A stretch of DNA of 64,000 bases from Escherichia phage vB_EcoM_G4498, in the sequence record NC_054918.1; one strand, 5' to 3'. Positions within the stretch are counted from its first letter, which is position 1. The number at the start of each line of letters is the position of its first letter. This document shows, piece after piece, positions 1 to 64,000 of the stretch. The translations under genes and the position numbers were made by a program. The notes beneath the pieces are model-generated. The model ran no database searches, had not been told where the DNA came from, and worked only from the letters and a program-made list of their open reading frames with translations.

Positions 1-2178
1 TTAGGCCGCAAGGGCCTTCATAGTTTTAGCGATTTGGGAAACTTCATCATCACTCAAAGAGTTGCGATAACCGATGAAGTCGGAAACAATACGGAATTTC
101 TTGGTAAACTCAGCAACCATTTTATCACTGTTTTTTGAAGCATTATTTGATAATACATCAAAAAGATTAGTTACTGTCCAGATGTCATGACCGATGGTAT
201 CTTTTCCACCATTAAAATATACACCGCGCAATGAACTAACTATATTAGCGAGTCGTGTATATTCTTCAGAAACTTCATCTGTACTGAAGTACTTCATCAT
301 AAAATCTAGTTCAGGATACTTGATAATTTTATCAATATATCGTTGAGCTGAACTTGAATAACCTACGTACTTATCATAATCTACATCATCAAAAGCATCT
401 ACATATAAATCACGCAGAGTTTCAAAAATACATTGGCACTGACCGAGTTCTTTTACCTTTTTCTGCAAAAGCGGACGAATAACATAAAACTCATTAATGC
501 CAATAAGATTAGCCATACGAATCAAAATATTCATAGATGGATGACAAAGAGATGTAGTACCATCCATAGAGAAAATATCAGAACGATGCATATACGCTAC
601 ATACCCAGTAATTTCATCTGCTTCTGATGTGAGCGTAAATAATTCCTCTTTTTCCCAGCGCCCGTCTTTAATTTCAAACTTAAATGCTGTAGCAGCTTTA
701 GGACGAGAAGCTTTACTTTTAACTACCTTTGGAATATAGCTTTTAACTAAAGCTTCAATTTCTGACAAATAATGAATGTTAACTTCATCACTTTCAAACA
801 TCGCCATAATATCAGGAAGTAAATCAATCTGCGATTCTACTTCTGGATTAATAAACAGAAGACGCTCATTATGATGAATATTCAAAGTGTTATTAAATTC
901 ACTATCATCTAACGCTCGTGCTAATCCACGAACAATATTAACACGATTTTTAATATTATCAATAACGATATTAATTTTTGTTGTATTAATACCAAACAGA
1001 CGATAACTTGATGCAACGGCTGAAGTTTCATGACTTTGCTTAATGCGCTTCAGTCGAGGGTCAAGATTTACTTCATACACAACTCCTGCATTACATAACT
1101 TATTGTCAGGTTCAAACATGCTCTGCATCTTTTTATATGACAGATTTTTAGTCGTGAATTTGACTGAATTACTAATCATATAATCTCGAGCAGAATATCC
1201 CATCTTCATCAATTCACGATATGTGTGACGAGGAGATGTAGATTCTTTAAATCGTTTTACATCTTCATTAAATGCTTTCTCACTGAGTTCTTTAACTCGT
1301 TCAATAATATTTTTACGAGTACGATCATCTAGTGAAAGAGCTTCGCGTGATGGAGCAATATCAAGCGAACCCATTGGAAACTTAATGTAATTCACTTCAT
1401 TACGAATGCTTAGCCAGTTACGGTCTTTAATAACACCATCGATAGGATAAACAATACCGCCATAGATAGCATATAATCCACCACGATCAGGCCAGTATCT
1501 TTCTGGATTTATGCCGTAATAATCATCAAAATCCGGAAAATAATCAATTTCGCGGTCAAGACCATTAATGATAGCCAAATCTTTGAATGGTCGCATGATA
1601 TAAGAAACTTCATAAGCAAAGTTTCTAAAGTCTTTTTCTTCAACTGGAACTACGATTTCAATACCAGTTTTATCATCTGGACCCATTTCTTTTACGAATG
1701 TAGGTTTAATCTGTGGACCATCACCATCCATGTAAGCTACATAACCACGAATTTCACCTTTATGATACGAAGTAATACTAAATGTATCAGTATAACTAAA
1801 CGGAGATTTAGAACCTAAACCAAACCCGCCAATAAAGTCATTAGATTCAGCCTTAGATGAACTGAAGTATGAATTATATAACCCAGGAGAATTATCATCA
1901 CCCTGAATATCAAAATCACTCATACCCGGACCAAAATCTCGACAAACAAATCGCGGATCTAATCGTCCTGGAACTTGTATGATAAATTTTTCAGGATTTC
2001 CATTAAGTGCATGGGCATCAATCATATTAGTAATTAATTCACGGACTACTGCACGAATCTTGTTTGTATACAAATCAGATGACAGAATTTTAAATACTTT
2101 AGGAGATGCTGTGATGCTAAATGCTTTTGATTTAGAACCATTGCCAAGAATTGTTTCTTTTTCAGTGGTGATAATCAT
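1..2178 (-). CDS. rIIA: rIIA protein, complete 725 aa (GHKL/HATPase-like N-terminus)
   Basis: Full-length ORF. The sequence [20 protein letters not shown]... matches my memory of T4 rIIA along its length. The stop codon is at 1-3. Confidence 0.95.
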
Positions 2179-2188
2179 AATTTCCTCA

Positions 2189-2392
2189 TTAATTCATATT
2201 ACGCTTAATAACTTCAGCAACTTCTAGTAATTCATCTTTAGTTGCAGTGTCGGATTGAATTTTATCTCTAATATCTTTAAAGCGGTTTTTAAATTCTTCG
2301 GCTTCTCCCATATCGAAAAAGCGTTGAATGATTCTATATTCTCGATGAACTGCTTTATCAAAAAGTTCTAAATTTACTTTATATGATTTCAT
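2189..2392 (-). CDS. rIIA.1: small protein at the T4 rIIA.1 position (67 aa)
   Basis: ORF directly upstream of rIIA, with an early promoter at 2418-2447. Confidence 0.7.
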
Positions 2393-2417
2393 TTCAATAT
2401 CCTCATTTGCCCAATTA

Positions 2418-2447
2418 ATTATACCACATCCTTGTGGTAAAGTAAAC
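2418..2447 (-). promoter_or_regulatory. early (sigma-70) promoter
   Basis: Minus strand GTTTAC (2442-2447), 18 nt, TATAAT (2418-2423). Upstream of rIIA.1/rIIA. Confidence 0.7.
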
Positions 2448-4264
2448 TACTGGCTCATCCATTCTTTACGAAGGTCAGCATTATCTCCCATGAGCATTTC
2501 AAAAAGCTCTTTCCAGTTCTCAGGAAGTTTAACAACATCATATACTGGATTTTGAATCATCTCACGATATTCAGATTTTTCCAAAGAGCCAAGTCCTTTA
2601 ATATAACGGATGCTATGTTTAGGTAGAGCATCTTTAGCACTCTCATATTCAGCGACTGTATAAAACCATTCTTGTTTTTTACCAATCTGTGCGATGATTA
2701 CAGGAGTTTTGACAAAGCGAATTCGTCCTTGCTCAAACAGTTCTGGCCAATTACTAAAAAATCCAAGCAGAGAAGGATAAATGCTTCCTAGACCATCATG
2801 GTCAGCATCAGTCATAATAGCAATATTATGATAATTCAAGTTTTCAGCTTTTTCACCGAGAACTAATCCAGTGATTGCGCAAATATCAAACAGTTCTTTG
2901 TTTTTAAGCATGTCAGCATATGACATACCCCAACTGTTGAGAACTTTACCACGTAATGGATAACCACCGTGAAGTTCTTTATCACGAACATCAATAAGAT
3001 ATCCGATAGCCGAATCACCCTCAGTCAAGAAAAGAGTAGTATCAGCATCTTTACCACAAAGATTCGCTTTAATATGTTTATGAACCTTAGCTTTAGAAGC
3101 CTTTTTAGCTGCTTTAGTTTCTGCTGCTTTTTCTGCCGCCAATTTACGAGCCAAAGCAGCTTCAATAATCGGCATTAGAATTGCTTCATTATTTAGAATA
3201 GCGCGTGAAATCTTTTTAGCATCAAGTTGAATATGACTACGAATTTCGCCAAATGGAGAAGTCAAACGCTCTTTAGTTTGAGAATCAAATCGCATGTTTT
3301 TCATATCACGAACAAACATAACGATAGTCAAACATTCTTTAACACGCGCTTTAGTTACATCAATTTTGAACTTACGTTTGATTTGTGGAATAAGGTCTTC
3401 ACAAATATCATCCATAACACAGTCAATGTGATGGCCACCATTCTTAGTGTGAATGTTATTGACGTATGTTAATTGACGAAAACCATCCGGTGAACGACCA
3501 ACCGCAATAGAACAATTTTCTTGTTCTTGAACAATAGCATGCTCATCATATTGGCGTGCATATTTCTTAAAATTGCCCTGAACCTTTTTACCATTAAAGG
3601 TAAATTGAATATCAGGATAAACAACAGCAAGTGTCTGGAGACGATCTAATGTAATGTCAAGATAAACTTGAGATAATTCATTAGTTTCAAATGACATAAA
3701 ATCTGGAATGAAAGTAACACGAGTTCCTTTCCATTTTCCAGGAATAGTTTCCCATGATTTATTTTCCATGCCATTTGAACAACGAACTACAATATTATTT
3801 TGACCATCGCCAGTTTCACCGACAAACATCACAGAAAAAATGTTAGTTAAACTAGAACCAACACCATTCATACCACCGGTGACGCGTTCTTTATCATCAC
3901 CAAAGTTACCACCTGCTTTTGGAATAGTCCACGCAGCAACTGGACCAGGAATTTCTTCACCGGTAGGTGTTTTGACCATCGCTTGTGGAATACCACGACC
4001 GTTATCTTCAACTGTTACTTGATTGTTTTTAATAGTAACATTAATTTTATTTGCGAATTTAAACTTAGTACGAATACCTTCATCTACTGAGTTATCGATA
4101 ATTTCATCAATAAGCTTAACAAGACCAGGTACATACTGAACACTTTCCCATTTACCAAACAGAAAGCGCTCATGCATTTCATTAGCGGAAGAGCCAATGT
4201 ACATGCCGCTACGCTTTTTGATATGTTCAATATCGCTCAGAATTTTAATTTCATTCTTAATCAT
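2447..4264 (-). CDS. 39: DNA topoisomerase II large subunit, uninterrupted 605 aa (T4 39 + 60 equivalent)
   Basis: GHKL ATPase and Toprim motifs. The sequence ...GEKAENLNYHNIAIMTDADHDGLGSIYPSLLGFF... is continuous. ATG at 4262-4264; the track ORF begins one codon earlier at a GTG. Confidence 0.95.
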   Translation of the reverse strand: MIKNEIKILSDIEHIKKRSGMYIGSSANEMHERFLFGKWESVQYVPGLVKLIDEIIDNSVDEGIRTKFKFANKINVTIKNNQVTVEDNGRGIPQAMVKTPTGEEIPGPVAAWTIPKAGGNFGDDKERVTGGMNGVGSSLTNIFSVMFVGETGDGQNNIVVRCSNGMENKSWETIPGKWKGTRVTFIPDFMSFETNELSQVYLDITLDRLQTLAVVYPDIQFTFNGKKVQGNFKKYARQYDEHAIVQEQENCSIAVGRSPDGFRQLTYVNNIHTKNGGHHIDCVMDDICEDLIPQIKRKFKIDVTKARVKECLTIVMFVRDMKNMRFDSQTKERLTSPFGEIRSHIQLDAKKISRAILNNEAILMPIIEAALARKLAAEKAAETKAAKKASKAKVHKHIKANLCGKDADTTLFLTEGDSAIGYLIDVRDKELHGGYPLRGKVLNSWGMSYADMLKNKELFDICAITGLVLGEKAENLNYHNIAIMTDADHDGLGSIYPSLLGFFSNWPELFEQGRIRFVKTPVIIAQIGKKQEWFYTVAEYESAKDALPKHSIRYIKGLGSLEKSEYREMIQNPVYDVVKLPENWKELFEMLMGDNADLRKEWMSQ

Positions 4265-4291
4265 CACTTATCCTCGTTTGGTTTCGGGAAT

Positions 4292-4318
4292 ATTATACTC
4301 CGGTAATCATAAAGCTAA
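4292..4318 (-). promoter_or_regulatory. probable MotA-dependent middle promoter for gene 39
   Basis: Minus strand TTAGCTTTA (one mismatch to the MotA box a/t-a/t-TGCTT-t/c-A), 12 nt, TATAAT. Confidence 0.45.
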
Positions 4319-4334
4319 AGGCCCGAAGGCCTTT
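4317..4334 (-). terminator. UUCG-tetraloop hairpin
   Basis: Minus strand AAAGGCC-UUCG-GGCCUUU. Overlaps the stop of 4334-4594. Confidence 0.6.
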
Positions 4335-4594
4335 TATTTAAAACGAATAGTCGAATCCTTGAAGAATAGTCCAGAACATACTGTTCCTTCTACTTTCTGC
4401 CCAGTAGGTCCAATAGCACGAAATCCAGTATGTTGGAAATCATTTTCAGAACAACCGAACCAGTTATATCCAGTGATTTCAATATTAGTAAAACCGCTTG
4501 AAGACAAAACTTTGGTTGCATTATCAGCATCAGTACATCCTACTAAAGACACTGCTAATACTAATGCCGCGATAGAACGATTAATATATTTCAT
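4334..4594 (-). CDS. predicted lipoprotein (39.1 position)
   Basis: Signal peptide with lipobox ...AVSLVGC. ATG at 4592-4594; an alternative GTG at 4601-4603 overlaps the upstream stop. Confidence 0.6.
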   Translation of the reverse strand: MKYINRSIAALVLAVSLVGCTDADNATKVLSSSGFTNIEITGYNWFGCSENDFQHTGFRAIGPTGQKVEGTVCSGLFFKDSTIRFK

Positions 4595-4599
4595 AATTT

Positions 4600-4971
4600 T
4601 CACTTAAATTTAATGGCTTGAAGAAGACTAATAATTCTCAAGCGACTTCCTTCATCTTTAACTGTAAAAGAAAGAGGGTCACCAGATTTCATAGTGATAG
4701 TGCATTCAAAAGCAAAACCTTCGGGAACTTCTTCGAAGAAGTCAAATTCTTCATCATAAATTAGAACATTACTCTGAAAACTGTGAAGAATTTTTCCGTC
4801 ATTTCCAGATGCTGTACTAATCATTGTAACATTATTACCTTTCATATCTTCAACGATAAATTCGCTTGTAGATATTACAGCATTAATAGAACCATTCCTA
4901 TAAATAGCAGAAAATAGATATTTCTTTTCTTCACCTTCGCGAATGCGATATTTCTTACCGATTTTAAACAT
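4600..4971 (-). CDS. hypothetical protein, 123 aa, with a GoF-like C-terminal motif
   Basis: Intact ORF. EEFDFFEEV resembles EAEFFNEV in the goF product. Confidence 0.6.
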   Translation of the reverse strand: MFKIGKKYRIREGEEKKYLFSAIYRNGSINAVISTSEFIVEDMKGNNVTMISTASGNDGKILHSFQSNVLIYDEEFDFFEEVPEGFAFECTITMKSGDPLSFTVKDEGSRLRIISLLQAIKFK

Positions 4972-4973
4972 AA

Positions 4974-5150
4974 TTACCCTTTAAGTAAGTCGTAAAATCC
5001 GCCATTCACATGCTTAGGGGCAGAGACTAACCGAATAGCAATCCGATGACAATCAGGACATACATCAGTATCTCTTTCAGAAATTTTCTTGATTTTTTCG
5101 TATTCTTTTGCGCAGTCTTTTGATTGACATTTATAATCATAAAGCGGCAT
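4974..5150 (-). CDS. small zinc-ribbon protein, 58 aa (below the ORF-track cutoff)
   Basis: My own translation: MPLYDYKCQSKDCAKEYEKIKKISERDTDVCPDCHRIAIRLVSAPKHVNGGFYDLLKG. It has CxxxxC...CxxC and fills the gap between flanking genes exactly. Confidence 0.6.
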   Translation of the reverse strand: MPLYDYKCQSKDCAKEYEKIKKISERDTDVCPDCHRIAIRLVSAPKHVNGGFYDLLKG

Positions 5151-5152
5151 AA

Positions 5153-5566
5153 TTATTCCTTAAAGTGAGCTTTCAACATCTGATACAAGGACCATGCCTG
5201 TTCATCATTTTCAATAGTAACTTTCATTACAGGGAATTTAGATTGATCAGTTATCGGTGCAGATTCTTCCTGCTCTTCAGCTGCCTGGTATGGATTTTCA
5301 ACTTCATTAAAGAATTCAGCTTCATTCGATGAAAGCCAAATAAAATCTTCATCCAAAATATCTTTACCAGAAGATAGTACTAAATTTCCAGCAAATGACA
5401 TAATTTTAATAGGACGCCCAAGAGCATCCACATCTAAAATTTTAAAAGGATGCATACCTAAACGGCGTGCATAGATTCCGTTATCAGTATGGTCTTTAAT
5501 AAAATTTTCTTGAGCTTGTTTATTTTTAAATTGATACCATTTATTAACTTCAAATTTAATAGCCAT
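5153..5566 (-). CDS. goF: GoF mRNA-metabolism modulator (137 aa)
   Basis: Position after 39.x and size are close to T4 GoF. Recognition is from memory only. Confidence 0.6.
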
Positions 5567-5781
5567 TAATAAATTTCCTTCCAGTAAGTTGTACCATCTT
5601 CAGTGATTTCACGAAATACACCGTAAATTGGTTGTTTATCCCCAACCTTTTCATACACATAAACCGAAGTCAAGTGAGTAAACTTAGCAGTGTGTTCCTT
5701 TTGAACTACTACCAAATCTGGATCGAATAACACATCTTCAAATTCGTCATTAGTGCAGTTCTGAACAATTTTACGTTTCAT
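5566..5781 (-). CDS. cef: Cef, modifier of suppressor tRNAs (71 aa)
   Basis: Size and position match T4 cef. It overlaps the goF start by 1 nt. Confidence 0.55.
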
Positions 5782-5853
5782 TACAATTTCCTCGTTAATT
5801 GAACATTGGAGCGATGCGTTTCAGAAGAGTAGCAGCACCTTTGGCAAATTTTC

Positions 5854-5929
5854 CATTTTATTCTCCAAGTTATTTTCTGTATCAGTAGTTGATATTGATA
5901 TAGTACCATAATCAACTACTGATGTATAT
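5854..5929 (-). repeat. promoter/leader cassette copy A (degenerate) with a 13-bp inverted repeat
   Basis: Arms atcagtagttgat (5881-5893) and atcaactactgat (5911-5923) flank TACTAT (5900-5905). GGAGAATAAAATG leads into an 11-codon mini-ORF. Confidence 0.6.
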
Positions 5930-5952
5930 AGTTTTATGAAAAATTTTAAACT

Positions 5953-6444
5953 TTATGCATAGCGAGCTTTGCTGTAGTGTTTAATCCAACTTTCAGGAAT
6001 GACTTTGTATGTTCCTAAAAATACCGCGTTGTATAACTTAACGCCATCTTCTACCCATTGATCAGTAATGTATGCACACATAGCGCGAGTACGGTTAACA
6101 ACACCTTCCTCACCTTCAGTAAATTCAAACTCATAAGGAGCAACGAACTTGATAGCTTGACCGAGTTTCCACTTAAAGTCTACACCTACATGCGAAGTAT
6201 CAATCGTTTCAATTCCTTTAGCGGGAACAGCTTTCAAAAACGCAGGCTCAAGAAATTTCCATCGAACATAACCAAACTGAGGTTTAGACATTCCATCTTT
6301 AGGAATGATACGCACTTTTACTTCAGAATCTTCATCTTTAACACCATGTTTAAGCTGAATGCTTACGACTTCAACCAATTTTCCTGCTGCTTTAGAACGG
6401 GATTTATCAGATACACGAGCAATTTCACCGATATTAATATTCAT
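5953..6444 (-). CDS. motB: MotB-position DNA-binding protein (163 aa)
   Basis: Size and position match T4 motB. An early promoter lies at 6489-6518. Confidence 0.55.
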   Translation of the reverse strand: MNINIGEIARVSDKSRSKAAGKLVEVVSIQLKHGVKDEDSEVKVRIIPKDGMSKPQFGYVRWKFLEPAFLKAVPAKGIETIDTSHVGVDFKWKLGQAIKFVAPYEFEFTEGEEGVVNRTRAMCAYITDQWVEDGVKLYNAVFLGTYKVIPESWIKHYSKARYA

Positions 6445-6488
6445 AATTATCTCTCACTTGTTAAAAAGATTTTATACTCCGCAGGACC

Positions 6489-6518
6489 ATTATACTCTGG
6501 TCCCAAGAGTTTGTAAAC
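6489..6518 (-). promoter_or_regulatory. early promoter
   Basis: GTTTAC-N18-TATAAT upstream of motB. The -10 sits in the loop of a GGACC/GGTCC hairpin. Confidence 0.7.
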
Positions 6519-6520
6519 TA

Positions 6521-7063
6521 TTAATTCAAAATAGCTACCACTGCACTACGAGGTACTACACTAAAATCACCTGCATGAACAACGTTCAGAAGTTCAACAC
6601 CATCTTCAATCCACTGGTCTGTTACCCAACCACAGACCGAAATAAATGGGGTCTTGATAGCTACAGCACGAGTTAGAAGGTCAGTAGGATCGCATTCTTG
6701 GAAGAGGATAAGCTCTGCTTCAAAGACTATAGTTTTAATTACTTCATCATTATCTAAGCGTTGTGCTCGAATCACATAAGCTTTATTCTTATCATGCCAA
6801 TTACTTTTTGAAAAACTTTTAACCACAAACTCGCCTTCACCCAAAACACTGGTCAATGCTTTATAACCCAAACTTAGTTCAGTAGTTTTAATTTCAGTTT
6901 CAACCAGTTTGTAGGTTTTGCCAATTTCGATGGTTCGAGCAGTCATAAAGGTTTCCTTAATTTCTAATGGTTTAACAAGAGTGCCGTACATGCTTGCTAT
7001 ATCCATATCAAATATTTTATCTATAGGATTTGGGGTGTATTCAGGATTATAATTAAATTTCAT
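6521..7063 (-). CDS. hypothetical protein (motB.1 position), C-terminal domain paralogous to MotB
   Basis: CGWVTDQWIEDGVELLNVVHAGDFSVVP aligns with CAYITDQWVEDGVKLYNAVFLGTYKVIP in the preceding gene. Confidence 0.6.
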   Translation of the reverse strand: MKFNYNPEYTPNPIDKIFDMDIASMYGTLVKPLEIKETFMTARTIEIGKTYKLVETEIKTTELSLGYKALTSVLGEGEFVVKSFSKSNWHDKNKAYVIRAQRLDNDEVIKTIVFEAELILFQECDPTDLLTRAVAIKTPFISVCGWVTDQWIEDGVELLNVVHAGDFSVVPRSAVVAILN

Positions 7064-7065
7064 AA

Positions 7066-7566
7066 TTATCTCATTTCAATAAAATCTACAAGTTCAGCAT
7101 GGGATTTGCGGAACATTACTTGGTGCCCGCCAATGATAACTTGGTCATCTGGCACTTCGTATACAGCAAGATAAAATCCTTTAGAAGATAATTCTTCACG
7201 CTCTTCTCGTGTGAACCATCTCATCATATCATATTCACTAGCGAAAGCAAAATGATAAAGAGCTATAAACCATCCTGGAATATGATATTCTACTCCAACA
7301 TAATCTTTCTTGAACTTAGTATTAATTGCTGTATTAGCGTTTTTAACTAATAGTTTATCTTCATGCGGTACAGGAATTCTTTTATTATTATCGCTATGAT
7401 GCATAAAATTAGGTCTGTCATAACCTACGCGTAATAACCACTCTTCGCTCCATGAATCTATTATACTCCTGTATGGTGTTATTTGAACACAAAGATTTCG
7501 ACGCATTGTTATAGCATCTTCACAATTAAGAATACTAAAAGATGATTCAACACGATAAATTTTCAT
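7066..7566 (-). CDS. hypothetical protein (motB.2 position), 166 aa
   Basis: Start moved to the ATG at 7564-7566 (SD GAGGA). The track start lies inside the early promoter at 7594-7623. Confidence 0.6.
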   Translation of the reverse strand: MKIYRVESSFSILNCEDAITMRRNLCVQITPYRSIIDSWSEEWLLRVGYDRPNFMHHSDNNKRIPVPHEDKLLVKNANTAINTKFKKDYVGVEYHIPGWFIALYHFAFASEYDMMRWFTREEREELSSKGFYLAVYEVPDDQVIIGGHQVMFRKSHAELVDFIEMR

Positions 7567-7593
7567 TTTATTATCCTCAGTAGCTATGGTGTT

Positions 7594-7623
7594 ATAGTAC
7601 CACAACTAACCGAGGAAGTAAAC
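7594..7623 (-). promoter_or_regulatory. early promoter
   Basis: GTTTAC-N18-TACTAT upstream of 7066-7566. Confidence 0.65.
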
Positions 7624-7629
7624 AACTTT

Positions 7630-8313
7630 TTATCGTTTTGTTGGAAGAGACAGAGGATCGCACTCTTCCTCTGACGGAGCATCTTCAAGACCCATAGCAT
7701 ATCGCAAAGCGTACTTCATCATCAGGATGTCTTTCGCACAGTCATGAATAGAATCATGTGCAACGAATCCATCTAAAGTTCCCTTTGGAAGAGGACATGT
7801 GGTCATATCACGAACAAGCAGAAGTGCTTCAATTCTGGTACGAATATCACGCTGATTCCAGAATTTACATGGTTCTAACTTAAATGTGTCAAGCTCATTC
7901 TCAGATACACCATTAAGGCGTTGAATATCACGAATGAGATCGACTAAAATTGGAAAATCAAACGACATTCCACGGCACCAGCCTTGAGATTTCCAAGGAT
8001 CGATATTATGTGCATTGATGTAATCATTAAATTTCGCAATACCGTCGATAGTGCTTACATCTTCATCGGACGGTGCAATATTTTTTCGAGCTTCAGGAGA
8101 TTGATTCTTCCACCATTCGATAGTACTTTTAGTAAAAAGACGATGTCCTTTTTGGCTTTTTAAATCAAATTTGATTTTAATGCCACGTGAAACTAATTCA
8201 TCGAATGTTTCAACCACTTCTGGATTAGGGTCAAAAGCAATTACAGCTAAATCAATAACCGCTGCTTTTTCACCGCTTCCCATTGTTTCAAAATCTATAA
8301 TAAAATCAAACAT
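7630..8313 (-). CDS. dexA: exonuclease A (DEDD-type 3-prime to 5-prime exonuclease), 227 aa
   Basis: N-terminal FDFIIDFETMG Exo-I motif. Size and position match T4 DexA. Confidence 0.85.
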   Translation of the reverse strand: MFDFIIDFETMGSGEKAAVIDLAVIAFDPNPEVVETFDELVSRGIKIKFDLKSQKGHRLFTKSTIEWWKNQSPEARKNIAPSDEDVSTIDGIAKFNDYINAHNIDPWKSQGWCRGMSFDFPILVDLIRDIQRLNGVSENELDTFKLEPCKFWNQRDIRTRIEALLLVRDMTTCPLPKGTLDGFVAHDSIHDCAKDILMMKYALRYAMGLEDAPSEEECDPLSLPTKR

Positions 8314-8555
8314 TAAATTTTCCTCGCTAAATCACGAATTTGACCTACAGTATAGTCTTGAATATAAACTTTATTAATAGGCTCATCAATAAATTTTGCC
8401 ATAGATTCAATATCTTTTTGTATCTCTTCAAGACTGTATACTATCTTTAAAGCTTTTTCGCGAATAGTAACATTATCAGGTCCTGAATTTTCTTGAATGA
8501 CAGCTTTAACATTTGCCATAAGAGATTTAAACTGGTACCAACTTAATTCAATCAT
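8313..8555 (-). CDS. small helical protein (dexA.1 position), 80 aa
   Basis: ATG at 8553-8555 preceded by GAGG. Paralogous to the next gene. Confidence 0.6.
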   Translation of the reverse strand: MIELSWYQFKSLMANVKAVIQENSGPDNVTIREKALKIVYSLEEIQKDIESMAKFIDEPINKVYIQDYTVGQIRDLARKI

Positions 8556-8793
8556 TAATAATCGCCTCATAAAGATAGCTAATTTCGCCTAAAACGTAAT
8601 CATTGATTGTAACAGTTTTCACTTCACCACAAAAGAATTCTAACGCAATTAAATCTCGTTCAATTTCTTCTAATTGAAGCATCAACTTACTAGATTCAAT
8701 TTTTACAGTTTCACGATTTTTACCATGAGCAATTTCATAAATTTCGCTAACTTTATCCTGAAGAAGATAAAACTGATCTTTAGTTATTTCCAC
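8548..8793 (-). CDS. small helical protein (dexA.2 position), about 81 aa, probable GTG start
   Basis: No ATG is available. GTG at 8791-8793 lies 7 nt after GAGGA. Aligns with the 8313-8555 product (QF...LEEI.(K/R)D...(Q/N)DY(T/V)(V/L)G(Q/E)I). Confidence 0.5.
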   Translation of the reverse strand: MEITKDQFYLLQDKVSEIYEIAHGKNRETVKIESSKLMLQLEEIERDLIALEFFCGEVKTVTINDYVLGEISYLYEAIIND

Positions 8794-9040
8794 GAATAGC
8801 TTCCTCAAATTTAATTAGTAATTTACAGACACTTTCATCTAGTGTAATTACCGTATCTGTATTACTGTGATATGATTGTTTTTCAATTCGTTTAATTGCT
8901 AATATAGTATCACTTATAAGATAAAGCTTATGAAGGAGCTCAGCTCCTGTTACCATAACATTAAGATTATCTTGCTTATTAGTATGCTTCCTTATACCAT
9001 CTATTAGACGATTTAAATATTTTGAATTGATGTTAATCAT
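8780..9040 (-). CDS. small hypothetical protein, 86 aa
   Basis: ATG with a GAGGA SD directly downstream of the dda stop. Confidence 0.6.
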   Translation of the reverse strand: MININSKYLNRLIDGIRKHTNKQDNLNVMVTGAELLHKLYLISDTILAIKRIEKQSYHSNTDTVITLDESVCKLLIKFEEAIRGNN

Positions 9041-9046
9041 ATATCC

Positions 9047-10366
9047 TCACACATAAAATACGTCATAACGACCACGGGTAACACCAACATAAAGAAGTTG
9101 TTGAGCCAATTCAGCATCTGCATAATGAATACAAGGCGTATAAATGAAAGCACGGTCTACAGACATACCCTGAGCTTTATGGAATGTTGATGCAGGAAGT
9201 GCTTTCACTTTACTAAACTGTGATTTAGCATCCCAAAAATCACTCCACGGAGCTTTTCCGCCTTTGTTCCAATTTTTATAAGTTTCTGCAGTTTTACCTA
9301 AAAATAGGTTAAACTTATATAGCTCTTCATCAGATGAAATTATTTTAATCTTTTCACGATAATATTCATCATCGCCGTAAGTTTCTACTGTTAAATCCCA
9401 ATGACGAATTAAGTATTCTCCAGGAACACCACGGGCTTTAACAAACGTTGATGTATACTCTGCTTCTATAATACGAACTAATTGTCCGTTATTAAAAATA
9501 ATTTCTGACACAGGCTTTCCATCAATTTTATATGTTTTAATTAATGGTTCCTGCATTACAATAATTTCACCTACAATAAAATCTTTATCAGTTTCAAAAA
9601 TCTTTTTACGAATAATGCTATTTAACTTGTCAACAGATTTATTCGTAAATGCCATCACGCGATTTTCAAACAAATCATCTAGAGATTTGACGATTGAAAA
9701 ATAATTTACCATAAAATCGCGTAAAGCGGTATCACCAGTAAATCCACGTACTCCATGCCCGTCAACAACTTTATCATAAATCCACTTACCGTTACGAACG
9801 TCAGTAGCTACATCAATAATAGGAGCATTACTGCGTTTAACTTCAGTAAGTTCACACTGATAAAAATCTTTGTGTGTAAAGAATGGACTGATATAAGCAG
9901 TATTTTCTCCTGGATCAACAGGTCTAATTTGCTTATTATCACCTATTCCAATTATAGTACACCAAGGTGGAATAGTTGAAAGCAGAATTTTAAATAGCTT
10001 TCTATCATACATTGACACTTCGTCGCAGATTAATACCCTGCATTTAGCTAAATCTGGTACTTCCTTCTGTTCAAAAAGAACGTTTTCTTCATACGTAACT
10101 GGGTTAATTTTAAGAATACTGTGAATAGTACTCGCTTCTTTCCCCGACAGTTTTGAAAGAATCTTTTTAGCTGCATGTGTAGGAGCTGCCAAAATGATAC
10201 CAGTTTCGCCTGTTGATATTAAAGCTTCAATGATGAACTTAGTAAGAGTAGTCTTACCAGTACCAGCAGGTCCATTAATAGTTACATGATGTTTCTTTTC
10301 TTTAATAGCCCTCATAACGATGTTAAAGGCATTTTTCTGGCCTTCTGTCAAATCATCAAATGTCAT
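9047..10366 (-). CDS. dda: Dda DNA helicase (SF1B), 439 aa
   Basis: Walker A GPAGTGKTT. Sequence and length match T4 Dda. Confidence 0.95.
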   Translation of the reverse strand: MTFDDLTEGQKNAFNIVMRAIKEKKHHVTINGPAGTGKTTLTKFIIEALISTGETGIILAAPTHAAKKILSKLSGKEASTIHSILKINPVTYEENVLFEQKEVPDLAKCRVLICDEVSMYDRKLFKILLSTIPPWCTIIGIGDNKQIRPVDPGENTAYISPFFTHKDFYQCELTEVKRSNAPIIDVATDVRNGKWIYDKVVDGHGVRGFTGDTALRDFMVNYFSIVKSLDDLFENRVMAFTNKSVDKLNSIIRKKIFETDKDFIVGEIIVMQEPLIKTYKIDGKPVSEIIFNNGQLVRIIEAEYTSTFVKARGVPGEYLIRHWDLTVETYGDDEYYREKIKIISSDEELYKFNLFLGKTAETYKNWNKGGKAPWSDFWDAKSQFSKVKALPASTFHKAQGMSVDRAFIYTPCIHYADAELAQQLLYVGVTRGRYDVFYV

Positions 10367-10674
10367 CGGAAAGTCCCTGCAATTGGAATACTAACAATAC
10401 GCCCAGTATCTAGAATTCGTTGATATAATCTTTGTGTATCTACATCAGGCTTAACATGTTTAACTTCTATTTTATTAAACCAAAACTTGCGTGGAGTCTC
10501 AACTAGTCTTGGAATTCCCATACCTAAAGCTAGTTTATATTGGTCTTTGAGAGTAGTAAAAACTCTATCAGCAATCTCTCTTTCAAAAAACACAGCAGGA
10601 CGATGTTCATCAAGTGGAACTGGCGCCGTAAATCCGTCTTTGTCTCGGTAAACTATCGCATATACATAAACCAT
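10363..10674 (-). CDS. hypothetical protein (dda.1 position), 103 aa
   Basis: ORF whose stop overlaps the dda start by 4 nt. Confidence 0.65.
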   Translation of the reverse strand: MVYVYAIVYRDKDGFTAPVPLDEHRPAVFFEREIADRVFTTLKDQYKLALGMGIPRLVETPRKFWFNKIEVKHVKPDVDTQRLYQRILDTGRIVSIPIAGTFR

Positions 10675-10675
10675 A

Positions 10676-11422
10676 TTATCCTCGGATAAGTTTAAAAATT
10701 GAACAATTTAGCGGGTATCCTCTTTTCAGTTTAAGTTTATCAATAAAAGACAAATTTTGATACCGCTCTACACCTTGAATAATTTTATCACACATATCAT
10801 ATTGCATTTCTGCTTCTGACAGCTTTTTCACAATTTTCCAATCCGAGCCTTTAAGAAGAACGTTCAATTTAACAACTTCAGCGCCTTCTGCTATGCGAGA
10901 ACCATCAATACGTGCTTTAAGTGCTATAATCCTTAGCTTAATGTCAGAGGTCTGTTTTGATTTAGAAAGCTGAGAAATGTGTTCAATTCGGTTTTCACGT
11001 TTTTTCTGTATAGCTTTAATTTGATTATAAGTCTTTTTGATTTTAGCCCATTTCTTTTCATCTAAATTTAGTTTATGAACTTTTTTCGCAGATGAACGAC
11101 CAATTCGCAAAGCAAATAAATCCCGTTTTTCAATCAACTCTTCTAAAGTATAATCAGAACGAAATGTATTATACTTTTTCTTTACTGCAATAACATTCCC
11201 TTTAATGTATCCAATGTTATTATTAAAACGTTCTAATGATAATTTCTCTCCTTCAATACGATTATCAAAAGGTTCTCCCGAGTAAGCACAAACTTTTTGA
11301 TCTAAAATGTTCTTAATGTAATTGAAGTCTAAGTTAAAATCTTTAGAACGTCTTTTTGCAGATGCCTGAGTATGCTCTAGACGACGTTTAATTTTACGAA
11401 TTTGATTATTAGACAGCTTCAT
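10676..11422 (-). CDS. srd: Srd (sigma-70-similarity protein; reported RNase E modulator), 248 aa
   Basis: Size and position match T4 srd. An early promoter lies at 11459-11488. Confidence 0.7.
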   Translation of the reverse strand: MKLSNNQIRKIKRRLEHTQASAKRRSKDFNLDFNYIKNILDQKVCAYSGEPFDNRIEGEKLSLERFNNNIGYIKGNVIAVKKKYNTFRSDYTLEELIEKRDLFALRIGRSSAKKVHKLNLDEKKWAKIKKTYNQIKAIQKKRENRIEHISQLSKSKQTSDIKLRIIALKARIDGSRIAEGAEVVKLNVLLKGSDWKIVKKLSEAEMQYDMCDKIIQGVERYQNLSFIDKLKLKRGYPLNCSIFKLIRG

Positions 11423-11458
11423 ATTTTTCTCACATCTTACGGACGGTTAACTACTTAT

Positions 11459-11488
11459 ACTATAACATTTTTACCTTAACTTGTAAAC
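11459..11488 (-). promoter_or_regulatory. early promoter
   Basis: GTTTAC-N18-TATAGT upstream of srd. Confidence 0.65.
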
Positions 11489-11545
11489 AACTTTATGTAA
11501 AAATGCTTTAAAACTTTCATGGTATAATGAATCTAAGTCCTTCCA

Positions 11546-12148
11546 TTATAGATTAAATCCTTCAAAATCAAGAGTATAGATAGTGTATGTTGAATACTTT
11601 TTGTACTCATATCTATCTGCAATTCTAAATACACTTCCAGCTGGTATCATTACTTCTTGTTCATCTGAAACTAATTCCATATTACGATAACGATGGCTAT
11701 CTGGAAACTTAAAGTTTGGATTGTATTCTTTACAGCGTAGAGCTTTTATAGCATACTCCTGGAAATTGAATACCATAGGAGCTTTGAATTCAAAAATAAC
11801 TTGTGTGTTATACTCTAAACCGGAAGCAAAATGTAGAGCTATATTTTTATCATATGAAGCTGATACTACTTTATCAAATGTAATAATATCAATTCCTTGA
11901 TTTAATATTTGTTTAGTCTCAGCTGGAACACCTCTCCAAAGAGGTTTATCGTTTGGAACCAAACGAGATTTGATTATTTCATTTAACCAAGTATGGTCAT
12001 CTGGCTTATTAGTAATACAATGAATTAAAAGTTCAATTTCAGATAAATTAAACCCTTCAGAAAGTAATTCTTCACGAATAGAAGCACGCACCGATGCATC
12101 CATTGATTTTATTTTAAAATCTTTTAGTTGCATTACTGAGTATTTCAT
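11546..12148 (-). CDS. modA: ModA ADP-ribosyltransferase, 200 aa
   Basis: R-S-E ART motifs (LWRGV, SASYD, EQEVMIP). Size matches T4 ModA. Confidence 0.85.
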   Translation of the reverse strand: MKYSVMQLKDFKIKSMDASVRASIREELLSEGFNLSEIELLIHCITNKPDDHTWLNEIIKSRLVPNDKPLWRGVPAETKQILNQGIDIITFDKVVSASYDKNIALHFASGLEYNTQVIFEFKAPMVFNFQEYAIKALRCKEYNPNFKFPDSHRYRNMELVSDEQEVMIPAGSVFRIADRYEYKKYSTYTIYTLDFEGFNL

Positions 12149-12768
12149 TCAACTACCTCAATATCATAAACTTTAAATGTTCCAAATGAATCGTGTAATT
12201 TTTCTTTTGAAATAGAAGTTATTTTATACTTTCCAATTGGAATCATCCATTCTTGTTCACGCACAATCATCATTAAGTTATCAGTACGCTCTGAATCTAA
12301 TCCATCAGTATCTTCATACGTGTACTTAAACTCAGTATTAGGAGAAGAAAGTATAATATCGCTGATATGGTCAGAATAATTAAAAGCTTTATTAGTTTTT
12401 AAGCGAAGTATTATTTTAGTAAAATATTCAGCGTAAGAAAAAGAACATGCTGTGAGCAAACTAGTAGTAAATGAATCTACTCTATTCGTTGAAAACACTT
12501 CTCCGACTTGTAAATCTTTAATGAGTTCTTTTGTCGATTTTGATATACCACGATATAGCTGATAAGGCGATTTAGTTAAATGCTTTTTAACGATTTTATT
12601 CAACTGCCGATGAAGAGCTTCATTCTTTTTGGCTTCCATACATTGCCAAAGAACTGACTGCTCAAAGTCAGTAAATTTTTCACAGACCTTTTTATACATA
12701 TCATATTGAAAATCAACGCTTTCAGCTTTTATAGATAACTGTTCAACATCTGCAAGATTAATAATCAT
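12145..12768 (-). CDS. modB: ModB ADP-ribosyltransferase, 207 aa
   Basis: ART motifs (LYRGIS, EQEWMIP). Paralog of modA; size matches T4 ModB. Confidence 0.85.
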   Translation of the reverse strand: MIINLADVEQLSIKAESVDFQYDMYKKVCEKFTDFEQSVLWQCMEAKKNEALHRQLNKIVKKHLTKSPYQLYRGISKSTKELIKDLQVGEVFSTNRVDSFTTSLLTACSFSYAEYFTKIILRLKTNKAFNYSDHISDIILSSPNTEFKYTYEDTDGLDSERTDNLMMIVREQEWMIPIGKYKITSISKEKLHDSFGTFKVYDIEVVE

Positions 12769-12794
12769 GATAGCCTCCGTATACTTCAGAAGCT

Positions 12795-12824
12795 ATCATA
12801 TCATCGTTAGAAAGGAAAGTAAAC
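12795..12824 (-). promoter_or_regulatory. early promoter
   Basis: GTTTAC-N18-TATGAT upstream of modB. Confidence 0.6.
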
Positions 12825-12835
12825 AACTTTTTGAA

Positions 12836-13018
12836 TTATTTTGCCCAGGGAGCCCAAGGCGGAGGGTCAAGATGGTATGAAGCTAGTTCTTCTAGAAGAG
12901 CATCTGGGGCTTCAATTCCATAATTCTGTAATACTATACGGTACTCTTTCTTATAATCACTAGAATCATTCTGGATATTCGTAGAATGATTATCTTCTAA
13001 CATCTCAAATAAATCCAT
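12836..13018 (-). CDS. small hypothetical protein, 60 aa
   Basis: ORF in the operon context after modB. Confidence 0.55.
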   Translation of the reverse strand: MDLFEMLEDNHSTNIQNDSSDYKKEYRIVLQNYGIEAPDALLEELASYHLDPPPWAPWAK

Positions 13019-13026
13019 ATTAATTC

Positions 13027-13497
13027 CTAGCGATAAAAACCAAAGTGACGATTAGCTTCAACAATCTTTCTTTCTTCTTCAGACATTCTCCAGCGTAGTC
13101 CAACATCAAAATGAGCCCAGACCATCTTAACAAATGCGTGTATGTCTTTAATATCTTCAATAATGAATGTTTTACTTTTAAAAGGCTGACTCGCTAATTT
13201 AACTTTATCATCTTCAAACAGGTCAAAAAGACCATATTCATGAGCTCTTTTATAGCCTTTAATAGTTAAAGCTTCAGAAGAAGAAAACGGTGAATCAGTA
13301 TTCTGCAAAATATCTTCAGTATGCTTTATAATTAGAATAATATTTTCTGGATATTTTCTTTCTTTTATATCTTTAATTAAAAAATCCGGATTTTCTGCTA
13401 AAGGAATAATTAATGAGCATTTTTTATCAAGTGTATTTACTGATTTACCTTCTTTAGACATAAATTCTATTGAATAATGTTTTGCTACTTCAATCAT
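13027..13497 (-). CDS. hypothetical protein, 156 aa
   Basis: Intact ORF with same-strand packing. Confidence 0.6.
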
Positions 13498-13654
13498 GGG
13501 ATTTCCTTTTGCCTACTAATGGACCGTCAGGAATTTTGTTTTCCTGAATGTATTTCTCATTTTCTTCCATCATTTTACTACCGATTTTAAGAAGCAAATC
13601 TAACGCTTCATTTGCTTTAGCCTTAGCCTCTTCTAACGTCATGTTCTTGTTCAT
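13490..13654 (-). CDS. small hypothetical protein, 54 aa (not in the ORF track)
   Basis: My own translation: [58 protein letters not shown] overlap with the srh stop; its stop overlaps the next start. Confidence 0.5.
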
Positions 13655-13854
13655 GATTTATCCCCATAGATGTCTCTCATCAATTTAAGCGCTGAGCGCT
13701 CTAATTTCTTTTCTTTCTCAGCACTAATCATTGATTTCATCCATTCTTCTGATTCGTTCTGCATTTCTTTATTTGCCTGTTCAACCCAACCGTCATCAAT
13801 ATACATTGAGTTTGGTCTATTGAACCATTCAAGCATCTTCTTCAGAACTTTCAT
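13651..13854 (-). CDS. srh: Srh (sigma-32-similarity protein), 67 aa
   Basis: Size and position next to mrh match T4. Confidence 0.6.
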
Positions 13855-14314
13855 TCGTTTTACCTAAAACAATAGTAGGAGCATCGTCAAATTTATGAAT
13901 TTTTAGCAAATTTGGATTTAAACTATTCCATAAAGAGGTAATAAAATATGATAGCGCATTTTCTTCCGTAATTATAAATTTATTTCCCTTATCTATTTTC
14001 CAGTCATATATTGAATCATATGAATATAATGGCAGCGGTTTATTATTATAATATGCTTCAGCAACATCAATATAGTTAGATTTAGTAAATGCTTGAATTG
14101 CCATAAATGGAGAATTTTGTACAGTTTCAATAATTCCGATCTTTTTAAGTTTTATTTCAACATCTTCTGGAATTGGCATTGAAATAAAATCTTCTACTAG
14201 ATACATGTCATTGTCATATCTTTTATCAATCATTACTGCTACGGTAATTGGAACATCCTTGACAAACGCCATACTAATACTATTGATAGACATTTCAAAC
14301 AAAATTGCTTCCAT
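13829..14314 (-). CDS. mrh: Mrh (modulator of host heat-shock sigma factor), 161 aa
   Basis: ATG at 14312-14314 after GAGG gives 161 aa, the T4 Mrh size. Confidence 0.65.
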
Positions 14315-14322
14315 AATTTTCC

Positions 14323-14664
14323 TCAATCGCAAGATGTAGATGAACAACTAGAATCACAAGAACTTCCGCATGAATCACCTGCCCATACATGAACAGGAAC
14401 ATTAGTGTCATATGAATCAGAACTAGACTGTGTATTCTGTGTGTTAGATGATGTAGTAGGTACTGACCATCGCCAAGGATTTTTATAATATTCTTGGGCT
14501 TCTTCATAAGTCATAGTAACTGCTTCTACTGTTCCATCTCCCATATAAACATACTCAACTACAGTTAAAGGAAGGTAGTCATTTGAAATAGGAACTACAC
14601 CTTCTCCCGGAGTTGTAGAGAAAAAATCTGTAAAGAAATTTTTAAACCAATTAAAGATAAACAT
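14323..14664 (-). CDS. hypothetical protein with a Cys/Ser-rich C-terminal tail, 113 aa
   Basis: Intact ORF. The tail reads [18 protein letters not shown]. Confidence 0.6.
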
Positions 14665-14870
14665 TACAAAAAGCCTCTTTTGAATTCGACTTGCTTCTCA
14701 CCATAATCATATCGAATCTCTGCATTAAATTCGACAGAACCATCTGCGTACATCATAAATGAATGAACAACAACTTCTGTAGACCATGGTTGCAGTTCAT
14801 ATTTCTTCATTACATGCCGTGAAATGATAATATCTAAATCTTCATTTGGTTTAATCCAACGATTTAACAT
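14664..14870 (-). CDS. small hypothetical protein, 68 aa
   Basis: ORF downstream of the early promoter at 14897-14926. Confidence 0.6.
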   Translation of the reverse strand: MLNRWIKPNEDLDIIISRHVMKKYELQPWSTEVVVHSFMMYADGSVEFNAEIRYDYGEKQVEFKRGFL

Positions 14871-14896
14871 AGTGCTCTCCTCTATAAGATAATTCT

Positions 14897-14926
14897 ATTA
14901 TACCATACTCATTTTGGAAAGTAAAC
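14897..14926 (-). promoter_or_regulatory. early promoter
   Basis: GTTTAC-N18-TATAAT immediately after the soc terminator. Confidence 0.7.
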
Positions 14927-14940
14927 CGTTTAAATGAAAA

Positions 14941-14962
14941 AAGGACTCCCGAAGGAGTCCTT
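14941..14962 (-). terminator. rho-independent terminator after soc
   Basis: AAGGACUCC-UUCG-GGAGUCCUU followed by a U-run. Confidence 0.8.
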
Positions 14963-14966
14963 GAAT

Positions 14967-15212
14967 TTATTCACCAGTTACTTTCCACAAATCTTCATTT
15001 GCAGCAATCCATTCAGTACGTTGATTTTCTTCATATACTGTAGAATATGCTGCTTTTTCTGAAGGGAATGTCTGGTAATGTGCACCAGAAATTTTGTGAA
15101 CGTCAGAATAAAGAGGGAAAGCTACGGAAATTTCCTTTCCTTCAATTTTCTTATTTCCATCTAATTTCTGCTCAAATGTTTTGATATTAACATAACCGCG
15201 AGTACTAGCCAT
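14967..15212 (-). CDS. soc: Soc small outer capsid protein
   Basis: MASTRGYVNIKTFEQKLDGNKKIEGKEISVAFPLYSDVHKISGAHYQTF... matches T4 Soc. Late TATAAATA box at 15243-15250 and a UUCG terminator after the stop. Confidence 0.95.
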   Translation of the reverse strand: MASTRGYVNIKTFEQKLDGNKKIEGKEISVAFPLYSDVHKISGAHYQTFPSEKAAYSTVYEENQRTEWIAANEDLWKVTGE

Positions 15213-15242
15213 GTAATTCTCCTTTTATTTAAATTACATGAT

Positions 15243-15250
15243 TATTTATA
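15243..15250 (-). promoter_or_regulatory. late promoter TATAAATA for soc
   Basis: Exact TATAAATA on the minus strand, 31 nt before the soc ATG. Confidence 0.8.
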
Positions 15251-15280
15251 ATAAATTCTCGCGGCTTTTAAGACGAGCTG

Positions 15281-15799
15281 TTAATAACCTCGGTCTTGAC
15301 GAGCGAAATTTTCAGCATTTTTCAGATAATAAAGTTTAAAGATTTCTTCTGCTGTAAGACCAAGACCTTGAAACATGTTCAGAACAAAATGGAGAATATC
15401 AATCATTTCGAATTTGATTTCTAACTGGTCCTGTGGAGACAAATCAGTAATCAGAGTTTCACGACGTTCACCATGCTGAGCTTTCCACGGCTTCCATACA
15501 GCAGATGCATCTTTTTCGCCATTACTCATACCACCAAGAGAAGTCAGAAGTTCGCGGAATTCATCATCAATATAATCTTTCTGATTACGCAGCCAATCAA
15601 CAACTTCACCTGCAGTAGCCAAATCATCAGGATGACGGTTATATTCAGGTTTATCTTTAGCTAAACGAACTTGCAGAGATTTCTGCATATCAAGCATTAC
15701 CTGCAGCGGGTCTTTTTCATCACCGAGAATATCCCAATATTCATTTTGAGCTTTATCAGCGCCTTCGATCAGTTGACTACATTCGTTGAAATGTGGCAT
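15281..15799 (-). CDS. 56: dCTPase/dUTPase (gp56), 172 aa
   Basis: MazG-like all-alpha NTP pyrophosphatase sequence. Matches T4 gp56 in size and position. Confidence 0.9.
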   Translation of the reverse strand: MPHFNECSQLIEGADKAQNEYWDILGDEKDPLQVMLDMQKSLQVRLAKDKPEYNRHPDDLATAGEVVDWLRNQKDYIDDEFRELLTSLGGMSNGEKDASAVWKPWKAQHGERRETLITDLSPQDQLEIKFEMIDILHFVLNMFQGLGLTAEEIFKLYYLKNAENFARQDRGY

Positions 15800-15800
15800 G

Positions 15801-16451
15801 TTATTTTTCCTTTCTTATGAAGTTTTCTATCATATGTCTATAGCAGATATTAGGATAACCTGCCTTGACAGCTATTTTATTAAATTTTGTGCGCTTAGGT
15901 CTATTATTATAAACCCATAATTCATAAAGCGCATCATAACTATTCCATATTTCTCCTCGCCTAGGATTTGGTAAACCATATCGAGGTGAATTTTTACCGC
16001 TAAATCTTCCTTTTCGGGCTTTACTCATATTAGCCTTGGCTTCATCGGATATAATTTTACCTTTATGAGCTAGACGCATTTTGGCTTTAGTTTCTTCTGG
16101 GGTCTTTTTGCCTTTAATCCATGACGGCTTGCCATATCTAGGATTATTTTCACCCGAGAAAAGAACAGAGTTTTGGATTTTAAGGGTTTCTATTAATCTA
16201 CTTGTTAATTTAACACCTTTATTATATCGCATTAAATTTACAGCATAATGCAATCCTCTCACATCTGGATATATTTTAGTTAATAATCTATGAGCTATAA
16301 AATGCTCACGCGCAGTTAACTCAACAAGATTGTTTTTGTCATCTGCTCCTCCTATACATCTAGGAATTATATGATGGCGTTCTTTATATCCGCCAAGATG
16401 CCGGCATTTAGCTTTTGTAATTAAAGCCGAGTAAATTTTTTGGTAATTCAC
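15801..16451 (-). CDS. free-standing HNH homing endonuclease (Mob-like), 216 aa, GTG start
   Basis: HHIIPR...NLV.LT.REH HNH core. NUMOD3-like repeats (NNPRYGKP, KNSPRYGLP). GTG at 16449-16451 after AAGGA. Confidence 0.85.
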   Translation of the reverse strand: MNYQKIYSALITKAKCRHLGGYKERHHIIPRCIGGADDKNNLVELTAREHFIAHRLLTKIYPDVRGLHYAVNLMRYNKGVKLTSRLIETLKIQNSVLFSGENNPRYGKPSWIKGKKTPEETKAKMRLAHKGKIISDEAKANMSKARKGRFSGKNSPRYGLPNPRRGEIWNSYDALYELWVYNNRPKRTKFNKIAVKAGYPNICYRHMIENFIRKEK

Positions 16452-16484
16452 ATATATCCTTTCAATTCATGGGTTAGTAGATTA

Positions 16485-16510
16485 ATTATACAATAAATAT
16501 ATAAAGCAAT
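16485..16510 (-). promoter_or_regulatory. MotA-dependent middle promoter upstream of the HNH gene and gene 56
   Basis: Minus strand ATTGCTTTA (perfect MotA box), 11 nt, TATAAT. Confidence 0.6.
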
Positions 16511-16521
16511 AAGGAGGACAT

Positions 16522-16722
16522 ATGGTACAAAAATTAATGGCACTTGTTAATGCCATAAAAGGTAATAAGAAACGTATAGCTTTTACTATTTCTGCTATGG
16601 TAGGAATTTTACTCTGGAACTTTATTTTATCACCTGTTGCAATTGCACATGGTATTAATATTCCAGTAGTTACTCTTGATACATTCGTAGATTTAGCATT
16701 TGCTTTAGTTGGGTTAATTTAA
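16522..16722 (+). CDS. small two-TM membrane protein, 66 aa, plus strand
   Basis: Strong SD AAGGAGG 4 nt before the ATG and phage-like A/T-ending codons. Two hydrophobic segments. The 3-prime end overlaps the gene 61 stop convergently. Confidence 0.45.
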   Translation: MVQKLMALVNAIKGNKKRIAFTISAMVGILLWNFILSPVAIAHGINIPVVTLDTFVDLAFALVGLI

Positions 16723-17747
16723 ATCTTAGCATATTTAGATAGCCGCATTTTAGCCATCAACCCCTGGGCAATATTATTTTTCATATATTCCATAATTTGT
16801 TCAGGGGTTGCACCTTCCTTTCTAATCATATCATTAACATCTTTTGATTTCCAGGGAGATTTATCCCAAAACATAACCCTTTCTCCTACATCAACTAATT
16901 TAGTCATTCGCTTGATAGTGTCAGGGTGACGAGGTTCATTATCTAAAACCCACACTCGTCTATCTTTAAATGGAACAACTTCTAGGTCTAATTGACCACC
17001 CGTAATAGCTATACCATTTTCAATAAAAAGTGAATCTATAGGTCCTTCTAGAACATATACATCACCATCTTTAACTCGTTCAACACCGTAAATTTTTGTT
17101 GCCTCAGGATAAGCTTTAATGGTGATATATTTTTGAGGAGCATCTTTCTTTAATGCACGTCCTTGAAAAGACTCAGCTTTTCCATTAGCATTATAAATTG
17201 GAATAACAAGACGAGGCTCAGAAATTTCCTTTTTGTATGTTCCCGGTGCTATGCTATTAACTAATTTAGGCCATTCGGTTGTAAACCAAAGATATTTCCA
17301 TTTATCCTTTGGAATACAACGAGCTTTTACATATTTTATAATTGGATGGTCTTCCGCCAGTTTATCTAATCTAACACATGACGGAAGAGATTTAATTATT
17401 TTCTTCTCAGGTTGCTTAGGAAGTTCTTTAGGTTTTTCTACTGGACGACTTTTACCTTTTTCTTTTCTTATTTCAAAAATATACTCACGATATAAATCAG
17501 GTTCAAACTCCTTTAAATATATTCCGATTGGTGCATGATAGTTACAGTTATAACAATGAATATTTCCTTCATTATTATCGCCGTAATACCATCCACGGGC
17601 TTTATTTTGGTCGGTTTTTGAATCTCCACAAACAGGGCATCTAAACCGTAATTTAAAAGTTGAACTATTATTTACTTGTGTGAATTTAGGTAAATGAGCT
17701 AGCGCACGGTATGCAAACTCATTATCAATCCAAGGTATTGATGACAT
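16719..17747 (-). CDS. 61: DNA primase gp61, 342 aa
   Basis: Zinc ribbon CPVCGDS...CYNC plus Toprim. Matches T4 gp61. Confidence 0.95.
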   Translation of the reverse strand: MSSIPWIDNEFAYRALAHLPKFTQVNNSSTFKLRFRCPVCGDSKTDQNKARGWYYGDNNEGNIHCYNCNYHAPIGIYLKEFEPDLYREYIFEIRKEKGKSRPVEKPKELPKQPEKKIIKSLPSCVRLDKLAEDHPIIKYVKARCIPKDKWKYLWFTTEWPKLVNSIAPGTYKKEISEPRLVIPIYNANGKAESFQGRALKKDAPQKYITIKAYPEATKIYGVERVKDGDVYVLEGPIDSLFIENGIAITGGQLDLEVVPFKDRRVWVLDNEPRHPDTIKRMTKLVDVGERVMFWDKSPWKSKDVNDMIRKEGATPEQIMEYMKNNIAQGLMAKMRLSKYAKI

Positions 17748-17749
17748 TT

Positions 17750-17914
17750 TTACTCTTCTTTTTCTTTAGATTCCTCTTTTTTCTTTTTAGGAATCTGTTC
17801 AGGACCTTTATTTACTACAGCGCCTGATGCTGTTCCAGTAGAGATATTTTCAGGATTACCACCTGAATCTCCAGCGACCATATCTTCTTTGATAAATTCT
17901 TTATATGTTTTCAT
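17750..17914 (-). CDS. small protein (61.1 position), 54 aa, with a capsid-targeting-like N-terminus (not in the ORF track)
   Basis: My own translation: MKTYKEFIKEDMVAGDSGGNPENISTGTASGAVVNKGPEQIPKKKKEESKEKEE. Fills the gap exactly. Confidence 0.55.
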   Translation of the reverse strand: MKTYKEFIKEDMVAGDSGGNPENISTGTASGAVVNKGPEQIPKKKKEESKEKEE

Positions 17915-17915
17915 A

Positions 17916-18542
17916 TTAACCTCTATTCATAAAAGCATTAAAAATTTGGTCATCAATAGAAACATTCACTTTAGACTGTTTTTCTGATGGTAATTCATAT
18001 CCACATATTACAATTTTATGATCAATATCAAAATACACAGAAGCAATATGATTAATGATGTTTTCAGTAAAGTCTAAATCAACATCAATATCTTTTTGAC
18101 CACAGCCCAAAGGATAAATAATGCGAGTAATTCGATTATCTTTAACAAAGATTCCACCGATATACTCTGTGCTGCGTTCAAAGTCTACACGCCGACGAAA
18201 TGAAAAATATTCAGGCTCTTTATGAGCTCGGCTCATAGGACACAACGAGTAACTAGAATAAGAGATGTCAAATCCTACGCCTTCAATATGAGCCAAATTA
18301 TCATGATTAAACCAATTATAATCGTACGCCAAGTCCATTAGATTATAATATGTGAAAGGCACCGGATTAACATCACTAGTCGCAAGCATGTAATTAGCAA
18401 CTGCTATAATTTCGTTGTTTTTAACGAATACAAACCGCGATTGATGCGAATGACCTGGACCTGCGTTTTCACGATTAATGATATAACACTGGGCACCTTT
18501 ATATTTGTACGTGTCTTTGCACTTGTGCATTTGATAAAGCAT
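17916..18542 (-). CDS. adfA: gp61.2-position protein, 208 aa (family reported as AdfA, anti-DarTG)
   Basis: Position between 61.1 and sp and size. The assignment to the AdfA family is from memory of the literature, not from alignment. Confidence 0.5.
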   Translation of the reverse strand: MLYQMHKCKDTYKYKGAQCYIINRENAGPGHSHQSRFVFVKNNEIIAVANYMLATSDVNPVPFTYYNLMDLAYDYNWFNHDNLAHIEGVGFDISYSSYSLCPMSRAHKEPEYFSFRRRVDFERSTEYIGGIFVKDNRITRIIYPLGCGQKDIDVDLDFTENIINHIASVYFDIDHKIVICGYELPSEKQSKVNVSIDDQIFNAFMNRG

Positions 18543-18835
18543 TATTCACCTACCACTTCAGCGATGATATTTTTATTATTGAAGTTTTTATCACAATACA
18601 GAACGTAATTATACTGCATTACACCACCAGACTTAAGCTGTTTTTGTACTTCAGCTTTCATTTCAGGGCGATCACGCTCAACGATATTCATAATATCTGC
18701 TTCAATCTGAGTTTCAACCTCAGTCTGATCTGCGGTCATAGACCATTCACACAAATCTTTATCATAACCTGCCATAGCAGGCTGAGCAGCACAAGAAGCC
18801 AAAGCAAAAATTGCAGCAAAAACAAATTTTTTCAT
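18542..18835 (-). CDS. sp: Spackle periplasmic superinfection-exclusion protein, 97 aa
   Basis: Signal peptide MKKFVFAAIFALASCAAQPAMA. The sequence matches my memory of T4 Sp. Confidence 0.9.
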   Translation of the reverse strand: MKKFVFAAIFALASCAAQPAMAGYDKDLCEWSMTADQTEVETQIEADIMNIVERDRPEMKAEVQKQLKSGGVMQYNYVLYCDKNFNNKNIIAEVVGE

Positions 18836-18863
18836 GATAATCTCCTCAGTAGTTTATGTTTAT

Positions 18864-18893
18864 ATAGTATCTCAATTTCCAACAAAAGTAAAC
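18864..18893 (-). promoter_or_regulatory. early promoter
   Basis: GTTTAC-N18-TACTAT upstream of sp. Confidence 0.65.
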
Positions 18894-19147
18894 TATTTTA
18901 TTTCCTCAAGTTCGTTAATCAATAAAAGTTCTCTGACGCTAAAAACAAAGAAAAATGTGTTCCCATCAACCAGAGCATGACCGCTAATAGAACACCCTCT
19001 GCGGAATTTAGAAACTTCACAATCTAGAACTGTAAAGGGTTTTAATCCTATGACTTTAGCTATGCGTCTATTCAGTTCACAACCACTTGCGAATTTTTCC
19101 AAATCTTCTTCTGATTTAAACTGATATTCTCTATTAACTAGCATCAT
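18893..19147 (-). CDS. GoF-like small protein, 84 aa
   Basis: VNREYQFKSEEDLEKF...RRIAKVIGLKPFTVLD aligns with [16 protein letters not shown]...[13 protein letters not shown] of the goF product. It has its own early promoter at 19179-19208. Confidence 0.65.
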   Translation of the reverse strand: MMLVNREYQFKSEEDLEKFASGCELNRRIAKVIGLKPFTVLDCEVSKFRRGCSISGHALVDGNTFFFVFSVRELLLINELEEIK

Positions 19148-19178
19148 TTTCTTTTCTCCGCGATTAGCTGATAGAATT

Positions 19179-19208
19179 ACTATAACACAACTCTATCAGC
19201 TTGTAAAC
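19179..19208 (-). promoter_or_regulatory. early promoter
   Basis: GTTTAC-N18-TATAGT upstream of the GoF-like ORF. Near-duplicate of 19667-19696. Confidence 0.65.
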
Positions 19209-19210
19209 TA

Positions 19211-19453
19211 CTATTTTACTAGCATCAATAACTGTTTCTCTAACTTGACGATTTTACGAAAGTATCTTTTGCATTGGCGAATCTGCCGCTTCGTAGGGCG
19301 CACAGCAAACTTAATAAATTCAACTCGACCAAATGGAGGACTTTCTTCTGCTGGAATATCTAACACCAATTCCCACGTATCTGCAATAAGTGCTTTGAAT
19401 TGAGTATTTTTCCTGACATTATACGGAGTAGGTTTAAATAAAACAATGTGCAT
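19211..19453 (-). CDS. small basic protein, 80 aa, translationally coupled to dmd (61.4/TifA-position candidate)
   Basis: ATG at 19451-19453 after GAGGA, 1 nt past the dmd stop. Basic C-terminus RPTKRQIRQCKRYFRKIVK. Confidence 0.55.
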   Translation of the reverse strand: MHIVLFKPTPYNVRKNTQFKALIADTWELVLDIPAEESPPFGRVEFIKFAVRPTKRQIRQCKRYFRKIVKLEKQLLMLVK

Positions 19454-19454
19454 A

Positions 19455-19637
19455 TTATCCTCGGCAATCCACTTCGCATACTTTCTTGTCATCAATGAAA
19501 GCTTTAACTAATGCTTTATTAACTTCAGCATATTGAGTAGTAGCCCATTGAACGTCGTCTTTCATCATTGTGATTTCTTTAGTAAACATGCTTTCATTCT
19601 TAAACCACCCCATAAAAACTACCTTTACCAATTCCAT
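19455..19637 (-). CDS. dmd: Dmd antitoxin (inhibitor of RnlA/LsoA), 60 aa
   Basis: MELVKVVFMGWFKNESMFTKEITMMKDDVQW... matches T4 Dmd in size and position. Confidence 0.85.
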   Translation of the reverse strand: MELVKVVFMGWFKNESMFTKEITMMKDDVQWATTQYAEVNKALVKAFIDDKKVCEVDCRG

Positions 19638-19666
19638 AACAATCTCCTCATTTAACCAACAAGACT

Positions 19667-19696
19667 ACTATACCATAGTCCTGTCAGCTTGTAAAC
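19667..19696 (-). promoter_or_regulatory. early promoter
   Basis: GTTTAC-N18-TATAGT upstream of dmd. Confidence 0.65.
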
Positions 19697-21123
19697 TAAA
19701 ATTTTAATTCATTTGCCAAAGCATCTAACTGGGCTCGAGTAGATTCGTTTCTTTGATAGCGATTCTGCTCAGCCTGAATCTGCTGTGAACCTGCTACTTC
19801 GTTAACTTCAGTTGGAGTAGAATCTTGCTCAATTTCTACCCATTTTTGATTTCCTTTTTGAACACCCATCAAAAACTTATTCCATTTATTCTTATCACCA
19901 TATCGTGATTTGATTTGCTTAATGAGTTGTTGTTCAGCAGCTGCTAACTCCTCGGTTTCAATGACCGCAAGCATAAAATCAGCTGTTGCTGGAAGACCAG
20001 CAGATTCTGCAATATCGCTCATGTTAACATCAGAAGAATCCCAAGCTTGTTTACCAACCTGCGCTGCAGTCCAAAGAACAGTTTCGGTTTCAACAGCCAG
20101 AGCACGCAATTCCTCTGCAATAGCTTTAACAGTTGTGTAACTATTTTCTGAATAAACTCTAATGCGGCAAGATTTACAAATACCTAGATAGTCGACAATA
20201 ATGATTGTTGGAACAAAATTCTTCTTGAGCTTCAATTCGTTTAAAAGTGATCGAAATGTATTAGCATCTGCTCCACCGGTAGGATACTGTTTAACGATTA
20301 AACGACCGAGAGTAGATTTCTCACGCCATTTTTCCATTTTTCCTTTATACTCAGCGTAAGAAATATGCCCATCATCAATGTCATCAAGAGAAACATCAAG
20401 CATATTAGCATCAATACGCTTAGCACAGACTTCTTCTGCCATTTCCATGGAAATGTAAAGAACGTTATGACCAAGCTGCAAATAATCTGCTGCCAATGAA
20501 CACAATCCTAATGACTTACCAACGTTAACGCCAGCCATTAAAACGTTCAGTGTTCCAGTCTCAGCTCCGCCTTTAGTAATTTTGTTTAGAATTCTGAGTT
20601 TAAATGGAACCTTACGAGCTTTATTCATATAAGATAGCCAACGCGCTTCGTAGTCATCCATCCAGTCATGACCAACGTAGCTATCAAATGAAATTGATAA
20701 TGCTTGCCGCATGATGTCAGGAATAGCACCAACATCCGGCATTTTCTTATTTCGTTTTTCCGGAGGAAGCTCAGCATTAGTTTGAATTTCGATTATTTTA
20801 GACGTAGCATTAAACATCGCCCTTTGCTGAACATATTTTTCTGTTTCTTTTACTAACCAGCTGTGGTCTTCCGGAGAATCAGCCAGTTTTGAAATAAGTG
20901 TTTTTACACCAGAATATTCTGTTTCAGTAAATGAACTATTTTCTAATGCAACATTTAACGCATTAATAGATGGAACGCTATGATACTCATTAACATGAGA
21001 TTTAATTAATTTGAATGTATTTTTAGCTGGACCACTTTCAAAATATTCTGAATCCATATATGGCCAAACTTTTGAAAAATAAGCTTGATCAAATATGAGA
21101 TGAGAAAGAATAATTTCTACCAC
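19696..21123 (-). CDS. 41: replicative DNA helicase gp41, 475 aa
   Basis: DnaB-family Walker A GVNVGKS. Matches T4 gp41. Confidence 0.95.
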   Translation of the reverse strand: MVEIILSHLIFDQAYFSKVWPYMDSEYFESGPAKNTFKLIKSHVNEYHSVPSINALNVALENSSFTETEYSGVKTLISKLADSPEDHSWLVKETEKYVQQRAMFNATSKIIEIQTNAELPPEKRNKKMPDVGAIPDIMRQALSISFDSYVGHDWMDDYEARWLSYMNKARKVPFKLRILNKITKGGAETGTLNVLMAGVNVGKSLGLCSLAADYLQLGHNVLYISMEMAEEVCAKRIDANMLDVSLDDIDDGHISYAEYKGKMEKWREKSTLGRLIVKQYPTGGADANTFRSLLNELKLKKNFVPTIIIVDYLGICKSCRIRVYSENSYTTVKAIAEELRALAVETETVLWTAAQVGKQAWDSSDVNMSDIAESAGLPATADFMLAVIETEELAAAEQQLIKQIKSRYGDKNKWNKFLMGVQKGNQKWVEIEQDSTPTEVNEVAGSQQIQAEQNRYQRNESTRAQLDALANELKF

Positions 21124-21132
21124 ACTTACTCC

Positions 21133-21483
21133 TTAAAAGAATTTAAATTTTTTCTTTGACCTTTTATTAAATGCATCTTGTAGTTGCATTGTAATACATT
21201 TTTCTACATGAGGAGCTAACTCAGCTTTTCTTTCTTGGTCAAGAACAGCAAAGTCCATTACAACCTTTCCATCAACCCAATCCAGTTTAGTTACATACAC
21301 TATATGTGTAGAACCATCTTCTAGTTTAATGACAATCTCCTGGATAACATTTTCCATAGCGGATTTAATTATCTTAAGAGACTCATTAAAAAGACGTTCT
21401 TTTCTTTCTTCTTCCCCCTCCGAAGAGGGGGATTCATCGATAATTTCTAGATCTAAATCTAAATCTAAATCATCTTTATTCAT
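21133..21483 (-). CDS. 40: gp40 head-vertex assembly chaperone, 116 aa
   Basis: Position between uvsX and 41. The ATG at 21481-21483 overlaps the last uvsX codons. Confidence 0.7.
   Translation of the reverse strand: MNKDDLDLDLDLEIIDESPSSEGEEERKERLFNESLKIIKSAMENVIQEIVIKLEDGSTHIVYVTKLDWVDGKVVMDFAVLDQERKAELAPHVEKCITMQLQDAFNKRSKKKFKFF
21414..21431 (-). other. 7-bp GC-rich UUCG hairpin inside the gene 40 coding sequence
   Basis: Minus strand CCCCCUC-UUCG-GAGGGGG, encoding SPSSEGE, about 45 nt downstream of the uvsX stop. Confidence 0.6.
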
Positions 21484-22657
21484 TAAATTCTTCCATATCA
21501 CTTAACTGTTCGAGGTCAGTTTCTAAATCAGCAGCTGATTTACTTTTACTTTCTGGAGATTTAAATTTTTCAACCTTTGAGTTAATCAATTCATCAACTT
21601 CAGCTTCAACAATTTCATTGCTATCAATAGCACCTAACTGATAAGCACGTTTAATAGCATCTCGGAATGGTTGATGCTTAAATAAAGGACCCCAGAATGT
21701 AGTGCAGTTGGTATCTTTTGCACGCCAAGATTTTTCTTCGCGAATCATCTCACCGGTTTCTTCATCAAGAAATTCACGAGCATACCAACCGTTCTTAGGT
21801 TTTACCACGAATCCTAATTCTAGAGCCATATCTAACAATCCAGAATAAGGATCGATACCACCGTCAAATTTAACATCAATAAAGAATTTACTTTTTTCTT
21901 TAACGGTACGAGATTTTTCTACATTTAGAACAAATTGATACCCCTGAAGATCAGAACCATCTTTAATCTGGCGCTTACCGATAATGAATACGGTATCAGC
22001 TGAATACATTACGCCTGTACCACCTGTCATCACGGTTTTACTAAACATTTCAATTGTTTCAATTGTATGGTTAACCGCAACGCACGGAATATTTTTAATG
22101 CTAAAATAAGGAGTAACAATACGGAATAATGACTTCAGTGATTTAGCACGAGTCATATCTGCCACAGATTTTTCATTCAAGGCATCTTCCGTTTCTTTCT
22201 TAGAAGCCATATTACCGATTGAGTCGATGAATACAATAACCTTTTCACCACGCTCAATAGCTTCAAGCTGGTTCACCATATCAATTTTCAGTTGTTCAAC
22301 TGACTGAATCGGCGTATGAATTACTCGTTCCGGGTCAACTCCCATGGATCGCAAATAAGCTGGAGTAATACCAAATTCACTATCATAGAATAGACAAACC
22401 GCGTCAGGATATTTGTTCAAATATGCCGCAACCATAGTCAAAGACATATTTGATTTAAAGTGTTTAGAAGGCCCTGCGAAAATAGTTAAACCAGACTGCA
22501 TACCGCCATCAATCGCACCAGAAATAGCAATATTAAGCATTGGAATTTTTGTACGAATTACATCCTTTTCATTAAAGAATTTAGATGTAGTCAGTTCAGC
22601 AGTCATTTTAGAAGTGGAAGCTTTAATCAAACGGGATTTTAAATCTGCAATAGACAT
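21476..22657 (-). CDS. uvsX: UvsX recombinase (RecA/Rad51 family), 393 aa
   Basis: Near-identical to my memory of T4 UvsX (GPSKHFKS Walker A and the acidic C-terminus). Confidence 0.95.
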   Translation of the reverse strand: MSIADLKSRLIKASTSKMTAELTTSKFFNEKDVIRTKIPMLNIAISGAIDGGMQSGLTIFAGPSKHFKSNMSLTMVAAYLNKYPDAVCLFYDSEFGITPAYLRSMGVDPERVIHTPIQSVEQLKIDMVNQLEAIERGEKVIVFIDSIGNMASKKETEDALNEKSVADMTRAKSLKSLFRIVTPYFSIKNIPCVAVNHTIETIEMFSKTVMTGGTGVMYSADTVFIIGKRQIKDGSDLQGYQFVLNVEKSRTVKEKSKFFIDVKFDGGIDPYSGLLDMALELGFVVKPKNGWYAREFLDEETGEMIREEKSWRAKDTNCTTFWGPLFKHQPFRDAIKRAYQLGAIDSNEIVEAEVDELINSKVEKFKSPESKSKSAADLETDLEQLSDMEEFNE

Positions 22658-22711
22658 TCATTTTTTTCCATAGGCATCATTATATTTTCCTCACTGGTTA
22701 AAGATAGAGTA

Positions 22712-22737
22712 ATTATAACACAATAAATTTAGGCATT
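22712..22737 (-). promoter_or_regulatory. probable middle promoter for uvsX
   Basis: AATGCCTAA (one mismatch), 11 nt, TGTTATAAT extended -10. T4 has a well-known PuvsX middle promoter at this position. Confidence 0.5.
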
Positions 22738-23578
22738 AATCAACTGCTATTGGATGAATAGCATTAAACTTATGAAATGCTTCTGATTTTTCTTTACGCG
22801 AAACGCACATGCGAAGAACCTTTAATGGCTCGTCTTCTTCACCCAACGATTTTCGTTTTTCAATATTAGAAGTTTTCCAACGAGCTTGCTCTGGAAACTC
22901 TCTATTGATTTGCTCAAGCGCTCTATTATGTTTAGAATTACTACGAATTGAACTGCACCCTCCAGGAGCTTGTGCTTTTCCAGATACAACCAGATATTTG
23001 AACAAGGCCAAATGCGGATAACCTTGATTAATTAAATTGAGAAATGCATACATATCTTCGCACAAATCAATTTTTCCATACCCAATTTGTTCTGTCGTAA
23101 GTTTTCCAAGGTCATACCATGTATTCGTGAATCCATATGAATTTTCACGATAATTACCCCAAGATGAAGTAATTTTAAAAATTGGTAGGCGAGCATGACC
23201 GTGATAATACCCACAATCCATGGCATCTTCGACGTATTGAATCAATTCATAGAACTGTTCACGAGTCAATTGATTGACTTTATCCACACAACGACGATCA
23301 TCTCTTTTTCGCATTGAACTCATACGAATAGTAGTATCATCGTCAATCATCCAGATTCGTTGACCTGCATACATATCAGTAATTGCTTTACGAGTACCGG
23401 CAATTCCATTAACATCATCAGGAATAGTTACAATTTTAGCTTTAGACCCATAGGCATCATAATAAGCTTTTTCTTCATGTTCACGTACTACGATATGAGG
23501 TTCATAATCAGTCGGAAACATATCAAGGGCAGAAACTGCCCCTACACGTTGATAGCTCGGAATTACGAATTGAATCAT
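22736..23578 (-). CDS. GT-A-like glycosyltransferase, probable beta-1,6-glucosyl-HMC-alpha-glucose transferase (beta-alpha-gt) of T2/T6 type, 280 aa
   Basis: DxD motif IWMIDDDTTI. Sits where T4 has beta-gt but is unrelated to my memory of the T4 beta-gt sequence. Confidence 0.65.
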   Translation of the reverse strand: MIQFVIPSYQRVGAVSALDMFPTDYEPHIVVREHEEKAYYDAYGSKAKIVTIPDDVNGIAGTRKAITDMYAGQRIWMIDDDTTIRMSSMRKRDDRRCVDKVNQLTREQFYELIQYVEDAMDCGYYHGHARLPIFKITSSWGNYRENSYGFTNTWYDLGKLTTEQIGYGKIDLCEDMYAFLNLINQGYPHLALFKYLVVSGKAQAPGGCSSIRSNSKHNRALEQINREFPEQARWKTSNIEKRKSLGEEDEPLKVLRMCVSRKEKSEAFHKFNAIHPIAVD

Positions 23579-24216
23579 TTAAGTGCCTTACATTTGTCAA
23601 AATGGTATCTTGTCATATTTGGCCCACGTCCTTTTAGTCCGCAATGCGGACATATTTTTTCTATCAAATTATGAGGTTTTCCTTTACGATTTTTAGACAT
23701 CGTTTCTTTAATTATTTTAGCTTTTTCTACGCCAAAAATTTCTTCATAAGTTTTACCAGAATTTTCCTTGGCTCGATTTATAATTCCATATGCCTGCTCA
23801 TTTTTACCATACATTGGATTACCTTCGCCTTTCATTCTTTTAGAATGATCAGGACGCTTGATTCCACGAAAGGCATTTCCGCACTTATATCTTTCTTCTG
23901 GAGATAGTTTTTTACCGTACATTCCATTTAATTTGCCTGGAAAACTTCCTCCCCATGCTTCATTCTTTAAATTATATGAATCCGGACAATTAGCAGCATC
24001 TAAACAAGTTAAAATAATTTCTTCAACCTGTCTAAACATTGGTCCTTCATATAATATTTCTTTATTAAAGGATTTTATTCCATATTTCTTTTTAGCATGT
24101 TGCCAAACTACACCCGAACCATCATAATTCGGGTTGTGACCATCATGACTTCCTATATACCACTTTTTAGTTTTAGGATGTTTATACTTATAAACATGCG
24201 GCACATTTACTTCCAT
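23575..24216 (-). CDS. free-standing GIY-YIG (Seg-like) homing endonuclease, 213 aa
   Basis: VYKYKH-x6-KWYIGS GIY-YIG motif. NUMOD3-like repeats. C-terminal CPHCG...NMTRYHFDKC zinc finger. Confidence 0.8.
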   Translation of the reverse strand: MEVNVPHVYKYKHPKTKKWYIGSHDGHNPNYDGSGVVWQHAKKKYGIKSFNKEILYEGPMFRQVEEIILTCLDAANCPDSYNLKNEAWGGSFPGKLNGMYGKKLSPEERYKCGNAFRGIKRPDHSKRMKGEGNPMYGKNEQAYGIINRAKENSGKTYEEIFGVEKAKIIKETMSKNRKGKPHNLIEKICPHCGLKGRGPNMTRYHFDKCKALK

Positions 24217-24947
24217 TTTCCAGTATAATCCTTTTTAGCAATATGAGTCTCACCGGTGTTCCACCAATGGTCAACTAAATAAAACTGATTTTCGTACACA
24301 TGAAGACTTCCAACGTTCCATATAATAGAACCTGCTTTATATTGCCGCGATGGGTCGCCTGCATTCAAATCAGATACTAATTTATCTAGTACGTATTTTT
24401 GCCAAGCATAATCATTACGATAGCCTGCCCAGCAATCATTGCTTCTCATGCTAACAACCGCATTGACTTTCTTATCACGAATCAGGTACTGTACTGTATT
24501 AGTACACATGAAATCTGACATACCATCTTTATTGTAGTCAAATTGCATGGATGGACGAGTATAAATCATGATACCACGCCGAGAATCAGGATTTTGACCA
24601 AGTTCAGCTAAACACATATCATACTGGGCATAGTTATCTTCTGACCAAATAGCCCAACCATAATTCGAGTTAATTTCGCCTTTAGAAGATGCTACCTGCT
24701 GCCAAATCTTTGGTGTTTCACCTGGAATATCTTTAACAAACAAGCTCTTAGATTTATACCATTCAAGTTCACGCTGAATGTATTCATCATTAAGAGCGCC
24801 AAAAATAAACGGTTCATCTGCTACAAATGATGCGCCAATAATTTCAATAGTTTTAACACCAGTTTTATCAACTACGAAATCTTTTTCTTTTAATGCAAGC
24901 CCCAAATGAAGACGGATTTCTTCAACTGTCATAGAGTCACTAATCAT
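24207..24947 (-). CDS. 42: dCMP hydroxymethylase gp42, 246 aa
   Basis: Thymidylate-synthase-like sequence. Matches T4 gp42 in size and position. Confidence 0.95.
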   Translation of the reverse strand: MISDSMTVEEIRLHLGLALKEKDFVVDKTGVKTIEIIGASFVADEPFIFGALNDEYIQRELEWYKSKSLFVKDIPGETPKIWQQVASSKGEINSNYGWAIWSEDNYAQYDMCLAELGQNPDSRRGIMIYTRPSMQFDYNKDGMSDFMCTNTVQYLIRDKKVNAVVSMRSNDCWAGYRNDYAWQKYVLDKLVSDLNAGDPSRQYKAGSIIWNVGSLHVYENQFYLVDHWWNTGETHIAKKDYTGKWK

Positions 24948-24954
24948 TTAAACC

Positions 24955-25104
24955 TCAATTGATACATTCATATTTAACTTGTAACAGTAATAAACCCCAA
25001 CCTAAAATAATAGTTGGAATCATAAGAGGAACCGTTACACTATAGTATATACTTATTATAATCATCAAGATTAAAAGCAACACTGTTATAATTTTGCTTT
25101 TCAT
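24955..25104 (-). CDS. small membrane protein, 49 aa (not in the ORF track)
   Basis: My own translation: MKSKIITVLLLILMIIISIYYSVTVPLMIPTIILGWGLLLLQVKYECIN. ATGA overlap with the imm stop. Confidence 0.5.
   Translation of the reverse strand: MKSKIITVLLLILMIIISIYYSVTVPLMIPTIILGWGLLLLQVKYECIN
25055..25080 (-). promoter_or_regulatory. possible middle promoter for gene 42
   Basis: TTGCTTTTA, 12 nt, TATAAT. Lies inside the 49-aa ORF. Confidence 0.4.
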
Positions 25105-25352
25105 TCCTTCTCTCTGATGATAATTACCTGGTTTGGTTGTGCAGACTTTTTAGTTTCACCCGCAATTGACCAAATAAATGTAATAAACCAACCAATAATT
25201 GACCAGTTAAACAGTAAAGACGTGAAAAAGATTCCTACTGTCGATTTTGACCCACGCATCAAAGCAATAAACCATGGAAGCATGTATATAATAATAGCCA
25301 ACACGCCTGAAACTAAAACCATAAAAATTGAACCTGCTACTAAAGTTTCCAT
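25101..25352 (-). CDS. imm: Imm superinfection-immunity membrane protein, 83 aa
   Basis: Two-TM 83-aa protein. Size and position match T4 Imm. Confidence 0.85.
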   Translation of the reverse strand: METLVAGSIFMVLVSGVLAIIIYMLPWFIALMRGSKSTVGIFFTSLLFNWSIIGWFITFIWSIAGETKKSAQPNQVIIIREKE

Positions 25353-25359
25353 GTTTTCC

Positions 25360-25740
25360 TCACTTAGTCAAATTTTTTACACATGAATTATAAGAATTCA
25401 CTACATACTCCATCGGAGCATTTTTACCAGTACGCCATTGGTAATTATTAGCCCAATTAGCCCAAATTTCGGCGCAGTAGTTTTCAATTTTTTCTTCGTG
25501 TGTAATTACATCAGAATTACGATATGCTTGAGCAGATTCATCTGGACGAATAGCTTCGTCAAAATTCGCCTGCATTTGTTCGACTGTTTGCTTTGGAGCT
25601 TCTTTATAACACTTGACATTAGGATTATAAAATTTGCTTGAACAGTTTACAATTTTTCCTGCATCAGACTGATTTACTACCGGTCCTTGAGCTACACAAC
25701 CAGTAAGACCTAATGCAATAACCAAAATAGCGATTTTCAT
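25360..25740 (-). CDS. predicted lipoprotein (imm.1 position), 126 aa
   Basis: Lipobox LGLTGC after the signal peptide. Confidence 0.65.
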   Translation of the reverse strand: MKIAILVIALGLTGCVAQGPVVNQSDAGKIVNCSSKFYNPNVKCYKEAPKQTVEQMQANFDEAIRPDESAQAYRNSDVITHEEKIENYCAEIWANWANNYQWRTGKNAPMEYVVNSYNSCVKNLTK

Positions 25741-25750
25741 AATAATTTCC

Positions 25751-25987
25751 TCAAATGCAAGTAGTAATTACTCCAGTAGTGCTTATGCAGGTATTACCCA
25801 TTTGCACACCTAAAGATCCATTTGTATTCACATGAAGATTATCATCAATTTTAACTGATATTTTACCATTAGTGTGAATAACAGTGCTAGATTCAATCAC
25901 AGGTTGAGTATCATTTTCAACACTAACAAATGGAACTGCTGCTAATGCAACTAAACAAACTGCTAAGCATCCCATAACAATTTTCAT
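25751..25987 (-). CDS. small secreted/membrane-anchored protein, 78 aa
   Basis: Start moved to the ATG at 25985-25987 (MKIVMGCLAVCLVALAA...). The upstream track codons are the promoter/leader cassette. Confidence 0.6.
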   Translation of the reverse strand: MKIVMGCLAVCLVALAAVPFVSVENDTQPVIESSTVIHTNGKISVKIDDNLHVNTNGSLGVQMGNTCISTTGVITTCI

Positions 25988-26054
25988 TTTATTCTCCAAA
26001 TCCGTATCAGTAGTTGATAGTTGTATAGTACCATGGAAGAACATTCTTGTAAAC
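25985..26054 (-). repeat. promoter/leader cassette copy B
   Basis: Minus strand GGTACTATACAACTATCAACTACTGATACGGATTTGGAGAATAAAATGAAA. Confidence 0.75.
26025..26054 (-). promoter_or_regulatory. early promoter
   Basis: GTTTAC-N18-TACTAT. Part of leader cassette copy B. Confidence 0.65.
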
Positions 26055-26140
26055 AGTTTTGTGAAAATTTTTTAGGGAATTCTAAATGTCCAGAATCATC
26101 TGTTTTTCATAAGTATAGATTTATATTACTTGTATGAAAA

Positions 26141-26158
26141 AGGGACCCGGAGGTCCCT
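26141..26158 (-). terminator. terminator hairpin after gene 43
   Basis: AGGGACC-UCCG-GGUCCCU followed by UUUUC. Confidence 0.7.
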
Positions 26159-26170
26159 AGATTTATTCTA

Positions 26171-28867
26171 TCAGCCAAACAGGAAGTCTAACGAAGCTTT
26201 TTCTTCATAGTCCATACCAGCCGATTCACACATGCCCGCAAGCGGTTTAACAAACGATTTTTGGAACAAAGTTGAGTAGTCAATCCAAGACAGTACGTCA
26301 GAACGAATTTCTTTTGGAAGTTCTGTACCCGACGGCCAAGCAATGCATTTGTCACCAAATGGATTTCCTTCACGCAATGGAAGAACCATTACTTTATTTC
26401 CATCCAAAATTGGAGCTACACCTAAACCGCTAACAGCTCGACGATAAGTTAGCACACCACGAATATGGAACGGACATTTAAATCCTGGCCAACCTTTATC
26501 ATCATATTTCGCTATATCGTTCGCAGTTTTTACTTCAGCAATAACTTTATAGTCAAGTTGACGATATTCTTTCTCGAAGTTCTTGTAATATTCTTGGACA
26601 GACTCTTCACCTTCCTGAAGAATACGACGAATACTTTCTTCGAGAGCTTCTTGGACCGCTTTAGGCGTTGAACTTTGCTGAGTTTCCATACCCATGATTT
26701 TTAGATGCGGTTCAGCAAATCGCTTATCTTCCATATCATAAACGTTCAGAGCATAACGCTTTTTCGCTTTCCAAAATCCACCAACACCCTTTGAACCAAG
26801 TGGAGGGCAAGAAATAGCTTCACGGTCCATATGCATCAGATGCTCGCGGTTATTCATATAATCACATAACTCACGATATGCAACATCAATCATAGGTTCC
26901 ATCTTTTTCTTACCGAACTGATTCATGAATTCAACTAAATCGTTCTGCTCTTTGAATCGGTCAAGACCAACTTTTTCAATAACTTTATCTACACAAACAT
27001 ATACCGAATCAGTATCACCTGCTGCGATGAAATCTTCACCATTAGTTCCGCATACTTTATTCAGATATTCATTAATTTTACGAGCAATCCACTGAATACC
27101 GACTTGGCCGAAAATTGTGATAGCAGTAGCATTTCGCAGATCATAATAACGGAAATGAATATTACCAAGAGCACCATAAAGACTATTAATGAGAATTTTA
27201 CGGTTCAGCTGATTTGTGTTAGCAAGTGTAGCTGCTTTTTCACATTCTTCAATCAAACTATTGAGAACAGATTCAGTATAATTCGATAGTTCATTTAAGA
27301 AATCATCACTGAACTTAACATATCGTTCAACTTCAGGTTTAGTTGAACAAGACCCTGCGCCTTTCATAATAATCTTTTTAATAGCTTCGGCATTCATTTC
27401 TTCAGCGAACATTTTCTTTTTCCAATCTTTACGCTGGAAAAATACTTTAGCGATTTCCTTTGGAATGATACCTTCTTGATGCTTATCATACATCCATCCA
27501 TTCGGAGAACAAGAATATTCATCACTTGGTTTAGGAGCTGTTCCTGCGATATATTCATGAATTGGATGAACTTTAAACTGTCCACGAATAGTCTCAGGAC
27601 TAATGTTAACCTGACGAATAATGCTCGGATACAGAGACGTCAAGTCAAAACTCATAATATATCGACGAGCAATTGGTTTAGGTTCAAACACAAATGCACC
27701 CGGAAAACTCTGTTTAACGTGCGAACCTTGTTGAGGAATAACCTTGTGTTCACCTTTCAATGAGTTAAAAATAATAGCATCCCAAGTTTTAATAGGACTC
27801 ATTACACCAGAAAAAGGCATTTTAGCGTAATAAGACATACTTAAAACTAGATCGATAAACCCGCGAATTTTATCAATTGCTTGAACTGATTCTACGTCAA
27901 TGATGTTATAACTAATGTATCGTTGATGATTAGTCTCACGAAGTTTATTAATAGGACCGTCGTATGGTAATTTACCTTTTTTGGTTTCATGTTGAGCAAC
28001 TGATTCCAAAGAGAATGACGGCAAATTAGTAAAAGCGAATTTCTTGTACAAATCTAAATAATCAAGAATAGATACGCCATCAATAGAATAAATTTCTTTG
28101 CTACCGTACATATTTTGAATTAGTTTAGATTTTACTCGACCGATTGGAGAGAAGCGTTTCATACTGCGTTCACCTAGAATCATTTTAACACGATTCATGA
28201 TATACGGAACGTCAAACCCCTCAATATTCCAACCAGTAAAAATAGCAGGTCGTTTCTGTTCCCAGAGATTAATATATTCCATGAGCATATCACGCTCATT
28301 ATCGAATGGCATATAAATTACTCGGTCAAGAATTTCTTGAGGAACTTCATCACCACCTTCACAGTCAAGCTTAGCAGCTAACTTTGCATCCCATTTTGAT
28401 ACTGAACCGTACATTGAATTCAAAAGGTCGAAAACATAAAAACGGTCATCAATTGAATCGTAATGAGTGATAGCATCAATTTCATATTCAGCTTTCATTG
28501 GGTCAGGAAATTTATCACCAGTAACCTCAATGTCGCAGTTAGCTACACGAACAAATTTTCGGTCATAAACAATTTCTGAACCATACGTATCACTGATATA
28601 AGCGAGTTTAAAATCGTTCATACCGAGAGCTTCGAGACCGATGTCTTCCATTCGTTTCATCCAATCTCGAGCATCTTTCATTGATGGAAATTTTTGAGGA
28701 GCACAGTTTTTACCATAGATGTCTTTGTACTTTGACTCTTCCTTACAATGTCTAAACATAGTTGGAAGATATTCTACTTCACGAGTACGTTCCTTTCCGT
28801 TTTCATCAATATAACGTTCAACAATGTTATTTCCGACTGTTTCGATAGAGATATAAAATTCTTTCAT
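26171..28867 (-). CDS. 43: DNA polymerase gp43 (family B), 898 aa
   Basis: Exo and Pol motifs (DIE, SLYPS, YGDTDS-like AAGDTDS). Length matches T4 gp43. Confidence 0.97.
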   Translation of the reverse strand: MKEFYISIETVGNNIVERYIDENGKERTREVEYLPTMFRHCKEESKYKDIYGKNCAPQKFPSMKDARDWMKRMEDIGLEALGMNDFKLAYISDTYGSEIVYDRKFVRVANCDIEVTGDKFPDPMKAEYEIDAITHYDSIDDRFYVFDLLNSMYGSVSKWDAKLAAKLDCEGGDEVPQEILDRVIYMPFDNERDMLMEYINLWEQKRPAIFTGWNIEGFDVPYIMNRVKMILGERSMKRFSPIGRVKSKLIQNMYGSKEIYSIDGVSILDYLDLYKKFAFTNLPSFSLESVAQHETKKGKLPYDGPINKLRETNHQRYISYNIIDVESVQAIDKIRGFIDLVLSMSYYAKMPFSGVMSPIKTWDAIIFNSLKGEHKVIPQQGSHVKQSFPGAFVFEPKPIARRYIMSFDLTSLYPSIIRQVNISPETIRGQFKVHPIHEYIAGTAPKPSDEYSCSPNGWMYDKHQEGIIPKEIAKVFFQRKDWKKKMFAEEMNAEAIKKIIMKGAGSCSTKPEVERYVKFSDDFLNELSNYTESVLNSLIEECEKAATLANTNQLNRKILINSLYGALGNIHFRYYDLRNATAITIFGQVGIQWIARKINEYLNKVCGTNGEDFIAAGDTDSVYVCVDKVIEKVGLDRFKEQNDLVEFMNQFGKKKMEPMIDVAYRELCDYMNNREHLMHMDREAISCPPLGSKGVGGFWKAKKRYALNVYDMEDKRFAEPHLKIMGMETQQSSTPKAVQEALEESIRRILQEGEESVQEYYKNFEKEYRQLDYKVIAEVKTANDIAKYDDKGWPGFKCPFHIRGVLTYRRAVSGLGVAPILDGNKVMVLPLREGNPFGDKCIAWPSGTELPKEIRSDVLSWIDYSTLFQKSFVKPLAGMCESAGMDYEEKASLDFLFG

Positions 28868-28903
28868 AGATATTCCTTAGTTTATAGCCCGAGTTATTAG
28901 GCT
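28865..28903 (-). promoter_or_regulatory. gene 43 translational operator (gp43 autoregulation hairpin plus SD and ATG)
   Basis: Minus strand AGCCU-AAUAACUC-GGGCU hairpin (28886-28903), followed by AAGGA and the ATG. The 8-nt loop AAUAACUC is the classic T4 operator loop. Confidence 0.8.
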
Positions 28904-28925
28904 CTTGATATATTATACTCCAAAT

Positions 28926-28943
28926 AAGGGGCCGAAGCCCCTT
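28926..28943 (-). terminator. UUCG hairpin after regA
   Basis: AAGGGGC-UUCG-GCCCCUU. Confidence 0.65.
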
Positions 28944-28945
28944 GC

Positions 28946-29314
28946 TTAATTACCAATCGTATATTTAGGAACGAGTTTCCATTCATGTTTTTGTTTAAAA
29001 GAAATAACTCGGAAGTTATTAGTTAAATCTTTCATAAAAGTTCTTTGACCAGGAACGATTTCAATCAGTCCCCAATCTTCTAATAGCCATGCAATCGAAT
29101 CACGACGAACTTCATCTTCTTCTGTCATTTCAACTTGGCGACCATCCATACGAAGCATTTCTTTAAAATGAACGATATAGTATAGTCCTTTTTTCTGAAG
29201 AATATGACAGGACTGATACAGAACTTTATCTTTATTATTAGCAATTCCCATACGAGTCAAAGTTTCTTTTACTTTCAGAAAATCTTCAGGTTTTTTAAGA
29301 GTAATTTCAATCAT
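28946..29314 (-). CDS. regA: RegA translational repressor, 122 aa
   Basis: MIEITLKKPEDFLKVKETLTRMGIANNKDKVLYQSCHILQKKGLYYIVHFKEM... matches T4 RegA. Confidence 0.95.
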   Translation of the reverse strand: MIEITLKKPEDFLKVKETLTRMGIANNKDKVLYQSCHILQKKGLYYIVHFKEMLRMDGRQVEMTEEDEVRRDSIAWLLEDWGLIEIVPGQRTFMKDLTNNFRVISFKQKHEWKLVPKYTIGN

Positions 29315-29315
29315 T

Positions 29316-29879
29316 TTACCATTCCAATGCTAGTTTTTTGAGTTGTTTCTGTTCTTTTACGTTCTTAGTCACTTCTTTCAAAAAATCATCCGTGACTAAA
29401 CCTTTTAGTTCTTTTAATACTAAAGGAAGTTTTCCATTTTTAGTAAGAATTGATTTATAGTTAATTGCATCATTTGTATTAACTTGATACCGCTTAGCAA
29501 GTAACCTAATAATCAATACTTCGGTGGAATCTTCAACCAGTTTTGCCCATTTACCATATCTTTTACCACGAGGAACTGCAGCCATTAGATAATTAAAATG
29601 AGCTTCATCACTTAAACCTGATCCAATTAAATTCATAGCATATACAGCTGGCATGCACTCTGGAAATTGTGATAATGCATTTTCAACCATGAATTTTGAA
29701 TAATCTTTTTGAGCAATAGAGCATTTAGTTTTATTATTAATAGCTCCAATTATTTCAAAAAACTCATTTTCAGCTTTTTCTTTAAAAGAATCAGCAGCGG
29801 ATTGGACAGCTGTCCAATCTTTTGAATACCAAGCAACTTGATGCTCGTTTAATTGAATATCATCTTCAAATAAGCTCAT
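29316..29879 (-). CDS. 62: clamp-loader small subunit gp62, 187 aa
   Basis: Start at [22 protein letters not shown] (ATG 29877-29879), as in T4. Confidence 0.9.
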
Positions 29880-29880
29880 A

Positions 29881-30840
29881 TCACTTCCACTGCATTTCAC
29901 ATGCTAATTGAATGAAAAGATAAGCTAAATGCAATTCAGTATTAGCTGCAATTCCATGATACTGATTATTTTCACCAACAATTTCGTACATACGAATAAT
30001 ACTTTGTGGAGTTACGCGTGAATAGATTTCTTCGGCAAGTTTACCCACGAACCACGAATAATCAGCCGCATATTTTGGTGCTAAAGCTCTGAGTTGTTTA
30101 ACATCTTTATTTTTGAGAGACTCAAGAACATCATCAATAGCACCACGATCGTTAGTAACCAGTGATAAAATACCAGCATCCAAAACACCTTTAGATGAAT
30201 AACTATCGAGCTCGCCAATAGTTTTACGAAAATCAGGAAAATTCTTTTTAACCAAAGCTGCTACAACTTTCATATCAGCTATAGCAATTCCTTCATGCTT
30301 GCAGATTTCAGTCAATCGACGAATCATCTGCTTCATCATTTCAATTTTATCTTCATCAGTTGGTTGACCGAATGTAATAACTCGGCAGCGTGACTGAAGC
30401 GGTTTAATAATACCATCAATATTGTTAGCAGTAATAATAATACTACAGTTTGAACTATAAGCTTCCATAAAGGAACGAAGATGTCGCTGAGACTCTGCTA
30501 GCCCTGAACGGTCAAATTCATCAATAACGATTACTTTTTGACGACCATCAAATGAAGCGGCACTGGCAAAATTAGTCAAAGGACCACGAACGAAATCAAT
30601 TTTACAATCTGATCCATTCACAAACATCATATCAGCATTTACATCATGACACAATGCTTTTGCTACAGTTGTTTTACCTGTTCCTGGAGAAGGAGAATGA
30701 AGAATAATATGTGGAATCTTACCTTTACTTGTAATAGATTTAAAGGTTTCTTTATCAAAGGCGGGAAGAATACATTCATCGATAGTAGATGGACGATATT
30801 TCTGTTCAAGAATGTGTTCTTTTTCATTTACTGTAATCAT
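29881..30840 (-). CDS. 44: clamp-loader ATPase gp44, 319 aa
   Basis: Walker A SPGTGKTT. Start at [17 protein letters not shown] (ATG 30838-30840) after GAGG. Confidence 0.95.
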
Positions 30841-30853
30841 AATTTCCTCATTC
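30826..30853 (-). promoter_or_regulatory. probable RegA-binding translation-initiation region of gene 44
   Basis: Minus strand GAAUGAGGAAAUUAUGAUUACUGUAAAUG matches my memory of the gene 44 RegA operator. Confidence 0.5.
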
Positions 30854-30874
30854 AAGTTTTAGTGTAAATTATAA

Positions 30875-30888
30875 AGGGCCGAAGCCCT
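30875..30888 (-). terminator. UUCG hairpin after gene 45
   Basis: AGGGC-UUCG-GCCCU followed by UUAUAAU. Confidence 0.6.
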
Positions 30889-30891
30889 CTA

Positions 30892-31578
30892 TTAAAAATC
30901 GTGGGTAGAATCAGCTTCAAGAGCTACTACATAATTCGCGTGTTCACCTTCAAATTTAGCAGCGCCTTGTTTACCTTTTGCCCAGAGCAGAAGTTTATAA
31001 TTTCCTGGTTGCATTTTCATATTTGCCATATTGATAATGAAATTAAATGTATTTTCACCATCATAATCACCAAGAGTCAAAGAATATTTAACACGGGTCA
31101 GAGCAGAATCTTCTACTTTATTAAAACCGTTAATTACGATTTTACCTTCTTTTACCGTGATAGCAATTGTATCAATTTGCAGACCACGAGATACACGCAA
31201 CAGTTGTTGAAGGTCTTCAGCTTTAATTTCAGTAACAACAGATGCTACCGGGAATGGAATTGGTTTATTAGGAGCAACTACTGTACTCGGATCGGCTGCT
31301 GGCCAAAAAATTGTTGAACGAGCATCAGCAATTTTAATATTTCCATCTTCTGACTGGGAAATTTCTGCATCATCATTAACTAGCGACAGAATACCGAGAA
31401 AACCGTTCAAATCGTAAATTGCTACATCAAAATCAATAACGTCAGAAATATTTGCTTCCGCATAAGTTGTACCATTAACTGCGCGAGTCATAATAAATTG
31501 ACCGGATTTAAGCATAATACCGGAGTTAATAGTAGCGAAATTTTTAAGCAGAGCAGTAGTATCTTTAGACAGTTTCAT
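30892..31578 (-). CDS. 45: sliding clamp gp45, 228 aa
   Basis: MKLSKDTTALLKNFATINSGIMLKSGQFIMTRAVNGTTYAEANISD... matches T4 gp45. Confidence 0.95.
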   Translation of the reverse strand: MKLSKDTTALLKNFATINSGIMLKSGQFIMTRAVNGTTYAEANISDVIDFDVAIYDLNGFLGILSLVNDDAEISQSEDGNIKIADARSTIFWPAADPSTVVAPNKPIPFPVASVVTEIKAEDLQQLLRVSRGLQIDTIAITVKEGKIVINGFNKVEDSALTRVKYSLTLGDYDGENTFNFIINMANMKMQPGNYKLLLWAKGKQGAAKFEGEHANYVVALEADSTHDF

Positions 31579-31609
31579 GTAATTTCCTTCAATTCAAATG
31601 AGATTTAAT

Positions 31610-31634
31610 TTTATAACTAATTTAATAAAGCAAT
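31610..31634 (-). promoter_or_regulatory. probable middle promoter for gene 45
   Basis: ATTGCTTTA (perfect MotA box, overlapping the rpbA stop), 10 nt, TATAAA. Confidence 0.5.
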
Positions 31635-32023
31635 TAACGATTAAAATCAGCCGCAATTGTTTCCGCAACAATTTGAGCAGCAACAATTAGACGTTCATCT
31701 GCATTACCACAATAATCATCTTCAAGGCGTTCACCACATGAAGTCATAATAAATTTAGCACCGGCGTTTAGGGATTCTGTAGTATGTTTGCGCATTAGTT
31801 CAATCCATTTATTACTTACTTCACGATCGATAGCTTCATAATACGCATGACGAGCAGGTGCAGATTTAATTTTGTTCTGAATAACTTCCATTGCGTTATC
31901 AGAAAGAGACAAAACCCATGCTCGACGAATTTTATTTTGGTTTTGTGGATTTGATTCAGAACGCACGTGTTTTGGCTGAATATCTTTTACGTCAACAGTA
32001 TAATTCACAGTAATTTTAGTCAT
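31634..32023 (-). CDS. rpbA: RpbA RNA-polymerase-binding protein, 129 aa
   Basis: Size and position after 45 match T4 rpbA. Confidence 0.8.
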
Positions 32024-32032
32024 AATACACCT

Positions 32033-32224
32033 TTAGTCATAATAATCAGTAACAGTCCAAGCTTCATTTCTATTGGACATTATTTTTGTATATTCTGCTT
32101 TAAATGCATTCCTAAGCATAGATTCAGTAACTATATGCTCTTCATTAGAAAAATTATTTCTCAGAATATATCGTTTTATTTCAGGAATAGTTAATAGATG
32201 CTGTCCAGTTGAATATTCTGCCAC
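32033..32224 (-). CDS. small hypothetical protein (45.1/45.2 position), 63 aa, GTG start
   Basis: GTG at 32222-32224 lies 4 nt after GGAGG. Confidence 0.55.
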   Translation of the reverse strand: MAEYSTGQHLLTIPEIKRYILRNNFSNEEHIVTESMLRNAFKAEYTKIMSNRNEAWTVTDYYD

Positions 32225-32234
32225 AGTTCCTCCG

Positions 32235-32242
32235 TATAAATA
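32235..32242 (+). promoter_or_regulatory. late promoter TATAAATA for the plus-strand HNH endonuclease gene
   Basis: Exact TATAAATA on the plus strand, 34 nt before the ATG at 32276. Confidence 0.7.
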
Positions 32243-32275
32243 TGTTTATCACTCGCTGTATCAAAAGGATATGTT

Positions 32276-32992
32276 ATGAATTATAAACTAATTTATGAAA
32301 AGTTAATCTCTAATGCTAAATCTCGAAAACTTGATTGCTATACTGAATCTCATCACATTATACCACGCTGTTTAAACGGTAGTGATGATGCTTCAAACTT
32401 AGTAGATTTAACGCCAGAAGAGCACTATGTAGCTCATCAACTTTTAGTAAAAATTTATCCTTCTGAACCAAAATTAGTCTATGCTGCTAACATGATGACA
32501 GTTTCCACGAAATACGCTAAACGCAACAATAAAACTTTCGGTTGGATTCGTCGTAAACTCTGGGAAATAGAAAAGAACAAAGAATTCTCCCAGGAGACAC
32601 GAAAGAAAATGTCTGATGCAGTAGCTAATAAAGCAAGACTAACTTGTCCTCATTGCGGTAAGTCTGGATTAAGCGGGAATATGAATCGTTGGCATTTTGA
32701 TAACTGTCCAAATCACCCTAATCCTAAAGTTAGACCACCATTGTCTAAAGAACACAGAAATAATATCTCAAACGGGCTTAAAGCAATCGTTCTTGAAGAA
32801 ACATCCTGCGAATTCTGTGGAATGATAGGCAAGAAATGCGTTATCGCAGCGCATAGAAATTTCTGCAAGAAAAATCCAAATGGACGCAAGAAAACTGAAA
32901 AGACTGGTACTTGCGTCCATTGTGGTAAAGTTACCACTTTCGGAAATTTATCAAGATGGCATAATGATAACTGTAAATATAAACCTAGCTAA
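32276..32992 (+). CDS. free-standing HNH homing endonuclease with three C-terminal zinc-finger repeats, 238 aa, plus strand
   Basis: The N-terminus is paralogous to the 15801-16451 product (MNY..IY..LI..AK.R.L..Y.E.HHIIPRC..G.DD..NLV.LT.(R/E)EH). Exact late promoter TATAAATA at 32235-32242 and an AAGGA SD. Confidence 0.85.
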   Translation: MNYKLIYEKLISNAKSRKLDCYTESHHIIPRCLNGSDDASNLVDLTPEEHYVAHQLLVKIYPSEPKLVYAANMMTVSTKYAKRNNKTFGWIRRKLWEIEKNKEFSQETRKKMSDAVANKARLTCPHCGKSGLSGNMNRWHFDNCPNHPNPKVRPPLSKEHRNNISNGLKAIVLEETSCEFCGMIGKKCVIAAHRNFCKKNPNGRKKTEKTGTCVHCGKVTTFGNLSRWHNDNCKYKPS

Positions 32993-34673
32993 TCTTAGCT
33001 AAACTAAATCTACCAACTTTTTCCATCTGAATATGCTGACCATATTCTTGTGGGTCATGGTCTTTATGCGAAATTATGAAGAAGTTGGTATCCTTCAAAC
33101 CATCTAAAATTTTAGCTACATTTTTAATACCTTCAGCATCAAATGCACCGTCATATACTTCATCAAGAAATAAACAGCTTATTTTAACACCTGAAACTTT
33201 TTCAGCAATATCACGCCAAGTAAATAAAAGAGCAATATCAATTCGCGCTTTTTCACCTTGACTGAATGAAGCATAACTAAAATCTTCACGACCACGGGAT
33301 TTAATTGTCTCATTAAATTCTTCATCTAATGTAAACACATAATCCGCTTCCATTATTTTAAGATAATGGTTAATCTGCTTATTAAATAATGGAATGTACT
33401 TTTTAATAATAGCACCTTTAATACCAGAATCTTTGAGCATATCAGTCAAAATTCCTCGGTGGTATTTTTCCATTACTAAATTAGTTTTTGTCTTAACAAT
33501 TTTATCAAGTTCTTCTTGAAGCAGTGCTATTTCATCAGCATGGTCAATAAACTCAGAAGATGCTTTTTCTATAGCTGCTTTAACTTTTTTAGCTTTATCT
33601 ACTGTCGTGATTAGAGATTGCTTTTTATTGCGAATATCATTTGCCAACGACTGCTGGGTTTTAATATTATCTCGGTATTCATCAACAAGAACTTTTAAAT
33701 TATCACGATGTGTTGAAAGCTGTTCAAACGAATGCGTGCATTCAGAAACTTTATCTTTAATTTTAGAAACAACTTTATCACCGGAACTTAATTGCGACAA
33801 ACAGGTTGGACATAATCCACCTTCGTGATACATATTAATGACTTTATTATATGAGTCAATTTTTGATTTAATTAAAACTGCTTCTTGACCGATTTTATTA
33901 AATGCATCAGTCGGGTCTTCATCCAAAACAATATTAACTAATCTTTCATTAGCTTCTTCTATTTCCGATTTTAGCGTTCTAGCTTCTTTTGCCAAATCAT
34001 CGTACATATTTTGCAGACGAGTAAGATTGTCACCCGTTAATTTTTTCTGGCGTTCAACGTTATCATTATATATTTTAATTTGTTGGATAATACTATCTTT
34101 TTTAACATCAAGCACTTGGTTTTGTGAATTTAATTCACGTATTAGTGCTTTATTAAGCTTATCCATTTCAGCTAATGTTCCTACCTCAAGCAGGTCTTCC
34201 ACAAGCTTTCTTCGCGCAGGGGTCGACAAACCCATGAAAGGGGTATACCCTGCTGTACCAAGGACAACAATCTGCTTGAAACTGGCATATGACATTCCGA
34301 TAAGCTGTTCAAATTCTGCTTGGAAATCTTTACTGCTGGCAGATTCATTAAGACGTGTACCGTTAACGGTGATTTCGAAAACGTTTGGTTTTTGTCCTCT
34401 TTTGATATAGTACTTTTTCTCATCATATTCCATCCACAGTTCAACTAAAAGTTCTTTCTTATTTGTGCTGTTTATTAATTGACCTTTCTTTACATCACGA
34501 AATGGTTTGCCAAAAAGCCCAAATGTGATGGCTTCTAACATAGTAGACTTACCACCGCCATTTCGGCCAGTAATAAGAGTTTTTTGAACCTTATCTAGTT
34601 GAATGTCAATAGGATTTCCACCTACTGACATTATATTTTGATACCTAACTCGGTTTAGTTTAAAATTCTTCAC
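32985..34673 (-). CDS. 46: gp46 recombination nuclease subunit (Rad50/SbcC-like ATPase), 562 aa
   Basis: Walker A GRNGGGKST, a coiled coil with a CPTC zinc hook, and a signature/Walker B near the C-terminus. Confidence 0.95.
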   Translation of the reverse strand: MKNFKLNRVRYQNIMSVGGNPIDIQLDKVQKTLITGRNGGGKSTMLEAITFGLFGKPFRDVKKGQLINSTNKKELLVELWMEYDEKKYYIKRGQKPNVFEITVNGTRLNESASSKDFQAEFEQLIGMSYASFKQIVVLGTAGYTPFMGLSTPARRKLVEDLLEVGTLAEMDKLNKALIRELNSQNQVLDVKKDSIIQQIKIYNDNVERQKKLTGDNLTRLQNMYDDLAKEARTLKSEIEEANERLVNIVLDEDPTDAFNKIGQEAVLIKSKIDSYNKVINMYHEGGLCPTCLSQLSSGDKVVSKIKDKVSECTHSFEQLSTHRDNLKVLVDEYRDNIKTQQSLANDIRNKKQSLITTVDKAKKVKAAIEKASSEFIDHADEIALLQEELDKIVKTKTNLVMEKYHRGILTDMLKDSGIKGAIIKKYIPLFNKQINHYLKIMEADYVFTLDEEFNETIKSRGREDFSYASFSQGEKARIDIALLFTWRDIAEKVSGVKISCLFLDEVYDGAFDAEGIKNVAKILDGLKDTNFFIISHKDHDPQEYGQHIQMEKVGRFSLAKIS

Positions 34674-34933
34674 AAAAGATTCCTTTTAATGTATCTTTTA
34701 GACCATTCTATCATATCATCATAATCTAAAAAGTATTCATCAAATTCAGCCATGCAAACAACGCCTTGTGCTGTTTTTGATGTAATATAAATTATTCCAA
34801 CATATCTAGAATCTTCTTCGGTATAATCAATGTTTGCTATGAATTCATCATTAATGTCAAATGTCGAAAACTTCACAGTATGCATCCTTAATACAAGATA
34901 CAGCCATATCTCGTAATGATTTAGGTGTGTCAT
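34670..34933 (-). CDS. small hypothetical protein (46.1 position)
   Basis: ORF between 47 and 46. The true start is uncertain (alternative ATG at 34883-34885). Confidence 0.5.
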   Translation of the reverse strand: MTHLNHYEIWLYLVLRMHTVKFSTFDINDEFIANIDYTEEDSRYVGIIYITSKTAQGVVCMAEFDEYFLDYDDMIEWSKRYIKRNLL

Positions 34934-35120
34934 TATCTAAAATGTTGAAGTTAAAAGATACAGCCCAGTCAGTGCAGACTGTAACCTTTTTAATACAATT
35001 ATCTTCAACCTCTAACGGTTCAAACCAATATTCAATAATTTCTTTATGCCCAATATCATCTTTTACTTCGCATTCAAAATGCTGACTCATCATAACATTT
35101 TTAAATTCATCAAAAGTCAT
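34857..35120 (-). CDS. small hypothetical protein (46.2 position), 87 aa
   Basis: ORF overlapping the gene 47 stop by 4 nt. Confidence 0.55.
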   Translation of the reverse strand: MTFDEFKNVMMSQHFECEVKDDIGHKEIIEYWFEPLEVEDNCIKKVTVCTDWAVSFNFNILDNDTPKSLRDMAVSCIKDAYCEVFDI

Positions 35121-36136
35121 TGTGTTGCCTCTACATATAGCTGATTTGCATATTGAATAAGTGCTTCACGGTCAGAATCGGTGATGTCTGGAATTGCATT
35201 AATGTATTCTTCCATCAACGTCTGAAGAGATTGAACTTCAACTTCTTCACTGTCATCTGACTCGACAGAGTTATCAATTTTTGACACAACTCGTAATGAA
35301 TGCACAACTTTTTCTAGTTCAGATTCGAACTTCGTTAGATTTTTGTCTACTTCAGTTACTATAACACGTACTGATAGATTTGTAAAATCTTTATAGTCAA
35401 TTTTTCCTTTAAATGGATAATGAATTCTACGATGCCAGGTAGTGTTGTTTGGAATAAATTCCATTCGTTCTGTTTCTGTATCAAACATCCAGAACCCGCG
35501 AGGGTCATTCTCGTCACCTGCAGTTAGTGTCCATGGTGTCCCAATATATCTGACGTTAGCAGCCTCAGAAATAGTATGGAAGTGACCAGACCACACCTCT
35601 TTATAAGTCTTAAGGAAATCAGGTTCAAGACCATGAGATTTCATTCCTTTATAAAAATAAAATCCATTCAGCTCCCAGTGACCAACACAAAAAGAAGCAG
35701 AAGAAGTTTTTATGTGCTCGAGAATTTCACCAGTATTTTCTTCACACATCCAAGGAATTAAATCAATCAAACATCCGTCAAAATCTACTGTAGTAGGCTT
35801 ATCATATACTTTAACATTATGATATTTAGCCAAAAGCTCAGTAGAGGCATTTGGAGTTAAAGTATTTTTAAAGTGCATATCATGGTTTCCTACAACAGTA
35901 TGTAGGGTAATACCAGCATCATCAAGCATTTGAACTATTTCACGAGCGAACTCCATAGTTTTATGCGTGATTGCTTTTCGCACATCAAAAATATCGCCGT
36001 ATTGAATCCAGGTAGTAATTCCATTTTTCTTAGAATATTCTATCGCTTGCTTAATTCCATCCAACTGAATGGATTGAACCCATTCATCATCGGCTTTAAC
36101 ACCTAAATGCCAATCACCTAAATTTAAAATTTTCAT
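35117..36136 (-). CDS. 47: gp47 recombination nuclease subunit (Mre11/SbcD-like), 339 aa
   Basis: Metallophosphoesterase motifs (GDWH, GDIFD, GNHD, GHFH). Matches T4 gp47. Confidence 0.95.
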   Translation of the reverse strand: MKILNLGDWHLGVKADDEWVQSIQLDGIKQAIEYSKKNGITTWIQYGDIFDVRKAITHKTMEFAREIVQMLDDAGITLHTVVGNHDMHFKNTLTPNASTELLAKYHNVKVYDKPTTVDFDGCLIDLIPWMCEENTGEILEHIKTSSASFCVGHWELNGFYFYKGMKSHGLEPDFLKTYKEVWSGHFHTISEAANVRYIGTPWTLTAGDENDPRGFWMFDTETERMEFIPNNTTWHRRIHYPFKGKIDYKDFTNLSVRVIVTEVDKNLTKFESELEKVVHSLRVVSKIDNSVESDDSEEVEVQSLQTLMEEYINAIPDITDSDREALIQYANQLYVEATQ

Positions 36137-36273
36137 ATATCAAGAACCGTCATTGAAATGCAAAATAAAATTATTGAAATAAATCCATCTGGAGTGCTAA
36201 AGAACCCAATCCAACATGCTCTAGTGAATAGATAAAATGCAAGAAAAAGTATCACATATCCAAGAAATATCAT
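36133..36273 (-). CDS. small membrane protein, 46 aa (47.1 position; not in the ORF track)
   Basis: My own translation: MIFLGYVILFLAFYLFTRACWIGFFSTPDGFISIILFCISMTVLDI. ATGA overlap with the gene 47 start. Confidence 0.45.
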   Translation of the reverse strand: MIFLGYVILFLAFYLFTRACWIGFFSTPDGFISIILFCISMTVLDI

Positions 36274-36298
36274 TATATCAAACTCCGTATAAAGCTAA
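36272..36298 (-). promoter_or_regulatory. probable middle promoter for genes 47/46
   Basis: TTAGCTTTA, 12 nt, TATAAT. Same cassette as 4292-4318. Confidence 0.45.
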
Positions 36299-36314
36299 AG
36301 GGCCGAAGCCCTTT
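36297..36314 (-). terminator. UUCG hairpin after a-gt
   Basis: AAAGGGC-UUCG-GCCCUUU. Overlaps the a-gt stop. Confidence 0.65.
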
Positions 36315-37515
36315 ATTTTGTAATAATGTCAAACTGTTCTTTAAAACAGAAGCTTGAATCTTGGTGCTGATACAAAAATTCATATGCTTTTTCTCGCTCA
36401 CGGTCATAAAGAGCTCGGTCAGATGACAGTTCTTTAATACGTTCAAACGCTGATTCCATATCATTTTCATCAAACCAAATGATACCGCTATCATGCGAGG
36501 TCAAAGGAGTATTATCAACACGGAATTTTAAATTTTCGCCAGTAGATTTCCAAAATACCGGAATTGTTCCACATGCACCAAGCTCGAGATGAGTATATTC
36601 TAAAGAGCGCTGTAGATATTTTTTATCCAACTTACTCAACTGATAACCAAATCCGGATTTACTCATACGTTCAAGCATTTCGCTATTTACATAACGATCG
36701 AGAATTTGCGTTGGTAAATTAGGAGCAATTTTAATTTGGTCTACTTGATGAAGACGATAATACTCGTATGGAATTCCTTTTTCTTTAATAGGAATGAACG
36801 CTGGAGAACGTTCCAGACCTTCCATAATAGTACTTAGTCCTGCAGGTTTAAGATGTTTTTCGTGAAAATCAAACATCTGATAAAAACCTTTCCATGTAGT
36901 CGTACGACCAATCCAACGGTTGACATTCATGTTAATTTCAGAAACATCTTTCCAGTAGGTTGACCGAACCTTCGCAATATCCATAGGAGGCTGAAAGTTA
37001 TATACGGTCGGCGCTTCTTCAATATCATCAAACAGAGAAACAGTTTCTGGATACCATTCTTTCATCAGAACTTTATTAAAATCACCATTATCAGAATGGC
37101 TAAAAATAACATCAGCTCGACGAACAGTTTCTTCTAATCCCAAATTTCGACGCAAAGAAAGAGAAGAATGGTCATGTTGATAAACTACAACACGAACCGA
37201 AGGTTTAATGTTATCAATAATTTTTTTATAGTTATTAATAGTGTCTTCTTCAACTGAAGTAGCAGGAACTGAATTGATAATTAGAATATCACAATCATTT
37301 ACCAGCTTAAGTGTTTTATCGTATTCTTTTGCCAATAAAACCGGAATTGAAAATGATTTATAATCATGCGCACAGTTACGAGTAAATGATTTATCTTTGG
37401 CATAAACCAAAGTTACTTCATGACCATTTTTAATAAACCAATCACGTTGCTCGAGTGAGAATTTTGTTACACCACAACCTTCAAGACCTCGAGCCATAAA
37501 AATACATACTTTCAT
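36313..37515 (-). CDS. a-gt: DNA alpha-glucosyltransferase, 400 aa
   Basis: M(K/R)(V/I)CIFMARGLEGCGVTKFSLEQRDWFIKNGHEVTLVYAKDKSFTR... closely matches T4 a-gt. Confidence 0.95.
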   Translation of the reverse strand: MKVCIFMARGLEGCGVTKFSLEQRDWFIKNGHEVTLVYAKDKSFTRNCAHDYKSFSIPVLLAKEYDKTLKLVNDCDILIINSVPATSVEEDTINNYKKIIDNIKPSVRVVVYQHDHSSLSLRRNLGLEETVRRADVIFSHSDNGDFNKVLMKEWYPETVSLFDDIEEAPTVYNFQPPMDIAKVRSTYWKDVSEINMNVNRWIGRTTTWKGFYQMFDFHEKHLKPAGLSTIMEGLERSPAFIPIKEKGIPYEYYRLHQVDQIKIAPNLPTQILDRYVNSEMLERMSKSGFGYQLSKLDKKYLQRSLEYTHLELGACGTIPVFWKSTGENLKFRVDNTPLTSHDSGIIWFDENDMESAFERIKELSSDRALYDREREKAYEFLYQHQDSSFCFKEQFDIITK

Positions 37516-37539
37516 TTAATATCCTCTTTGTTTTGGTTT

Positions 37540-37565
37540 ATTTTACCAAAAATTTATAAAGCAAT
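37540..37565 (-). promoter_or_regulatory. MotA-dependent middle promoter for a-gt
   Basis: ATTGCTTTA (perfect), 11 nt, TAAAAT. Confidence 0.55.
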
Positions 37566-37566
37566 A

Positions 37567-37584
37567 TAGGAGCCGAAGCTCCTA
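37567..37584 (-). terminator. UUCG hairpin
   Basis: UAGGAGC-UUCG-GCUCCUA. Contains the stop of 37582-37755. Confidence 0.6.
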
Positions 37585-37755
37585 TCCGCATAATACGCCA
37601 TACAAAGGCTCATTAGAACTTCTAAATTTTATGCGCTTATATGTTATAGTTCCTTCTGCTTTAGCTTTATCATAAGACTCTTTAAAGCGTCTCATCATTT
37701 CCTCTTTAGAGGAACGAATTTTATTATAATCTATTTCAGAAGTCTGGATGTTCAT
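37582..37755 (-). CDS. small hypothetical protein, 57 aa (not in the ORF track)
   Basis: My own translation: MNIQTSEIDYNKIRSSKEEMMRRFKESYDKAKAEGTITYKRIKFRSSNEPLYGVLCG. The stop lies inside the UUCG terminator stem. Confidence 0.5.
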   Translation of the reverse strand: MNIQTSEIDYNKIRSSKEEMMRRFKESYDKAKAEGTITYKRIKFRSSNEPLYGVLCG

Positions 37756-37758
37756 CTT

Positions 37759-37962
37759 TCATAACTGCCACCATTTTTTGACTTGATAAGAATCAACCCA
37801 CACTTTCATATTAGGGTCTGCTCTTACAATAGGAGGATTAACTTCTTTAATTGAACTATCATGGTATTCTTTTTCAGAAATTTTCACACAAAGATGACCA
37901 TTCAAAGATTCAGTAAATCCTGCATTAATTTTAAGACGCTTGAATTTTACGTGTGTAAGCAT
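37759..37962 (-). CDS. small hypothetical protein, 67 aa
   Basis: ATG at 37960-37962 after GAGGA. Confidence 0.55.
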   Translation of the reverse strand: MLTHVKFKRLKINAGFTESLNGHLCVKISEKEYHDSSIKEVNPPIVRADPNMKVWVDSYQVKKWWQL

Positions 37963-38248
37963 CAATCATATCCTCAATTTGCGATCTAGTAGTCTTCCAA
38001 AGAATACTGATGAGTTCATCGTTATATGGCTGTTTTAGAATATCCCGACTTTTCTTGATAGCATATTCGTATTGAGCAAAATTATTATTTTCAGCCGCAA
38101 TCTGAGCATGCTTATAAAGACGATTCAGTTCGCGTTTGTTTTTAGACAATAACTTATTTGCTTTTCTTTCTGCTTCAAGACGGTTCTTTTCTTCAATAGA
38201 AGAAATAAGCTTTTCCACTTCATCATTAATTTCGGGTTTATCAATCAT
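37931..38248 (-). CDS. hypothetical helical protein, 105 aa
   Basis: Intact ORF with operon packing. Confidence 0.6.
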   Translation of the reverse strand: MIDKPEINDEVEKLISSIEEKNRLEAERKANKLLSKNKRELNRLYKHAQIAAENNNFAQYEYAIKKSRDILKQPYNDELISILWKTTRSQIEDMIDAYTRKIQAS

Positions 38249-38249
38249 A

Positions 38250-38468
38250 TTATTTCTCTAATATAAAATAAAAATCATCATCTGTTAAATGATACCTGTA
38301 ATTTAATTCTACACCATTAGATTTAAAAGCGGTATCATACGGATTTTCTGGATCAATATCAATGTCAAGAGCTAAAACTTCCCTGAGATACATTTTAAGT
38401 AAATAGGGAATAGCTTCAACTTCAGGTATTTCTTCCAAGAATCCGGAGAGGTTAATCGTTAGCCTCAT
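38250..38468 (-). CDS. small hypothetical protein, 72 aa
   Basis: Intact ORF immediately downstream of gene 55. Confidence 0.6.
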
Positions 38469-39009
38469 ATAAAAAATCCAAACTAGGAGAATCGTCTACA
38501 ACACTTTTCTTTTCAGCCCCCGGTGTTCTATAGGTTGATTCTTCGTAATGCGTCATTTTATCATAGATGTCTTGAATAAAAGTTTCATCTACTAACGCAA
38601 CCATATCGTCGTCACGGCTGTCATAGACATTGTGAACGAAGTAACTATATTTCTTTGCAACTTCCTTACGTTCTTTTTTAATACGTTGGACGAATGCATT
38701 AAAACAAGCTTGAGTTATATATGCATGTGGGTTTTTATATTTCGTTTCATCAAAATTGTGAAGCCCCTTAATAGAAGCTTCTATACCATCTGCAATCATT
38801 TCTTGTTTCCAAGACTGGGTGTATCCTGAAAAGTTGAAACGTTTAGATAAGCCTTCTGCAATAAGCATAATGGCTAATCCGATAGTATCATTCTGACGAA
38901 CTACTTTATTTGGGTCTTTATTATTTGCTAATTCTGTTTTCCAATCAATAATAGCCTGTAAAAGCTCTTTATTGTTTACGTAATTATATTTAGGCTTAGT
39001 TTCTGACAT
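38452..39009 (-). CDS. 55: gp55 late-transcription sigma factor, 185 aa
   Basis: [41 protein letters not shown]... matches T4 gp55. ATG at 39007-39009 after GAGG. Confidence 0.95.
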
Positions 39010-39087
39010 TTTCACCTCTTAGCTCAATTCATAGATCTATTATATCATAATATTTGAAGATCTATCTTAAAGCATAGAGGATATCAG

Positions 39088-39357
39088 TTATCTAAGTAAG
39101 CAGTATGCTTGGAACACTTTCTCCATCATCTTTTTAAATTCATGAATATCTATATAATGACTAGTTAAATCAGCATGATATAAAAAGTCTAAAAACTTTT
39201 CATGTGTGCTAACATATTCACTTTCATTTAATTCAGAAACATGACTTTCCCAATATCCAACACCAGTCTTATTTGGGAAAAATGAAATTTTCATATATTG
39301 GTCAACATAGAAAATGCCATAATTTTCAATAGTAATAGAAATATTAATAAATTTCAT
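39088..39357 (-). CDS. hypothetical protein (55.x region), 89 aa
   Basis: Intact ORF. Confidence 0.55.
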   Translation of the reverse strand: MKFINISITIENYGIFYVDQYMKISFFPNKTGVGYWESHVSELNESEYVSTHEKFLDFLYHADLTSHYIDIHEFKKMMEKVFQAYCLLR

Positions 39358-39569
39358 ACATTCATCAACTTAGCCGCTTCGAGAGCTGCATCTAGTGAAT
39401 CAAATTGGTCAACATATTCAATCAATTCGCCGTAATTAGCATATAACCACCATTGGCTAAATTCATACTCAAGGATGAATCCGTTTCCTTCAATTTGAGT
39501 TAAACCAATGCCATTTGTATTTACTTCATATCCAGCAAGACGCAAATCGTTAATAAGAGCTTCGTTCAT
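39354..39569 (-). CDS. hypothetical protein (55.x region), 71 aa
   Basis: Intact ORF with a 4-nt overlap with the downstream gene. Confidence 0.55.
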   Translation of the reverse strand: MNEALINDLRLAGYEVNTNGIGLTQIEGNGFILEYEFSQWWLYANYGELIEYVDQFDSLDAALEAAKLMNV

Positions 39570-39571
39570 AA

Positions 39572-39898
39572 TTATACCTTAGCAATTTTCAGGTCTGCAA
39601 ATTTTTTCTTGCGTTGATTTTTCATGCGACGAATAGTTTTATCGGAAATTTCATGCTTTTGATAAGCTTTAGATTCTACACCAAAAGCTTTAACATCAAA
39701 TTCTGACAAGATATATTGAACCAACAATTCACGGACAGTATTGCGTCCAATCTTCTGATCATTCTGTTTCATCGTCTGATGAAGCTCTTTTTCCCATTTA
39801 TCCAAAATTTGAGGAGTTACAATATCGCCTTTTTCTAGCAAAGAAACTACTTTATCGTATGCGTAAGAATTGATGGCGTTTTTAATTTGAATAGTCAT
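39572..39898 (-). CDS. hypothetical protein (55.x region), 108 aa, basic C-terminus
   Basis: Intact ORF. Confidence 0.6.
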   Translation of the reverse strand: MTIQIKNAINSYAYDKVVSLLEKGDIVTPQILDKWEKELHQTMKQNDQKIGRNTVRELLVQYILSEFDVKAFGVESKAYQKHEISDKTIRRMKNQRKKKFADLKIAKV

Positions 39899-39936
39899 AC
39901 ATTATCCTCAATTGCGTTAAAATTTTATTATCCAAA

Positions 39937-39952
39937 AAGGGCCGAAGCCCTT
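39937..39952 (-). terminator. UUCG hairpin
   Basis: AAGGGC-UUCG-GCCCUU followed by a U-run. Confidence 0.65.
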
Positions 39953-40151
39953 AGCTAAACTTTTTGGCACCCTTCCAGCCTTCATACATCATTGCGGCTG
40001 ATATTAATATTGCTCCTGAGCAACTTGAATATTTGTGATTCCAAAACCAGTTTAGAAAAACTTCGTCATCAATACCTTGTGCTATCATATTTTCAAAGAA
40101 CTGACGACGAGCTTCGGCAATTCGCTGCGATAATTTAGATTCAGGATTCAT
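39951..40151 (-). CDS. hypothetical protein, 66 aa
   Basis: Intact ORF. The stop lies within the UUCG hairpin at 39937-39952. Confidence 0.55.
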   Translation of the reverse strand: MNPESKLSQRIAEARRQFFENMIAQGIDDEVFLNWFWNHKYSSCSGAILISAAMMYEGWKGAKKFS

Positions 40152-40283
40152 TTAAATTTTCCAATTACCGTTTTCATCAATGAATTTAATCCAGTCATTT
40201 ACTGACCACTTAGTTGTATCGCCTTTTGGAGTAACATTTAAAGTATATAGCCCTTGCTTAAAAAGCATTCGTTTGATATTCAT
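40152..40283 (-). CDS. small hypothetical protein, 43 aa
   Basis: Start moved to the ATG at 40281-40283 after GAGG (MNIKRMLFKQGLYTLNV...). Confidence 0.45.
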   Translation of the reverse strand: MNIKRMLFKQGLYTLNVTPKGDTTKWSVNDWIKFIDENGNWKI

Positions 40284-40290
40284 ATTTTCC

Positions 40291-40584
40291 TCAGCTGTAA
40301 CGATAACACTCGTTTGATTTACGTTTAGCAACTCGTTGAGAAGTATTATAATCAAAATCATCGTCAATGTAAACTGATTTTTTCAACTTTCTTACTTCAC
40401 CACGTAATTGGCGATTTAGCTCATCTTTAACTTCTGAATCAATACCTTTCATTCTACGCCATTTATCTGAGCGAAAAATGTTTTCAACCATATCTTTATG
40501 ACTTACACCATCAGGAGCTTTACGCTTTCCGAAATAGTCATAATCACGTACTTTTAAATCTTTACGACGATACGTTTTACCCAT
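40291..40584 (-). CDS. highly basic hypothetical protein, 97 aa
   Basis: Start at MGKTYRRKDLKVRDYDYFGKRKAP (ATG 40582-40584), overlapping the upstream stop. Confidence 0.55.
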   Translation of the reverse strand: MGKTYRRKDLKVRDYDYFGKRKAPDGVSHKDMVENIFRSDKWRRMKGIDSEVKDELNRQLRGEVRKLKKSVYIDDDFDYNTSQRVAKRKSNECYRYS

Positions 40585-40759
40585 GGAGTTTAATTTCCTT
40601 AGCAACTGAACTAAATACAGCACGGTCACAAATCATGTGTTTATGTAACTTAAGTATAAGATAATAAACATCATAACCATTTACGTAAGTAACGCGAACA
40701 GCATTACCATTAATAAGATAATACTGTCCCTTTTTAATTTCTTTATCAATCATAACCAT
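40577..40759 (-). CDS. small hypothetical protein, 60 aa
   Basis: ORF downstream of the early promoter at 40790-40819. Confidence 0.55.
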   Translation of the reverse strand: MVMIDKEIKKGQYYLINGNAVRVTYVNGYDVYYLILKLHKHMICDRAVFSSVAKEIKLHG

Positions 40760-40789
40760 ATCAATTCCTCAAAGGCAATTCATGTGTTA

Positions 40790-40819
40790 ATAATACCACA
40801 GTTTGAGCTCGCTGTAAAC
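40790..40819 (-). promoter_or_regulatory. early promoter
   Basis: GTTTAC-N18-TATTAT upstream of 40577-40759. Shares the upstream ttcacaaagtt element with 26054+ and 52940+. Confidence 0.55.
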
Positions 40820-40900
40820 AACTTTGTGAAAAATATTTTAGGGAATGATAAGAAAGGAACGATAGCTTAGAATGGTAATATACAGAATGTGAGAAAGAAA

Positions 40901-40913
40901 GGCCCAGAGGGCC
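40901..40913 (-). terminator. short GC hairpin after nrdH
   Basis: GGCCC-UCU-GGGCC followed by UUUCUUUCUC. Confidence 0.45.
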
Positions 40914-40917
40914 CGTC

Positions 40918-41226
40918 TTAATCTTCTATGATATCTCTATCATATCCAAGTGAAATGAGAGTTTCTTTGAAGTGTTTAATGTTCTTTTGTCTAGAATCAT
41001 TAATGAAAATGACTGGATAACGAATGTTAAGAGATGTGAATCCAGCTCGTTTAGCAAGAGATACAATCAGTGGACGATCATACTCAATCTTACCATTATT
41101 TGTAAGAACTTTATAGAAAGTAAAAGGAGCATTGAGCTCCTTTAGAAGTTTTGTAACTGATTGACATCCAGGACAACGACCTACTTCATCTGGAATTCCA
41201 TAGACTTCAATCTTATTTTGTTTCAC
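40918..41226 (-). CDS. nrdH: NrdH glutaredoxin-like protein, 102 aa
   Basis: CPGC redox motif. Size and position match T4 NrdH. Confidence 0.85.
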   Translation of the reverse strand: MKQNKIEVYGIPDEVGRCPGCQSVTKLLKELNAPFTFYKVLTNNGKIEYDRPLIVSLAKRAGFTSLNIRYPVIFINDSRQKNIKHFKETLISLGYDRDIIED

Positions 41227-41228
41227 AA

Positions 41229-41441
41229 CTATTCCTTACTAAGAGCAGCATTCAGCTTGTTAGTAATTTTATCCAGACGCTCATTGAACTCACTAGAAGA
41301 TAATCCCTTTTCTGGAGAAATCAAACTAATCACGAAAAATATAGCAATAAAAGGAATAAGGAAAATAGCTCCAACTGCCATAAACAGAAAGAATGTTACA
41401 GTTGTAAGAAAATCAGCTAAACCTTTACGAAATTTATACAT
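41229..41441 (-). CDS. small membrane protein, 70 aa
   Basis: Long hydrophobic stretch FFLFMAVGAIFLIPFIAIFFVISLI. Confidence 0.55.
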   Translation of the reverse strand: MYKFRKGLADFLTTVTFFLFMAVGAIFLIPFIAIFFVISLISPEKGLSSSEFNERLDKITNKLNAALSKE

Positions 41442-41556
41442 ATTTTACCCTTAATTAATTAACCAAGCATTGATAAGCACTAAACTATACTGCGAATAAA
41501 ATTCTGGACCAAAATGAAAAATCATATCATTTATAGTATCCATAATGTAATTCAAT

Positions 41557-42027
41557 TTAATCATGTTTCCACACCCCATCGGTATTTGACCAAAGTCGCT
41601 GATTATCTGATCCTCGCCACAGCTTTTTAGTCGGAAGATTTTTCTCATACTTCCCATCAATAATAACATCAACATATTTAAGCATTTCTAGTTGTTTAAT
41701 ATCTTCAAACTTATATCCTGTCCACAACCAAATGCTTTTATTGGGATAAAGATTTTTTACTGTTTGAACAATGCAATGAATAACATCTCGATTGTCAGGA
41801 TAGAGAGGGTCTCCTCCAGTTATAGTTAATCCTTCTATATAATCATTATTCAAACATTCAATCAATTGTTCTAGTGTTTCACCAGTGAATGGAATACCAT
41901 TTCTAGCATTCCATGTTGATTTATTATAACACCCTTCACATTTATGCAAACAACCTGTAACGAAAAGAACGACCCTGCAACCAGGGCCATTCACAAAATC
42001 GCAAGGATAAAATCTATCATAATTCAT
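41557..42027 (-). CDS. nrdG: NrdG anaerobic RNR activase (radical SAM), 156 aa
   Basis: CxxxCxxC cluster motif GCLHKCEGCYN. Size matches T4 NrdG. Confidence 0.92.
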   Translation of the reverse strand: MNYDRFYPCDFVNGPGCRVVLFVTGCLHKCEGCYNKSTWNARNGIPFTGETLEQLIECLNNDYIEGLTITGGDPLYPDNRDVIHCIVQTVKNLYPNKSIWLWTGYKFEDIKQLEMLKYVDVIIDGKYEKNLPTKKLWRGSDNQRLWSNTDGVWKHD

Positions 42028-43841
42028 TGGTGCTTAACCCTATGCATGATTTCTTTATTTTTACCGAGATTAAATCCGCGTTCGTTCGGATTTCCCAAAT
42101 AACCGCATGTTCTTCTTATGGTATTCATCTTTTTAGGATCAGTTTCTCCACAAATAGAACAAACAAATCCGTTTTCAGTAGGAATCATTTCATGGGTACT
42201 TCCGCATGTAAAACATTTATCTACTGGCATATTAACACCAAAATAATCTAAATGTTGTGCAGCATAATCCCATACAGCCTCAAGACCTTTTAGGTTATTT
42301 TTCATATCAGGAAGTTCAACATAAGAAATGTGACCACCTGTCGCAATGAAATGATATGGCGCTTCACGAGAAATCTTTTCAAACGGAGTAATATTTTCTT
42401 CTACTGAAACGTGGAAACTGTTAGTGTACCAGCCTTTATCGGTAACATCTTTTACACTTCCATATTTTTCTGTATCAAGTTTACAGAAGCGGTAACAAAG
42501 GTTTTCAGCAGGAGTCGAATATAAACTAAAAGCAAATCCGGTTCTTTCAGTCCACTGTTTAAGATGAGCATTCATTTTAGTTAAAATTTCTTGTCCAATA
42601 TCACGACCGACAAGAATATTCAATTCGTGAATACCAATGTATCCCAAAGACACTGAACTTCTGCCGTTTTTAAATAACTCAATTATATCGTCATCAGGTT
42701 TAAGACGAACCCCGAATGCACCTTCTTGGTAAAGAATAGGAGCAACAGTCGCTTTAACTCCTTTTAAGGAACTAATTCTACACATCAAAGCTTCAAAACA
42801 CAGATCCATTCGTTCATTAAATAGCTCAACAAATTTCTGCTCATTGAATTGAGTTCCAATATAAGAATCTAATGCGATGCGAGGAAGATTCAATGTTACA
42901 ACACCAAGATTATTACGTCCATCAAGAATTTCATTACCGGTTGAATCTTTCCACACACTCAAAAAACTGCGGCAACCCATTGGAGAAACAGGAATAGATG
43001 AACCGGTGATAGCTTTGTTATTCTTAGCCGAAATGATGTCAGGATACATTCTTTTGCTTGCACACTCTAAAGCAAGCTGTTTAATATCATAGTTAGGATC
43101 GTCTTTATAAAGATTAACACCTTCTTCAACGAACATAACAAGCTTAGGGAAAATAGGAGTTATCCCATCACGACCAAGACCTTTAATACGATTTTTCAGA
43201 ATTGCTTTCTGAATCATTCGTTCAGTCCAGTCAGTTCCTGTACCAAATGTAATTGTTACAAAAGGTGTTTGTCCGTTTGAACTAAAGAGAGTATTTACTT
43301 CATATTCATAAGCTTGGAATGCATCGTATACATCTTTTTCTGTTTTAGATTGAGCATAATTTAACGCATCAGCGATTTGCCATTTTTCTGCATCCTCAAT
43401 ATGTTTTGCATAGGTGCGTTTAACATAAGGAGAAAGTACTTTATCTACATTAGCAAAAGTCGTTCCGCCGTATTGATGGGAAGCAACCTGTGCAGTAATT
43501 TGTGCCATAATTGCAGTAGCAACACCGATTGATTTAGGAGTTTCAATCTGTGCATTACCAAGCTTAAATCCATTCTCAAGCATTCCTTTTAAATCTACTA
43601 AACAACAATTAGTAAATGGAAGAGCAGGGGAATAATCAATATCGTGGAAATGGATAATTCCGCTTTCATGCGCTTTCATAATAAAAGACGGGACCATATT
43701 TTTGGCAATGTGTTTAGACACAATACCAGCCATAAGGTCCCGTTGAGTTGGAAAAACACGAGAATCTTTATTAGCATTCTCATTCAAAAGGTCTTTATTA
43801 GTTTTATGAATCAATCCTTCAATTTCTTTTTCAATTGTCAT
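42024..43841 (-). CDS. nrdD: NrdD anaerobic ribonucleotide reductase (glycyl radical enzyme), 605 aa, intronless
   Basis: Continuous 605-codon ORF with the C-terminal glycyl-radical region RRTCGYLG and a Cys4 motif. Confidence 0.95.
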   Translation of the reverse strand: MTIEKEIEGLIHKTNKDLLNENANKDSRVFPTQRDLMAGIVSKHIAKNMVPSFIMKAHESGIIHFHDIDYSPALPFTNCCLVDLKGMLENGFKLGNAQIETPKSIGVATAIMAQITAQVASHQYGGTTFANVDKVLSPYVKRTYAKHIEDAEKWQIADALNYAQSKTEKDVYDAFQAYEYEVNTLFSSNGQTPFVTITFGTGTDWTERMIQKAILKNRIKGLGRDGITPIFPKLVMFVEEGVNLYKDDPNYDIKQLALECASKRMYPDIISAKNNKAITGSSIPVSPMGCRSFLSVWKDSTGNEILDGRNNLGVVTLNLPRIALDSYIGTQFNEQKFVELFNERMDLCFEALMCRISSLKGVKATVAPILYQEGAFGVRLKPDDDIIELFKNGRSSVSLGYIGIHELNILVGRDIGQEILTKMNAHLKQWTERTGFAFSLYSTPAENLCYRFCKLDTEKYGSVKDVTDKGWYTNSFHVSVEENITPFEKISREAPYHFIATGGHISYVELPDMKNNLKGLEAVWDYAAQHLDYFGVNMPVDKCFTCGSTHEMIPTENGFVCSICGETDPKKMNTIRRTCGYLGNPNERGFNLGKNKEIMHRVKHQ

Positions 43842-44311
43842 TTTAAACTCTTTCTAAGCTGCTTCTTAAATGAAGCTATTAACTGTGTTTTAGTGTCAGA
43901 TTCATTATATTCAAATCCTCTTTGAAGCATCTCAGCCATCATTTCCTCTTTTCCTAAACGAGAAAATTCCTTTGATTTATCTCCAACAAAGTTAGGGTGA
44001 ATATTATTTTGGGTGTAATCGGATTTTAAGTAAGTAAGTAAATTTTCTAACCATTCAAGATAATCAACACCTTGTCCCTTTAAGCCAGAACGATTAAATT
44101 TATGCTTCATTTGACCTTCTGCGGCATTGCATAGATTACAAAGCAATCCACGCACCTTTCCTGCTTTTGGTCCATTTAATTCATGGTCATGGTCGAGGTG
44201 ATTAGCTTGAACATCAGGATTTAGTTCTCGTTGGCAAATTAAGCATTTACCGTTTTGTGCATTATAAAATTTTTGTTTTTCTTCTTTATATAATTTGCCA
44301 GTCAATAACAT
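43838..44311 (-). CDS. 49: endonuclease VII (Holliday-junction resolvase) gp49, 157 aa
   Basis: MLLTGKLYKEEKQKFYNAQNGKCLICQRELNPDVQANHLDHDHELNG... matches T4 gp49. Confidence 0.95.
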   Translation of the reverse strand: MLLTGKLYKEEKQKFYNAQNGKCLICQRELNPDVQANHLDHDHELNGPKAGKVRGLLCNLCNAAEGQMKHKFNRSGLKGQGVDYLEWLENLLTYLKSDYTQNNIHPNFVGDKSKEFSRLGKEEMMAEMLQRGFEYNESDTKTQLIASFKKQLRKSLK

Positions 44312-44317
44312 AATAAA

Positions 44318-44342
44318 ACCCTTACCTTAAATAGATAAGGGT
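44318..44342 (-). promoter_or_regulatory. hairpin abutting the gene 49 start
   Basis: ACCCUUA-N11-UAAGGGU, followed by UUUUAUUAUG. A hairpin that regulates initiation of the long gp49 form is described for T4. Confidence 0.45.
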
Positions 44343-44353
44343 ATTTATTATTT

Positions 44354-44839
44354 TCAAGTATTGTAAAACATTTGATGCAATCGCTTATATTGCTGAATCA
44401 TTCGGTCAGAAAAAGAAATTTGAGTTTCAAGCCATTCAATGTATTCTGCAGCAGCTTGCATCAGGTTACCTTCATAGCCATCGTTATTTTCTTGTGCAGC
44501 TAATTTAGCTAATGCGTATGAAATACGTTCACCTTGAAAATCGGCTTTAGGCTTCTGAACAACTTGATTAGTTCGCTCTACAACTTCTTCAATTTCGCCA
44601 TTTTCGACTGATTCAGTATTCCACAAACACCAATACGTAATTGGCTTATCGTAGATGTTAATAATCTTTCCGTCGGAAAGTTCAATTTCAATAATTCCAG
44701 TATCAGGTTCTATATCATCTTCGCATTCTTTTGCAAGTTCACGAACTTTAAAGACAGTACCTGCACTAAGTTCCGGCCAGTAATTACACAGCCCTGTATC
44801 AGCACGATTAATTCTAAACCACTTATCTACTGTAATCAT
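44354..44839 (-). CDS. pin: PinA inhibitor of host Lon protease, 161 aa
   Basis: ATG at 44837-44839 after GGAG gives 161 aa, the T4 Pin size. Position next to 49. Confidence 0.7.
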   Translation of the reverse strand: MITVDKWFRINRADTGLCNYWPELSAGTVFKVRELAKECEDDIEPDTGIIEIELSDGKIINIYDKPITYWCLWNTESVENGEIEEVVERTNQVVQKPKADFQGERISYALAKLAAQENNDGYEGNLMQAAAEYIEWLETQISFSDRMIQQYKRLHQMFYNT

Positions 44840-44879
44840 GTCCCATCTCCATATCAATTAAATCATTTATCGTTGGTTC

Positions 44880-44909
44880 ATTATATACTGTTTCTTCATC
44901 AGTGTAAAC
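44880..44909 (-). promoter_or_regulatory. early promoter
   Basis: GTTTAC-N18-TATAAT upstream of pin. Confidence 0.65.
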
Positions 44910-44962
44910 CGGTTCTTCCGACTCTGGCTCTACAGTTTCCCATCTAGCCGCCCACCAAGGTT

Positions 44963-45283
44963 TTATAGCGTAATCCATTCTCGTACTGTCTGAGTTACTA
45001 CACGTTCTCGAAGCTCGACTAGTTCAACAGTCGGAACTGCATAATACCAGTCAGAATGATAAGAACCCGAACGGCATTCATTTACGGAAACATGTACGTT
45101 ATGTTTTGGACTAAAATAAACACACTGACGATATTGACATTTGCCGTCTTGCACCCAGTCTTCTATTTCGACAGGTTTAAGATAATCGGAAAAATCGAAA
45201 TCATAGTTTTCTGAAAATGCATCATGGTCTTCAATGATTTCACTCAGAACTGCATCAACATCTAATTTATTTTCAGTATTCAT
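44963..45283 (-). CDS. hypothetical acidic protein, 106 aa
   Basis: Intact ORF. Confidence 0.6.
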   Translation of the reverse strand: MNTENKLDVDAVLSEIIEDHDAFSENYDFDFSDYLKPVEIEDWVQDGKCQYRQCVYFSPKHNVHVSVNECRSGSYHSDWYYAVPTVELVELRERVVTQTVREWITL

Positions 45284-45293
45284 TTTTCACCAA

Positions 45294-45464
45294 TTAATTT
45301 CGCAATTTATTAAGTTCTTCATAATCAATCCAGGATTCTAATCCTGATGGCAAATCAGATTCAATTTCCCAAAGAAGTTCTTCAATTTTATGAAGACGAT
45401 CTAGTTCTTCAGCAGGAATAGTAACCACTGACGGAGCTCTTGCTACATTAATATCGTAAATCAT
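45294..45464 (-). CDS. small hypothetical protein, 56 aa
   Basis: Start moved to the ATG at 45462-45464 (MIYDINVARAP...), just after the upstream stop. Confidence 0.5.
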   Translation of the reverse strand: MIYDINVARAPSVVTIPAEELDRLHKIEELLWEIESDLPSGLESWIDYEELNKLRN

Positions 45465-45466
45465 AT

Positions 45467-45682
45467 TTACCCCAGTTTGACCATACAATCGCCGTATTTC
45501 CACTTAGAAATAGACTTTTCACCATTAGAATAATAAACTTCAAGTTTAGCACGATTATTTTTAATTTGAATAACCTTTGCTGCCATCAAAGTTCCATACC
45601 CATAATAAACTGCAACTTCATCACCTACATATACCGCGCTTCCGCGGTAATCGTGAATATAGTCAGTTCCTTCGAGCATCAT
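45467..45682 (-). CDS. small beta-rich hypothetical protein, 71 aa
   Basis: ATGA overlap with the nrdC stop. Confidence 0.6.
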   Translation of the reverse strand: MMLEGTDYIHDYRGSAVYVGDEVAVYYGYGTLMAAKVIQIKNNRAKLEVYYSNGEKSISKWKYGDCMVKLG

Positions 45683-45942
45683 TTAAAATATTCTCGCAGT
45701 TGGTCAAATCCACCAATATGACTTCCATCAGGAGCAAATACCTGGGGCATTGTCAAGCCGATTTGAGTATCACGACCTAATTTAGTCAGAAGCTCAGCGA
45801 TTTTCTCATCATCAAAAACACCTTTTTCCGGCATAATGTTGATAAATTCAAACGGCTGTTTCTTCACGATCAAAAGACGTTTTGCATTATCGCAATACAC
45901 ACATTTATGAATGTTACTATCATAACCATATACTTTAAACAT
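45679..45942 (-). CDS. nrdC: NrdC phage thioredoxin/glutaredoxin, 87 aa
   Basis: MFKVYGYDSNIHKCVYCDNAKRLL... CVYC active site. Matches T4 NrdC. Confidence 0.95.
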   Translation of the reverse strand: MFKVYGYDSNIHKCVYCDNAKRLLIVKKQPFEFINIMPEKGVFDDEKIAELLTKLGRDTQIGLTMPQVFAPDGSHIGGFDQLREYFK

Positions 45943-45943
45943 A

Positions 45944-46186
45944 TTATTCCTTAATTCCTAGTACTTGTTTAAAAGTCTCGTCGTAATCAAGACTTTGGCC
46001 CGTTTGTTCTTTATGTTTGTATATAATATCACTTACTTCTGATAGCATATTTTTATATGAACGAGTTAAAGCAGATTTAAGCACGCTGTATCTATCAGGA
46101 AATTTACCATGTTCATTATAATAAGCTATTGCTAATTCACGGACTGCCTTTTCAGCAGCCTCCATATATTCTTTACGCTTGGTCAT
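45944..46186 (-). CDS. hypothetical protein, 80 aa
   Basis: Start moved to [20 protein letters not shown] (ATG 46184-46186). Confidence 0.55.
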
Positions 46187-46490
46187 TTTCTTCTCGGTCA
46201 AATCGGTGTTTACAATGGCGACATTTATAACGAAGATTACTAGTCTGCCAATGGACCAATTGCACCTGTTCAGTTCCACATTCAGGGCAATTAGGAACGT
46301 TTTTAGAAGCACGTTCGCGACGTTCAACCATAACCATAATGGCATCCCAAGCAGGAGGTTTAAAGTCTAAATCGTCACAACCATGAATCTTTCCACGCAT
46401 TTCCAAATCGTCTTCTTCACCAGCCATAATAATTTTAATTAGACTAGAATTACTTGAAGCTGCAATGTCTTCTAATAGACGCTTTTTCAT
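46173..46490 (-). CDS. zinc-ribbon protein, 105 aa
   Basis: CPEC...CRHC motif. Confidence 0.6.
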
Positions 46491-47416
46491 TTCAATACCT
46501 CAATAGCATTACGTAAACCATTTGCTTTTGCATTAAGAGCTTTTAACAATTTGGTGTGTTCTGCAATTTGGGCTTCAACTTCAATCAAACGAGCATTGAG
46601 ATATTCGCGTTCTTCACTCAGATTATCAACCTTTTCTACTTTAGGCTCTTTTACAACTGTCTTATATGTATTAGGGTTCTTCAGTTTAATTAGAATGCGT
46701 GAACTGTATAACATTGAACCATTATTTTCGGTTTCGTCATACATTTCTACTACATCCATAATTTTTAACATCATGCGGAGTTTATAAGACAACGAACGAA
46801 TAGTTTTGTTGTGCTTATTAATTTCTTTAGCTGTCATGGTGCCGAGATTACGTGAGTAATAATAAGGAACCTGGATATTAATTAATACTGATGAACCACC
46901 TGGCTTGTGTGTTACTTCATCAGCAATAACCCAGTCCTTAACATGAACTGTATTTGTACGGTCATCACCCGCGGTAAACAGTTTGCGAGCATGCTTAAAA
47001 AGCATATTCACTTGGTCATTGAATTGACAAGCAAATTTATCAGCAAATTTAGTTTCAGGAATGGTAGATAACCAATCAGCCAAATGGGTCTTTTTAACAT
47101 CGTTAACAATAGTAAATTCAACCAAATCGGTTATAGATGTCGCAGATTTAACAAAGTTCGGCTTCATAAAGTTTTTAATGTTATCGTGAGCTACAGTAGA
47201 AGATAACATACGAGAACGTTTAAACCATTCAAGCAAATTGCCTAACGAATGAGAATAAGCGTTTTGAGTATCTTTACAGATATGATTTTCCTGGCTAACA
47301 TATTGAAGGAAATCACGAAGAATATTATTGATTACTGCTCTGTGTCCGATCTGATAATTACGATGTTTAGTAATAAGACTGTCAAAATAATCAATATAAT
47401 GTTTACGAGTTTTCAT
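46487..47416 (-). CDS. coiled-coil-tailed protein family member 1, 309 aa
   Basis: Globular N-terminal region plus a roughly 45-aa heptad-like C-terminus. The N-terminus TRKHYIDYFDSLI resembles member 2. Confidence 0.7.
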   Translation of the reverse strand: MKTRKHYIDYFDSLITKHRNYQIGHRAVINNILRDFLQYVSQENHICKDTQNAYSHSLGNLLEWFKRSRMLSSTVAHDNIKNFMKPNFVKSATSITDLVEFTIVNDVKKTHLADWLSTIPETKFADKFACQFNDQVNMLFKHARKLFTAGDDRTNTVHVKDWVIADEVTHKPGGSSVLINIQVPYYYSRNLGTMTAKEINKHNKTIRSLSYKLRMMLKIMDVVEMYDETENNGSMLYSSRILIKLKNPNTYKTVVKEPKVEKVDNLSEEREYLNARLIEVEAQIAEHTKLLKALNAKANGLRNAIEVLK

Positions 47417-47470
47417 GTTCTTCTCACTTGGTTAATGATTTATACTCCGAGCCATCCTTGGCTTTAAATT

Positions 47471-48472
47471 TTACTTAATTAACTGTAAAGCCTGTTCTAA
47501 ACGATCAAGACGATTAACAGATTCTTCCCAAATCCTTTTAGCCTGCTCATATTCTTTCTGCGCTTTATTAGAAATTTCTAGAACTTCTTTATAAGCTTTT
47601 TCTAATGCAATAACTTCTGGACGAATTTCTACCTGTTCAGGTGAATCATCAAGACATTCCATTAGTTCCTCAAGGGTAGTTTCTTCTTTAGGAGTATTCA
47701 CAATTTCATCACATTTTTGTTGGTAAATTTCTTTATTAGTCGGTGAGTACGCACACTTTACTTCACGAAGACTAATTATAATTTTATATCCTTCCCATCC
47801 ACACATATTTTTGAAAGGATATGTATGAATACTTTTTACAGTTTCCATACAGCCCAAAGCCGTCTCTAATTGATGAGTTATAGTGCTAGCAATTGAGAAA
47901 AATTTATTAATGTTCTTTTGATTAGCTGCTGGTGTAAAAAATCCATAATTCACAAAAATAGCTACTTTATTTTTATCAAGCTCATATTCTTTTACGATAA
48001 TCATATCAGAAGCCAAAGGATGAATTTGACGATAATCGCCATAACATAATTTAGAAGCTGATTTTAGAATTTGTCCTTTGAAAAGTCTGAAATTACTAAT
48101 CCAACGACGAGTAAAAATATTCTCAGGGTCTTCTTTGATATTAAGATGATAAGAATTAACATCACCGAACCAATTATATCCTACTACATCTTTGGTTCGT
48201 TTAATTTCTTTCCCAAAATTACCAAGAATATCCCGATTAACCAAATATGAAAGAAGACGAGATCCTTTAAAGGTTTTCTTAATGGCATCTTTATTTGTAC
48301 GACTAGAAATTTCATGAACTTCATGAATAAATTTGCCGGAAGAAACAATACTTGCATCAATATTATTGAGCCATTGATTGATAATAGAAAGAACACTATT
48401 TTGGCCAAACAGCGGTATAACTTTATCATCAATAACGCTATTGAATGATTTGATATATTCGTTACGAGTCAT
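47471..48472 (-). CDS. coiled-coil-tailed protein family member 2, 333 aa
   Basis: Start moved to MTRNEYIKSFNSVI (ATG 48470-48472, SD GAGGAG). The track start lies in the promoter at 48501-48530. Confidence 0.7.
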   Translation of the reverse strand: MTRNEYIKSFNSVIDDKVIPLFGQNSVLSIINQWLNNIDASIVSSGKFIHEVHEISSRTNKDAIKKTFKGSRLLSYLVNRDILGNFGKEIKRTKDVVGYNWFGDVNSYHLNIKEDPENIFTRRWISNFRLFKGQILKSASKLCYGDYRQIHPLASDMIIVKEYELDKNKVAIFVNYGFFTPAANQKNINKFFSIASTITHQLETALGCMETVKSIHTYPFKNMCGWEGYKIIISLREVKCAYSPTNKEIYQQKCDEIVNTPKEETTLEELMECLDDSPEQVEIRPEVIALEKAYKEVLEISNKAQKEYEQAKRIWEESVNRLDRLEQALQLIK

Positions 48473-48500
48473 ATTAATCTCCTCAGTAGAAAGTAAGAAC

Positions 48501-48530
48501 ATTATACCACATCCTTGTGGCGAAGTAAAC
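48501..48530 (-). promoter_or_regulatory. early promoter
   Basis: GTTTAC-N18-TATAAT. The spacer is nearly identical to the promoter at 2418-2447. Confidence 0.7.
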
Positions 48531-49549
48531 TAGTTCAGTGCATTTAGTGCGTTGTTCAGTTTAGAACGTTGCTTCGTGAGATTTTTGACTTTTTCTTGAG
48601 CTTTTTCTAGCATCTTTTCAGCTTCTAGCACTTCATTGGTCGCTTTAACGAGTTCATCATCTACTGCCTTGATAGACTTCTCAATCGCATCCGCGTGCCA
48701 TTTTTCAACAGGTTTAAGACTCGGATTTTCAATAGGAAGAAAATTCACTTTATTGAATTTCCATGCATCTTTATTGCCTGAACTATACATCCAAAATTTA
48801 GGATCGTTTGATGAGTAATTAGATAAATTTAAGTTATCTTGCACTTCTTGCTTTTTCTCTTGCGGGACTTCATCCTTTCTCAAAAAATCGTATTTAAATG
48901 AAACGATCATATCAAGTTCATATGTTGTTGTATGTTCCCAATTTCGCTCAAAACGAGGTAAAATCTTAGAATGAACAGCGGCAACAACATCCATATACTT
49001 AAATGCTTCTGTCAACTGCGATTTAAGGCATTCGCAAATTGAAAGAGAATTTTTTGTATTAGGTTTAAAGCTAATTCGTGCAGTTCTATTATTTTCTTTT
49101 AATGGTCTTACTTCCATCTGAAGAGTATAACCATCAAATTTCAGGTTCTTTAAGTTAATGTCAGAACCTTTTAATCGACTAGCCGTCGACAAAATTTGCT
49201 TTAATTGTTTACGGAATAGAGCAATAAATCTCCATTCAATACGATAATGATTTGGATTGAAAAATCCAGATGATAAATCGACCTTACTCTGACCAACACC
49301 TTGAACAAACAGAGGATTTTTATAATCAATAGTTTTACAGAAATCGGTGAGCTGCTCACGAGCAGTCATTTGTGTAATATACCCCGCTTTACTAAAATGA
49401 CGTAACCATTCACTGCTATTCATATATTTAAAGTGAATATCACGATTAACTTTATCAGGGTCTAAATTATTTTGGCACAAAAATGTCATAACATCACGAG
49501 TATAGCTGGCATTACGAACCATATCTTCAATTTGAGAACGAGTTTTCAT
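48530..49549 (-). CDS. coiled-coil-tailed protein family member 3, 339 aa
   Basis: Same architecture; C-terminal coiled coil ...EKMLEKAQEKVKNLTKQRSKLNNALNALN. Confidence 0.7.
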   Translation of the reverse strand: MKTRSQIEDMVRNASYTRDVMTFLCQNNLDPDKVNRDIHFKYMNSSEWLRHFSKAGYITQMTAREQLTDFCKTIDYKNPLFVQGVGQSKVDLSSGFFNPNHYRIEWRFIALFRKQLKQILSTASRLKGSDINLKNLKFDGYTLQMEVRPLKENNRTARISFKPNTKNSLSICECLKSQLTEAFKYMDVVAAVHSKILPRFERNWEHTTTYELDMIVSFKYDFLRKDEVPQEKKQEVQDNLNLSNYSSNDPKFWMYSSGNKDAWKFNKVNFLPIENPSLKPVEKWHADAIEKSIKAVDDELVKATNEVLEAEKMLEKAQEKVKNLTKQRSKLNNALNALN

Positions 49550-49557
49550 GGTGTTCC

Positions 49558-50445
49558 TTAAGATTTAAGTAAATCAACAATTTTAATTAACTTTTCACGC
49601 TCAGATTTAGCTTTACTACTCAATCCAGATAGTCTGAAAATTTCATCGTCATACTGTTGAATAGAAATATTCAGCTCTTCAATTTGCTTATTAAAATAAT
49701 CAATTTGCTCAGAATGTTTTTCATTACTGCGAACTGGTACAGGTTTTGTAGGCAATTTAGTTAAACTGGATTCATCCGGGCGATAAATTAAAATACAACT
49801 TGAACCAATCGGGCATTTAGCACCAGACACATATTCTAATGTTCCGGCTTCTTTTAAAACTTCAAAAGCTAAACAGAGATGATGCCCCATATTAACATAA
49901 TCTGTAGAGCGAGCTCTGACGTAATAATCATCGCCGCGAATACTAAATTTAAAGCATTTAAGGTCTTCTGTATTATTGGTCTTAAAAATCATTTGTTTAT
50001 CTAGACCTTTAGCTAATCGAGCGCCTAATGCTAATAATCGTCGTTGATTTTCCCACAAATCTGCGATCATTTGGTCAAATGATAATTTCGGCATTAGTCG
50101 ACCGTAAAGATCATAGCCTTTATTATAATTGCGAAGAATTTCACTTGCATTAATACGAGACAATGCTCCAATTTTATTAAGGGCTTTCATAATGCGATTA
50201 GATAAACCCATTCCAGACCCGTTTGTTCGCTGTAAATGTTTTTCTAATCCAAATCCAATATCAACTTTAAACTTATCTAAAATTTCTGCATGAACATCTC
50301 TGTCAATAACATTCAAATCCAAAGTTGGGTTAAATCTATGAAAAAATTTATCTGGCTCTCCACGACGAAGTACAGTCCATTCATTCAATTTTTTATTAAC
50401 TAAAGATTTAATTACTGCATTGACATTATTAATTACTACTGACAT
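49558..50445 (-). CDS. coiled-coil-tailed protein family member 4, 295 aa
   Basis: ATG at 50443-50445 after GAGG (MSVVINNVNAVIK...). C-terminal coiled coil. Confidence 0.7.
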   Translation of the reverse strand: MSVVINNVNAVIKSLVNKKLNEWTVLRRGEPDKFFHRFNPTLDLNVIDRDVHAEILDKFKVDIGFGLEKHLQRTNGSGMGLSNRIMKALNKIGALSRINASEILRNYNKGYDLYGRLMPKLSFDQMIADLWENQRRLLALGARLAKGLDKQMIFKTNNTEDLKCFKFSIRGDDYYVRARSTDYVNMGHHLCLAFEVLKEAGTLEYVSGAKCPIGSSCILIYRPDESSLTKLPTKPVPVRSNEKHSEQIDYFNKQIEELNISIQQYDDEIFRLSGLSSKAKSEREKLIKIVDLLKS

Positions 50446-50452
50446 ATTTTCC

Positions 50453-50860
50453 TCACTCAATTTCAATTTTACTAAATACGCAGAATATGATGGAAAAGAC
50501 TATATAAGCACCGCATACAGATTGAACTAATACCATTCCAAAGAACCAAACAATATTATCAAACAATGTCTGTTTTACGTCGAAAGGACGTAAACTTACA
50601 GTAATATTATCGCCTTTTTCTATTGATGAATACATCTCTGGGGAAATATATTCGCTAAATCTATAACCGTCTTTGAGTTCATATACGGCAATAAACGATA
50701 AACTAGACCCCTTTCCTTGAGTTCCTGTAAGGGTATTAACTACAGTAACATCATAATCTTTATAATGCATATAATCATTAATTGCGTAATAACCATATGC
50801 AATTACTATACATAAACAACATATCAATAAATTCAATCTTTTAATTATCAACTGTTTCAT
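50453..50860 (-). CDS. membrane protein with N- and C-terminal TM segments, 135 aa
   Basis: Hydrophobic segments LNLLICCLCIVIAYGYY and IVWFFGMVLVQSVCGAYIVFSIIFCVF. Confidence 0.65.
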   Translation of the reverse strand: MKQLIIKRLNLLICCLCIVIAYGYYAINDYMHYKDYDVTVVNTLTGTQGKGSSLSFIAVYELKDGYRFSEYISPEMYSSIEKGDNITVSLRPFDVKQTLFDNIVWFFGMVLVQSVCGAYIVFSIIFCVFSKIEIE

Positions 50861-50915
50861 AATAATCTCAATTAAAAGGGCTTAGAACCATTATACCATC
50901 CTTGGTATAAAGCGG

Positions 50916-51443
50916 TTATGCGAGTACCGTCTTTAACCGTTCTTCAAACTTCCGAAGAGTATTTTGGCGTTCAGCTCTTTGCTTTTTGTAAGTTTCAATA
51001 CGCTCTGAAATGAGAGTGTATCGTTCATTTACTGATTCTTTCATAAAATCAGGAATTTCACGAGAAGCTTTAATCTCGTCAAATTTATCAATAACAGCTT
51101 GCTCTTCAGCAATTAAGTTATCATACATCAAAATATCTTTCTTGATGAACTCAATATCTTCTTGAGTTACACGAGATAATTTAGATGCTTTATCCTTTTT
51201 GTACTGTTCGTTAGTATCACGAGACCAGTGTAATGTACGATTTTTATTCATATTCTTGTAAATTTCTACAATACCAATCTCATCGATAATAACGATCCAA
51301 TTCCAACGGGATTTGTAAATTTGTCCTCCATCAACAGTGATTTCACCTCCGATTGAGATGTCATTAAAGAACTTGCTTTGTGCTTCAGATTTAAATTTAC
51401 CATCATTGTAGTTTACCAAGTTGAAAATATCTTTAGCATTCAT
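50916..51443 (-). CDS. hypothetical protein with a helical/coiled C-terminal half, 175 aa
   Basis: Start at MNAKDIFNLV (ATG 51441-51443). The upstream track codons are the promoter/leader cassette. Confidence 0.65.
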   Translation of the reverse strand: MNAKDIFNLVNYNDGKFKSEAQSKFFNDISIGGEITVDGGQIYKSRWNWIVIIDEIGIVEIYKNMNKNRTLHWSRDTNEQYKKDKASKLSRVTQEDIEFIKKDILMYDNLIAEEQAVIDKFDEIKASREIPDFMKESVNERYTLISERIETYKKQRAERQNTLRKFEERLKTVLA

Positions 51444-51501
51444 TTTCTGTTCCTCCGTAGTTGATAGTTGTATAGTACCACAGAGGAACGGTCTTGTAAA
51501 C
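51441..51501 (-). repeat. promoter/leader cassette copy C
   Basis: GGTACTATACAACTATCAACTACGGAGGAACAGAAAATGAAT. Shares the first ~22 nt after the -10. Confidence 0.65.
51472..51501 (-). promoter_or_regulatory. early promoter
   Basis: GTTTAC-N18-TACTAT. Leader cassette copy C. Confidence 0.65.
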
Positions 51502-51503
51502 AA

Positions 51504-51806
51504 CTAAAAGAAACTTCTTTCACAATTTTTTCCACTGAACCACGCACTCACTGCTTTCTTAGTCTCAGGAGCAGTGTTATCCATAAACCATTCAAAGGCA
51601 GCCTTTTTATGATTCTGGAGGGCTTCTCGGGCTTTAATCTGCTCACGGTCTATTAACACTAACATATGAGCCTTTCTTGTCACCAGGGGCTTCTTATGAT
51701 TTTTTGAATACTCCCAATCATTTGTCCATCGCATCGTTGTTGCGAATTGAAGTACAGCTTCCTTAATCTTAGTTTCGTAAATTTCACGAGCCTTTGAGTA
51801 TAACAT
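51504..51806 (-). CDS. hypothetical protein, about 100 aa
   Basis: ATG at 51804-51806 lies 5 nt after GGAGG (MLYSKAREIY...). Confidence 0.55.
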   Translation of the reverse strand: MLYSKAREIYETKIKEAVLQFATTMRWTNDWEYSKNHKKPLVTRKAHMLVLIDREQIKAREALQNHKKAAFEWFMDNTAPETKKAVSAWFSGKNCERSFF

Positions 51807-51907
51807 CACTACCTCCATTTACCAGTTTAATTCTAGTCATCTTTTTGATGGCAGTCCATATAATCTATTTCTGAACTGCCTTTTTGTCATAGAAATCCTC
51901 TTATGAA

Positions 51908-52876
51908 TTATTTCAGAAGAGTAACCTCAGCGATTTCTTCCCAACCGTTTTTGTCGGTCATAATAAAGTCAGCAAGATAAAGCGCAGTACGCAGTGAAAC
52001 ATTGCGTAAACGATTAACATTGACTTTCATCCATGATAATGCTTTATAAGTTTCTTCATCAGAAAGACCACGCTTTTGCATCATGTCAGTTGAAAGAATA
52101 ACATCTTCAACCCTGACCATAATTTCTTCATTAGTGTGAACACCCAAATCCAAATAAACTGAGCGGGACACTAATGCTTGTAAATGTGGAGCAAGTTTAG
52201 TACCACGGTCTAATTCGCGGTCAATGTCAACGTTTGTGATAAAAACAATCGTTCCTTTAAATTCAAACTCACGCTCAATGCCTTTTTCTTCTAAGTAAGA
52301 AGATGCAGTGCTCCAGCAGACTTTACGGGTCTCTCCAGTGTCCAGAGCAGCTTTCAGAAGATTAAGAATGTCCATATCAGAGAAAACATCCACATCATCA
52401 ATCAAAAGGACAGAATTCTCTTCACGATTATTCCAGAGCTGTTCATAAAGACCGATACCAGAGATTTTACCGTTAATGCTTTTATATTCAATGTATCCAA
52501 TATCATTTGCTTTATTTAAAGCTTTATCTAAAGAATACGTTTTACCAATGCCTGCTGCGCCAGAGATAATTAATGAACGAATGTTTCCGTTAATAATACC
52601 ATTCGTCATCATTCCCATAACATTAAATCTTTTATTAATACGGGTTTTCATATCTTCATATGATTCTTTAACTTCTTCAACTTTTACGCCATCATATGAA
52701 ATGTCTGATTTGTAAACCCAAACACCGCGACGTTTACCGTCAATTTCAACAAAAACTTTACCATCTCCTTGTGCATCTACCGGAGCATTATCAGGGAACC
52801 ACTCACCTAAGAGTTCAAAAGTTCCAGAGATTTCTTTACCGAAGTAGATACCCTTATTGATAGTTACAGTTTTCAT
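51908..52876 (-). CDS. AAA-type ATPase (nrdC.10 position), 322 aa
   Basis: Walker A SGAAGIGKTYS and Walker B VLLIDDVD. Start at MKTVTINKG (ATG 52874-52876). Confidence 0.75.
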   Translation of the reverse strand: MKTVTINKGIYFGKEISGTFELLGEWFPDNAPVDAQGDGKVFVEIDGKRRGVWVYKSDISYDGVKVEEVKESYEDMKTRINKRFNVMGMMTNGIINGNIRSLIISGAAGIGKTYSLDKALNKANDIGYIEYKSINGKISGIGLYEQLWNNREENSVLLIDDVDVFSDMDILNLLKAALDTGETRKVCWSTASSYLEEKGIEREFEFKGTIVFITNVDIDRELDRGTKLAPHLQALVSRSVYLDLGVHTNEEIMVRVEDVILSTDMMQKRGLSDEETYKALSWMKVNVNRLRNVSLRTALYLADFIMTDKNGWEEIAEVTLLK

Positions 52877-52940
52877 TTTATTCTCCAAATCCGTATCAGT
52901 TGATAGTTGTATAGTACCATAAAGCTTTATGCTTGTAAAC
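52874..52940 (-). repeat. promoter/leader cassette copy D
   Basis: GGTACTATACAACTATCAACTGATACGGATTTGGAGAATAAAATGAAA. Differs from copy B by a 3-nt deletion. Confidence 0.75.
52911..52940 (-). promoter_or_regulatory. early promoter
   Basis: GTTTAC-N18-TACTAT. Leader cassette copy D, just after the terminator at 52971-52988. Confidence 0.65.
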
Positions 52941-52970
52941 AACTTTGTGAAAAAATTTTGAAATAAAAAA

Positions 52971-52988
52971 GGGAGCCCGAAGGCTCCC
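52971..52988 (-). terminator. rho-independent terminator after the nucleotidyltransferase gene
   Basis: GGGAGCC-UUCG-GGCUCCC followed by UUUUUUAUUU. Confidence 0.8.
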
Positions 52989-52990
52989 TA

Positions 52991-54004
52991 TCATTTATAA
53001 TAACTTCGATGGTTTTCAAGATAGACCTTCTCAAGGAAGTCATCCCAGAAACCCATGTCAACTTTTTGTTGCATACCGTTCTTAGAAGCTTCAGTAGATG
53101 CTGCTTCTACTTGATCGACCACATCTTCCAAAAACTCTTGAACCGTTTTAAATGGATGTTTACCCAACTTCACGTCGAGAATAAATGGAGCATCTTGGAG
53201 TGGATAAATCAAGTCGCCAGTTTTGTAAATTTCCAATAGTTGAAGTCCACCACGACAAGCATGACTCAGAGCTTTCCAGTCAATACCTTCGTTGGCTTCG
53301 GCCTTACGAGCGCGTTCACCGTATTCAGCATCTAATTTGTTCAGTGACTGCTTAAGCTCAATAAGAGAAAGCGTTGTCTGATATTTACGACCCAACACAG
53401 TGTAAAACGTCTGTGGGCCTGTTTTCTCATGATTATGAAACACCCATTCACAGAATTCGTTTTCTGGAAGACGATGCTTAATATCTTCAACTTTAGTGCG
53501 ACGCTGCTTAATAGAACCATCTTCTTGGTAATCAATCCATTGCTCAGGGATTTGATTAACTACTTTCAATACATCACGTAATGCAGCCAAACGAGAACCC
53601 TTGACACCGTATTTAGAAGCTTGCTTACGGACATATCCTAAATAGGATTTCATGTTAGTCGTATAAAAACGAGAACGGTTGTCTTGAATAAACTTCCACA
53701 CATCAGGCAAATCAGATTTAACCACTAGCTCAGGTGGAGTGTGAAGCATATCTAATGCTACAGTTTCACCATCTGCTGCTAATTTAAAGAAATATTTAAG
53801 ACTGTATAGTTCATGGTCAATATCATCTTTAGTGTTTTTAGATGATGTGTTGTTAGTGTTTTTACTCATGTGCTCTTTGACATTTCCGATAAGAATATCA
53901 CGAGCAGGAGGAACAAAAATTTCTTTAAAATCTACATCAGATTCTGGGGTAGAAGTTCCATAAAGATGACTACCAAAATAGCTTTTCATTACTGTTTTCA
54001 TCAT
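52991..54004 (-). CDS. Pol-beta-superfamily nucleotidyltransferase (nrdC.11 position), 337 aa
   Basis: N-terminal GSHLYGTSTPESDVDFKEIF matches the GS-x(9-13)-DxD NTase signature. ATGA overlap with the upstream stop. Confidence 0.65.
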   Translation of the reverse strand: MMKTVMKSYFGSHLYGTSTPESDVDFKEIFVPPARDILIGNVKEHMSKNTNNTSSKNTKDDIDHELYSLKYFFKLAADGETVALDMLHTPPELVVKSDLPDVWKFIQDNRSRFYTTNMKSYLGYVRKQASKYGVKGSRLAALRDVLKVVNQIPEQWIDYQEDGSIKQRRTKVEDIKHRLPENEFCEWVFHNHEKTGPQTFYTVLGRKYQTTLSLIELKQSLNKLDAEYGERARKAEANEGIDWKALSHACRGGLQLLEIYKTGDLIYPLQDAPFILDVKLGKHPFKTVQEFLEDVVDQVEAASTEASKNGMQQKVDMGFWDDFLEKVYLENHRSYYK

Positions 54005-54462
54005 TCAGCCTTATATTCAATAACAGGACATACTTTAGCTTTACGAGCTTTTAAAAATTCGACGATAATCGATTTCTTGGGTTGAATAGGAGGTAAACCT
54101 TTATACGCTCTATCAATATTTTCTACGTGTAAAGCATAATCCTTTTTCCATTTATAATCTTTATATTTTTCATGCAAATGTGCAGGAATAACAAATGAAC
54201 CGATAATAAGTAAAACAACCAAAAGCGCAAGTATAAATGCCGATGGAAGAAGAGTCCATAAACTACCGAAAATAAGCCAACGATGTAGGCTTTCTGCACA
54301 AATAATTGTTAGCCCTACGAGTATAGCACATCCAAAAATAGAAACGAAAAATGTAGGAATGGCAATAGACCAAAAATATGCGCATAGTGTCTTAGGTCGT
54401 TGCCATTCATCGTTAAACAATTTGAATAATTTATAATGCCAAGAGTTTTCATTAATAATCAT
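54001..54462 (-). CDS. multi-pass membrane protein, 153 aa
   Basis: Three hydrophobic segments. Confidence 0.65.
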   Translation of the reverse strand: MIINENSWHYKLFKLFNDEWQRPKTLCAYFWSIAIPTFFVSIFGCAILVGLTIICAESLHRWLIFGSLWTLLPSAFILALLVVLLIIGSFVIPAHLHEKYKDYKWKKDYALHVENIDRAYKGLPPIQPKKSIIVEFLKARKAKVCPVIEYKAE

Positions 54463-54464
54463 AA

Positions 54465-54986
54465 TTATCCTTTCATTGAAGGCGTAACAGTTGTTAAATA
54501 CTTAATCATAGCTTCAGCTTCTGATTTTGATAATGAAATTTCTCCATTGTTTTGACGAATAGAAATAAAATCCGGATGACGGTCACCACCAGCTTTTAAA
54601 ACACACATATAAGTATCAACTTCATCTTCAATATTTGAAATGATTGAAGCAGTTCCACATGAATGCGGTTTTTGATAAATCAATGCAGCCTTTCTTCCGC
54701 CATTTGACTGTTCATAAACTTTTAATACATCAAACAAATCACTTCTTTTATCAATAGCTAAAATGTTATTTTCATCTTCAATGTTAAATCCTTCGGATAC
54801 TTCATAAAGTGTCACCCATAAATCGCCAATATCAATAACAGCGTTCACTTTTCCATGATTTTCAAGAGCATGACAAATTTTCTTGATTTCGTCATAACTC
54901 ATTTTAATAATATCATCTCCTTGAATAAGAAAGATGTCATTTTTAAATTCAACACGAATTAAACCACTTCCACTTGAAATAAACAT
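54465..54986 (-). CDS. hypothetical protein, 173 aa, paralog of the next gene
   Basis: C-terminus ISLSKSEAEAMIKYLTTVTPSM aligns with VTFTKDEAIALKTYLDSVIPTM. Confidence 0.65.
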   Translation of the reverse strand: MFISSGSGLIRVEFKNDIFLIQGDDIIKMSYDEIKKICHALENHGKVNAVIDIGDLWVTLYEVSEGFNIEDENNILAIDKRSDLFDVLKVYEQSNGGRKAALIYQKPHSCGTASIISNIEDEVDTYMCVLKAGGDRHPDFISIRQNNGEISLSKSEAEAMIKYLTTVTPSMKG

Positions 54987-54992
54987 ATTTCC

Positions 54993-55535
54993 TCACTTTG
55001 AAATCATAGTTGGAATGACAGAATCAAGATAAGTCTTTAGCGCAATAGCTTCGTCTTTGGTAAATGTGACAATATGTGCTCGAGAATCATCATTTTGGCG
55101 AACAAGTACGACATCGCCATCTTCATAAGAAGTCTTGACATCCAAAGTCGTAGTATAGTTTGCAGCTACTGGATTAATAATGTTAGCACCGCGATCTTTA
55201 GCCCATTGAAGTTTAGCCTTTTCGGGTGTTTCGACTGTTTCAGATTCTAAGAATTCTTTCACCTTGGCAACGAATGTTGCCCAATTGTTGATAGAAAGAC
55301 ACATAAATTCAGTTTCAATATTACCGCCGTAAAGGCCACGATAAAAACGAACTTGGAGGTCGCTTGTAATATTAGTTACACCGGTAACTCCTGAGGGAGC
55401 ATAAGATAAAATCGCAGCCAGTTCCATAGGAAGAATAGTAATACTATCGTCTTCCTGCGTCAGAACGTATACATTATCACGTTTTTCGATAACCAGGTCA
55501 CCGAACAAATCAGTTGTTTCAATTACAGCTTTCAT
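54993..55535 (-). CDS. hypothetical protein, 180 aa, paralog of the previous gene
   Basis: ATG at 55533-55535 (MKAVIETTDLFGD...), just after the upstream stop. Confidence 0.65.
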   Translation of the reverse strand: MKAVIETTDLFGDLVIEKRDNVYVLTQEDDSITILPMELAAILSYAPSGVTGVTNITSDLQVRFYRGLYGGNIETEFMCLSINNWATFVAKVKEFLESETVETPEKAKLQWAKDRGANIINPVAANYTTTLDVKTSYEDGDVVLVRQNDDSRAHIVTFTKDEAIALKTYLDSVIPTMISK

Positions 55536-55536
55536 A

Positions 55537-55722
55537 TTATTTACCAATTAAAGTTTCAATATAAGAATCAAGATTTACTTTAGCTTCTTCCATAAGAGTT
55601 TTGTATTTAATCTTGTTAGCATGTCCGGAGAAAGCTGATTCATCAATAATTGTTGATGTATGAACAGCTTTACTATACGTCTCAATTAATTCTCTTAATT
55701 TAAAAGCCTGCTCACTTGTCAT
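55537..55722 (-). CDS. small helical protein family, 61 aa
   Basis: MTSEQAFKLRELIETYSKAV... Member of a repeated 57-67-aa family. Confidence 0.6.
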   Translation of the reverse strand: MTSEQAFKLRELIETYSKAVHTSTIIDESAFSGHANKIKYKTLMEEAKVNLDSYIETLIGK

Positions 55723-55826
55723 TACATACTCCTCTGAATCATATCAATAATGTTGTTTACCAAATTATAAGTAAACATTGGGTAATTATATTGAATCATC
55801 ACATACACAACAAACAAAACTTTCAT
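55722..55826 (-). CDS. very small hydrophobic peptide, 34 aa (not in the ORF track)
   Basis: My own translation: MKVLFVVYVMIQYNYPMFTYNLVNNIIDMIQRSM. SD AAGGAG and a TAATG overlap with the next start, downstream of the promoter at 55855-55884. Confidence 0.35.
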   Translation of the reverse strand: MKVLFVVYVMIQYNYPMFTYNLVNNIIDMIQRSM

Positions 55827-55854
55827 TCTCTTCTCCTTGGCAGTTGACAAGATT

Positions 55855-55884
55855 ACTATACCATAACCTTGCCAACTTGTAAAC
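55855..55884 (-). promoter_or_regulatory. early promoter
   Basis: GTTTAC-N18-TATAGT. Confidence 0.6.
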
Positions 55885-55886
55885 CA

Positions 55887-56060
55887 TTAAATGACGTTTT
55901 CGATAAAATTCTGAAGCTTTGTATGAGCATCAACCATGATTTTCAATTCTTCTTTAGCGAAAGCCGTACCTCTTTCCCGAGCAGAATACTCATAGTCAGA
56001 AACTGCATTAGCATATTCTTCAATTAGCTTCATTAAAAACATCTGCTTTTCAGTTTTCAT
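55887..56060 (-). CDS. small helical protein family, 57 aa (not in the ORF track)
   Basis: My own translation: MKTEKQMFLMKLIEEYANAVSDYEYSARERGTAFAKEELKIMVDAHTKLQNFIENVI. The start overlaps the upstream stop. Confidence 0.5.
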   Translation of the reverse strand: MKTEKQMFLMKLIEEYANAVSDYEYSARERGTAFAKEELKIMVDAHTKLQNFIENVI

Positions 56061-56244
56061 TATTCCACCTAATCATTTCAAGATATTGAACTAACTTAGC
56101 TTTGGATTTATCCAAATCCTTTTTAGCTGCTTCTATACCGTCGTATGAATATCCTTCACAATGCTCAACTGCTAATTGATATGAATCTATTTCAATATCA
56201 CGTGCTAATTTAATGATTTTTTCAAACTGTTCACGTGTTAGCAT
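56050..56244 (-). CDS. small helical protein family, 64 aa
   Basis: MLTREQFEKIIKLARDIEIDSYQ... Confidence 0.6.
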   Translation of the reverse strand: MLTREQFEKIIKLARDIEIDSYQLAVEHCEGYSYDGIEAAKKDLDKSKAKLVQYLEMIRWNNEN

Positions 56245-56246
56245 AC

Positions 56247-56450
56247 TTAAACTCTCGTATTATGATCGATAATTTCATCAAGAAACATATCTAACGCTTC
56301 TACAGCATTATTAACTTTATCTTCAAGTTCTTCAATACTTTTATTTGCAATGCCTGACGAAAACCAAGCAAAGTCACTAAGTTCCTCGTCTGCTTTACGA
56401 ATTAAAGCTACTAATTCCTTAATTTTATCTGCTTGTTCGATACTAATCAT
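56247..56450 (-). CDS. small helical protein family, 67 aa
   Basis: Start at [20 protein letters not shown] (ATG 56448-56450), with a TAATG overlap. Confidence 0.55.
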   Translation of the reverse strand: MISIEQADKIKELVALIRKADEELSDFAWFSSGIANKSIEELEDKVNNAVEALDMFLDEIIDHNTRV

Positions 56451-56638
56451 TATTCCACCACATATGAAAGAGAGAATATTGCACACGCCATGTGAGTTGC
56501 AACTTCATCACACATATTATAACGTTTCTTAAGAAGTTCTACAAGTTCTTCACTAGTAACTTCATCCATGTCGACGAAAAAATCACCATTAATGATGACG
56601 TAGATATTTCCTTCTTGATTGAGTGCTTCAATTTTCAT
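56450..56638 (-). CDS. small hypothetical protein, 62 aa
   Basis: Start at [10 protein letters not shown] (ATG 56636-56638), downstream of the promoter/leader cassette. Confidence 0.55.
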
Positions 56639-56696
56639 GATGTTCTCCTCTTTATCCGATAGTTGTATAGTATCACAGCTCAAACGGAAAGTAAAC
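56636..56696 (-). repeat. promoter/leader cassette copy E
   Basis: GATACTATACAACTATCGGATAAAGAGGAGAACATCATGAAA. Confidence 0.6.
56667..56696 (-). promoter_or_regulatory. early promoter
   Basis: GTTTAC-N18-TACTAT. Leader cassette copy E, just after the terminator at 56712-56729. Confidence 0.65.
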
Positions 56697-56711
56697 CGGT
56701 AAAATGAAAAA

Positions 56712-56729
56712 AGTCTCCCGAAGGAGACT
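56712..56729 (-). terminator. rho-independent terminator after the rI.-1-position gene
   Basis: AGUCUCC-UUCG-GGAGACU followed by UUUUUUCAUUUU. Confidence 0.8.
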
Positions 56730-56733
56730 AATG

Positions 56734-57120
56734 TTATTCGAGGGAAAGAAGATACTTACTCTGATAAAACATTCCAGTAATATCATCTATCGTGCTTTGG
56801 ATGGCTGGAGGCATTTCTTTATAAATGCTGTTAGATTGGTCTAGTATGCGATCAATCATTTTAATTGTGTCGGTAGGAAGTTTACTGGCATCTGGAATTG
56901 AAGGTGTGTATTTTCTACCAGAATACCCCAAATATTGCTCACCAAATTTATCAATCAAATCTGGCAACTCGGAGAAAATAAAATCGTATGCTTTGTGTCT
57001 AGCATAATTTTTAGTTTCAAAATGTGCAGAATGAAAATAAGCTTGTGCAGCCATTAATAAACCTAAGTATTCATCTGCCTTTGAAGGTTTTCCACTTTGT
57101 GAAAAGTCGCTGAATTTCAT
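56734..57120 (-). CDS. hypothetical protein (rI.-1 position), 128 aa
   Basis: ORF overlapping the rI stop by 4 nt. Confidence 0.65.
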
Positions 57121-57410
57121 TCAGTCTCCAATTTAATGTTCATAATTCTAGCGTATGATTGTGCCATCTCCGCGCCTCGTTCTATACATTCAAAATCAGA
57201 AGAGCACGGGTCATTTTTATAGGTCGTTCTCATAAAACTATAGAACTGTTCAGACGATTCTACGCTTTTATTTTCAAAAAGCATATAAACGTGCCTAATA
57301 CCAGATTCCATAAATTTATCAAAATGAGGATCGACATTCGCTTCAATCGATGGAGATAAAACAAATGACAATCCTAGCATGGCAAAAAGTGCCGTTGCTT
57401 TTAAGGCCAT
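57117..57410 (-). CDS. rI: RI lysis-inhibition antiholin, 97 aa
   Basis: MALKATALFAMLGLSFVLSPSIEANVDPHFDKFMESGIRHVYML... matches T4 RI. Confidence 0.92.
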   Translation of the reverse strand: MALKATALFAMLGLSFVLSPSIEANVDPHFDKFMESGIRHVYMLFENKSVESSEQFYSFMRTTYKNDPCSSDFECIERGAEMAQSYARIMNIKLETE

Positions 57411-57422
57411 AAAGGCCTCCTA

Positions 57423-57635
57423 TCATTTTTGTCCTGTATTTACTTTATGCCGATGCACGGCCTTAACTTTATCAAGGTATTTTTCAAAATTTCGCAATCT
57501 AGTATAGTCTGCCGGAGATTGGTTGAGTGATACTTCTCGACGCAAAGCTGAAATGATATTTCCAACTTCCCTACGAATTTCATCTAATTGAAGCACAGTA
57601 AGATTGCGAAGTTGCTTTTCAGTTAATTGTAGCAT
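57423..57635 (-). CDS. small hypothetical protein (rI.1 position), 70 aa
   Basis: ORF downstream of the late TATAAATA box at 57661-57668. Confidence 0.6.
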
Positions 57636-57660
57636 ATATACCCCTTTAGTTAGATAAACC

Positions 57661-57668
57661 TATTTATA
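57661..57668 (-). promoter_or_regulatory. late promoter TATAAATA for rI.1/rI
   Basis: Exact TATAAATA on the minus strand, 26 nt before the 57635 start. Confidence 0.7.
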
Positions 57669-57677
57669 ACTTTTGCA

Positions 57678-58259
57678 CTAACCGAGCTTTTTAGTTAATT
57701 CATTCCAATGTTTTCTACACAAAGAAACATAAATTTCATCACCAATACAGATTTGATTACCTTCTTTAACTGGTGTTCCATCTTCCATTAATCGAGCTGT
57801 CATAATCGCTTTTTTACCACAATGACAAACTGCCTTTAGTTCAATAAGTTTATCTGCAATCGCTAAAAGTTCTTTAGAACCTTCAAATAATTTTCCAGCG
57901 AAATCAGTCCTTAGCCCATAAGCCATAACAGGAACATTATATGTATCAACAATTCGGCTCAATTGATGCACCTGTTCAGTTTTTAAAAACTGAGCTTCAT
58001 CTACAAATACGCAATGAATATCTTTTTGTGCTTCAGCCCATTTATAGAACTCGAAAATATCCATATCATCTGTAATAATATTCGCTTCCTGCTTAATTCC
58101 AATGCGAGAAACGACTTCACAGACAGAATCGCGAGTATCAATAGCAGGCTTAAGAACTAATACACTCATTCCACGTTCTTTATAATTATGTGCAGCAGTC
58201 AAAAGAGAAGCAGATTTTCCAGCATTCATTGCTGCATAAGTAAAAATTAAACTCGCCAT
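57678..58259 (-). CDS. tk: thymidine kinase, 193 aa
   Basis: P-loop YAAMNAGKS and C-terminal zinc motifs CHCGKKA / CRKH. Matches T4 Tk. Confidence 0.95.
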   Translation of the reverse strand: MASLIFTYAAMNAGKSASLLTAAHNYKERGMSVLVLKPAIDTRDSVCEVVSRIGIKQEANIITDDMDIFEFYKWAEAQKDIHCVFVDEAQFLKTEQVHQLSRIVDTYNVPVMAYGLRTDFAGKLFEGSKELLAIADKLIELKAVCHCGKKAIMTARLMEDGTPVKEGNQICIGDEIYVSLCRKHWNELTKKLG

Positions 58260-58268
58260 ATCACCTTC

Positions 58269-58454
58269 TTAAAGCGTATTCACATAAGCTATTAATTCAT
58301 TTTCTTTCTTATCAAACCGATCAGCAAATTCTTCCTGCTGTTCGGGAGATAGCGGGCCGTATTCATCATAAAAGGTGTTTGCTTCTGTATGCTCATCTAG
58401 AAGTTCATGGATAAGCTCAAACAATTTATCTTTTTGTTCTTTGCTTAGACTCAC
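58269..58454 (-). CDS. small helical acidic protein, 61 aa, GTG start
   Basis: GTGA overlap with the upstream stop. Resembles the 55537-56450 small-protein family. Confidence 0.55.
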   Translation of the reverse strand: MSLSKEQKDKLFELIHELLDEHTEANTFYDEYGPLSPEQQEEFADRFDKKENELIAYVNTL

Positions 58455-58627
58455 AGTATGTCAATCCCCAAAAGTTTTAAAATGACTCGTTTCTGATTCA
58501 TAACCGCTACGATTGAATGACCGTTAGGGTCTTTTTGACCCGATCCAATTATAAATCCTTTTTGTGCAGAAAGTTCAATCAAAACATCAAGTTCACGTAA
58601 TAATTGATATTTTAAATCATCATTCAT
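58451..58627 (-). CDS. small hypothetical protein, 58 aa (not in the ORF track)
   Basis: My own translation: MNDDLKYQLLRELDVLIELSAQKGFIIGSGQKDPNGHSIVAVMNQKRVILKLLGIDIL. ATGA overlap upstream. Confidence 0.5.
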   Translation of the reverse strand: MNDDLKYQLLRELDVLIELSAQKGFIIGSGQKDPNGHSIVAVMNQKRVILKLLGIDIL

Positions 58628-58830
58628 TTTGGTTTACCTTCTTTAACGAAATCAGGATAAGGATAAAATCCCGAATAAAATCCTTCACCTTTATGATTGA
58701 TGCATCCTTTATTAGAACAATAGCACCAATAATCGAAATCACAAGCCATTTCATCATTACATAAAGCAAAAACAACAGGCCATTTACACTTTTCACAATG
58801 GGCATTTTTAAGAATACTAGTTTGGCTCAT
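58624..58830 (-). CDS. Cys-rich small protein, 68 aa
   Basis: Start at MSQTSILKNAHCEKCKW (ATGA overlap). Eight Cys plus His residues suggest a zinc-binding fold. Confidence 0.55.
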   Translation of the reverse strand: MSQTSILKNAHCEKCKWPVVFALCNDEMACDFDYWCYCSNKGCINHKGEGFYSGFYPYPDFVKEGKPK

Positions 58831-59039
58831 AACCATGTAACCTTTAAGCAATATTCTTCTACGTGCTGTTTACGACCTTTCTTATCAATAAAGGTATATT
58901 CAACGAATGTTCCAATGTAGTCTTTATCTACATCATGTGGACTATTAATTGGACATTTAGTACGGCAAATGCGTTCCCATTGACGAATAATTACTGCTTT
59001 ATTCTTTGGGTCATATGGATGTGGATAATGTATATTCAT
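58827..59039 (-). CDS. small hypothetical protein, 70 aa
   Basis: Start at MNIHYPHPYDPKNK (ATGA overlap with the macrodomain gene stop). Confidence 0.55.
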   Translation of the reverse strand: MNIHYPHPYDPKNKAVIIRQWERICRTKCPINSPHDVDKDYIGTFVEYTFIDKKGRKQHVEEYCLKVTWL

Positions 59040-59503
59040 AATAATGGTTCCCAATCAACAATCACAATTTCTAATTTAGAGGAATATGCATCTAAAATCC
59101 CCTCAATAATATCCCAGTTCCCTTTACCTATGCCTGCACCAATCCTAGGCATATAGATTGTAGGTTTAATCAGTTTATTTTCACCAAACTCATTTAATTC
59201 TAACATACAATTCATTAAAGCGGAATACTCAAAATTTGGCCCTGGTTGAAATTGAGTATAAAGGTTGAAGCAATACGCTTTATGAGTCCTAAAGTATTTT
59301 TCATAGACTGAGTAAGAACCGAGTTTAGTTACATCACCCCATTCAGTCTGTAATTTATCAGCTTCCAAAATTTTAGGGAAAGCTTTGGTTAATTGACCCG
59401 CTACGCCTGAACCCATAGTATGAAAACAATTACATCCATGCGCAATATTTTTACCTTCAGCGAAAAGGGCGACAATATCGCCCTTGATATATTTTACAAT
59501 CAT
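59036..59503 (-). CDS. macrodomain protein (TARG1/OARD1/DarG-like ADP-ribose binding or hydrolase fold), 155 aa
   Basis: By-eye match to the TARG1-type macro pattern: IKGDI...AHGCNCFHTMGSGVAGQL...CFNLYTQ...IYMPRIGAGIGKGNW...IVIVD. Confidence 0.65.
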   Translation of the reverse strand: MIVKYIKGDIVALFAEGKNIAHGCNCFHTMGSGVAGQLTKAFPKILEADKLQTEWGDVTKLGSYSVYEKYFRTHKAYCFNLYTQFQPGPNFEYSALMNCMLELNEFGENKLIKPTIYMPRIGAGIGKGNWDIIEGILDAYSSKLEIVIVDWEPLL

Positions 59504-59847
59504 CTAGTACTCAATCCTCGATTATAAGAATCTACCAAACGGTCAACCATTGAATGACAAGCGGCTTTATCTTTCTCCTCCGCAACTGAGCATTCTAAGG
59601 TATTCCACTTTTTAGCATATCGTTTTAATAATGTATCGTTTTTGTATCTGCTTGATTTATCTCTTTCTCCGTCTTTATATGCATATATTAATTTCTGTGC
59701 AAATTCAGCTTGGCATGCTTTATTTTTCCCACAATAATCTGCCGCAGTGCGGTTTACATATTCTCTAATTTCAGTATATGATGTATCTGCTGATGCAGAA
59801 GCAGAAAATGAAATTAATCCTATACATAAAACCAAAATTTTAGTCAT
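59500..59847 (-). CDS. vs: Vs (valyl-tRNA synthetase modifier), 115 aa, with a signal-like N-terminus
   Basis: Size and position match T4 vs. Confidence 0.6.
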   Translation of the reverse strand: MTKILVLCIGLISFSASASADTSYTEIREYVNRTAADYCGKNKACQAEFAQKLIYAYKDGERDKSSRYKNDTLLKRYAKKWNTLECSVAEEKDKAACHSMVDRLVDSYNRGLSTR

Positions 59848-60385
59848 TTACTATTTCCAAAAGTTTATTATTTTTAAGGTAATTAGCCTTTTCTAGGACT
59901 TCAGAAGCATATTTAGAACCTGCTTTAACATTCCATCCCGAATTATAAGAGGATATTGCTTTTCTTATATCGCCCTTATGTATATTTAACCAATAAGAAA
60001 GTTCAATGTACGCCCAGGAAGCTGAATTGGATCGTTTATTCAACATTCTTTTTATTTCAGCATCAGTCATATTATAACCAAGTTCCTTAACTCTCGCTCG
60101 CATAGTAGGCAAATAATTTTGGAACATTCCGTAGGCGTGATGCTTTGGTTTAGATTTTAAATTAACTCCGCCAGAGCTTTCTTGCCATAAAATGGCTGCC
60201 ATTATATGACCTAATCCGCTCTTGTGGATATTTTTGTGTGTTTTATATTTTCCATCCTTAGAAAATTGTTCCCCGAATTGATACGCGTAACGCATGTTAT
60301 CGAGTTGGACATTACTGAAAGTATGCTCGGAGCTATGTGCCATCATTGAAATGGCCAATAGACCAGCGAGTAGTGCTTTTCTCAT
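59840..60385 (-). CDS. secreted lytic-transglycosylase-like protein (vs.1 position), 181 aa
   Basis: Signal peptide plus the SLT-like motif AILWQESSGG...YGMFQ. Confidence 0.65.
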   Translation of the reverse strand: MRKALLAGLLAISMMAHSSEHTFSNVQLDNMRYAYQFGEQFSKDGKYKTHKNIHKSGLGHIMAAILWQESSGGVNLKSKPKHHAYGMFQNYLPTMRARVKELGYNMTDAEIKRMLNKRSNSASWAYIELSYWLNIHKGDIRKAISSYNSGWNVKAGSKYASEVLEKANYLKNNKLLEIVND

Positions 60386-60392
60386 GCTTACC

Positions 60393-60854
60393 TCATTGAG
60401 TTTTAATTACTGCTTTAGAAGCCTTTCCTGGTAAACGACGACTGTTAATAATTGCCATCCTACATTGAAGCGACGGGTCTTTGAACTTCTCATTAGGTTT
60501 ACAAACTGTAAATCCGAGCCAAAGATTTCCATCTGTGATTTCTAAACGTCCAGGACGATATTCAACCCCATCAATAAAATCCTCGTCAATGTCAGGACGC
60601 GGAGGCATACTTAGGAATTCATTAACTTCTAAAACATGGTCTTTTATTTTATGGAATAATTCAAAAACGTATGTCTCATCAATCTCCCGTTGAATTGCGC
60701 GATCAAGAAGATGCTGAGAATATTTTAGATGAAACGATGAGACTCCTGCTGCTTTTGATGCCTCACGAATCTCATTGTTAATTTGACGAAACTCCGACTC
60801 AAAGTGACGACGAAGCTTATTTCGACGGATAAAAACTTCTGTATTGATAGTCAT
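60393..60854 (-). CDS. regB: RegB sequence-specific endoribonuclease, 153 aa
   Basis: MTINTEVFIRRNKLRRHFESEFRQINNEIREASKAAGVSSFHLKY... matches T4 RegB. Confidence 0.93.
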   Translation of the reverse strand: MTINTEVFIRRNKLRRHFESEFRQINNEIREASKAAGVSSFHLKYSQHLLDRAIQREIDETYVFELFHKIKDHVLEVNEFLSMPPRPDIDEDFIDGVEYRPGRLEITDGNLWLGFTVCKPNEKFKDPSLQCRMAIINSRRLPGKASKAVIKTQ

Positions 60855-60881
60855 GTTGTTCTCCTCTTAACTGATAGAAAA

Positions 60882-60911
60882 ATTATACCACAGTCAAGAG
60901 GAAAAGTAAAC
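60882..60911 (-). promoter_or_regulatory. early promoter
   Basis: GTTTAC-N18-TATAAT upstream of regB. Confidence 0.7.
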
Positions 60912-60913
60912 AG

Positions 60914-61192
60914 TTATTCTTTAAATCTAATCAATTTATTCATAGACTTTGAAACTTCTGCACGAACCTCATGTAGATTTTTGAGCTGTTCAAGACGCTG
61001 CGTATAGTAAGCAATTTCATCTTCTTCGAGACAGTCCTGTGAATCTTCTTTAAGATAACGTGCATAGTCCTGAAAAGCGTTACGAACTACTTCCTGGAAA
61101 TCATCAAGACTTTGAATTTTCTTAGGAGCAGCAGATACACGACGAGGGGCAGTATAATACTCATAACCAAACCCTGCGCTTAATTGAGCCAT
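60914..61192 (-). CDS. hypothetical protein (vs.3 position), 92 aa
   Basis: Start at [13 protein letters not shown] (TAATG overlap with the vs.4 stop). Confidence 0.55.
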
Positions 61193-61458
61193 TAGTATTT
61201 TTCCTCTGGTTGGAACACTGCACGACAAGCCCACATACTGGCTTCTTTGAGTTTCGTTTTAGCAATAGTTAACTGATCGAGGCTTTCAGCATAATTCTTC
61301 GCGAATTCACAGTCTTCACAATTATCTAGTGCTTCCCAGAATTCATCGTATAAAGCGTCAAAGATAAGTCCTAAACGAACTTCAGCGTCTTTGATTGCAT
61401 TCACTTTACCGATTTTCTCTTCAGTATGTGGCTTATAACCCTTAATATCTTCAATCAT
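61192..61458 (-). CDS. acb2: Vs.4 / Acb2-family cyclic-oligonucleotide sponge (anti-CBASS), 88 aa
   Basis: Start at [25 protein letters not shown]-terminal ...[16 protein letters not shown] is the family hallmark as I recall it. Position matches T4 vs.4. Confidence 0.7.
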
Positions 61459-61672
61459 ATTTGACTTCCTCACCAGTACATAAATCATATTCAACTAAAC
61501 GAATGGGTTCATGAATGCCATATCCCTGAACAGAAATTTCTGTCGTAGGATAAATTCCATCAATATCACCCATATTCCACGCTTCATTAAATTGCTGTTC
61601 GCCTGAATTACTAAACCACTCGGCGAAAGCATTTAGCACATCTTCAGAACCTTCAATAATTATCTTTGCCAT
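61451..61672 (-). CDS. small acidic hypothetical protein (vs.5 position), 73 aa
   Basis: Intact ORF, overlapped at both ends. Confidence 0.6.
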   Translation of the reverse strand: MAKIIIEGSEDVLNAFAEWFSNSGEQQFNEAWNMGDIDGIYPTTEISVQGYGIHEPIRLVEYDLCTGEEVKYD

Positions 61673-62034
61673 TACAAACTCTCGGTAAAGGTACGAGCGA
61701 TAACGTCGCGCTGCTGTTCCGGAGTCAGAGAGTTAAAGCGAACTGCATAACCGGATACACGGATGGTCAGCTGCGGATATTTTTCCGGATGCTTAACTGC
61801 ATCTTCCAGAGTTTCACGACGCAGAACGTTAACGTTCAGGTGTTGACCACCTTCAATTTTAACTGTAGGCTGTGGCTCAATTTCAATTTCACGGGCATGC
61901 AAACCATAGAAAATTTCTGGGTCTACAAAAGAGTCCTCTTTAAAGGTTTTAGAAACGATAATTCGTGCTTGAATACCATCTTCAAAATAAATAGTACCTT
62001 TATGTGTTCCTTCAAGAATTTGATATGCTTTCAT
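61672..62034 (-). CDS. vs.6: autonomous glycyl-radical cofactor (GrcA/YfiD-like; vs.6 position), 120 aa
   Basis: The C-terminal ~60 aa, [59 protein letters not shown], carries the RVSGY glycyl-radical signature. As I recall, it is identical to E. coli GrcA. Confidence 0.85.
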
Positions 62035-62041
62035 ATAAACC

Positions 62042-62371
62042 TCAATTAGAAAATAAATTTATCCAGGATTGTTCTTTAATTAAAAATGGCTCAGAATCAT
62101 ATGCCATTAAACTTTGGGTAATTAACCCTTTAAAAGGTCCATCAATAAATTCCATGGTAAAATATGGAATTTTATTCATTAGCCGTGCATTAGGAGCAGT
62201 ACATAAAACTCTGCATCCTTTGAATACACCTTTTTGTAATTTGTATTGCTTGGGATAAAATTCGCTCAAAATGTTATTATTTGCTAAAATTTCAAAATGA
62301 TTCACCAATTTATTTTTAATAGTTTTTGGCGAAAAATAAAGATATTCGAAAAGCTGAGTGTCTGTCATCAT
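62042..62371 (-). CDS. hypothetical protein (vs.7 position), 109 aa
   Basis: ATG at 62369-62371 overlaps the upstream stop (ATGA). Confidence 0.55.
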
Positions 62372-62907
62372 TGCATTCCGATTATGAAAAACTGTGGACG
62401 AGTAATACCACCAATGCAACAGTTAATATTACAGCAGTGGTGTACAGTGTCAATATGGACACTATAAATCTTATCCATATCAGGAGATTTGACAGGCTCA
62501 TCAATTATATATAAAATTCGCGAAAGCGATAAACCTCTGAACTTGCTTCCTTTATTACCAATAAAACTGCGCACAGAATCAGTAAATAAACGAAAACGTA
62601 TATCATCATTAGAATAACGCGAAAATTCCTTTTTAATGTTATTTGCAGAAATTTTAGCGTAAGCTGAAGTATTAGAAAGAACAATAACTGTTCCGCCATC
62701 ATATAACCAATTAGCAGCAAAATTAGTCACAGCAATTGATTTACCGGATTGACGTCCACCATCTATACGAAGTGTGCAATACTGTTTAAGTAAGTCTTCA
62801 AATGGTGGGATATAATCGTTTTTACAAATTTCTTCTACTCTAGCATCAGAATGGTGTGTAAAAGCATTCATCAGGGATAGATAAGGACCAGTTAAAAATG
62901 TTCTCAT
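62368..62907 (-). CDS. P-loop NTPase (vs.8 position), 179 aa
   Basis: Walker A DGGRQSGKS and Walker B ILYIIDEP. Start at MRTFLTGPY (ATG 62905-62907) after AGAGAGAATAAA. Confidence 0.65.
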   Translation of the reverse strand: MRTFLTGPYLSLMNAFTHHSDARVEEICKNDYIPPFEDLLKQYCTLRIDGGRQSGKSIAVTNFAANWLYDGGTVIVLSNTSAYAKISANNIKKEFSRYSNDDIRFRLFTDSVRSFIGNKGSKFRGLSLSRILYIIDEPVKSPDMDKIYSVHIDTVHHCCNINCCIGGITRPQFFIIGMQ

Positions 62908-62940
62908 TTTATTCTCTCTAGGTTTGGGCCATTCCGTGGC

Positions 62941-62975
62941 GCATGAATTGTCCATTTCTGTATTTACCCATTACC
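62941..62975 (-). repeat. 35-nt element following an internal-protein gene (copy 1)
   Basis: gcatgaattgtccatttctgtatttacccattacc. 33/35 identical to 63577-63611. Confidence 0.8.
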
Positions 62976-63048
62976 GCACTTGGGCTCGACCTTATTACAT
63001 GTTGGCGGGAATCCCTCACAAAATCATGAGGTCCAGGTTGTTCCCATG

Positions 63049-63522
63049 TTATTTGAACGATTTAACGTACTGAATAGAACCTTTACTATTCACAAAGGCA
63101 ATTTTACCATTTTTGTTATACATAGTAGCAGTACGTTGATAACCGTAAGTTTGTTTACCAGATTGATAACCAACTAATGCGAAATTATCTTCACCCATTT
63201 TATTCTGTTTAGCGCGAATGCGTTCATGACCATGTGCCATAAGAACCTTAGCATCACCAGTTGCAATGGATCGACGAGTTTTTTCATCTTCAGCTGTATT
63301 AACAAAGTCGTCAAATGAATCAAATTTAGCATGAGATTTATTATACAGTTTTCCATCTACTGCATAATTATATCCTTGTACATCCATCTCAACTTCTGTA
63401 CCATCATCTAATACAGCAGTAATTTTCTGTCCTTTTTTAAATTTCAAAAGATCAGTAAAAGATTCAGCAATAATTTGAGAATTAATAGCTGCCTCAGTAA
63501 TAAATTCTTGATATGTTTTCAT
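63049..63522 (-). CDS. capsid-targeted internal head protein (IP family), 157 aa
   Basis: The N-terminus MKTYQEFITEA is the T4 internal-protein capsid targeting sequence with a prohead-protease site. The body does not match my memory of IPI/II/III. Confidence 0.75.
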   Translation of the reverse strand: MKTYQEFITEAAINSQIIAESFTDLLKFKKGQKITAVLDDGTEVEMDVQGYNYAVDGKLYNKSHAKFDSFDDFVNTAEDEKTRRSIATGDAKVLMAHGHERIRAKQNKMGEDNFALVGYQSGKQTYGYQRTATMYNKNGKIAFVNSKGSIQYVKSFK

Positions 63523-63563
63523 GTATATCCTTTAAATGTAAATAGTTTTATTCTTTAAGTTTT

Positions 63564-63589
63564 GGACAATTCACACGCATGAATTGTCC
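63564..63589 (-). other. perfect 10-bp stem / 6-nt loop hairpin between the two IP genes
   Basis: ggacaattca-cacgca-tgaattgtcc. Confidence 0.7.
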
Positions 63590-63611
63590 GTTTCTATATT
63601 TACCCATTACC
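63577..63611 (-). repeat. 35-nt element following an internal-protein gene (copy 2)
   Basis: gcatgaattgtccgtttctatatttacccattacc. Its low-coordinate end forms one arm of the perfect 10-bp hairpin at 63564-63589. Confidence 0.8.
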
Positions 63612-63630
63612 AGGTTCGAACTCGGCTTTA

Positions 63631-64000
63631 TTAAGAATTACCGCGGGCTGCATTAGCAACGGCGTAAGCGTACTGAACATTAGCGTCTTTAAACGTACCT
63701 TTAGAGGTATCTATTTCTGCCCTAAAGCCGCCTTTAGTCATAACATCGGCAAATTCTTTACGGAAAGCCATTGCATCAAGACTTCTCCATGATGATTTGT
63801 GCTTGGCAAATTCAAGACCTGCGAAGTTGACAGCTTTAGCCAATTTATTATCAATGACCCATTTACCGGCTTTAGGCACAAACTTCGGGCCTTTTTGTTT
63901 AGAGAACAGTTTTAAATTCCAGCGACGAAGGTCACTGTCGGCTTTAACAAAAGCTGCGTCTAAGTTACTAGCAACAACATCTTCAATATGAGCAAATTTA
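63631..64000 (-). CDS. 3-prime part of a gene running off the window end (probable second internal protein)
   Basis: The frame stays open from 63879 to 64000 (...KFAHIEDVVASNLDAAFVKADSDLRRWNLKLFSKQKGPKFVPKAGKW...). The track start is an internal GTG. Followed by the same 35-nt element that follows the IP gene. Confidence 0.6.
   Translation of the reverse strand, partial: KFAHIEDVVASNLDAAFVKADSDLRRWNLKLFSKQKGPKFVPKAGKWVIDNKLAKAVNFAGLEFAKHKSSWRSLDAMAFRKEFADVMTKGGFRAEIDTSKGTFKDANVQYAYAVANAARGNS

Follow-up and report, generated by a model that had tools for sequence, protein, structure and literature searches.

A putative mobile early promoter-plus-gofS cassette in the gene 41-61 interval of a T4-like phage

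The interval between the primase gene 61 and the helicase gene 41 of T-even phages has so far yielded three anti-toxin proteins, the products of dmd, tifA and adfA. Srikant et al. 2022 (PMC9391042) have proposed that this locus in T4 is an 'anti-TA island', and they explicitly call the remaining genes of the region anti-toxin candidates. The published island, as described in T4, T2, T6 and RB69, is without gofS, the gene considered here. Two further described systems bear on this locus. The first comprises the promoter-early stem-loops (PeSLs), which serve T4-type phages as mobile regulatory cassettes (Arbiol et al. 2010, PMC2839356; Comeau et al. 2014, PMC4122927), with minicircles between tandem PeSLs as the route of excision or integration; a PST/T4 early promoter consensus, TTTACW-N17-TAYWAT, has been published for them (PMC4122927). 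The second is the GoF/MotB.1/Frd.2 family of LSm-like folds (Kim et al. 2025, PMC12152347). For the GoF fold family there is a link to RNA stability, with RNA stabilisation known only for the GoF(D25Y) mutant, not for wild-type GoF. Earlier publications thus cover the notion of an anti-TA island, the fold family of GoF and also promoter-mediated modular shuffling, the last of these under the name of PeSLs. Our search of the literature found no functional test of gofS and no report of it neutralising a defence system.

The 64-kb window analysed here, that is, the whole stretch of phage DNA under study, contains the same locus with the same three characterised anti-toxin genes, and it contains one more transcription unit. 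Our main reading, to which we assign a probability of roughly 0.7, is that positions 18893-19229 constitute a mobile early promoter-plus-gofS cassette with an inferred host-specific role in counter-defence or RNA protection. The cassette would comprise a PeSL-like promoter with an embedded hairpin, a ribosome-binding site and gofS.

Gene content of the interval

Six small ORFs, all on the minus strand, lie between genes 61 and 41 at the positions given in the ORF list. Gene 41 itself (19696..21123, minus strand) encodes the replicative helicase, is named gp41 or DnaB-like helicase in matching phage records, and has a stop codon that directly adjoins the -35 element of the dmd promoter. Downstream of it come dmd (19455..19637; Pfam Dmd, E 1.6e-46), which encodes the 60-aa antitoxin against RnlA/LsoA and is identical in amino-acid sequence (100%) to T4 Dmd; the 80-aa tifA or 61.4 (19211..19453; Pfam DUF7279, E 2.1e-20); an 84-aa ORF that we refer to as gofS (18893..19147; PHROG 2980 'goF', E 1.2e-20); sp, encoding the 97-aa Spackle (18542..18835; Pfam T4_Spackle, E 4.8e-45); adfA or 61.2, encoding the 208-aa anti-DarT factor A (17916..18542; Pfam AdfA, E 9.5e-135); and the 54-aa 61.1 (17750..17914; PHROG 1823, E 1.1e-32), the product of which is 93-98% identical to gp61.1 of T4 and its relatives.

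The first-pass annotation of this DNA had already counted six small genes in the interval and named AdfA, Spackle and Dmd, and the ORF list and the three Pfam matches agree with it. It had also described the interval as an island otherwise devoted to defeating host immunity. The interval does contain homologues of dmd, tifA and adfA, but 'devoted' is too strong a word: Spackle acts in superinfection exclusion rather than in counter-defence, and 61.1 is without an assigned role. The statement that T4 has a single gene between sp and dmd was correct, as 61.4 is the sole reading frame there in the T4 record (K03113) and the 84-aa ORF is absent.

Two of the six genes had been left as unassignable, and this description now applies to neither in full. 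The 80-aa basic protein is identified by its sequence as TifA, the ToxN inhibitor (T4 gp61.4), to which it is 97% identical across residues 1-76. It has a pI of 10.3, and its ORF begins 1 nt past the dmd stop codon, so that the proposed coupling of a basic protein to dmd holds. Besides the DUF7279 match and this translational coupling downstream of dmd, it shares with TifA an intact PT motif followed by a basic helix (features defined in PMC10853763), and the stretch RPTKRQIRQCKRYFRKIVK is conserved with T4. Just the final residues are replaced: the alignment of tifA with T4 diverges from 19229 onwards, and the C-terminal tail reads LLMLVK, compared with FVTCDYAEILK in the 85-aa T4 protein. 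According to Srikant et al. (PMC9391042), RB69 TifA has no C-terminal extension and inhibits more potently. The 84-aa ORF is indeed extra relative to T4, although it is no orphan, as it is a paralogue of the GoF amino-terminal domain. The two 'unknowns' are thereby reduced to one, gofS, a gene that is under selection, appears to spread horizontally and is bound to the island in three lineages.

Relationship of gofS to GoF

Sequence comparison and structure prediction together indicate that gofS is a stand-alone paralogue of the amino-terminal SH3/LSm-like barrel of GoF, an early protein of T4. The window has its own full-length goF (5153..5566, minus strand; 137 aa), detected by tblastn and BLASTP, with homologues annotated as 'mRNA metabolism modulator'; this in-genome paralogue is 31% identical to gofS over the full length of the latter (BLASTP, E 3e-8). 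A profile search with gofS recovers GoF proteins at E ~1e-33, and the gene is labelled 'goF mRNA metabolism modulator' by RefSeq in RB3, Shfl2, PP01 and others. The predicted structure (pLDDT 90.5) has five strands in a bent antiparallel sheet that forms an SH3/LSm-like barrel. Its closest solved folds are EF-P domain I, IdeR and FeoA, and its closest viral models are T4 MotB.1 and GoF. The same structural neighbours have been given for GoF by Kim et al. 2025 (PMC12152347). The likeness to the GoF/MotB.1/Frd.2 family extends from full-length homology with the GoF amino-terminal domain and a five-stranded barrel to the FeoA, IdeR and EF-P/KOW-like neighbours and an early-type promoter.

Several features nevertheless set gofS apart from GoF. 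It lacks the linker and the carboxy-terminal domain, stopping at residue 84 right behind the barrel, whereas GoF proteins have 134-141 aa. It is located in the 41-61 interval, while GoF adjoins gene 39, and it is accessory, while GoF is conserved subfamily-wide; every phage examined carries full-length goF. Four residues that are invariant in the gofS family (C23, C43, C52 and H57) are missing in GoF, and the position aligned with GoF D25 is a glycine in gofS. These cysteines and the histidine could be taken for a zinc site, but in the strand register of the model they do not obviously come close to one another, and for this reason no such site is claimed.

Pfam contains no family that matches either gofS or GoF, even at E <= 10, and a sequence profile search of solved structures with gofS returned nothing at E <= 1. 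An exhaustive profile search against 1.84 billion representatives gave 16 matches. Several were to vertebrate KRAB/SCAN C2H2 zinc-finger proteins and ran through many repeated stretches; after a Pfam scan these were rejected as repeat-driven false positives. The genuine distant matches come from phages, in proteins that contain the domain once or twice.

The gofS reading frame is intact in three lineages at 53-80% amino-acid identity. Purifying selection on it is strong (dN ~0.15, dN/dS ~0.06, the latter between lineages in which synonymous sites are saturated), which indicates that gofS is a real gene. In all three T4-like lineages, that of the window and two others, the homologues lie in the 41-61 interval. 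The RZ-like lineage has its homologue immediately after gene 41, and loci L008-L010 have the order promoter, gofS, (50-aa ORF), tifA, in translational coupling. Thus, unlike in the published anti-TA island (PMC9391042), gofS comes first in the tifA operon of this other lineage, and dmd is absent from the interval.

Promoter cassettes and their exchange

In the promoter scan, the two highest-scoring sigma-70-type sites in this region fall at 19695-19667 and 19207-19179. Both consist of TTTACA, 17 nt and TATAGT with a TG extension, and match 10 of 12 consensus positions. The former lies in the PeSL-like cassette 1 (19667..19698, minus strand; TAGTTTACA, 17-nt spacer, TG-n-TATAGT), which would drive dmd-tifA, and the latter in the PeSL-like cassette 2 (19179..19210, minus strand; TATAGT at 19179-19184), which would drive gofS. 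An exact 15-mer, TAGTTTACAAGCTGA, is common to both cassettes and occurs exactly twice in the window; when up to two mismatches are allowed, three matches are found against 0.22 expected by chance. The first-pass annotation had described the 84-aa ORF as GoF-like with a promoter of its own, and the two units as headed by near-duplicate promoter cassettes; the PHROG 2980 match, the two scan sites and the common 15-mer bear out both points. The ribosome-binding site of gofS, GGAG, lies 8 nt ahead of its ATG. On the right-hand side, the cassette ends at the early-type promoter of sp (18864..18892, minus strand; TTTACT, 17 nt, TACTAT, from a pattern scan), a sequence held in common with T4 and the point at which T4 homology resumes. 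Srikant et al. (PMC9391042) refer to an early promoter ahead of dmd in T4 and mention a promoter downstream of tifA.

Each cassette also contains a hairpin in its RNA fold. That of cassette 1 (19654..19689, minus strand) has 15 bp and extends from just past the -35 to beyond the -10 element (-18.6 kcal/mol, z = -4.7, equalled by none of 200 shuffles), and it is kept in T4 and SP1 with G-U/G-C changes. That of cassette 2 (19166..19201, minus strand) has 14 bp (-18.0 kcal/mol, z = -3.8, again equalled by none of 200 shuffles). An equivalent hairpin precedes the L008 and L010 homologues; both of its arms have changed there (G-U/G-C/A-U), and pairing is kept. Because G-U pairs are tolerated, these intergenic hairpins appear to be conserved as RNA. 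A terminator scan of the region found no intrinsic terminators, and neither hairpin is followed by a U-tract, so we do not call them terminators, although the equivalent hairpins in phage SA20RB have been annotated by another group as rho-independent terminators. The cassette 2 hairpin would form only in read-through RNA from the upstream unit, where it would most likely terminate or stabilise the dmd-tifA message. Promoter-spanning hairpins of a similar kind are also seen at at least seven early-type promoters in the window.

The cassettes resemble PeSLs. Their promoters fit TTTACW-N17-TAYWAT and are followed by a Shine-Dalgarno sequence and a start codon, and the cassettes are sited exactly at indel or replacement junctions of close relatives, beside small ORFs, in a hyperplastic region. 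A strong stem-loop accompanies each promoter too, but its placement differs. The PeSL legend (Fig. 3 of Comeau et al. 2014, PMC4122927) places the stem-loop just upstream of the promoter, whereas here it overlaps the promoter: its 5' arm begins directly behind the -35 element, and its loop and 3' arm take in the -10 element. Also unlike the published PeSLs, one left junction lies inside a coding sequence, that of tifA, and alters the tail of the protein.

Comparison of the site in T4, the window, GEP001 and SA20RB reveals four distinct states with a PeSL-like module at the junctions, making it a clean natural case of promoter-mediated cassette exchange. GEP001, for instance, has a T4-type tifA tail followed by the gofS cassette and then by another promoter and a 59-aa ORF, while in SA20RB the same promoter directly precedes a different ORF of 60 aa that is homologous to the 59-aa ORF of GEP001. 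A PHROG scan of the unknown neighbour ORFs at related loci matched them only to families that have no known function. Identity of the promoter-plus-gofS module is 98.8-100% among phages in which that of dmd, tifA, sp and adfA spans 74.5% to 99%, and the cassette 2 promoter has the same sequence (100% identity) in Shfl2, P8, SP1, Ozark and phage 132. A module so much more uniform than its flanks, together with other cargo behind the same promoter, supports the modular insertion that had been suspected from the duplicated promoters, although the uniformity could partly reflect common descent of the carrier phages. Of 555 matching records, 73 contain the cassette, 71 of these at >=99% identity; this amounts to about 13% of Tequatrovirus records, and the remaining ~87%, T4 among them, lack it.

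This distribution can be explained if T4-type phages gain, lose and swap the cassette by recombination at short sequences common to all units, probably the stop codon/A-tract/-35 sequence (AAAATAG-TTTAC) and the ribosome-binding site (GGAGAA). Such recombination would account for a cassette between tifA and sp in only a minority of Tequatrovirus records, for its near identity in otherwise diverged phages, and for the other cargo found behind the same promoter elsewhere.

Possible roles of gofS

Flanked by homologues of tifA, dmd and adfA and variably present, gofS shows the pattern of an anti-defence cluster, and on the basis of its neighbours only it is a reasonable candidate for a counter-defence factor. 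In the main reading, its promoter sequence suggests that gofS would be transcribed by host RNA polymerase immediately after infection. The product, a small protein made early, would most likely bind either RNA or a host factor that targets RNA, and it may protect phage transcripts on particular hosts, as a host-specific counter-defence or RNA-protection factor.

Alternatively, gofS may have no part in counter-defence and instead act, like GoF, as a housekeeping-type modulator of the phage's own mRNA, tuning the stability or processing of transcripts from the gene 41-61 region, for example of read-through RNAs that contain the promoter hairpins. Homology to the GoF amino-terminal domain is consistent with such a role, as is the sole known GoF phenotype, which concerns gene 41 mRNA levels and RNA stability. 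In addition, gofS always follows gene 41 closely and is its immediate downstream neighbour in the RZ-like lineage; this position and the apparent RNA-level conservation of the intergenic hairpins point the same way. However, the great majority of Tequatroviruses, including T4, grow normally without gofS, a full-length goF is already present in each phage examined, and an accessory, horizontally spreading pattern fits host-specific adaptation better than core regulation. We therefore consider this alternative rather unlikely.

Counter-defence in a narrower sense, with gofS as a new LSm/SH3-like barrel that neutralises an RNA-targeting toxin or nuclease or shields phage mRNA, and that takes the place of dmd beside tifA in some T4-like lineages, is a tentative proposal that we judge to be distinctly unlikely as it stands. 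If a counter-defence role were true, the GoF/MotB.1/Frd.2 family would gain its first physiological role and the island would be extended. Finally, it is highly improbable that gofS is a passenger of little or no benefit to the phage, kept only by efficient recombination of the promoter-hairpin module: the placement of the module at indel junctions, its absence from most relatives and the interchangeable cargo behind the same promoter would suit a passenger, but strong purifying selection, a frame kept intact in the same genomic interval of three lineages, and the retention of invariant residues, including the three cysteines and the histidine, argue against it.

The 15-bp perfect repeats of cassettes 1 and 2 flank dmd-tifA at a distance of 488 bp, and carriers are therefore predicted to amplify tifA more readily than T4, where the corresponding microhomologies are 6-10 bp.

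Gene content between 61 and 41

The window is a segment of a Tequatrovirus (T4-like) genome: searching with a 2-kb query gives 555 matching phage records, with identity reaching 98.8% in the closest. Gene 61 (16719-17747) and gene 41 (19696-21123) are separated by six small ORFs, all on the minus strand and at the coordinates given in the first-pass annotation, and a clear family can be assigned to five of the six using Pfam and PHROG. The ORFs are: 61.1 (17750-17914; 54 aa; PHROG 1823, a family without assigned function); adfA, or 61.2 (17916-18542; 208 aa; Pfam AdfA, E 9.5e-135); sp (18542-18835; 97 aa; Pfam T4_Spackle, E 4.8e-45); an 84-aa ORF that we call gofS (18893-19147; PHROG 2980 'goF mRNA metabolism modulator', E 1.2e-20; no match in a Pfam scan); an 80-aa ORF (19211-19453; Pfam DUF7279, E 2.1e-20); and dmd (19455-19637; 60 aa; Pfam Dmd, E 1.6e-46).

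The 80-aa and 84-aa ORFs had both been considered unassigned, and T4 had been described as having a single gene between sp and dmd. The description is correct: the order in T4 (K03113) is dmd, a single 61.4 reading frame and sp, with no equivalent of gofS in the dmd-sp interval. The 80-aa ORF, however, starts one base past the dmd stop codon and encodes a basic protein (pI 10.3) that is 97% identical to the T4 61.4 product over residues 1-76. Judged by sequence, it is TifA (T4 gp61.4), and it retains the PT motif and basic helix that TifA needs for RNA binding (Guegler et al., PMC10853763). Identity to T4 ends after ...KLEKQ, where the T4 tail FVTCDYAEILK is replaced by LLMLVK, followed by a second promoter cassette and gofS; it picks up again at the -35 element of the sp promoter. 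Thus, only gofS is extra relative to T4.

Promoter cassettes and modular exchange

The minus-strand promoter cassettes ahead of dmd-tifA (cassette 1, 19667..19698) and ahead of gofS (cassette 2, 19179..19210) are indeed near-duplicates, as first proposed. They are the top two sigma-70-type matches in the region (TTTACA, a 17-nt spacer, and TATAGT with a TG extension) and have in common the exact 15-mer TAGTTTACAAGCTGA, which occurs exactly twice in 64 kb (three matches at up to 2 mismatches, against 0.22 expected by chance). Each cassette contains a strong hairpin: the 5' arm begins directly past the -35 element, and the loop together with the 3' arm takes in the -10 element. The stem is 15 bp long in cassette 1 (-18.6 kcal/mol, z = -4.7) and 14 bp long in cassette 2 (-18.0 kcal/mol, z = -3.8); in either case 0 of 200 shuffles fold as well. 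The hairpin upstream of gofS is kept in two relatives from one T4-like lineage (L008 and L010) via A-U, G-U and G-C exchanges, and this conservation of pairing points to a function in RNA read in the gofS direction. Transcripts initiated within the cassette would not include the 5' arm; only RNA reading through from the unit upstream can therefore fold into the hairpin. We infer an element that sets the 3' end or the stability of that RNA. Neither hairpin has a U-tract, and a terminator scan of the region predicts no terminator. In the window, seven or more early-type promoters carry hairpins of this promoter-spanning kind, including, on the minus strand, those at 7622, 60910 and 51500 and also at 55883 and 6517. 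Three cover the Shine-Dalgarno sequence; where the 3' arm does so, read-through RNA would be translationally masked and own-promoter RNA would not.

The cassettes resemble the "composite promoter-terminator motifs" design of the promoter-early stem-loops (PeSLs), mobile regulatory cassettes whose mechanism is already published and which are proposed to mediate modular shuffling in T4-type phages (Arbiol et al. 2010, PMC2839356; Comeau et al. 2014, PMC4122927). They also fit the PST/T4 consensus TTTACW-N17-TAYWAT (PMC4122927), although in the published legend the stem-loop precedes the promoter, whereas here the two overlap.

The tifA-sp site exists in four states, which is direct evidence of exchange and in keeping with the modular insertion suggested earlier. 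T4 has no cargo; the window has the variant tifA tail, the cassette and gofS; phage GEP001 has a T4-type tail and then, after the same cassette with gofS, an additional promoter and a 59-aa ORF; and phage SA20RB has the variant tail and the same cassette directly before a homologous 60-aa ORF, with adfA missing. The exchange junctions lie at AAAATAG/TTTAC and at GGAGAA. Compared over eight phages, the module of promoter and gofS shows 98.8-100% identity and is far more uniform than the neighbouring genes (dmd 74.5%-98.9%, tifA core 94.7%-97.8%, sp 91.2%-99%, adfA 87.6%-97%), which argues for its recent horizontal spread. There is good support both for the identity of the parts and for their modular origin by recombination. 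The 59/60-aa ORF (PHROG 37915; L011:1567-1749 in SA20RB, L033:1138-1317 in GEP001) is an alternative or additional cargo.

The two cassettes also place direct repeats on either side of dmd-tifA (19210-19698, minus strand), 488 bp apart and matching at 28 of 36 positions, 15 bp of them exact. Recombination between such repeats could readily amplify the operon in tandem or delete it. T4 escapes ToxIN by dmd-tifA amplification through 6-10 bp microhomologies (Srikant et al. 2022, PMC9391042), and since the perfect repeat here is 15 bp, carrier phages may amplify tifA more easily.

gofS and the GoF family

Comparison of gofS with its L010 homologue gives nearly saturated synonymous sites, dN of 0.15 and dN/dS of about 0.06, and it is therefore a real gene. 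Its full length aligns to roughly the N-terminal 90 residues of the GoF encoded in the window (5153-5566, minus strand; 31% identity, E 3e-8). An AlphaFold2 model (28 sequences; mean pLDDT 90.5) has five strands, with two helices between strands 1 and 2, and Foldseek matches among viral models include T4 MotB.1 (P39415) and GoF proteins. Because of this homology, the predicted fold and the missing C-terminal domain, gofS is a domain-only version of the GoF family. The fold family is already published, and RNA stabilisation is documented in it only for the GoF D25Y mutant, not for wild type (Kim et al. 2025, PMC12152347); gofS has Gly where GoF has D25. A natural GoF homologue in public data, P0088, reads FIKYHTEN, with Tyr at position 25, the same substitution as in the RNA-stabilising laboratory goF mutants. 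All short gofS-type proteins (pairwise identity 53-98%) share C23, C43, C52 and H57 without exception, whereas the corresponding residues of full-length GoF are H, V, I/M and G/N; a metal or redox site formed by these four gofS residues is at most a conjecture.

Of the 555 matching records, 73 carry the gofS cassette (at least 99% identical in 71), in one copy per record and never at another site; in RB3, Shfl2, PP01 and others the RefSeq annotation of the gene is already 'goF mRNA metabolism modulator'. Two further T4-like lineages have more distant homologues (53-80% amino-acid identity), also in the 41-61 interval. In RZ-like phages the homologue immediately follows gene 41. In L008-L010 the order is 41, a 253-aa ORF, promoter, gofS, (a 50-aa ORF), tifA and sp, with overlapping or abutting stop and start codons and no dmd within the interval; gofS is thus first in the tifA operon, the slot of dmd in T4. 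This lasting association with the island is the sole evidence bearing on gofS function.

The region was previously called a possible "anti-TA island", with its other genes named as candidates (Srikant et al. 2022, PMC9391042), and literature searches found no functional study of gofS. What is newly described here is a domain-only GoF paralogue on a PeSL-like cassette within this known island. We favour a role for gofS as a host-specific RNA-protection or counter-defence factor, since it is accessory but selected, is spreading horizontally, is associated with tifA and dmd across three lineages, and belongs to a fold family linked to RNA. The main rival is that gofS tunes the phage's own transcripts. 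The selection signal makes it unlikely that gofS is a passenger without function.

Other genes in and near the interval

The dmd allele of phages SP1 (L031:315-506) and 132 (L034:315-506) encodes 63 aa and has only 74.5% DNA identity between flanks of ~96%; dmd itself is mosaic in this phage group. The C-terminal part of AdfA is common to two shorter families, PHROG 4122 (118 aa) and PHROG 8539 (144 aa), whose genes are in tandem with adfA or substitute for it in related phages (L002:2137-2493; L005:4576-5010 and 5012-5371; L008:3984-4418), which suggests an AdfA-like paralogue set diversifying inside the interval. In the case of 61.1, the match is to the C-terminal third of the 155-aa family PHROG 2086, a member of which (L008:4992-5459) occupies the equivalent position in other T4-like phages, upstream of gene 61. 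The 61.1 of T4-type phages thus seems to be what is left of such a protein, or its C-terminal module standing alone. Just downstream of gene 61, a 216-aa ORF (15801-16451, minus strand) contains an HNH-like motif (HHIIPRCIGG...NNL) and repeated N(S/N)PRYG motifs, and is a putative homing-endonuclease-type gene.

Follow-up and report, generated by a model that had tools for sequence, protein, structure and literature searches.

Within the window (the whole stretch of 64,000 nucleotides analysed here, from Escherichia phage vB_EcoM_G4498), positions 17750..17914 on the minus strand hold a gene of 54 codons plus a stop, which the T4 annotation and alignment identify as orthologous to T4 gene 61.1, the phage being a Tequatrovirus. 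The ORF listing and the sequence confirmed the 54-aa frame and the start MKTYKEFIKED given in an earlier sequence-only reading of the same DNA. The product, MKTYKEFIKEDMVAGDSGGNPENISTGTASGAVVNKGPEQIPKKKKEESKEKEE, is a member of phrog_1823, whose profile matched residues 1-54 (E = 1.1e-32), and positions 109-154 of phrog_2086 matched residues 8-53 (E = 5.8e-16); Pfam and NCBIfam gave no match at permissive thresholds, and Pfam none even at E <= 10. The region from about 17.4 to 18.3 kb shows 98-99% identity to many Tequatrovirus genomes, with phages KIT06 and a48 as the top matches. In T4 the gene is annotated merely as 'gp61.1 hypothetical protein', with the start MKTFKEFIKE, and no statement of its function was found in the literature.

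Directly upstream of 61.1 lies gene 61.2, encoding AdfA (anti-DarT factor A; 17916..18542, minus strand; Pfam PF23813, E = 9.5e-135). The stop codon of 61.2/adfA at 17916-17918 ends 1 nt before the 61.1 ATG, and the Shine-Dalgarno sequence GAGG read for 61.1 (17920..17923, minus strand), located 5 nt before that ATG, falls within the last 61.2 codons. On the other side is the conserved neighbour of the family, the primase gene 61 (16719..17747, minus strand), whose ATG at 17747 stands 2 nt past the 61.1 stop. Beyond 61.2, the ORF listing places sp, two small ORFs, dmd and the helicase gene 41 upstream. A sequence scan located two promoter-like sites with an extended -10 on the minus strand, one reading TTTACA-17-TGnTATAGT at 19179..19207 and the other at 19667..19695, and saw no terminator-like site between both of them and 61.1. 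The site at 19179..19207 could drive early co-transcription through 61.1.

The 61.1 product can be divided into three parts. Codons 1-10 (MKTYKEFIKE; 17885..17914, minus strand) form a leader resembling the capsid targeting sequence (CTS) of the internal proteins (IPs) and end in an I-x-E processing motif. Codons 11-42 (DMVAGDSGGNPENISTGTASGAVVNKGPEQIP; 17789..17884, minus strand) form a module paralogous to the N-terminus of gp23*, taking in the N-fist, which is gp23 residues 66-91 (PMC7136217), and the start of the N-arm. Codons 43-54 (KKKKEESKEKEE; 17753..17788, minus strand) make up a charged tail, as delimited by family alignments; in most relatives this tail is purely basic and K/R-rich, and the net charge of the mature Tequatrovirus peptide is acidic. 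AF2 predicted a helix at residues 4-12 only, with the remainder of the protein disordered.

The earlier reading had equated the 61.1 start with the CTS of internal proteins by comparison with a gene at 63049..63522 (minus strand) that begins MKTYQEFITEA. That gene does encode an internal protein, as borne out by PF24183 and phrog_3155 'internal virion protein'; its product has 157 aa and the CTS MKTYQEFITE↓A (the arrow marks the cut, here and below). A further comparator, the 3′ part of ipIII (63631..64000, minus strand; phrog_5341), is cut by the window end, its frame being open to that end and matching T4 IPIII. The 61.1 start proved to be a specific CTS look-alike. A degenerate 23-nt pattern for the peptide common to both genes had two matches in the 64-kb window, 61.1 and the ip gene, with 0 expected. 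The T4 genome was assembled from four pieces and scanned in all six frames, and ORF starts of the form M-K-[TS]-[YF]-x-[EQD]-[FWY] were those of ipI, ipII, ipIII and 61.1 plus one 3-codon fragment only, the motif being unique to the IP genes and 61.1. Mutagenesis of the IPIII CTS assigned residues 4 and 7 mainly to targeting and residues 8 and 10 to processing (reviewed in PMC9026906), and all four key positions are present in 61.1 (Y/F4, F7, I8 and E10; MKTYKEFIKE in the window and MKTFKEFIKE in T4). Compared with the reference leaders of T4 (MKTYQEFIAE in IPII and IPIII, MKTFKEF in IPI), the 61.1 leader deviates from IPII/III at K5 and K9. As both residues are found in genuine IP genes (T4 ipI, MKTFKEF; JS98, MKTYKEFIAE in ipIII and MKTYQEFIKE), the Tequatrovirus 61.1 leader falls, judged by its sequence, within the variation that the tag shows in nature.

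The first 27 nt of 61.1 and the ip gene differ at exactly 4 positions, as counted previously, and the claim built on this count, that the likeness lies at the DNA level beyond the peptide, was not upheld. The 7 identical residues are encoded with 1 synonymous difference, where window codon usage predicts 2.4, and the flanks are unrelated, with 13/40 nucleotides identical in the 40 nt upstream and 8/30 identical over nt 31-60. Because codon bias accounts for the identity and the flanks are unrelated, the DNA-identity argument adds nothing. A recent DNA transfer from an ip gene into 61.1 was rejected on these same two grounds.

Some public records name a 61.1-type protein 'major capsid domain-containing protein'. 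The annotation of 61.1 and this capsid-like label, attached by automated pipelines, are already known, and because public records carried the label, 61.1 was compared with the T4 head proteins. BLASTP aligned 61.1 residues 2-38 to gp23 residues 57-93 without gaps, with 15/37 identical. A profile was built from 48 members of the family, no two of them more than 50% identical and only one of them a T-even 61.1 copy, and searched against 2371 stop-to-stop ORFs of T4, each of at least 30 codons; it recovered 61.1 with E = 5e-23 and gp23 with E = 9.5e-15 (51 bits), the next best hit having E = 0.037. A similar profile searched against 177,635 distinct PDB sequences recovered gp23 (1.8e-13) and mature gp23* (1.6e-11), followed by a hit at 0.17. 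The homologous stretch extends over 61.1 residues ~7-46 and gp23 residues 62-101, the latter reading 62-FLTE↓AEIGGDHGYNATNIAAGQTSGAVTQIGPAVMGMVRR-101 with the arrow at the gp21 maturation cut. As residue 1 of gp23* aligns with D11 of 61.1, the predicted 61.1 cut, I8-K9-E10↓D11, is placed on the proven gp23 cut, L63-T64-E65↓A66; P1′ of the predicted cut is Asp, and the aligned IP and gp23 sites have Ala or Ser. Codons 11-42 of 61.1 are, by these alignments, an ancient paralogue of the gp23 segment just past the maturation cleavage site.

The two paralogues share about 40 homologous residues without gaps, the cleavage motif in register, a segment that is disordered alone, and the pattern G-D-x-G-x...N-I-A-x-G-x-T-S-G-A-V...G-P. 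The N-fist homology is present in the 54-residue 61.1, whereas the HK97-fold capsid body (Pfam PF07068) and the delta-domain residues 1-56 of gp23 are absent from it, and where gp23 goes on to the N-arm and P-domain, 61.1 has a Lys-rich tail. Conservation is strong in the two paralogues, whose signatures differ, GDSGG in 61.1 against GDHGY in gp23 orthologues. In the unexpanded head, gp23 residues 66-105 are disordered on the inside and probably touch the scaffolding core (PMC9546572), and the head-length mutations A66D, A94V and G97S lie in this region (PMC9546572, PMC9958956). On expansion the segment moves to the outer surface, and the N-fist touches four subunits and helps build the Soc site (PMC9546572, PMC9958956).

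An exhaustive profile search of 1.84 billion representatives returned 50 relatives, about half of them short forms (50-70 aa) and the others long forms of 125-165 aa with the module as their C-terminus. The long form corresponds to phrog_2086, is named 'T4-like phage protein, T4 GC1491' in some records, and has a ~100-residue N-terminal domain in place of the CTS leader; the non-T-even orthologues are ~155 aa long. Long forms from Slopekvirus, Krischvirus and the T4-like phages of Acinetobacter, Aeromonas and Vibrio have in common with 61.1 the module, the phi-x-E junction, the basic tail and the site upstream of the primase, and differ from it in that the T-even gene has only the 10-residue leader and no helical N-domain. 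AlphaFold predicted the N-terminal domain of the long form to be helical with moderate confidence (pLDDT 77-89) and the module to be disordered in long and short forms; Foldseek of this N-terminal domain against the PDB gave no match, models with pTM 0.41 being left out of the fold comparison. Fusion proteins carry a second CTS-like motif past a basic linker, which is what a protease-processed polyprotein would show, and the C-terminal extension of the 245-aa fusions had no PHROG match.

The tblastn search with the long form matched 851 phage records, including T4-like phages of Escherichia, Klebsiella, Acinetobacter, Vibrio, Enterobacter and Aeromonas. Synechococcus phages were not among the ten commonest organism names of these 851 records, and a gp23 homologue was present in 389 Synechococcus phage records. 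The 61.1 family and the N-fist motif both occur in Straboviridae, and both were undetected in the cyanophage relatives. As the module profile scored ~50 bits (E about 1e-17 to 1e-16) on the major capsid proteins (MCPs) of Tequatrovirus, Krischvirus, Lazarusvirus and Ceceduovirus against <1 bit on the MCPs of two Kyanoviridae and of two Ackermannviridae, all taken from phage records, the phyletic distribution of the 61.1 family appears to coincide with that of the N-fist.

At 14 loci from several genera, the family gene was located between helicase gene 41 and primase gene 61, nearly always directly upstream of 61, and the genes between 41 and 61.1 turn over while the position of 61.1 stays. 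Its spacing to the primase gene ranges from 2 to about 60 nt, and Slopekvirus has two ORFs in between. In comparisons between T-even genera, synonymous sites of the module were saturated and dN was 0.08-0.30; dN/dS was 0.06-0.33 where dS was defined, the other comparisons being saturated. The 61.1 module is under purifying selection.

The motif [LIVMFC]-x-E occupies the position of gp23 E65 in 91/96 distinct family sequences, long forms included. The junctions of long forms (...TLIKE↓DMVAGD, ...LPLFE↓DMVAGD and ...DLDYLRE↓AMVAGD), of gp23 (QAFGSFLTE↓AEIGGD) and of the IPs (KTYQEFIAE↓A) all fit aromatic-x-x-(F/L)-(I/L)-x-E↓. Since one motif fits them all, the IKE of the T-even leader is ancestral to the 61.1 family and not borrowed, and the tag of the IPs resembles the junctions of 61.1 and of the gp23 propeptide as variants of that motif would.

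Conservation of the N-terminus across 61.1 homologues, by which the proposed tag might be judged, was found in T4, in the window and in 33/53 short forms starting K-x-[FY]-x-[EDKQN]-[FYWLV], a count of phylogenetically non-independent sequences to which several near misses can be added; it did not extend to JS98, to some short-form lineages that start otherwise, e.g. MTLLEKYKQSLSE↓MVAGD, or to any long form. In JS98 the 61.1 leader is MKSFKEVMNE, changed at V7/M8, and the five IP ORFs of the same phage keep MKTYxEF(I/L). The 61.1 leader matches the CTSs of its own genome in T4 and the window, and not in JS98, the one extra genome compared. As JS98 61.1 is changed at positions 7 and 8 and some lineages start differently, the leader is less constrained than the junction and module.

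In time-resolved T4 infection data, the 61.1 transcript is classed as 'early', and in the infected-cell proteome of the same study 61.1 protein was not detected (NA), unlike the products of 61.2, sp, 61.4 and dmd; the class given to ipII and ipIII is 'early transcript, late protein' (PMC9697503 Table S2). As 61.1 yields only one or two usable tryptic peptides, its non-detection is weak negative evidence. The late-promoter box TATAAATA was not found directly upstream of 61.1, ipI, ipII or ipIII, and the ip genes are preceded by early-type promoters. Given that the ip genes likewise lack the box at this place and that ipII and ipIII are themselves transcribed early, early expression is no argument against a head role. 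A late promoter was set aside as a test of head function, being non-discriminating when the box is missing at 61.1 and the ip genes alike. 61.1 is not mentioned in a mass spectrometry study of T4 that catalogued 13 gp21 sites across 9 head proteins (PMC5694885). CRISPRi-ART knock-down of 61.1 in a laboratory host caused no fitness defect (score -0.84, p = 0.93, 'Not Fit'; PMC11879866 supplement).

61.1 is like IPI, IPII and IPIII in its MKT(Y/F)(Q/K)EF(I)xE leader, with an aromatic residue at 4, Phe at 7 and I-x-E at 8-10 (Mullaney and Black 1996, reviewed in PMC9026906), and like the IPs in its early-promoter transcription and its dispensability in laboratory hosts. Unlike theirs, its mature part has 44 residues and is disordered, paralogous to gp23, and highly conserved rather than hypervariable. 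It lies beside the primase in all genera sampled, not in a cassette-like ip locus, and its orthologues beyond the T-evens carry the ~100-aa N-terminal domain and not a leader. Packaging, which is established for the IPs, is predicted for 61.1. T4 alt.-1/alt.-2, which the annotation traces to an old partial duplication in which the 5′ part of the head-protein gene alt was copied, are an earlier case of a small ORF arising from the N-terminal part of a gp21-processed head protein; unlike these ORFs, which adjoin their parent gene, 61.1 is ~85 kb from gene 23, far older and conserved family-wide. When gp21 cleaves core proteins of T4, the small, acid-soluble internal peptides II and VII are left in the head. 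The product proposed for 61.1 would resemble them as a small gp21-generated peptide staying in the head, and would differ in coming from a dedicated early gene and not from late core proteins.

From the observed sequence relationships, conservation, synteny and early transcription, we infer entry into the prohead, cleavage and what becomes of the peptide as follows. The account we tentatively favour, with a probability a little short of even, is that the 61.1 product is directed to the prohead and processed there by gp21 into a peptide. The protein, small and intrinsically disordered, with a 10-residue CTS-equivalent leader, a ~35-residue gp23-like segment and a charged tail, would be synthesised early, as the ip genes are expressed, and would enter the scaffolding core of the prohead via the leader, the gp23-like segment or both. 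The prohead protease gp21 would then cleave it after I8-K9-E10, the homologue of gp23 L63-T64-E65, leaving a peptide of 44 residues with a new N-terminus equivalent to the one of gp23*. The peptide may be an accessory factor as the head assembles or matures, or may count among the minor internal peptides. In the non-T-even Straboviridae, delivery may be performed by the ~100-residue N-terminal domain that stands in place of the short leader, much as head proteins of giant phages carry long propeptides (PMC5694885). Given that the family core consists of a gp21-type junction, a copy of the core-facing gp23 segment and a basic tail, the protein would most simply meet gp21, and do so inside the prohead.

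Several observations run against prohead processing. A disordered 4.5-kDa peptide could exit as scaffold fragments do, via the capsomer openings of 14-17 A (PMC9546572), the CTS is not family-wide (33/53 short forms, no long forms, and V7/M8 in the JS98 leader), and the fixed position beside the primase hints at another link. Asp at P1′ and the non-detection of 61.1 in the infection proteome and its omission from the gp21-site list also count on this side.

It is possible, if unlikely, that 61.1 instead stays unpackaged in the cytoplasm as a mimic of the gp23 N-terminal junction, made before gp23 and occupying recognisers of nascent or uncleaved gp23. The recogniser could come from the phage (gp21 zymogen, gp22 or a chaperone), which would make 61.1 a regulator, or could be a host capsid-sensing defence protein, which would make it a decoy. 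Such a role would agree with the location of 61.1 at the edge of the dmd-tifA-sp-adfA anti-defence island, with its early transcript, with its dispensability in the laboratory host, as expected for an accessory or anti-defence gene, and with its predicted disorder, which suits a linear-motif decoy; T4 gp23 moreover triggers host systems such as CmdTAC (PMC11618068). However, unlike host-specific counter-defence genes, 61.1 is conserved in Straboviridae of Escherichia, Klebsiella, Acinetobacter, Aeromonas and Vibrio and holds its position while its neighbours turn over, and mimicry leaves the IP-type leader of T-even phages unexplained. The Gol segment that activates Lit, gp23 residues 93-122, is mostly outside the stretch homologous to 61.1. 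Rather improbable in our estimate is the idea that the 61.1 family is a free-standing 'N-fist', a mimic by which Straboviridae copy their own major capsid protein for use as a packaged filler or an early decoy. As a filler, gp21-trimmed 61.1 would take the N-fist sites that the lattice leaves empty, portal-facing N-fists being disordered and gp24 having no N-fist; as a decoy, early 61.1 would saturate host immune sensors or chaperones that recognise the nascent gp23 N-terminus.

The sequence-only reading had gone further than prohead delivery, proposing that the 44-residue product is kept in the head and injected with the DNA as an IPI-like effector in the next host. This proposal shares the CTS and processing-site evidence of the prohead peptide; the basic tail of most relatives could ride on DNA, and IP genes already occupy more than one locus, ipI lying apart from ipII and ipIII. 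Real IPs, in contrast, are hypervariable among close relatives and have folded mature domains, whereas the mature part of 61.1 is the most conserved part of the gene, disordered and a capsid-protein paralogue. As this makes it unlike IP cargo, we consider an injected effector improbable and less likely than a prohead peptide. The mature Tequatrovirus peptide is also net acidic, not basic, a disordered peptide of 4.5 kDa could leave through capsomer openings, and 61.1 is neither detected in the infection proteome (PMC9697503) nor named in the gp21-site list (PMC5694885). A link to the primase, with 61.1 serving as an upstream ORF that sets gene 61 expression or as a small replisome accessory protein, is suggested by the family's place directly upstream of gene 61 in nearly all loci examined, by the gap of just 2 nt to the primase ATG in the window, and by the purine-rich tail codons, which overlap the primase translation-initiation region. 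We regard it as very improbable: the spacing varies up to about 60 nt, with two intervening ORFs in Slopekvirus, selection acts on the amino-acid sequence of the module, beyond the 3′ end, and the 50-bit gp23 match and the IP-only leader motif would be left as unexplained coincidences. Chance resemblance, or decay of 61.1 to a functionless fragment, might be read from the very short ORF, the undetected protein in the T4 infection proteome and the lack of a fitness effect on knock-down, but is effectively refuted by the conservation statistics, namely dN/dS well below 1 at saturated dS, a homologue in >800 phage records, profile E-values of 1e-13 to 1e-15, and a leader motif unique to the IPs and 61.1.

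No prior description was found in the literature of the IP-type leader of 61.1, of the homology that links 61.1 to the N-fist and cleavage site of gp23, or of how short and long forms are related. T4 head assembly is a textbook case and, to our knowledge, its gp21-processed, core-targeted set is treated as closed, comprising gp23, gp24, gp22, gp21, gp67, gp68, IPI-III and Alt. As a prohead-directed peptide, 61.1, the fourth ORF with an IP-type leader, would add a component or regulator to T4 head assembly, its cargo being a conserved copy of the gp23 segment that touches the core, bears head-length mutations and later becomes the N-fist. The pattern aromatic-x-x-Phe-(I/L)-x-Glu↓ links the IP CTS, the gp23 propeptide junction and a family-wide 'hypothetical protein', and suggests a possible origin of the CTS. 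Vaccine and delivery vectors based on T4 capsids use the CTS to load foreign proteins, and a natural minimal CTS-peptide pair would be of practical interest for such loading; were 61.1 not packaged, it would still reveal what targeting needs besides the decapeptide. If 61.1 were a capsid mimic, whether filler or decoy, it would be the first of a class of small capsid-mimicking proteins, found in the phage that has been studied best.

61.1 is thus a candidate for a so far unrecognised head-associated peptide, and one that is directly testable. The predicted tryptic peptide of the uncut protein is EDMVAGDSGGNPENISIGTTSGAVVNK, and a cut after E10 would give the semi-tryptic peptide DMVAGDSGGNPENISIGTTSGAVVNK, also written DMVAGDSGGNPEN...VVNK.

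In the window, an ORF for an HNH-type endonuclease of 216 aa (15801-16451) lies between gene 56 and the primase gene 61, at the site where T4 has dam, and a 79%-identical copy of this endonuclease occupies the equivalent position in an IMG/VR locus (L012). The interval between sp and dmd holds two small ORFs of 84 aa and 94 aa in the window (18893-19495), whereas T4 has the single gene 61.4 there. The 41-61 interval differs among relatives, and 61.1 is constant in place within it.

The N-fist-like motif was scored in the major capsid proteins of eight phages (L050-L057). Among these, the Straboviridae capsid proteins carry the motif at about 50 bits, and it was not found in the capsid proteins of the Kyanoviridae syn9 and S-PM2 or of the Ackermannviridae BSP101 and YC. 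The distribution of the 61.1 family appears to parallel that of the motif in capsid proteins.

Fusion proteins of 245-251 aa were found at L040 (2210-2947) and likewise as P0039, P0052 and P0055, which begin with a long-form 61.1 and its Lys-rich linker. After the linker come another CTS-like motif, such as MNEVSNFKQFVEGLE|A, and then a domain of about 95 residues, for which a PHROG search returned no match. This layout looks like that of a protease-processed polyprotein.

JS98 (NC_010105, L049) contains five CTS-bearing ORFs in total. One is an unannotated 97-aa ORF on the minus strand (about 22260-22553) with the N-terminus MKTYQEFIKES, which is flanked by trna.4 on one side and 57B on the other, the T4 ipI position.

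At the end of the window, a 157-aa internal-protein gene (PF24183) occupies the T4 ipII position (region 62956-63640). An identical GGTAATGGGTAAATAYAGAA stretch is present on both sides of this gene, and a perfect hairpin, GGACAATTCATGCGTGTGAATTGTCC, lies upstream of it; the repeated flanks and the hairpin look like borders that the ip locus has conserved around its cassettes. The ipIII gene (63631-64000) is truncated by the window end, its frame being open up to base 64000 and corresponding to T4 IPIII residues ~72-193. The mechanical ORF list gives just the 3′ part of this gene, as an ORF of 82 aa.

Follow-up and report, generated by a model that had tools for sequence, protein, structure and literature searches.

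The five related segments described here (copies A to E, Table 1) are in all likelihood members of one sub-family of T4-type early promoters, each fused to a standard 5′ leader and a translation start. Taken as a whole, the explanation that best fits the sequence and its analogies with phage T4 is that their likeness would have arisen through recombination, which made mosaics of them, that they behave like the promoter early stem-loops (PeSLs) of T4-type phages, and that they are associated with a Shine-Dalgarno (SD) sequence of the RegB type.

The segments lie in a 64-kb stretch of DNA (the window, by which we mean the whole stretch analysed). This is the early region of a Tequatrovirus, collinear with positions 12-66,203 of T4 (BLAST against AF158101), the collinearity being interrupted by 19 insertions, deletions or replacements. 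All genes of the window and all five copies are on the minus strand, where a promoter scan placed about 17 T4-type early promoters. The orthologous T4 positions of A, B, C, D and E are those before imm.1, nrdC.10, nrdC.8, mobD.5 and cef, respectively. Copy A is located between gene 43 (DNA polymerase, 28867..26171) and imm.1/imm, and about 500 Tequatrovirus genomes match a 2.5-kb query around it with 95-99% identity.

Table 1. Positions of the five cassettes and of associated features in the window.
Feature	Position	Strand	Remarks
Candidate intrinsic terminator after gene 43	26158..26141	-	87 nt upstream of the cassette A -35
Cassette A	26084..25985	-	A/T-rich upstream element 26084..26055; -35 GTTTAC 26054..26049
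Cassette A, -10	26030..26025	-	TACTAT, behind an 18-nt spacer with TG; scan result TTTACA/17/TACTAT + TG
Cassette A, SD and ATG	25997..25987; 25987..25985	-	SD GGAGAATAAAA, RegB/S1 type, GGAGRAYARAA match
78-aa ORF behind A	25987..25751	-	PHROG 4189; hydrophobic N-terminus
Cassette B	52989..52874	-	Full terminator + promoter composite (candidate)
Cassette B, candidate terminator	52989..52970	-	8-bp GC-rich stem and T-run, then A/T-rich element
Cassette B, -35 and -10	52940..52935; 52916..52911	-	Palindromic spacer CATAAAGCTTTATG
Cassette B, SD and ATG	52886..52876; 52876..52874	-	SD GGAGAATAAAA; ATG of nrdC.10 homologue
nrdC.10 homologue behind B	52876..51908	-	Sub-threshold Pfam AAA matches
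Cassette C	51501..51441	-	Before nrdC.8 homologue (51443..50916); own SD GGAGG
Cassette D	56729..56636	-	Candidate terminator 56729..56712; -35 56696..56691; -10 56672..56667
Cassette D, SD and ATG	ATG 56638..56636	-	Own SD AGAGGAGAA; ATG of mobD.5 homologue (56638..56450)
Cassette E	5929..5821	-	Degenerate -35 ATATAC 5929..5924; -10 5905..5900
Cassette E, SD and ATG	5866..5856; 5856..5854	-	SD GGAGAATAAAA; ATG starts 11-codon remnant ORF 5856..5821
cef	5781..5566	-	About 40 nt past the 11-codon remnant of E; PHROG 1354
regB	60854..60393	-	Pfam REGB_T4, E = 8e-69; own early promoter 60911..60882
Promoters with spacer-leader pairing	60911..60852; 55884..55824; 51501..51441; 19696..19635	-	Complementarity, sense-strand G-U pairs
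Promoters with spacer-leader pairing	19208..19145; 7623..7564; 6518..6442; 5929..5854	-	Complementarity, sense-strand G-U pairs

Architecture and likeness of the five copies

The promoter scan gave A, B and C the same form, TTTACA/17/TACTAT with an extended -10 TG; the promoter of D is GTTTAC-N18-TACTAT without the TG. An A/T-rich upstream element (aaaaaattttcacaaaact and variants) is found 5′ of A, B and E. The -40 to -60 region falls inside the upstream gene in C and coincides with the T-run of the candidate terminator in D. The SD and start codon of the downstream gene form the 3′ end of all five copies. An upstream terminator stem-loop adjoins B and D only, the stems of C and E spanning the -10 instead. 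The B and D stem-loops are candidate intrinsic terminators, which makes these two copies putative textbook composites of terminator and promoter. On the minus strand, A reads GTTTAC-aagaatgttcttccatgg-TACTAT-acaactatcaactactgatacggatttGGAGAATAAAATGaaa, B reads GTTTAC-aagcataaagctttatgg-TACTAT-acaactatcaactgatacggatttGGAGAATAAAATGaaa, and E reads ATATAC-atcagtagttgattatgg-TACTAT-atcaatatcaactactgatacagaaaataacttGGAGAATAAAATGgaa; C has the common -10 with acaactatcaactac and then GGAGGAACAGAAAATG, and D has TACTATacaactatc followed by a leader of its own. The architecture of T4 early promoters has been reviewed as UP/-35/TGn/-10 (PMC2988021), and the -35 and -10 of the T4 e.8 copy are annotated by the depositor of the record. 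A literature search for start-site mapping of these particular T4 promoters gave only irrelevant papers.

From the -10 through ATG+6, A and B are identical in 48 of 52 aligned columns, which upholds the near-identity of the leaders at 25985-26054 and 52874-52940 on which the original prediction was built. The 2-nt "(AC)" difference that it placed between them is in fact an indel of 3 nt (ACTACT versus ACT). The -35/-10 spacers of the two copies are unrelated. Exact copies of the 21-mer GGTACTATACAACTATCAACT lie at 26032..26012, 51479..51459 and 52918..52898, joined by a copy with three mismatches at 5907..5887 (all on the minus strand), where 0.01 chance matches would be expected from shuffled sequences. 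C and D have in common with the other copies only the block of -10 and start site (TACTATACAACTATC(AACTAC)), D being limited to TACTATACAACTATC; E has ATCAACTACTGATAC and GGAGAATAAAATG, SD block included. Partial sharing at 51441-51501, 56636-56696 and 5854-5929 was thus correctly foreseen, and the term "verbatim" is apt for A and B but too strong for C, D and E, which are only partial copies.

The 101-nt cassette is present at 1585 places in 516 phage records. T4 has the core at nine places, upstream of ndd.6, motA, frd.3, e.8, denV/ipII, nrdC.10, nrdC.8, imm.1 and cef. In T4 and IMG/VR genomes combined, at least eight different genes lie behind an identical 21-mer core; the IMG/VR scan for the 21-mer yielded 20 loci from a handful of T4-like genomes, too few for statistics. 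In Salmonella phage STML-198 (158 kb), 47 nt of cassette core and leader (89265-89311) recur with 95.7% identity and are the sole match to a 951-nt query, which hints that the cassette extends beyond the close relatives of T4.

Mosaicism of the cassettes

Comparison among copies reveals segments that have been reassorted. The T4 nrdC.10 and frd.3 cassettes are alike from the terminator-proximal region, through an 18-nt spacer that is identical in both, to the -10 and transcribed base 15, beyond which they diverge. The leader GGATTT-GGAGAATAAAATG is found behind three unrelated spacers (imm.1, nrdC.10 and the copy upstream of ndd.6), and the T4 e.8 cassette combines an imm.1-type (A-type) spacer with an E-type leader. 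In the copy upstream of ndd.6, an 8-codon relic comes after ATGAAAATCGCT, which is the first 12 nt (four codons) of imm.1. In one IMG/VR locus (L022), spacer and leader of the C type stand before an unrelated gene.

One could envision that strong early genes simply need the same optimal start-site region and the same RegB/S1-type SD, and that the copies converged on these with no exchange between them. Such a scenario fits the conserved blocks, which map onto functional elements (TG-TACTAT, the start region and GGAGAATAAAA), as it does the unrelated spacers of A and B and the fact that the RegB site is a defined 11-mer (PMC1702504). Selection for function would, however, leave unexplained the spacer identity between nrdC.10 and frd.3, for which there is no known constraint, as well as the spacer common to imm.1 and e.8, the imm.1 codons copied upstream of ndd.6, the C-type segment at L022 and the chimeric cassettes at the nrdC.11/nrdC.10 insertion site (see below); the reassorted segments already point to mutually incompatible histories. 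Function offers no evident explanation for an identity that extends into spacers and first codons, so the data are better accounted for by exchange between copies, and we regard convergence as the sole cause as improbable. Under the exchange model, homologous or microhomology recombination between cassettes would generate the mosaic copies, and identical blocks of 21-29 bases would provide portable junctions through which small early genes might be inserted, deleted or re-promoted.

Cassettes as probable sites of gene gain and loss

The proposal that junctions between related phages fall in the cassettes held for A, B and E, where they lie inside the cassette or at its 3′ edge; it did not hold for C and D, where insertions were found in 0 of 24 and 0 of 39 evenly sampled relatives, respectively. 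At A, the 78-aa ORF is absent from T4, whose cassette joins imm.1 directly. The segment is bounded by an 8-nt direct repeat, ATGAAAAT, common to the imm.1 start at 25740, and the ORF is present in 317 phage records, compared with 647 in which the gene 43-imm region has a match. At B, 14 of 32 evenly sampled full-length matches have extra DNA between nrdC.11 and nrdC.10; the three that were inspected contain one (PYps55T), two (ESh36) and four (vB_EcoM_FT) extra genes. In ESh36 (locus L028) the pair is flanked by two cassettes, with promoters at 660 and 1137. Each extra gene comes with an early-promoter cassette of its own, and these cassettes are chimeric: the B promoter with ACAACTATCAA is fused to other leaders, and nrdC.10 retains GGAGAATAAAATGAAAACTG behind a different promoter. 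At E, an 89-aa gene lies directly behind the cassette in about 9 of 27 sampled relatives and is intact in Yersinia phage phiD1. The 11-codon remnant in the window (MENLPKVLLLF) is what an in-frame 234-nt deletion has left of this gene, and T4 bears the same scar. The junctions at A and E require no more than 6-8 nt of start-codon microhomology (ATGAAAAT; about 6 nt around GGAAAA), and the whole cassette is not needed.

Only two of the 19 events that separate the window from T4 map to early-promoter cassettes (A and a unit at 18901-19229), so no enrichment over other junctions can be claimed. Seven events involve homing-endonuclease genes or an intron, and most others have junctions at which start and stop codons overlap. 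Judged from these alignments, the cassettes are very probably genuine recombination junctions, and one route among several; their identical 20-30-bp blocks would double as junctions for the gain or loss of small accessory genes.

The integration of genes as units might suggest a dedicated recombinase or mobile element for which the cassettes are sites, along the lines of integron-like, site-specific gene-cassette capture. Insertions at B do arrive as promoter plus gene, and the authors of the PeSL study raised the possibility of a specific DNA-binding protein and of mini-circles (PMC2839356). Against this idea, the crossover points vary (after CTATCAA, within SD-ATG or at ATGAAAAT), terminal inverted repeats, target duplications and adjacent recombinase genes are all absent, and many other gene swaps in the window make use of start/stop-codon microhomology with no cassette. 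Capture by a dedicated enzyme is thus very improbable.

The other differences from T4 deserve mention in their own right. Relative to T4, the unit at 18901-19229 adds a promoter and a small gene; its boundaries fall immediately 5′ of the -35 elements of two early promoters (19208 and 18893), and it is the window's second PeSL-style insertion. Replacements or insertions at 45291-45677, 55128-55710, 58260-58825, 4597-4968 and 63046-63490 have junctions at overlapping stop and start codons (ATGA, ttATG) or just behind the conserved leader peptide MKTYQEFI (internal-protein locus); microhomology of start and stop codons seems to be the most frequent kind of junction in the window. Several T4 mobile elements are missing, namely the gene 60/mobA/60.1 insertion that splits the topoisomerase gene, segF, mobB, mobC and the nrdD intron with I-TevII (positions 2783-2846, 15251-15280, 37507-37530, ~42007-42027 and 43304-43305); segA/beta-gt is replaced at 22646-24214 and mobD at 54006-54967.

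The Shine-Dalgarno region and the leader

The original prediction recognized the GGAG of the SD as the RegB cleavage motif. In A, B and E the SD region is exactly GGAGAATAAAA, and the GGAG falls within GGAGAAUAAAA, which is to the letter the optimal RegB/S1 site given in PMC1702504. The same paper gives the general form as GGAGRAYARAA, in single-stranded RNA, with ribosomal protein S1 reading the A-rich part. This general form has three matches in the window, A, B and E only, with 0.31 expected. C and D have the GGAG and lack the A-rich heptamer, the sequence in C being GGAGGAACAGA; the SD of T4 nrdC.8, the equivalent of C, is listed there as moderately cut by RegB. Predicted minimum free energy (MFE) folds leave the GGAG free in A and E; in B they engage it in a long-range pairing that is very weak (-2.1 kcal/mol) and mostly missing from the centroid structure.

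From the sequence, orthology and the T4 literature, one can outline how the cassettes are likely to work. Host sigma-70 RNA polymerase would bind the A/T-rich UP element, the -35 GTTTAC(A) and the TG-extended -10 TACTAT and start a few bases past the -10, leading to strong transcription right after infection. With a leader of some 35-40 nt that is predicted to be essentially unstructured, ribosomes would load freely on the GGAG, 7 nt before the AUG. In A, B and E the 11 nt of GGAGAAUAAAA would double as an optimal site for RegB and S1, and once RegB had accumulated, a cut inside the SD would turn translation off and hasten decay of the message, limiting expression to a short burst. RegB cleavage is known to inactivate T4 early mRNAs functionally (PMC3014915). 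The cassettes illustrate how a very strong promoter with a built-in RNase site would be expected to produce a short pulse of expression.

A further suggestion was that the leader folds into a TATCA-ACTAC-TGATA hairpin, and one may ask whether the leader controls the downstream genes through its RNA structure, either as a hairpin switch or as a stem-loop bound by a protein. The pairing is possible in A and E. In A its energy is -1.9 kcal/mol, no better than that of shuffled sequences (z = +0.6), and the leader MFEs of the five copies are -1.9, -2.1, -2.7, 0 and 0 kcal/mol, with z from -0.4 to +1.1 (+0.6 to -0.4 for those of -1.9 to -2.7 kcal/mol). The ACT deletion destroys the stem in B while the remaining leader is kept, and in E the same bases are the 3′ arm of a far stronger pairing with the promoter spacer. 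No Rfam family matched anywhere in the window, and RegB/S1 requires single-stranded RNA (PMC1702504). With folds this weak, shuffle-like and lost in B, the hairpin was rejected as a functional element, and regulation by a structured leader is highly unlikely.

Genes behind the cassettes

That the genes behind the cassettes are unrelated proved correct: the proteins behind the five copies belong to different PHROG families (4189, 1250, 2274, 3024 and 1354, the last being cef). The label "AAA ATPase" for the nrdC.10 homologue has sub-threshold Pfam AAA matches as its sole basis. The first thing behind E, overlooked previously, is the remnant ORF and not a gene. The read-through translations GTIQLSTTDTDLENKMK (A) and GTIQLSTDTDLENKMK (B) were reproduced and agree with the recurrent pseudo-peptide GTIQLST(T)DTDLENKMK; such peptides are artefacts of frames that are open across non-coding DNA. 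The notion that the repeat is coding sequence, a conserved N-terminal extension (GTIQLST..DTDLENKMK) of the downstream proteins, has next to no probability and was rejected on the strength of 1-nt indels (beside 3-nt ones) between orthologous leaders in other phages and of the T4 annotation, which puts each gene start at the ATG past the SD: A, B and C do have an open frame across the cassette and the A/B indel is a multiple of three, but the repeat houses an entire promoter together with an SD 7 nt ahead of the annotated ATG, candidate terminators directly precede D (and B), and E comes after the motB stop codon. The copies are thus modules of promoter, leader and SD, as had been proposed. 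For annotation, this means that the cassettes should be labelled as early promoters with 5′ leaders, that ORF extensions through them should be discarded and that the 11-codon ORF behind E should be treated as a deletion scar.

Codons 2-5 of the 78-aa ORF (25984..25973, minus strand) read AAAATTGTTATG, identical to the core of the RegA SELEX consensus (aaAAUUGUUAUGUAA), and make a second in-frame ATG. The RegA-like 12-mer has one exact match in the window, where the count of single-mismatch sites is not above chance.

Predicted pairing between promoter spacer and leader

Nine to ten of the 17 early promoters of the window, C and E among them but neither A nor B, have a -35/-10 spacer complementary to their own leader and SD; the predicted stems span 12-18 bp and enclose the -10. 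In C, the spacer (51489..51477) pairs with leader and SD (51461..51449) over 13 bp at -21.5 kcal/mol, leaving most of the -10 in the loop; E has a 13-bp perfect inverted repeat between spacer (5923..5911) and leader (5893..5881). Cognate duplexes range from -17 to -25 kcal/mol, as against -8.2 +/- 3.4 for non-cognate ones (permutation p < 5e-5), and 10 of 36 T4 promoters fall below the 1st percentile of the non-cognate distribution. In a paralogous family made of the window promoters 19208, 19696 and 55884 and two T4 copies, a 13-bp helix around the -10 is paired in 100% of 65 cells, compared with 23-60% in slid controls, five of its pairs show compensatory changes, and several pairs of the helix are G-U on the sense strand. 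The hairpin occurs in none of six promoters with an adjacent upstream terminator and in 11 of 31 others (Fisher p = 0.15).

A stem of this kind would form only in read-through RNA, as a transcript started at the promoter itself would be devoid of the 5′ arm. The transcript reading through from upstream would fold into a 12-18-bp hairpin with the -10 in the loop and the SD, with its GGAG, in the 3′ arm. It is tempting, if only tentatively, to envisage such early promoters as translational and RegB insulators whose SD might be usable, or exposed, only in RNA from their own promoter. If this were true, the gene would be translated, and its SD presented to RegB, solely from that promoter. For T4 proper, this layer of pairing seems the least described part of the system.

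A pair of promoters at 2447..2418 and 48530..48501 (minus strand) have in common a 32-nt block with 94% identity and a small hairpin inside the spacer (CCACAAGGATGTGG); they are another promoter sub-family reused before unrelated genes.

Comparison with known systems

The closest counterparts are the T4 early promoters of imm.1, nrdC.10, nrdC.8, mobD.5, e.8 and the one upstream of cef, which occupy orthologous positions with near-identical sequence and the same architecture. Differences from the T4 imm.1 promoter are that A drives the extra 78-aa ORF ahead of imm.1 and that there are small substitutions, such as GAATAAAATG here for GAATGAAATG in T4. With respect to RegB, copies A, B and E resemble the T4 RegB/S1 sites in having the exact 11-nt GGAGAAUAAAA as SD, leaders that are predicted to be unstructured and regB in the same genome. 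Copy C departs from the optimal sites with its GGAGGAACAGA, and for its T4 equivalent only moderate cleavage is reported (PMC1702504).

PeSLs were described in RB49 and phi1, where crossovers were mapped between -10 and ATG and mini-circles were detected (PMC2839356), and were later extended to PST/T4 and nt-1/KVP40, with the PST/T4 consensus TTTACW-N17-TAYWAT (PMC4122927). The present copies are similarly repeated before unrelated small genes and fit the PST/T4 consensus; A, B and E lie near indels or replacements, with probable crossovers between -10 and ATG. Unlike PeSLs, only B and D have a terminator directly upstream, that of A being further away, C and E pair the spacer with the leader, and C and D are without a nearby change in gene content in the sampled relatives. 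The PeSL idea put forward at the outset is therefore in accord with the published PST/T4 picture at A, B and E; it falls short at C and D and in its leader hairpin, which is weak. The RB49 study also noted stem-loops with G-T pairs between -35 and -10 or over the -10, and read them as terminators (PMC2839356).

The spacer-leader stems inspire a further analogy, with the hairpins that sequester the start sites of T4 e, soc, 49 and I-TevI (PMC3014915). As in those genes, the SD of C, E and roughly half of the remaining early promoters would be covered by a 3′ arm whose 5′ partner lies ahead of the start site, and promoter-proximal transcripts alone would expose the SD. The internal promoter is late or middle in the known cases and early in the present ones, and A and B have no such pairing.

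An older parallel is offered by the repeats of about 70 bp, promoter plus stem-loop, that flank the internal-protein genes of T-even phages (Repoila et al. 1994, cited in PMC2839356). These too are T4-type early promoter repeats with weak A/T-rich stem-loops and a proposed role in shuffling small genes; they differ in belonging to the internal-protein loci, whereas copies A to E are distributed among the imm, nrdC, mobD and motB/cef regions. Overall, our observations agree with what has been published on T4 early promoters, RegB and PeSLs and leave the current understanding unchanged.
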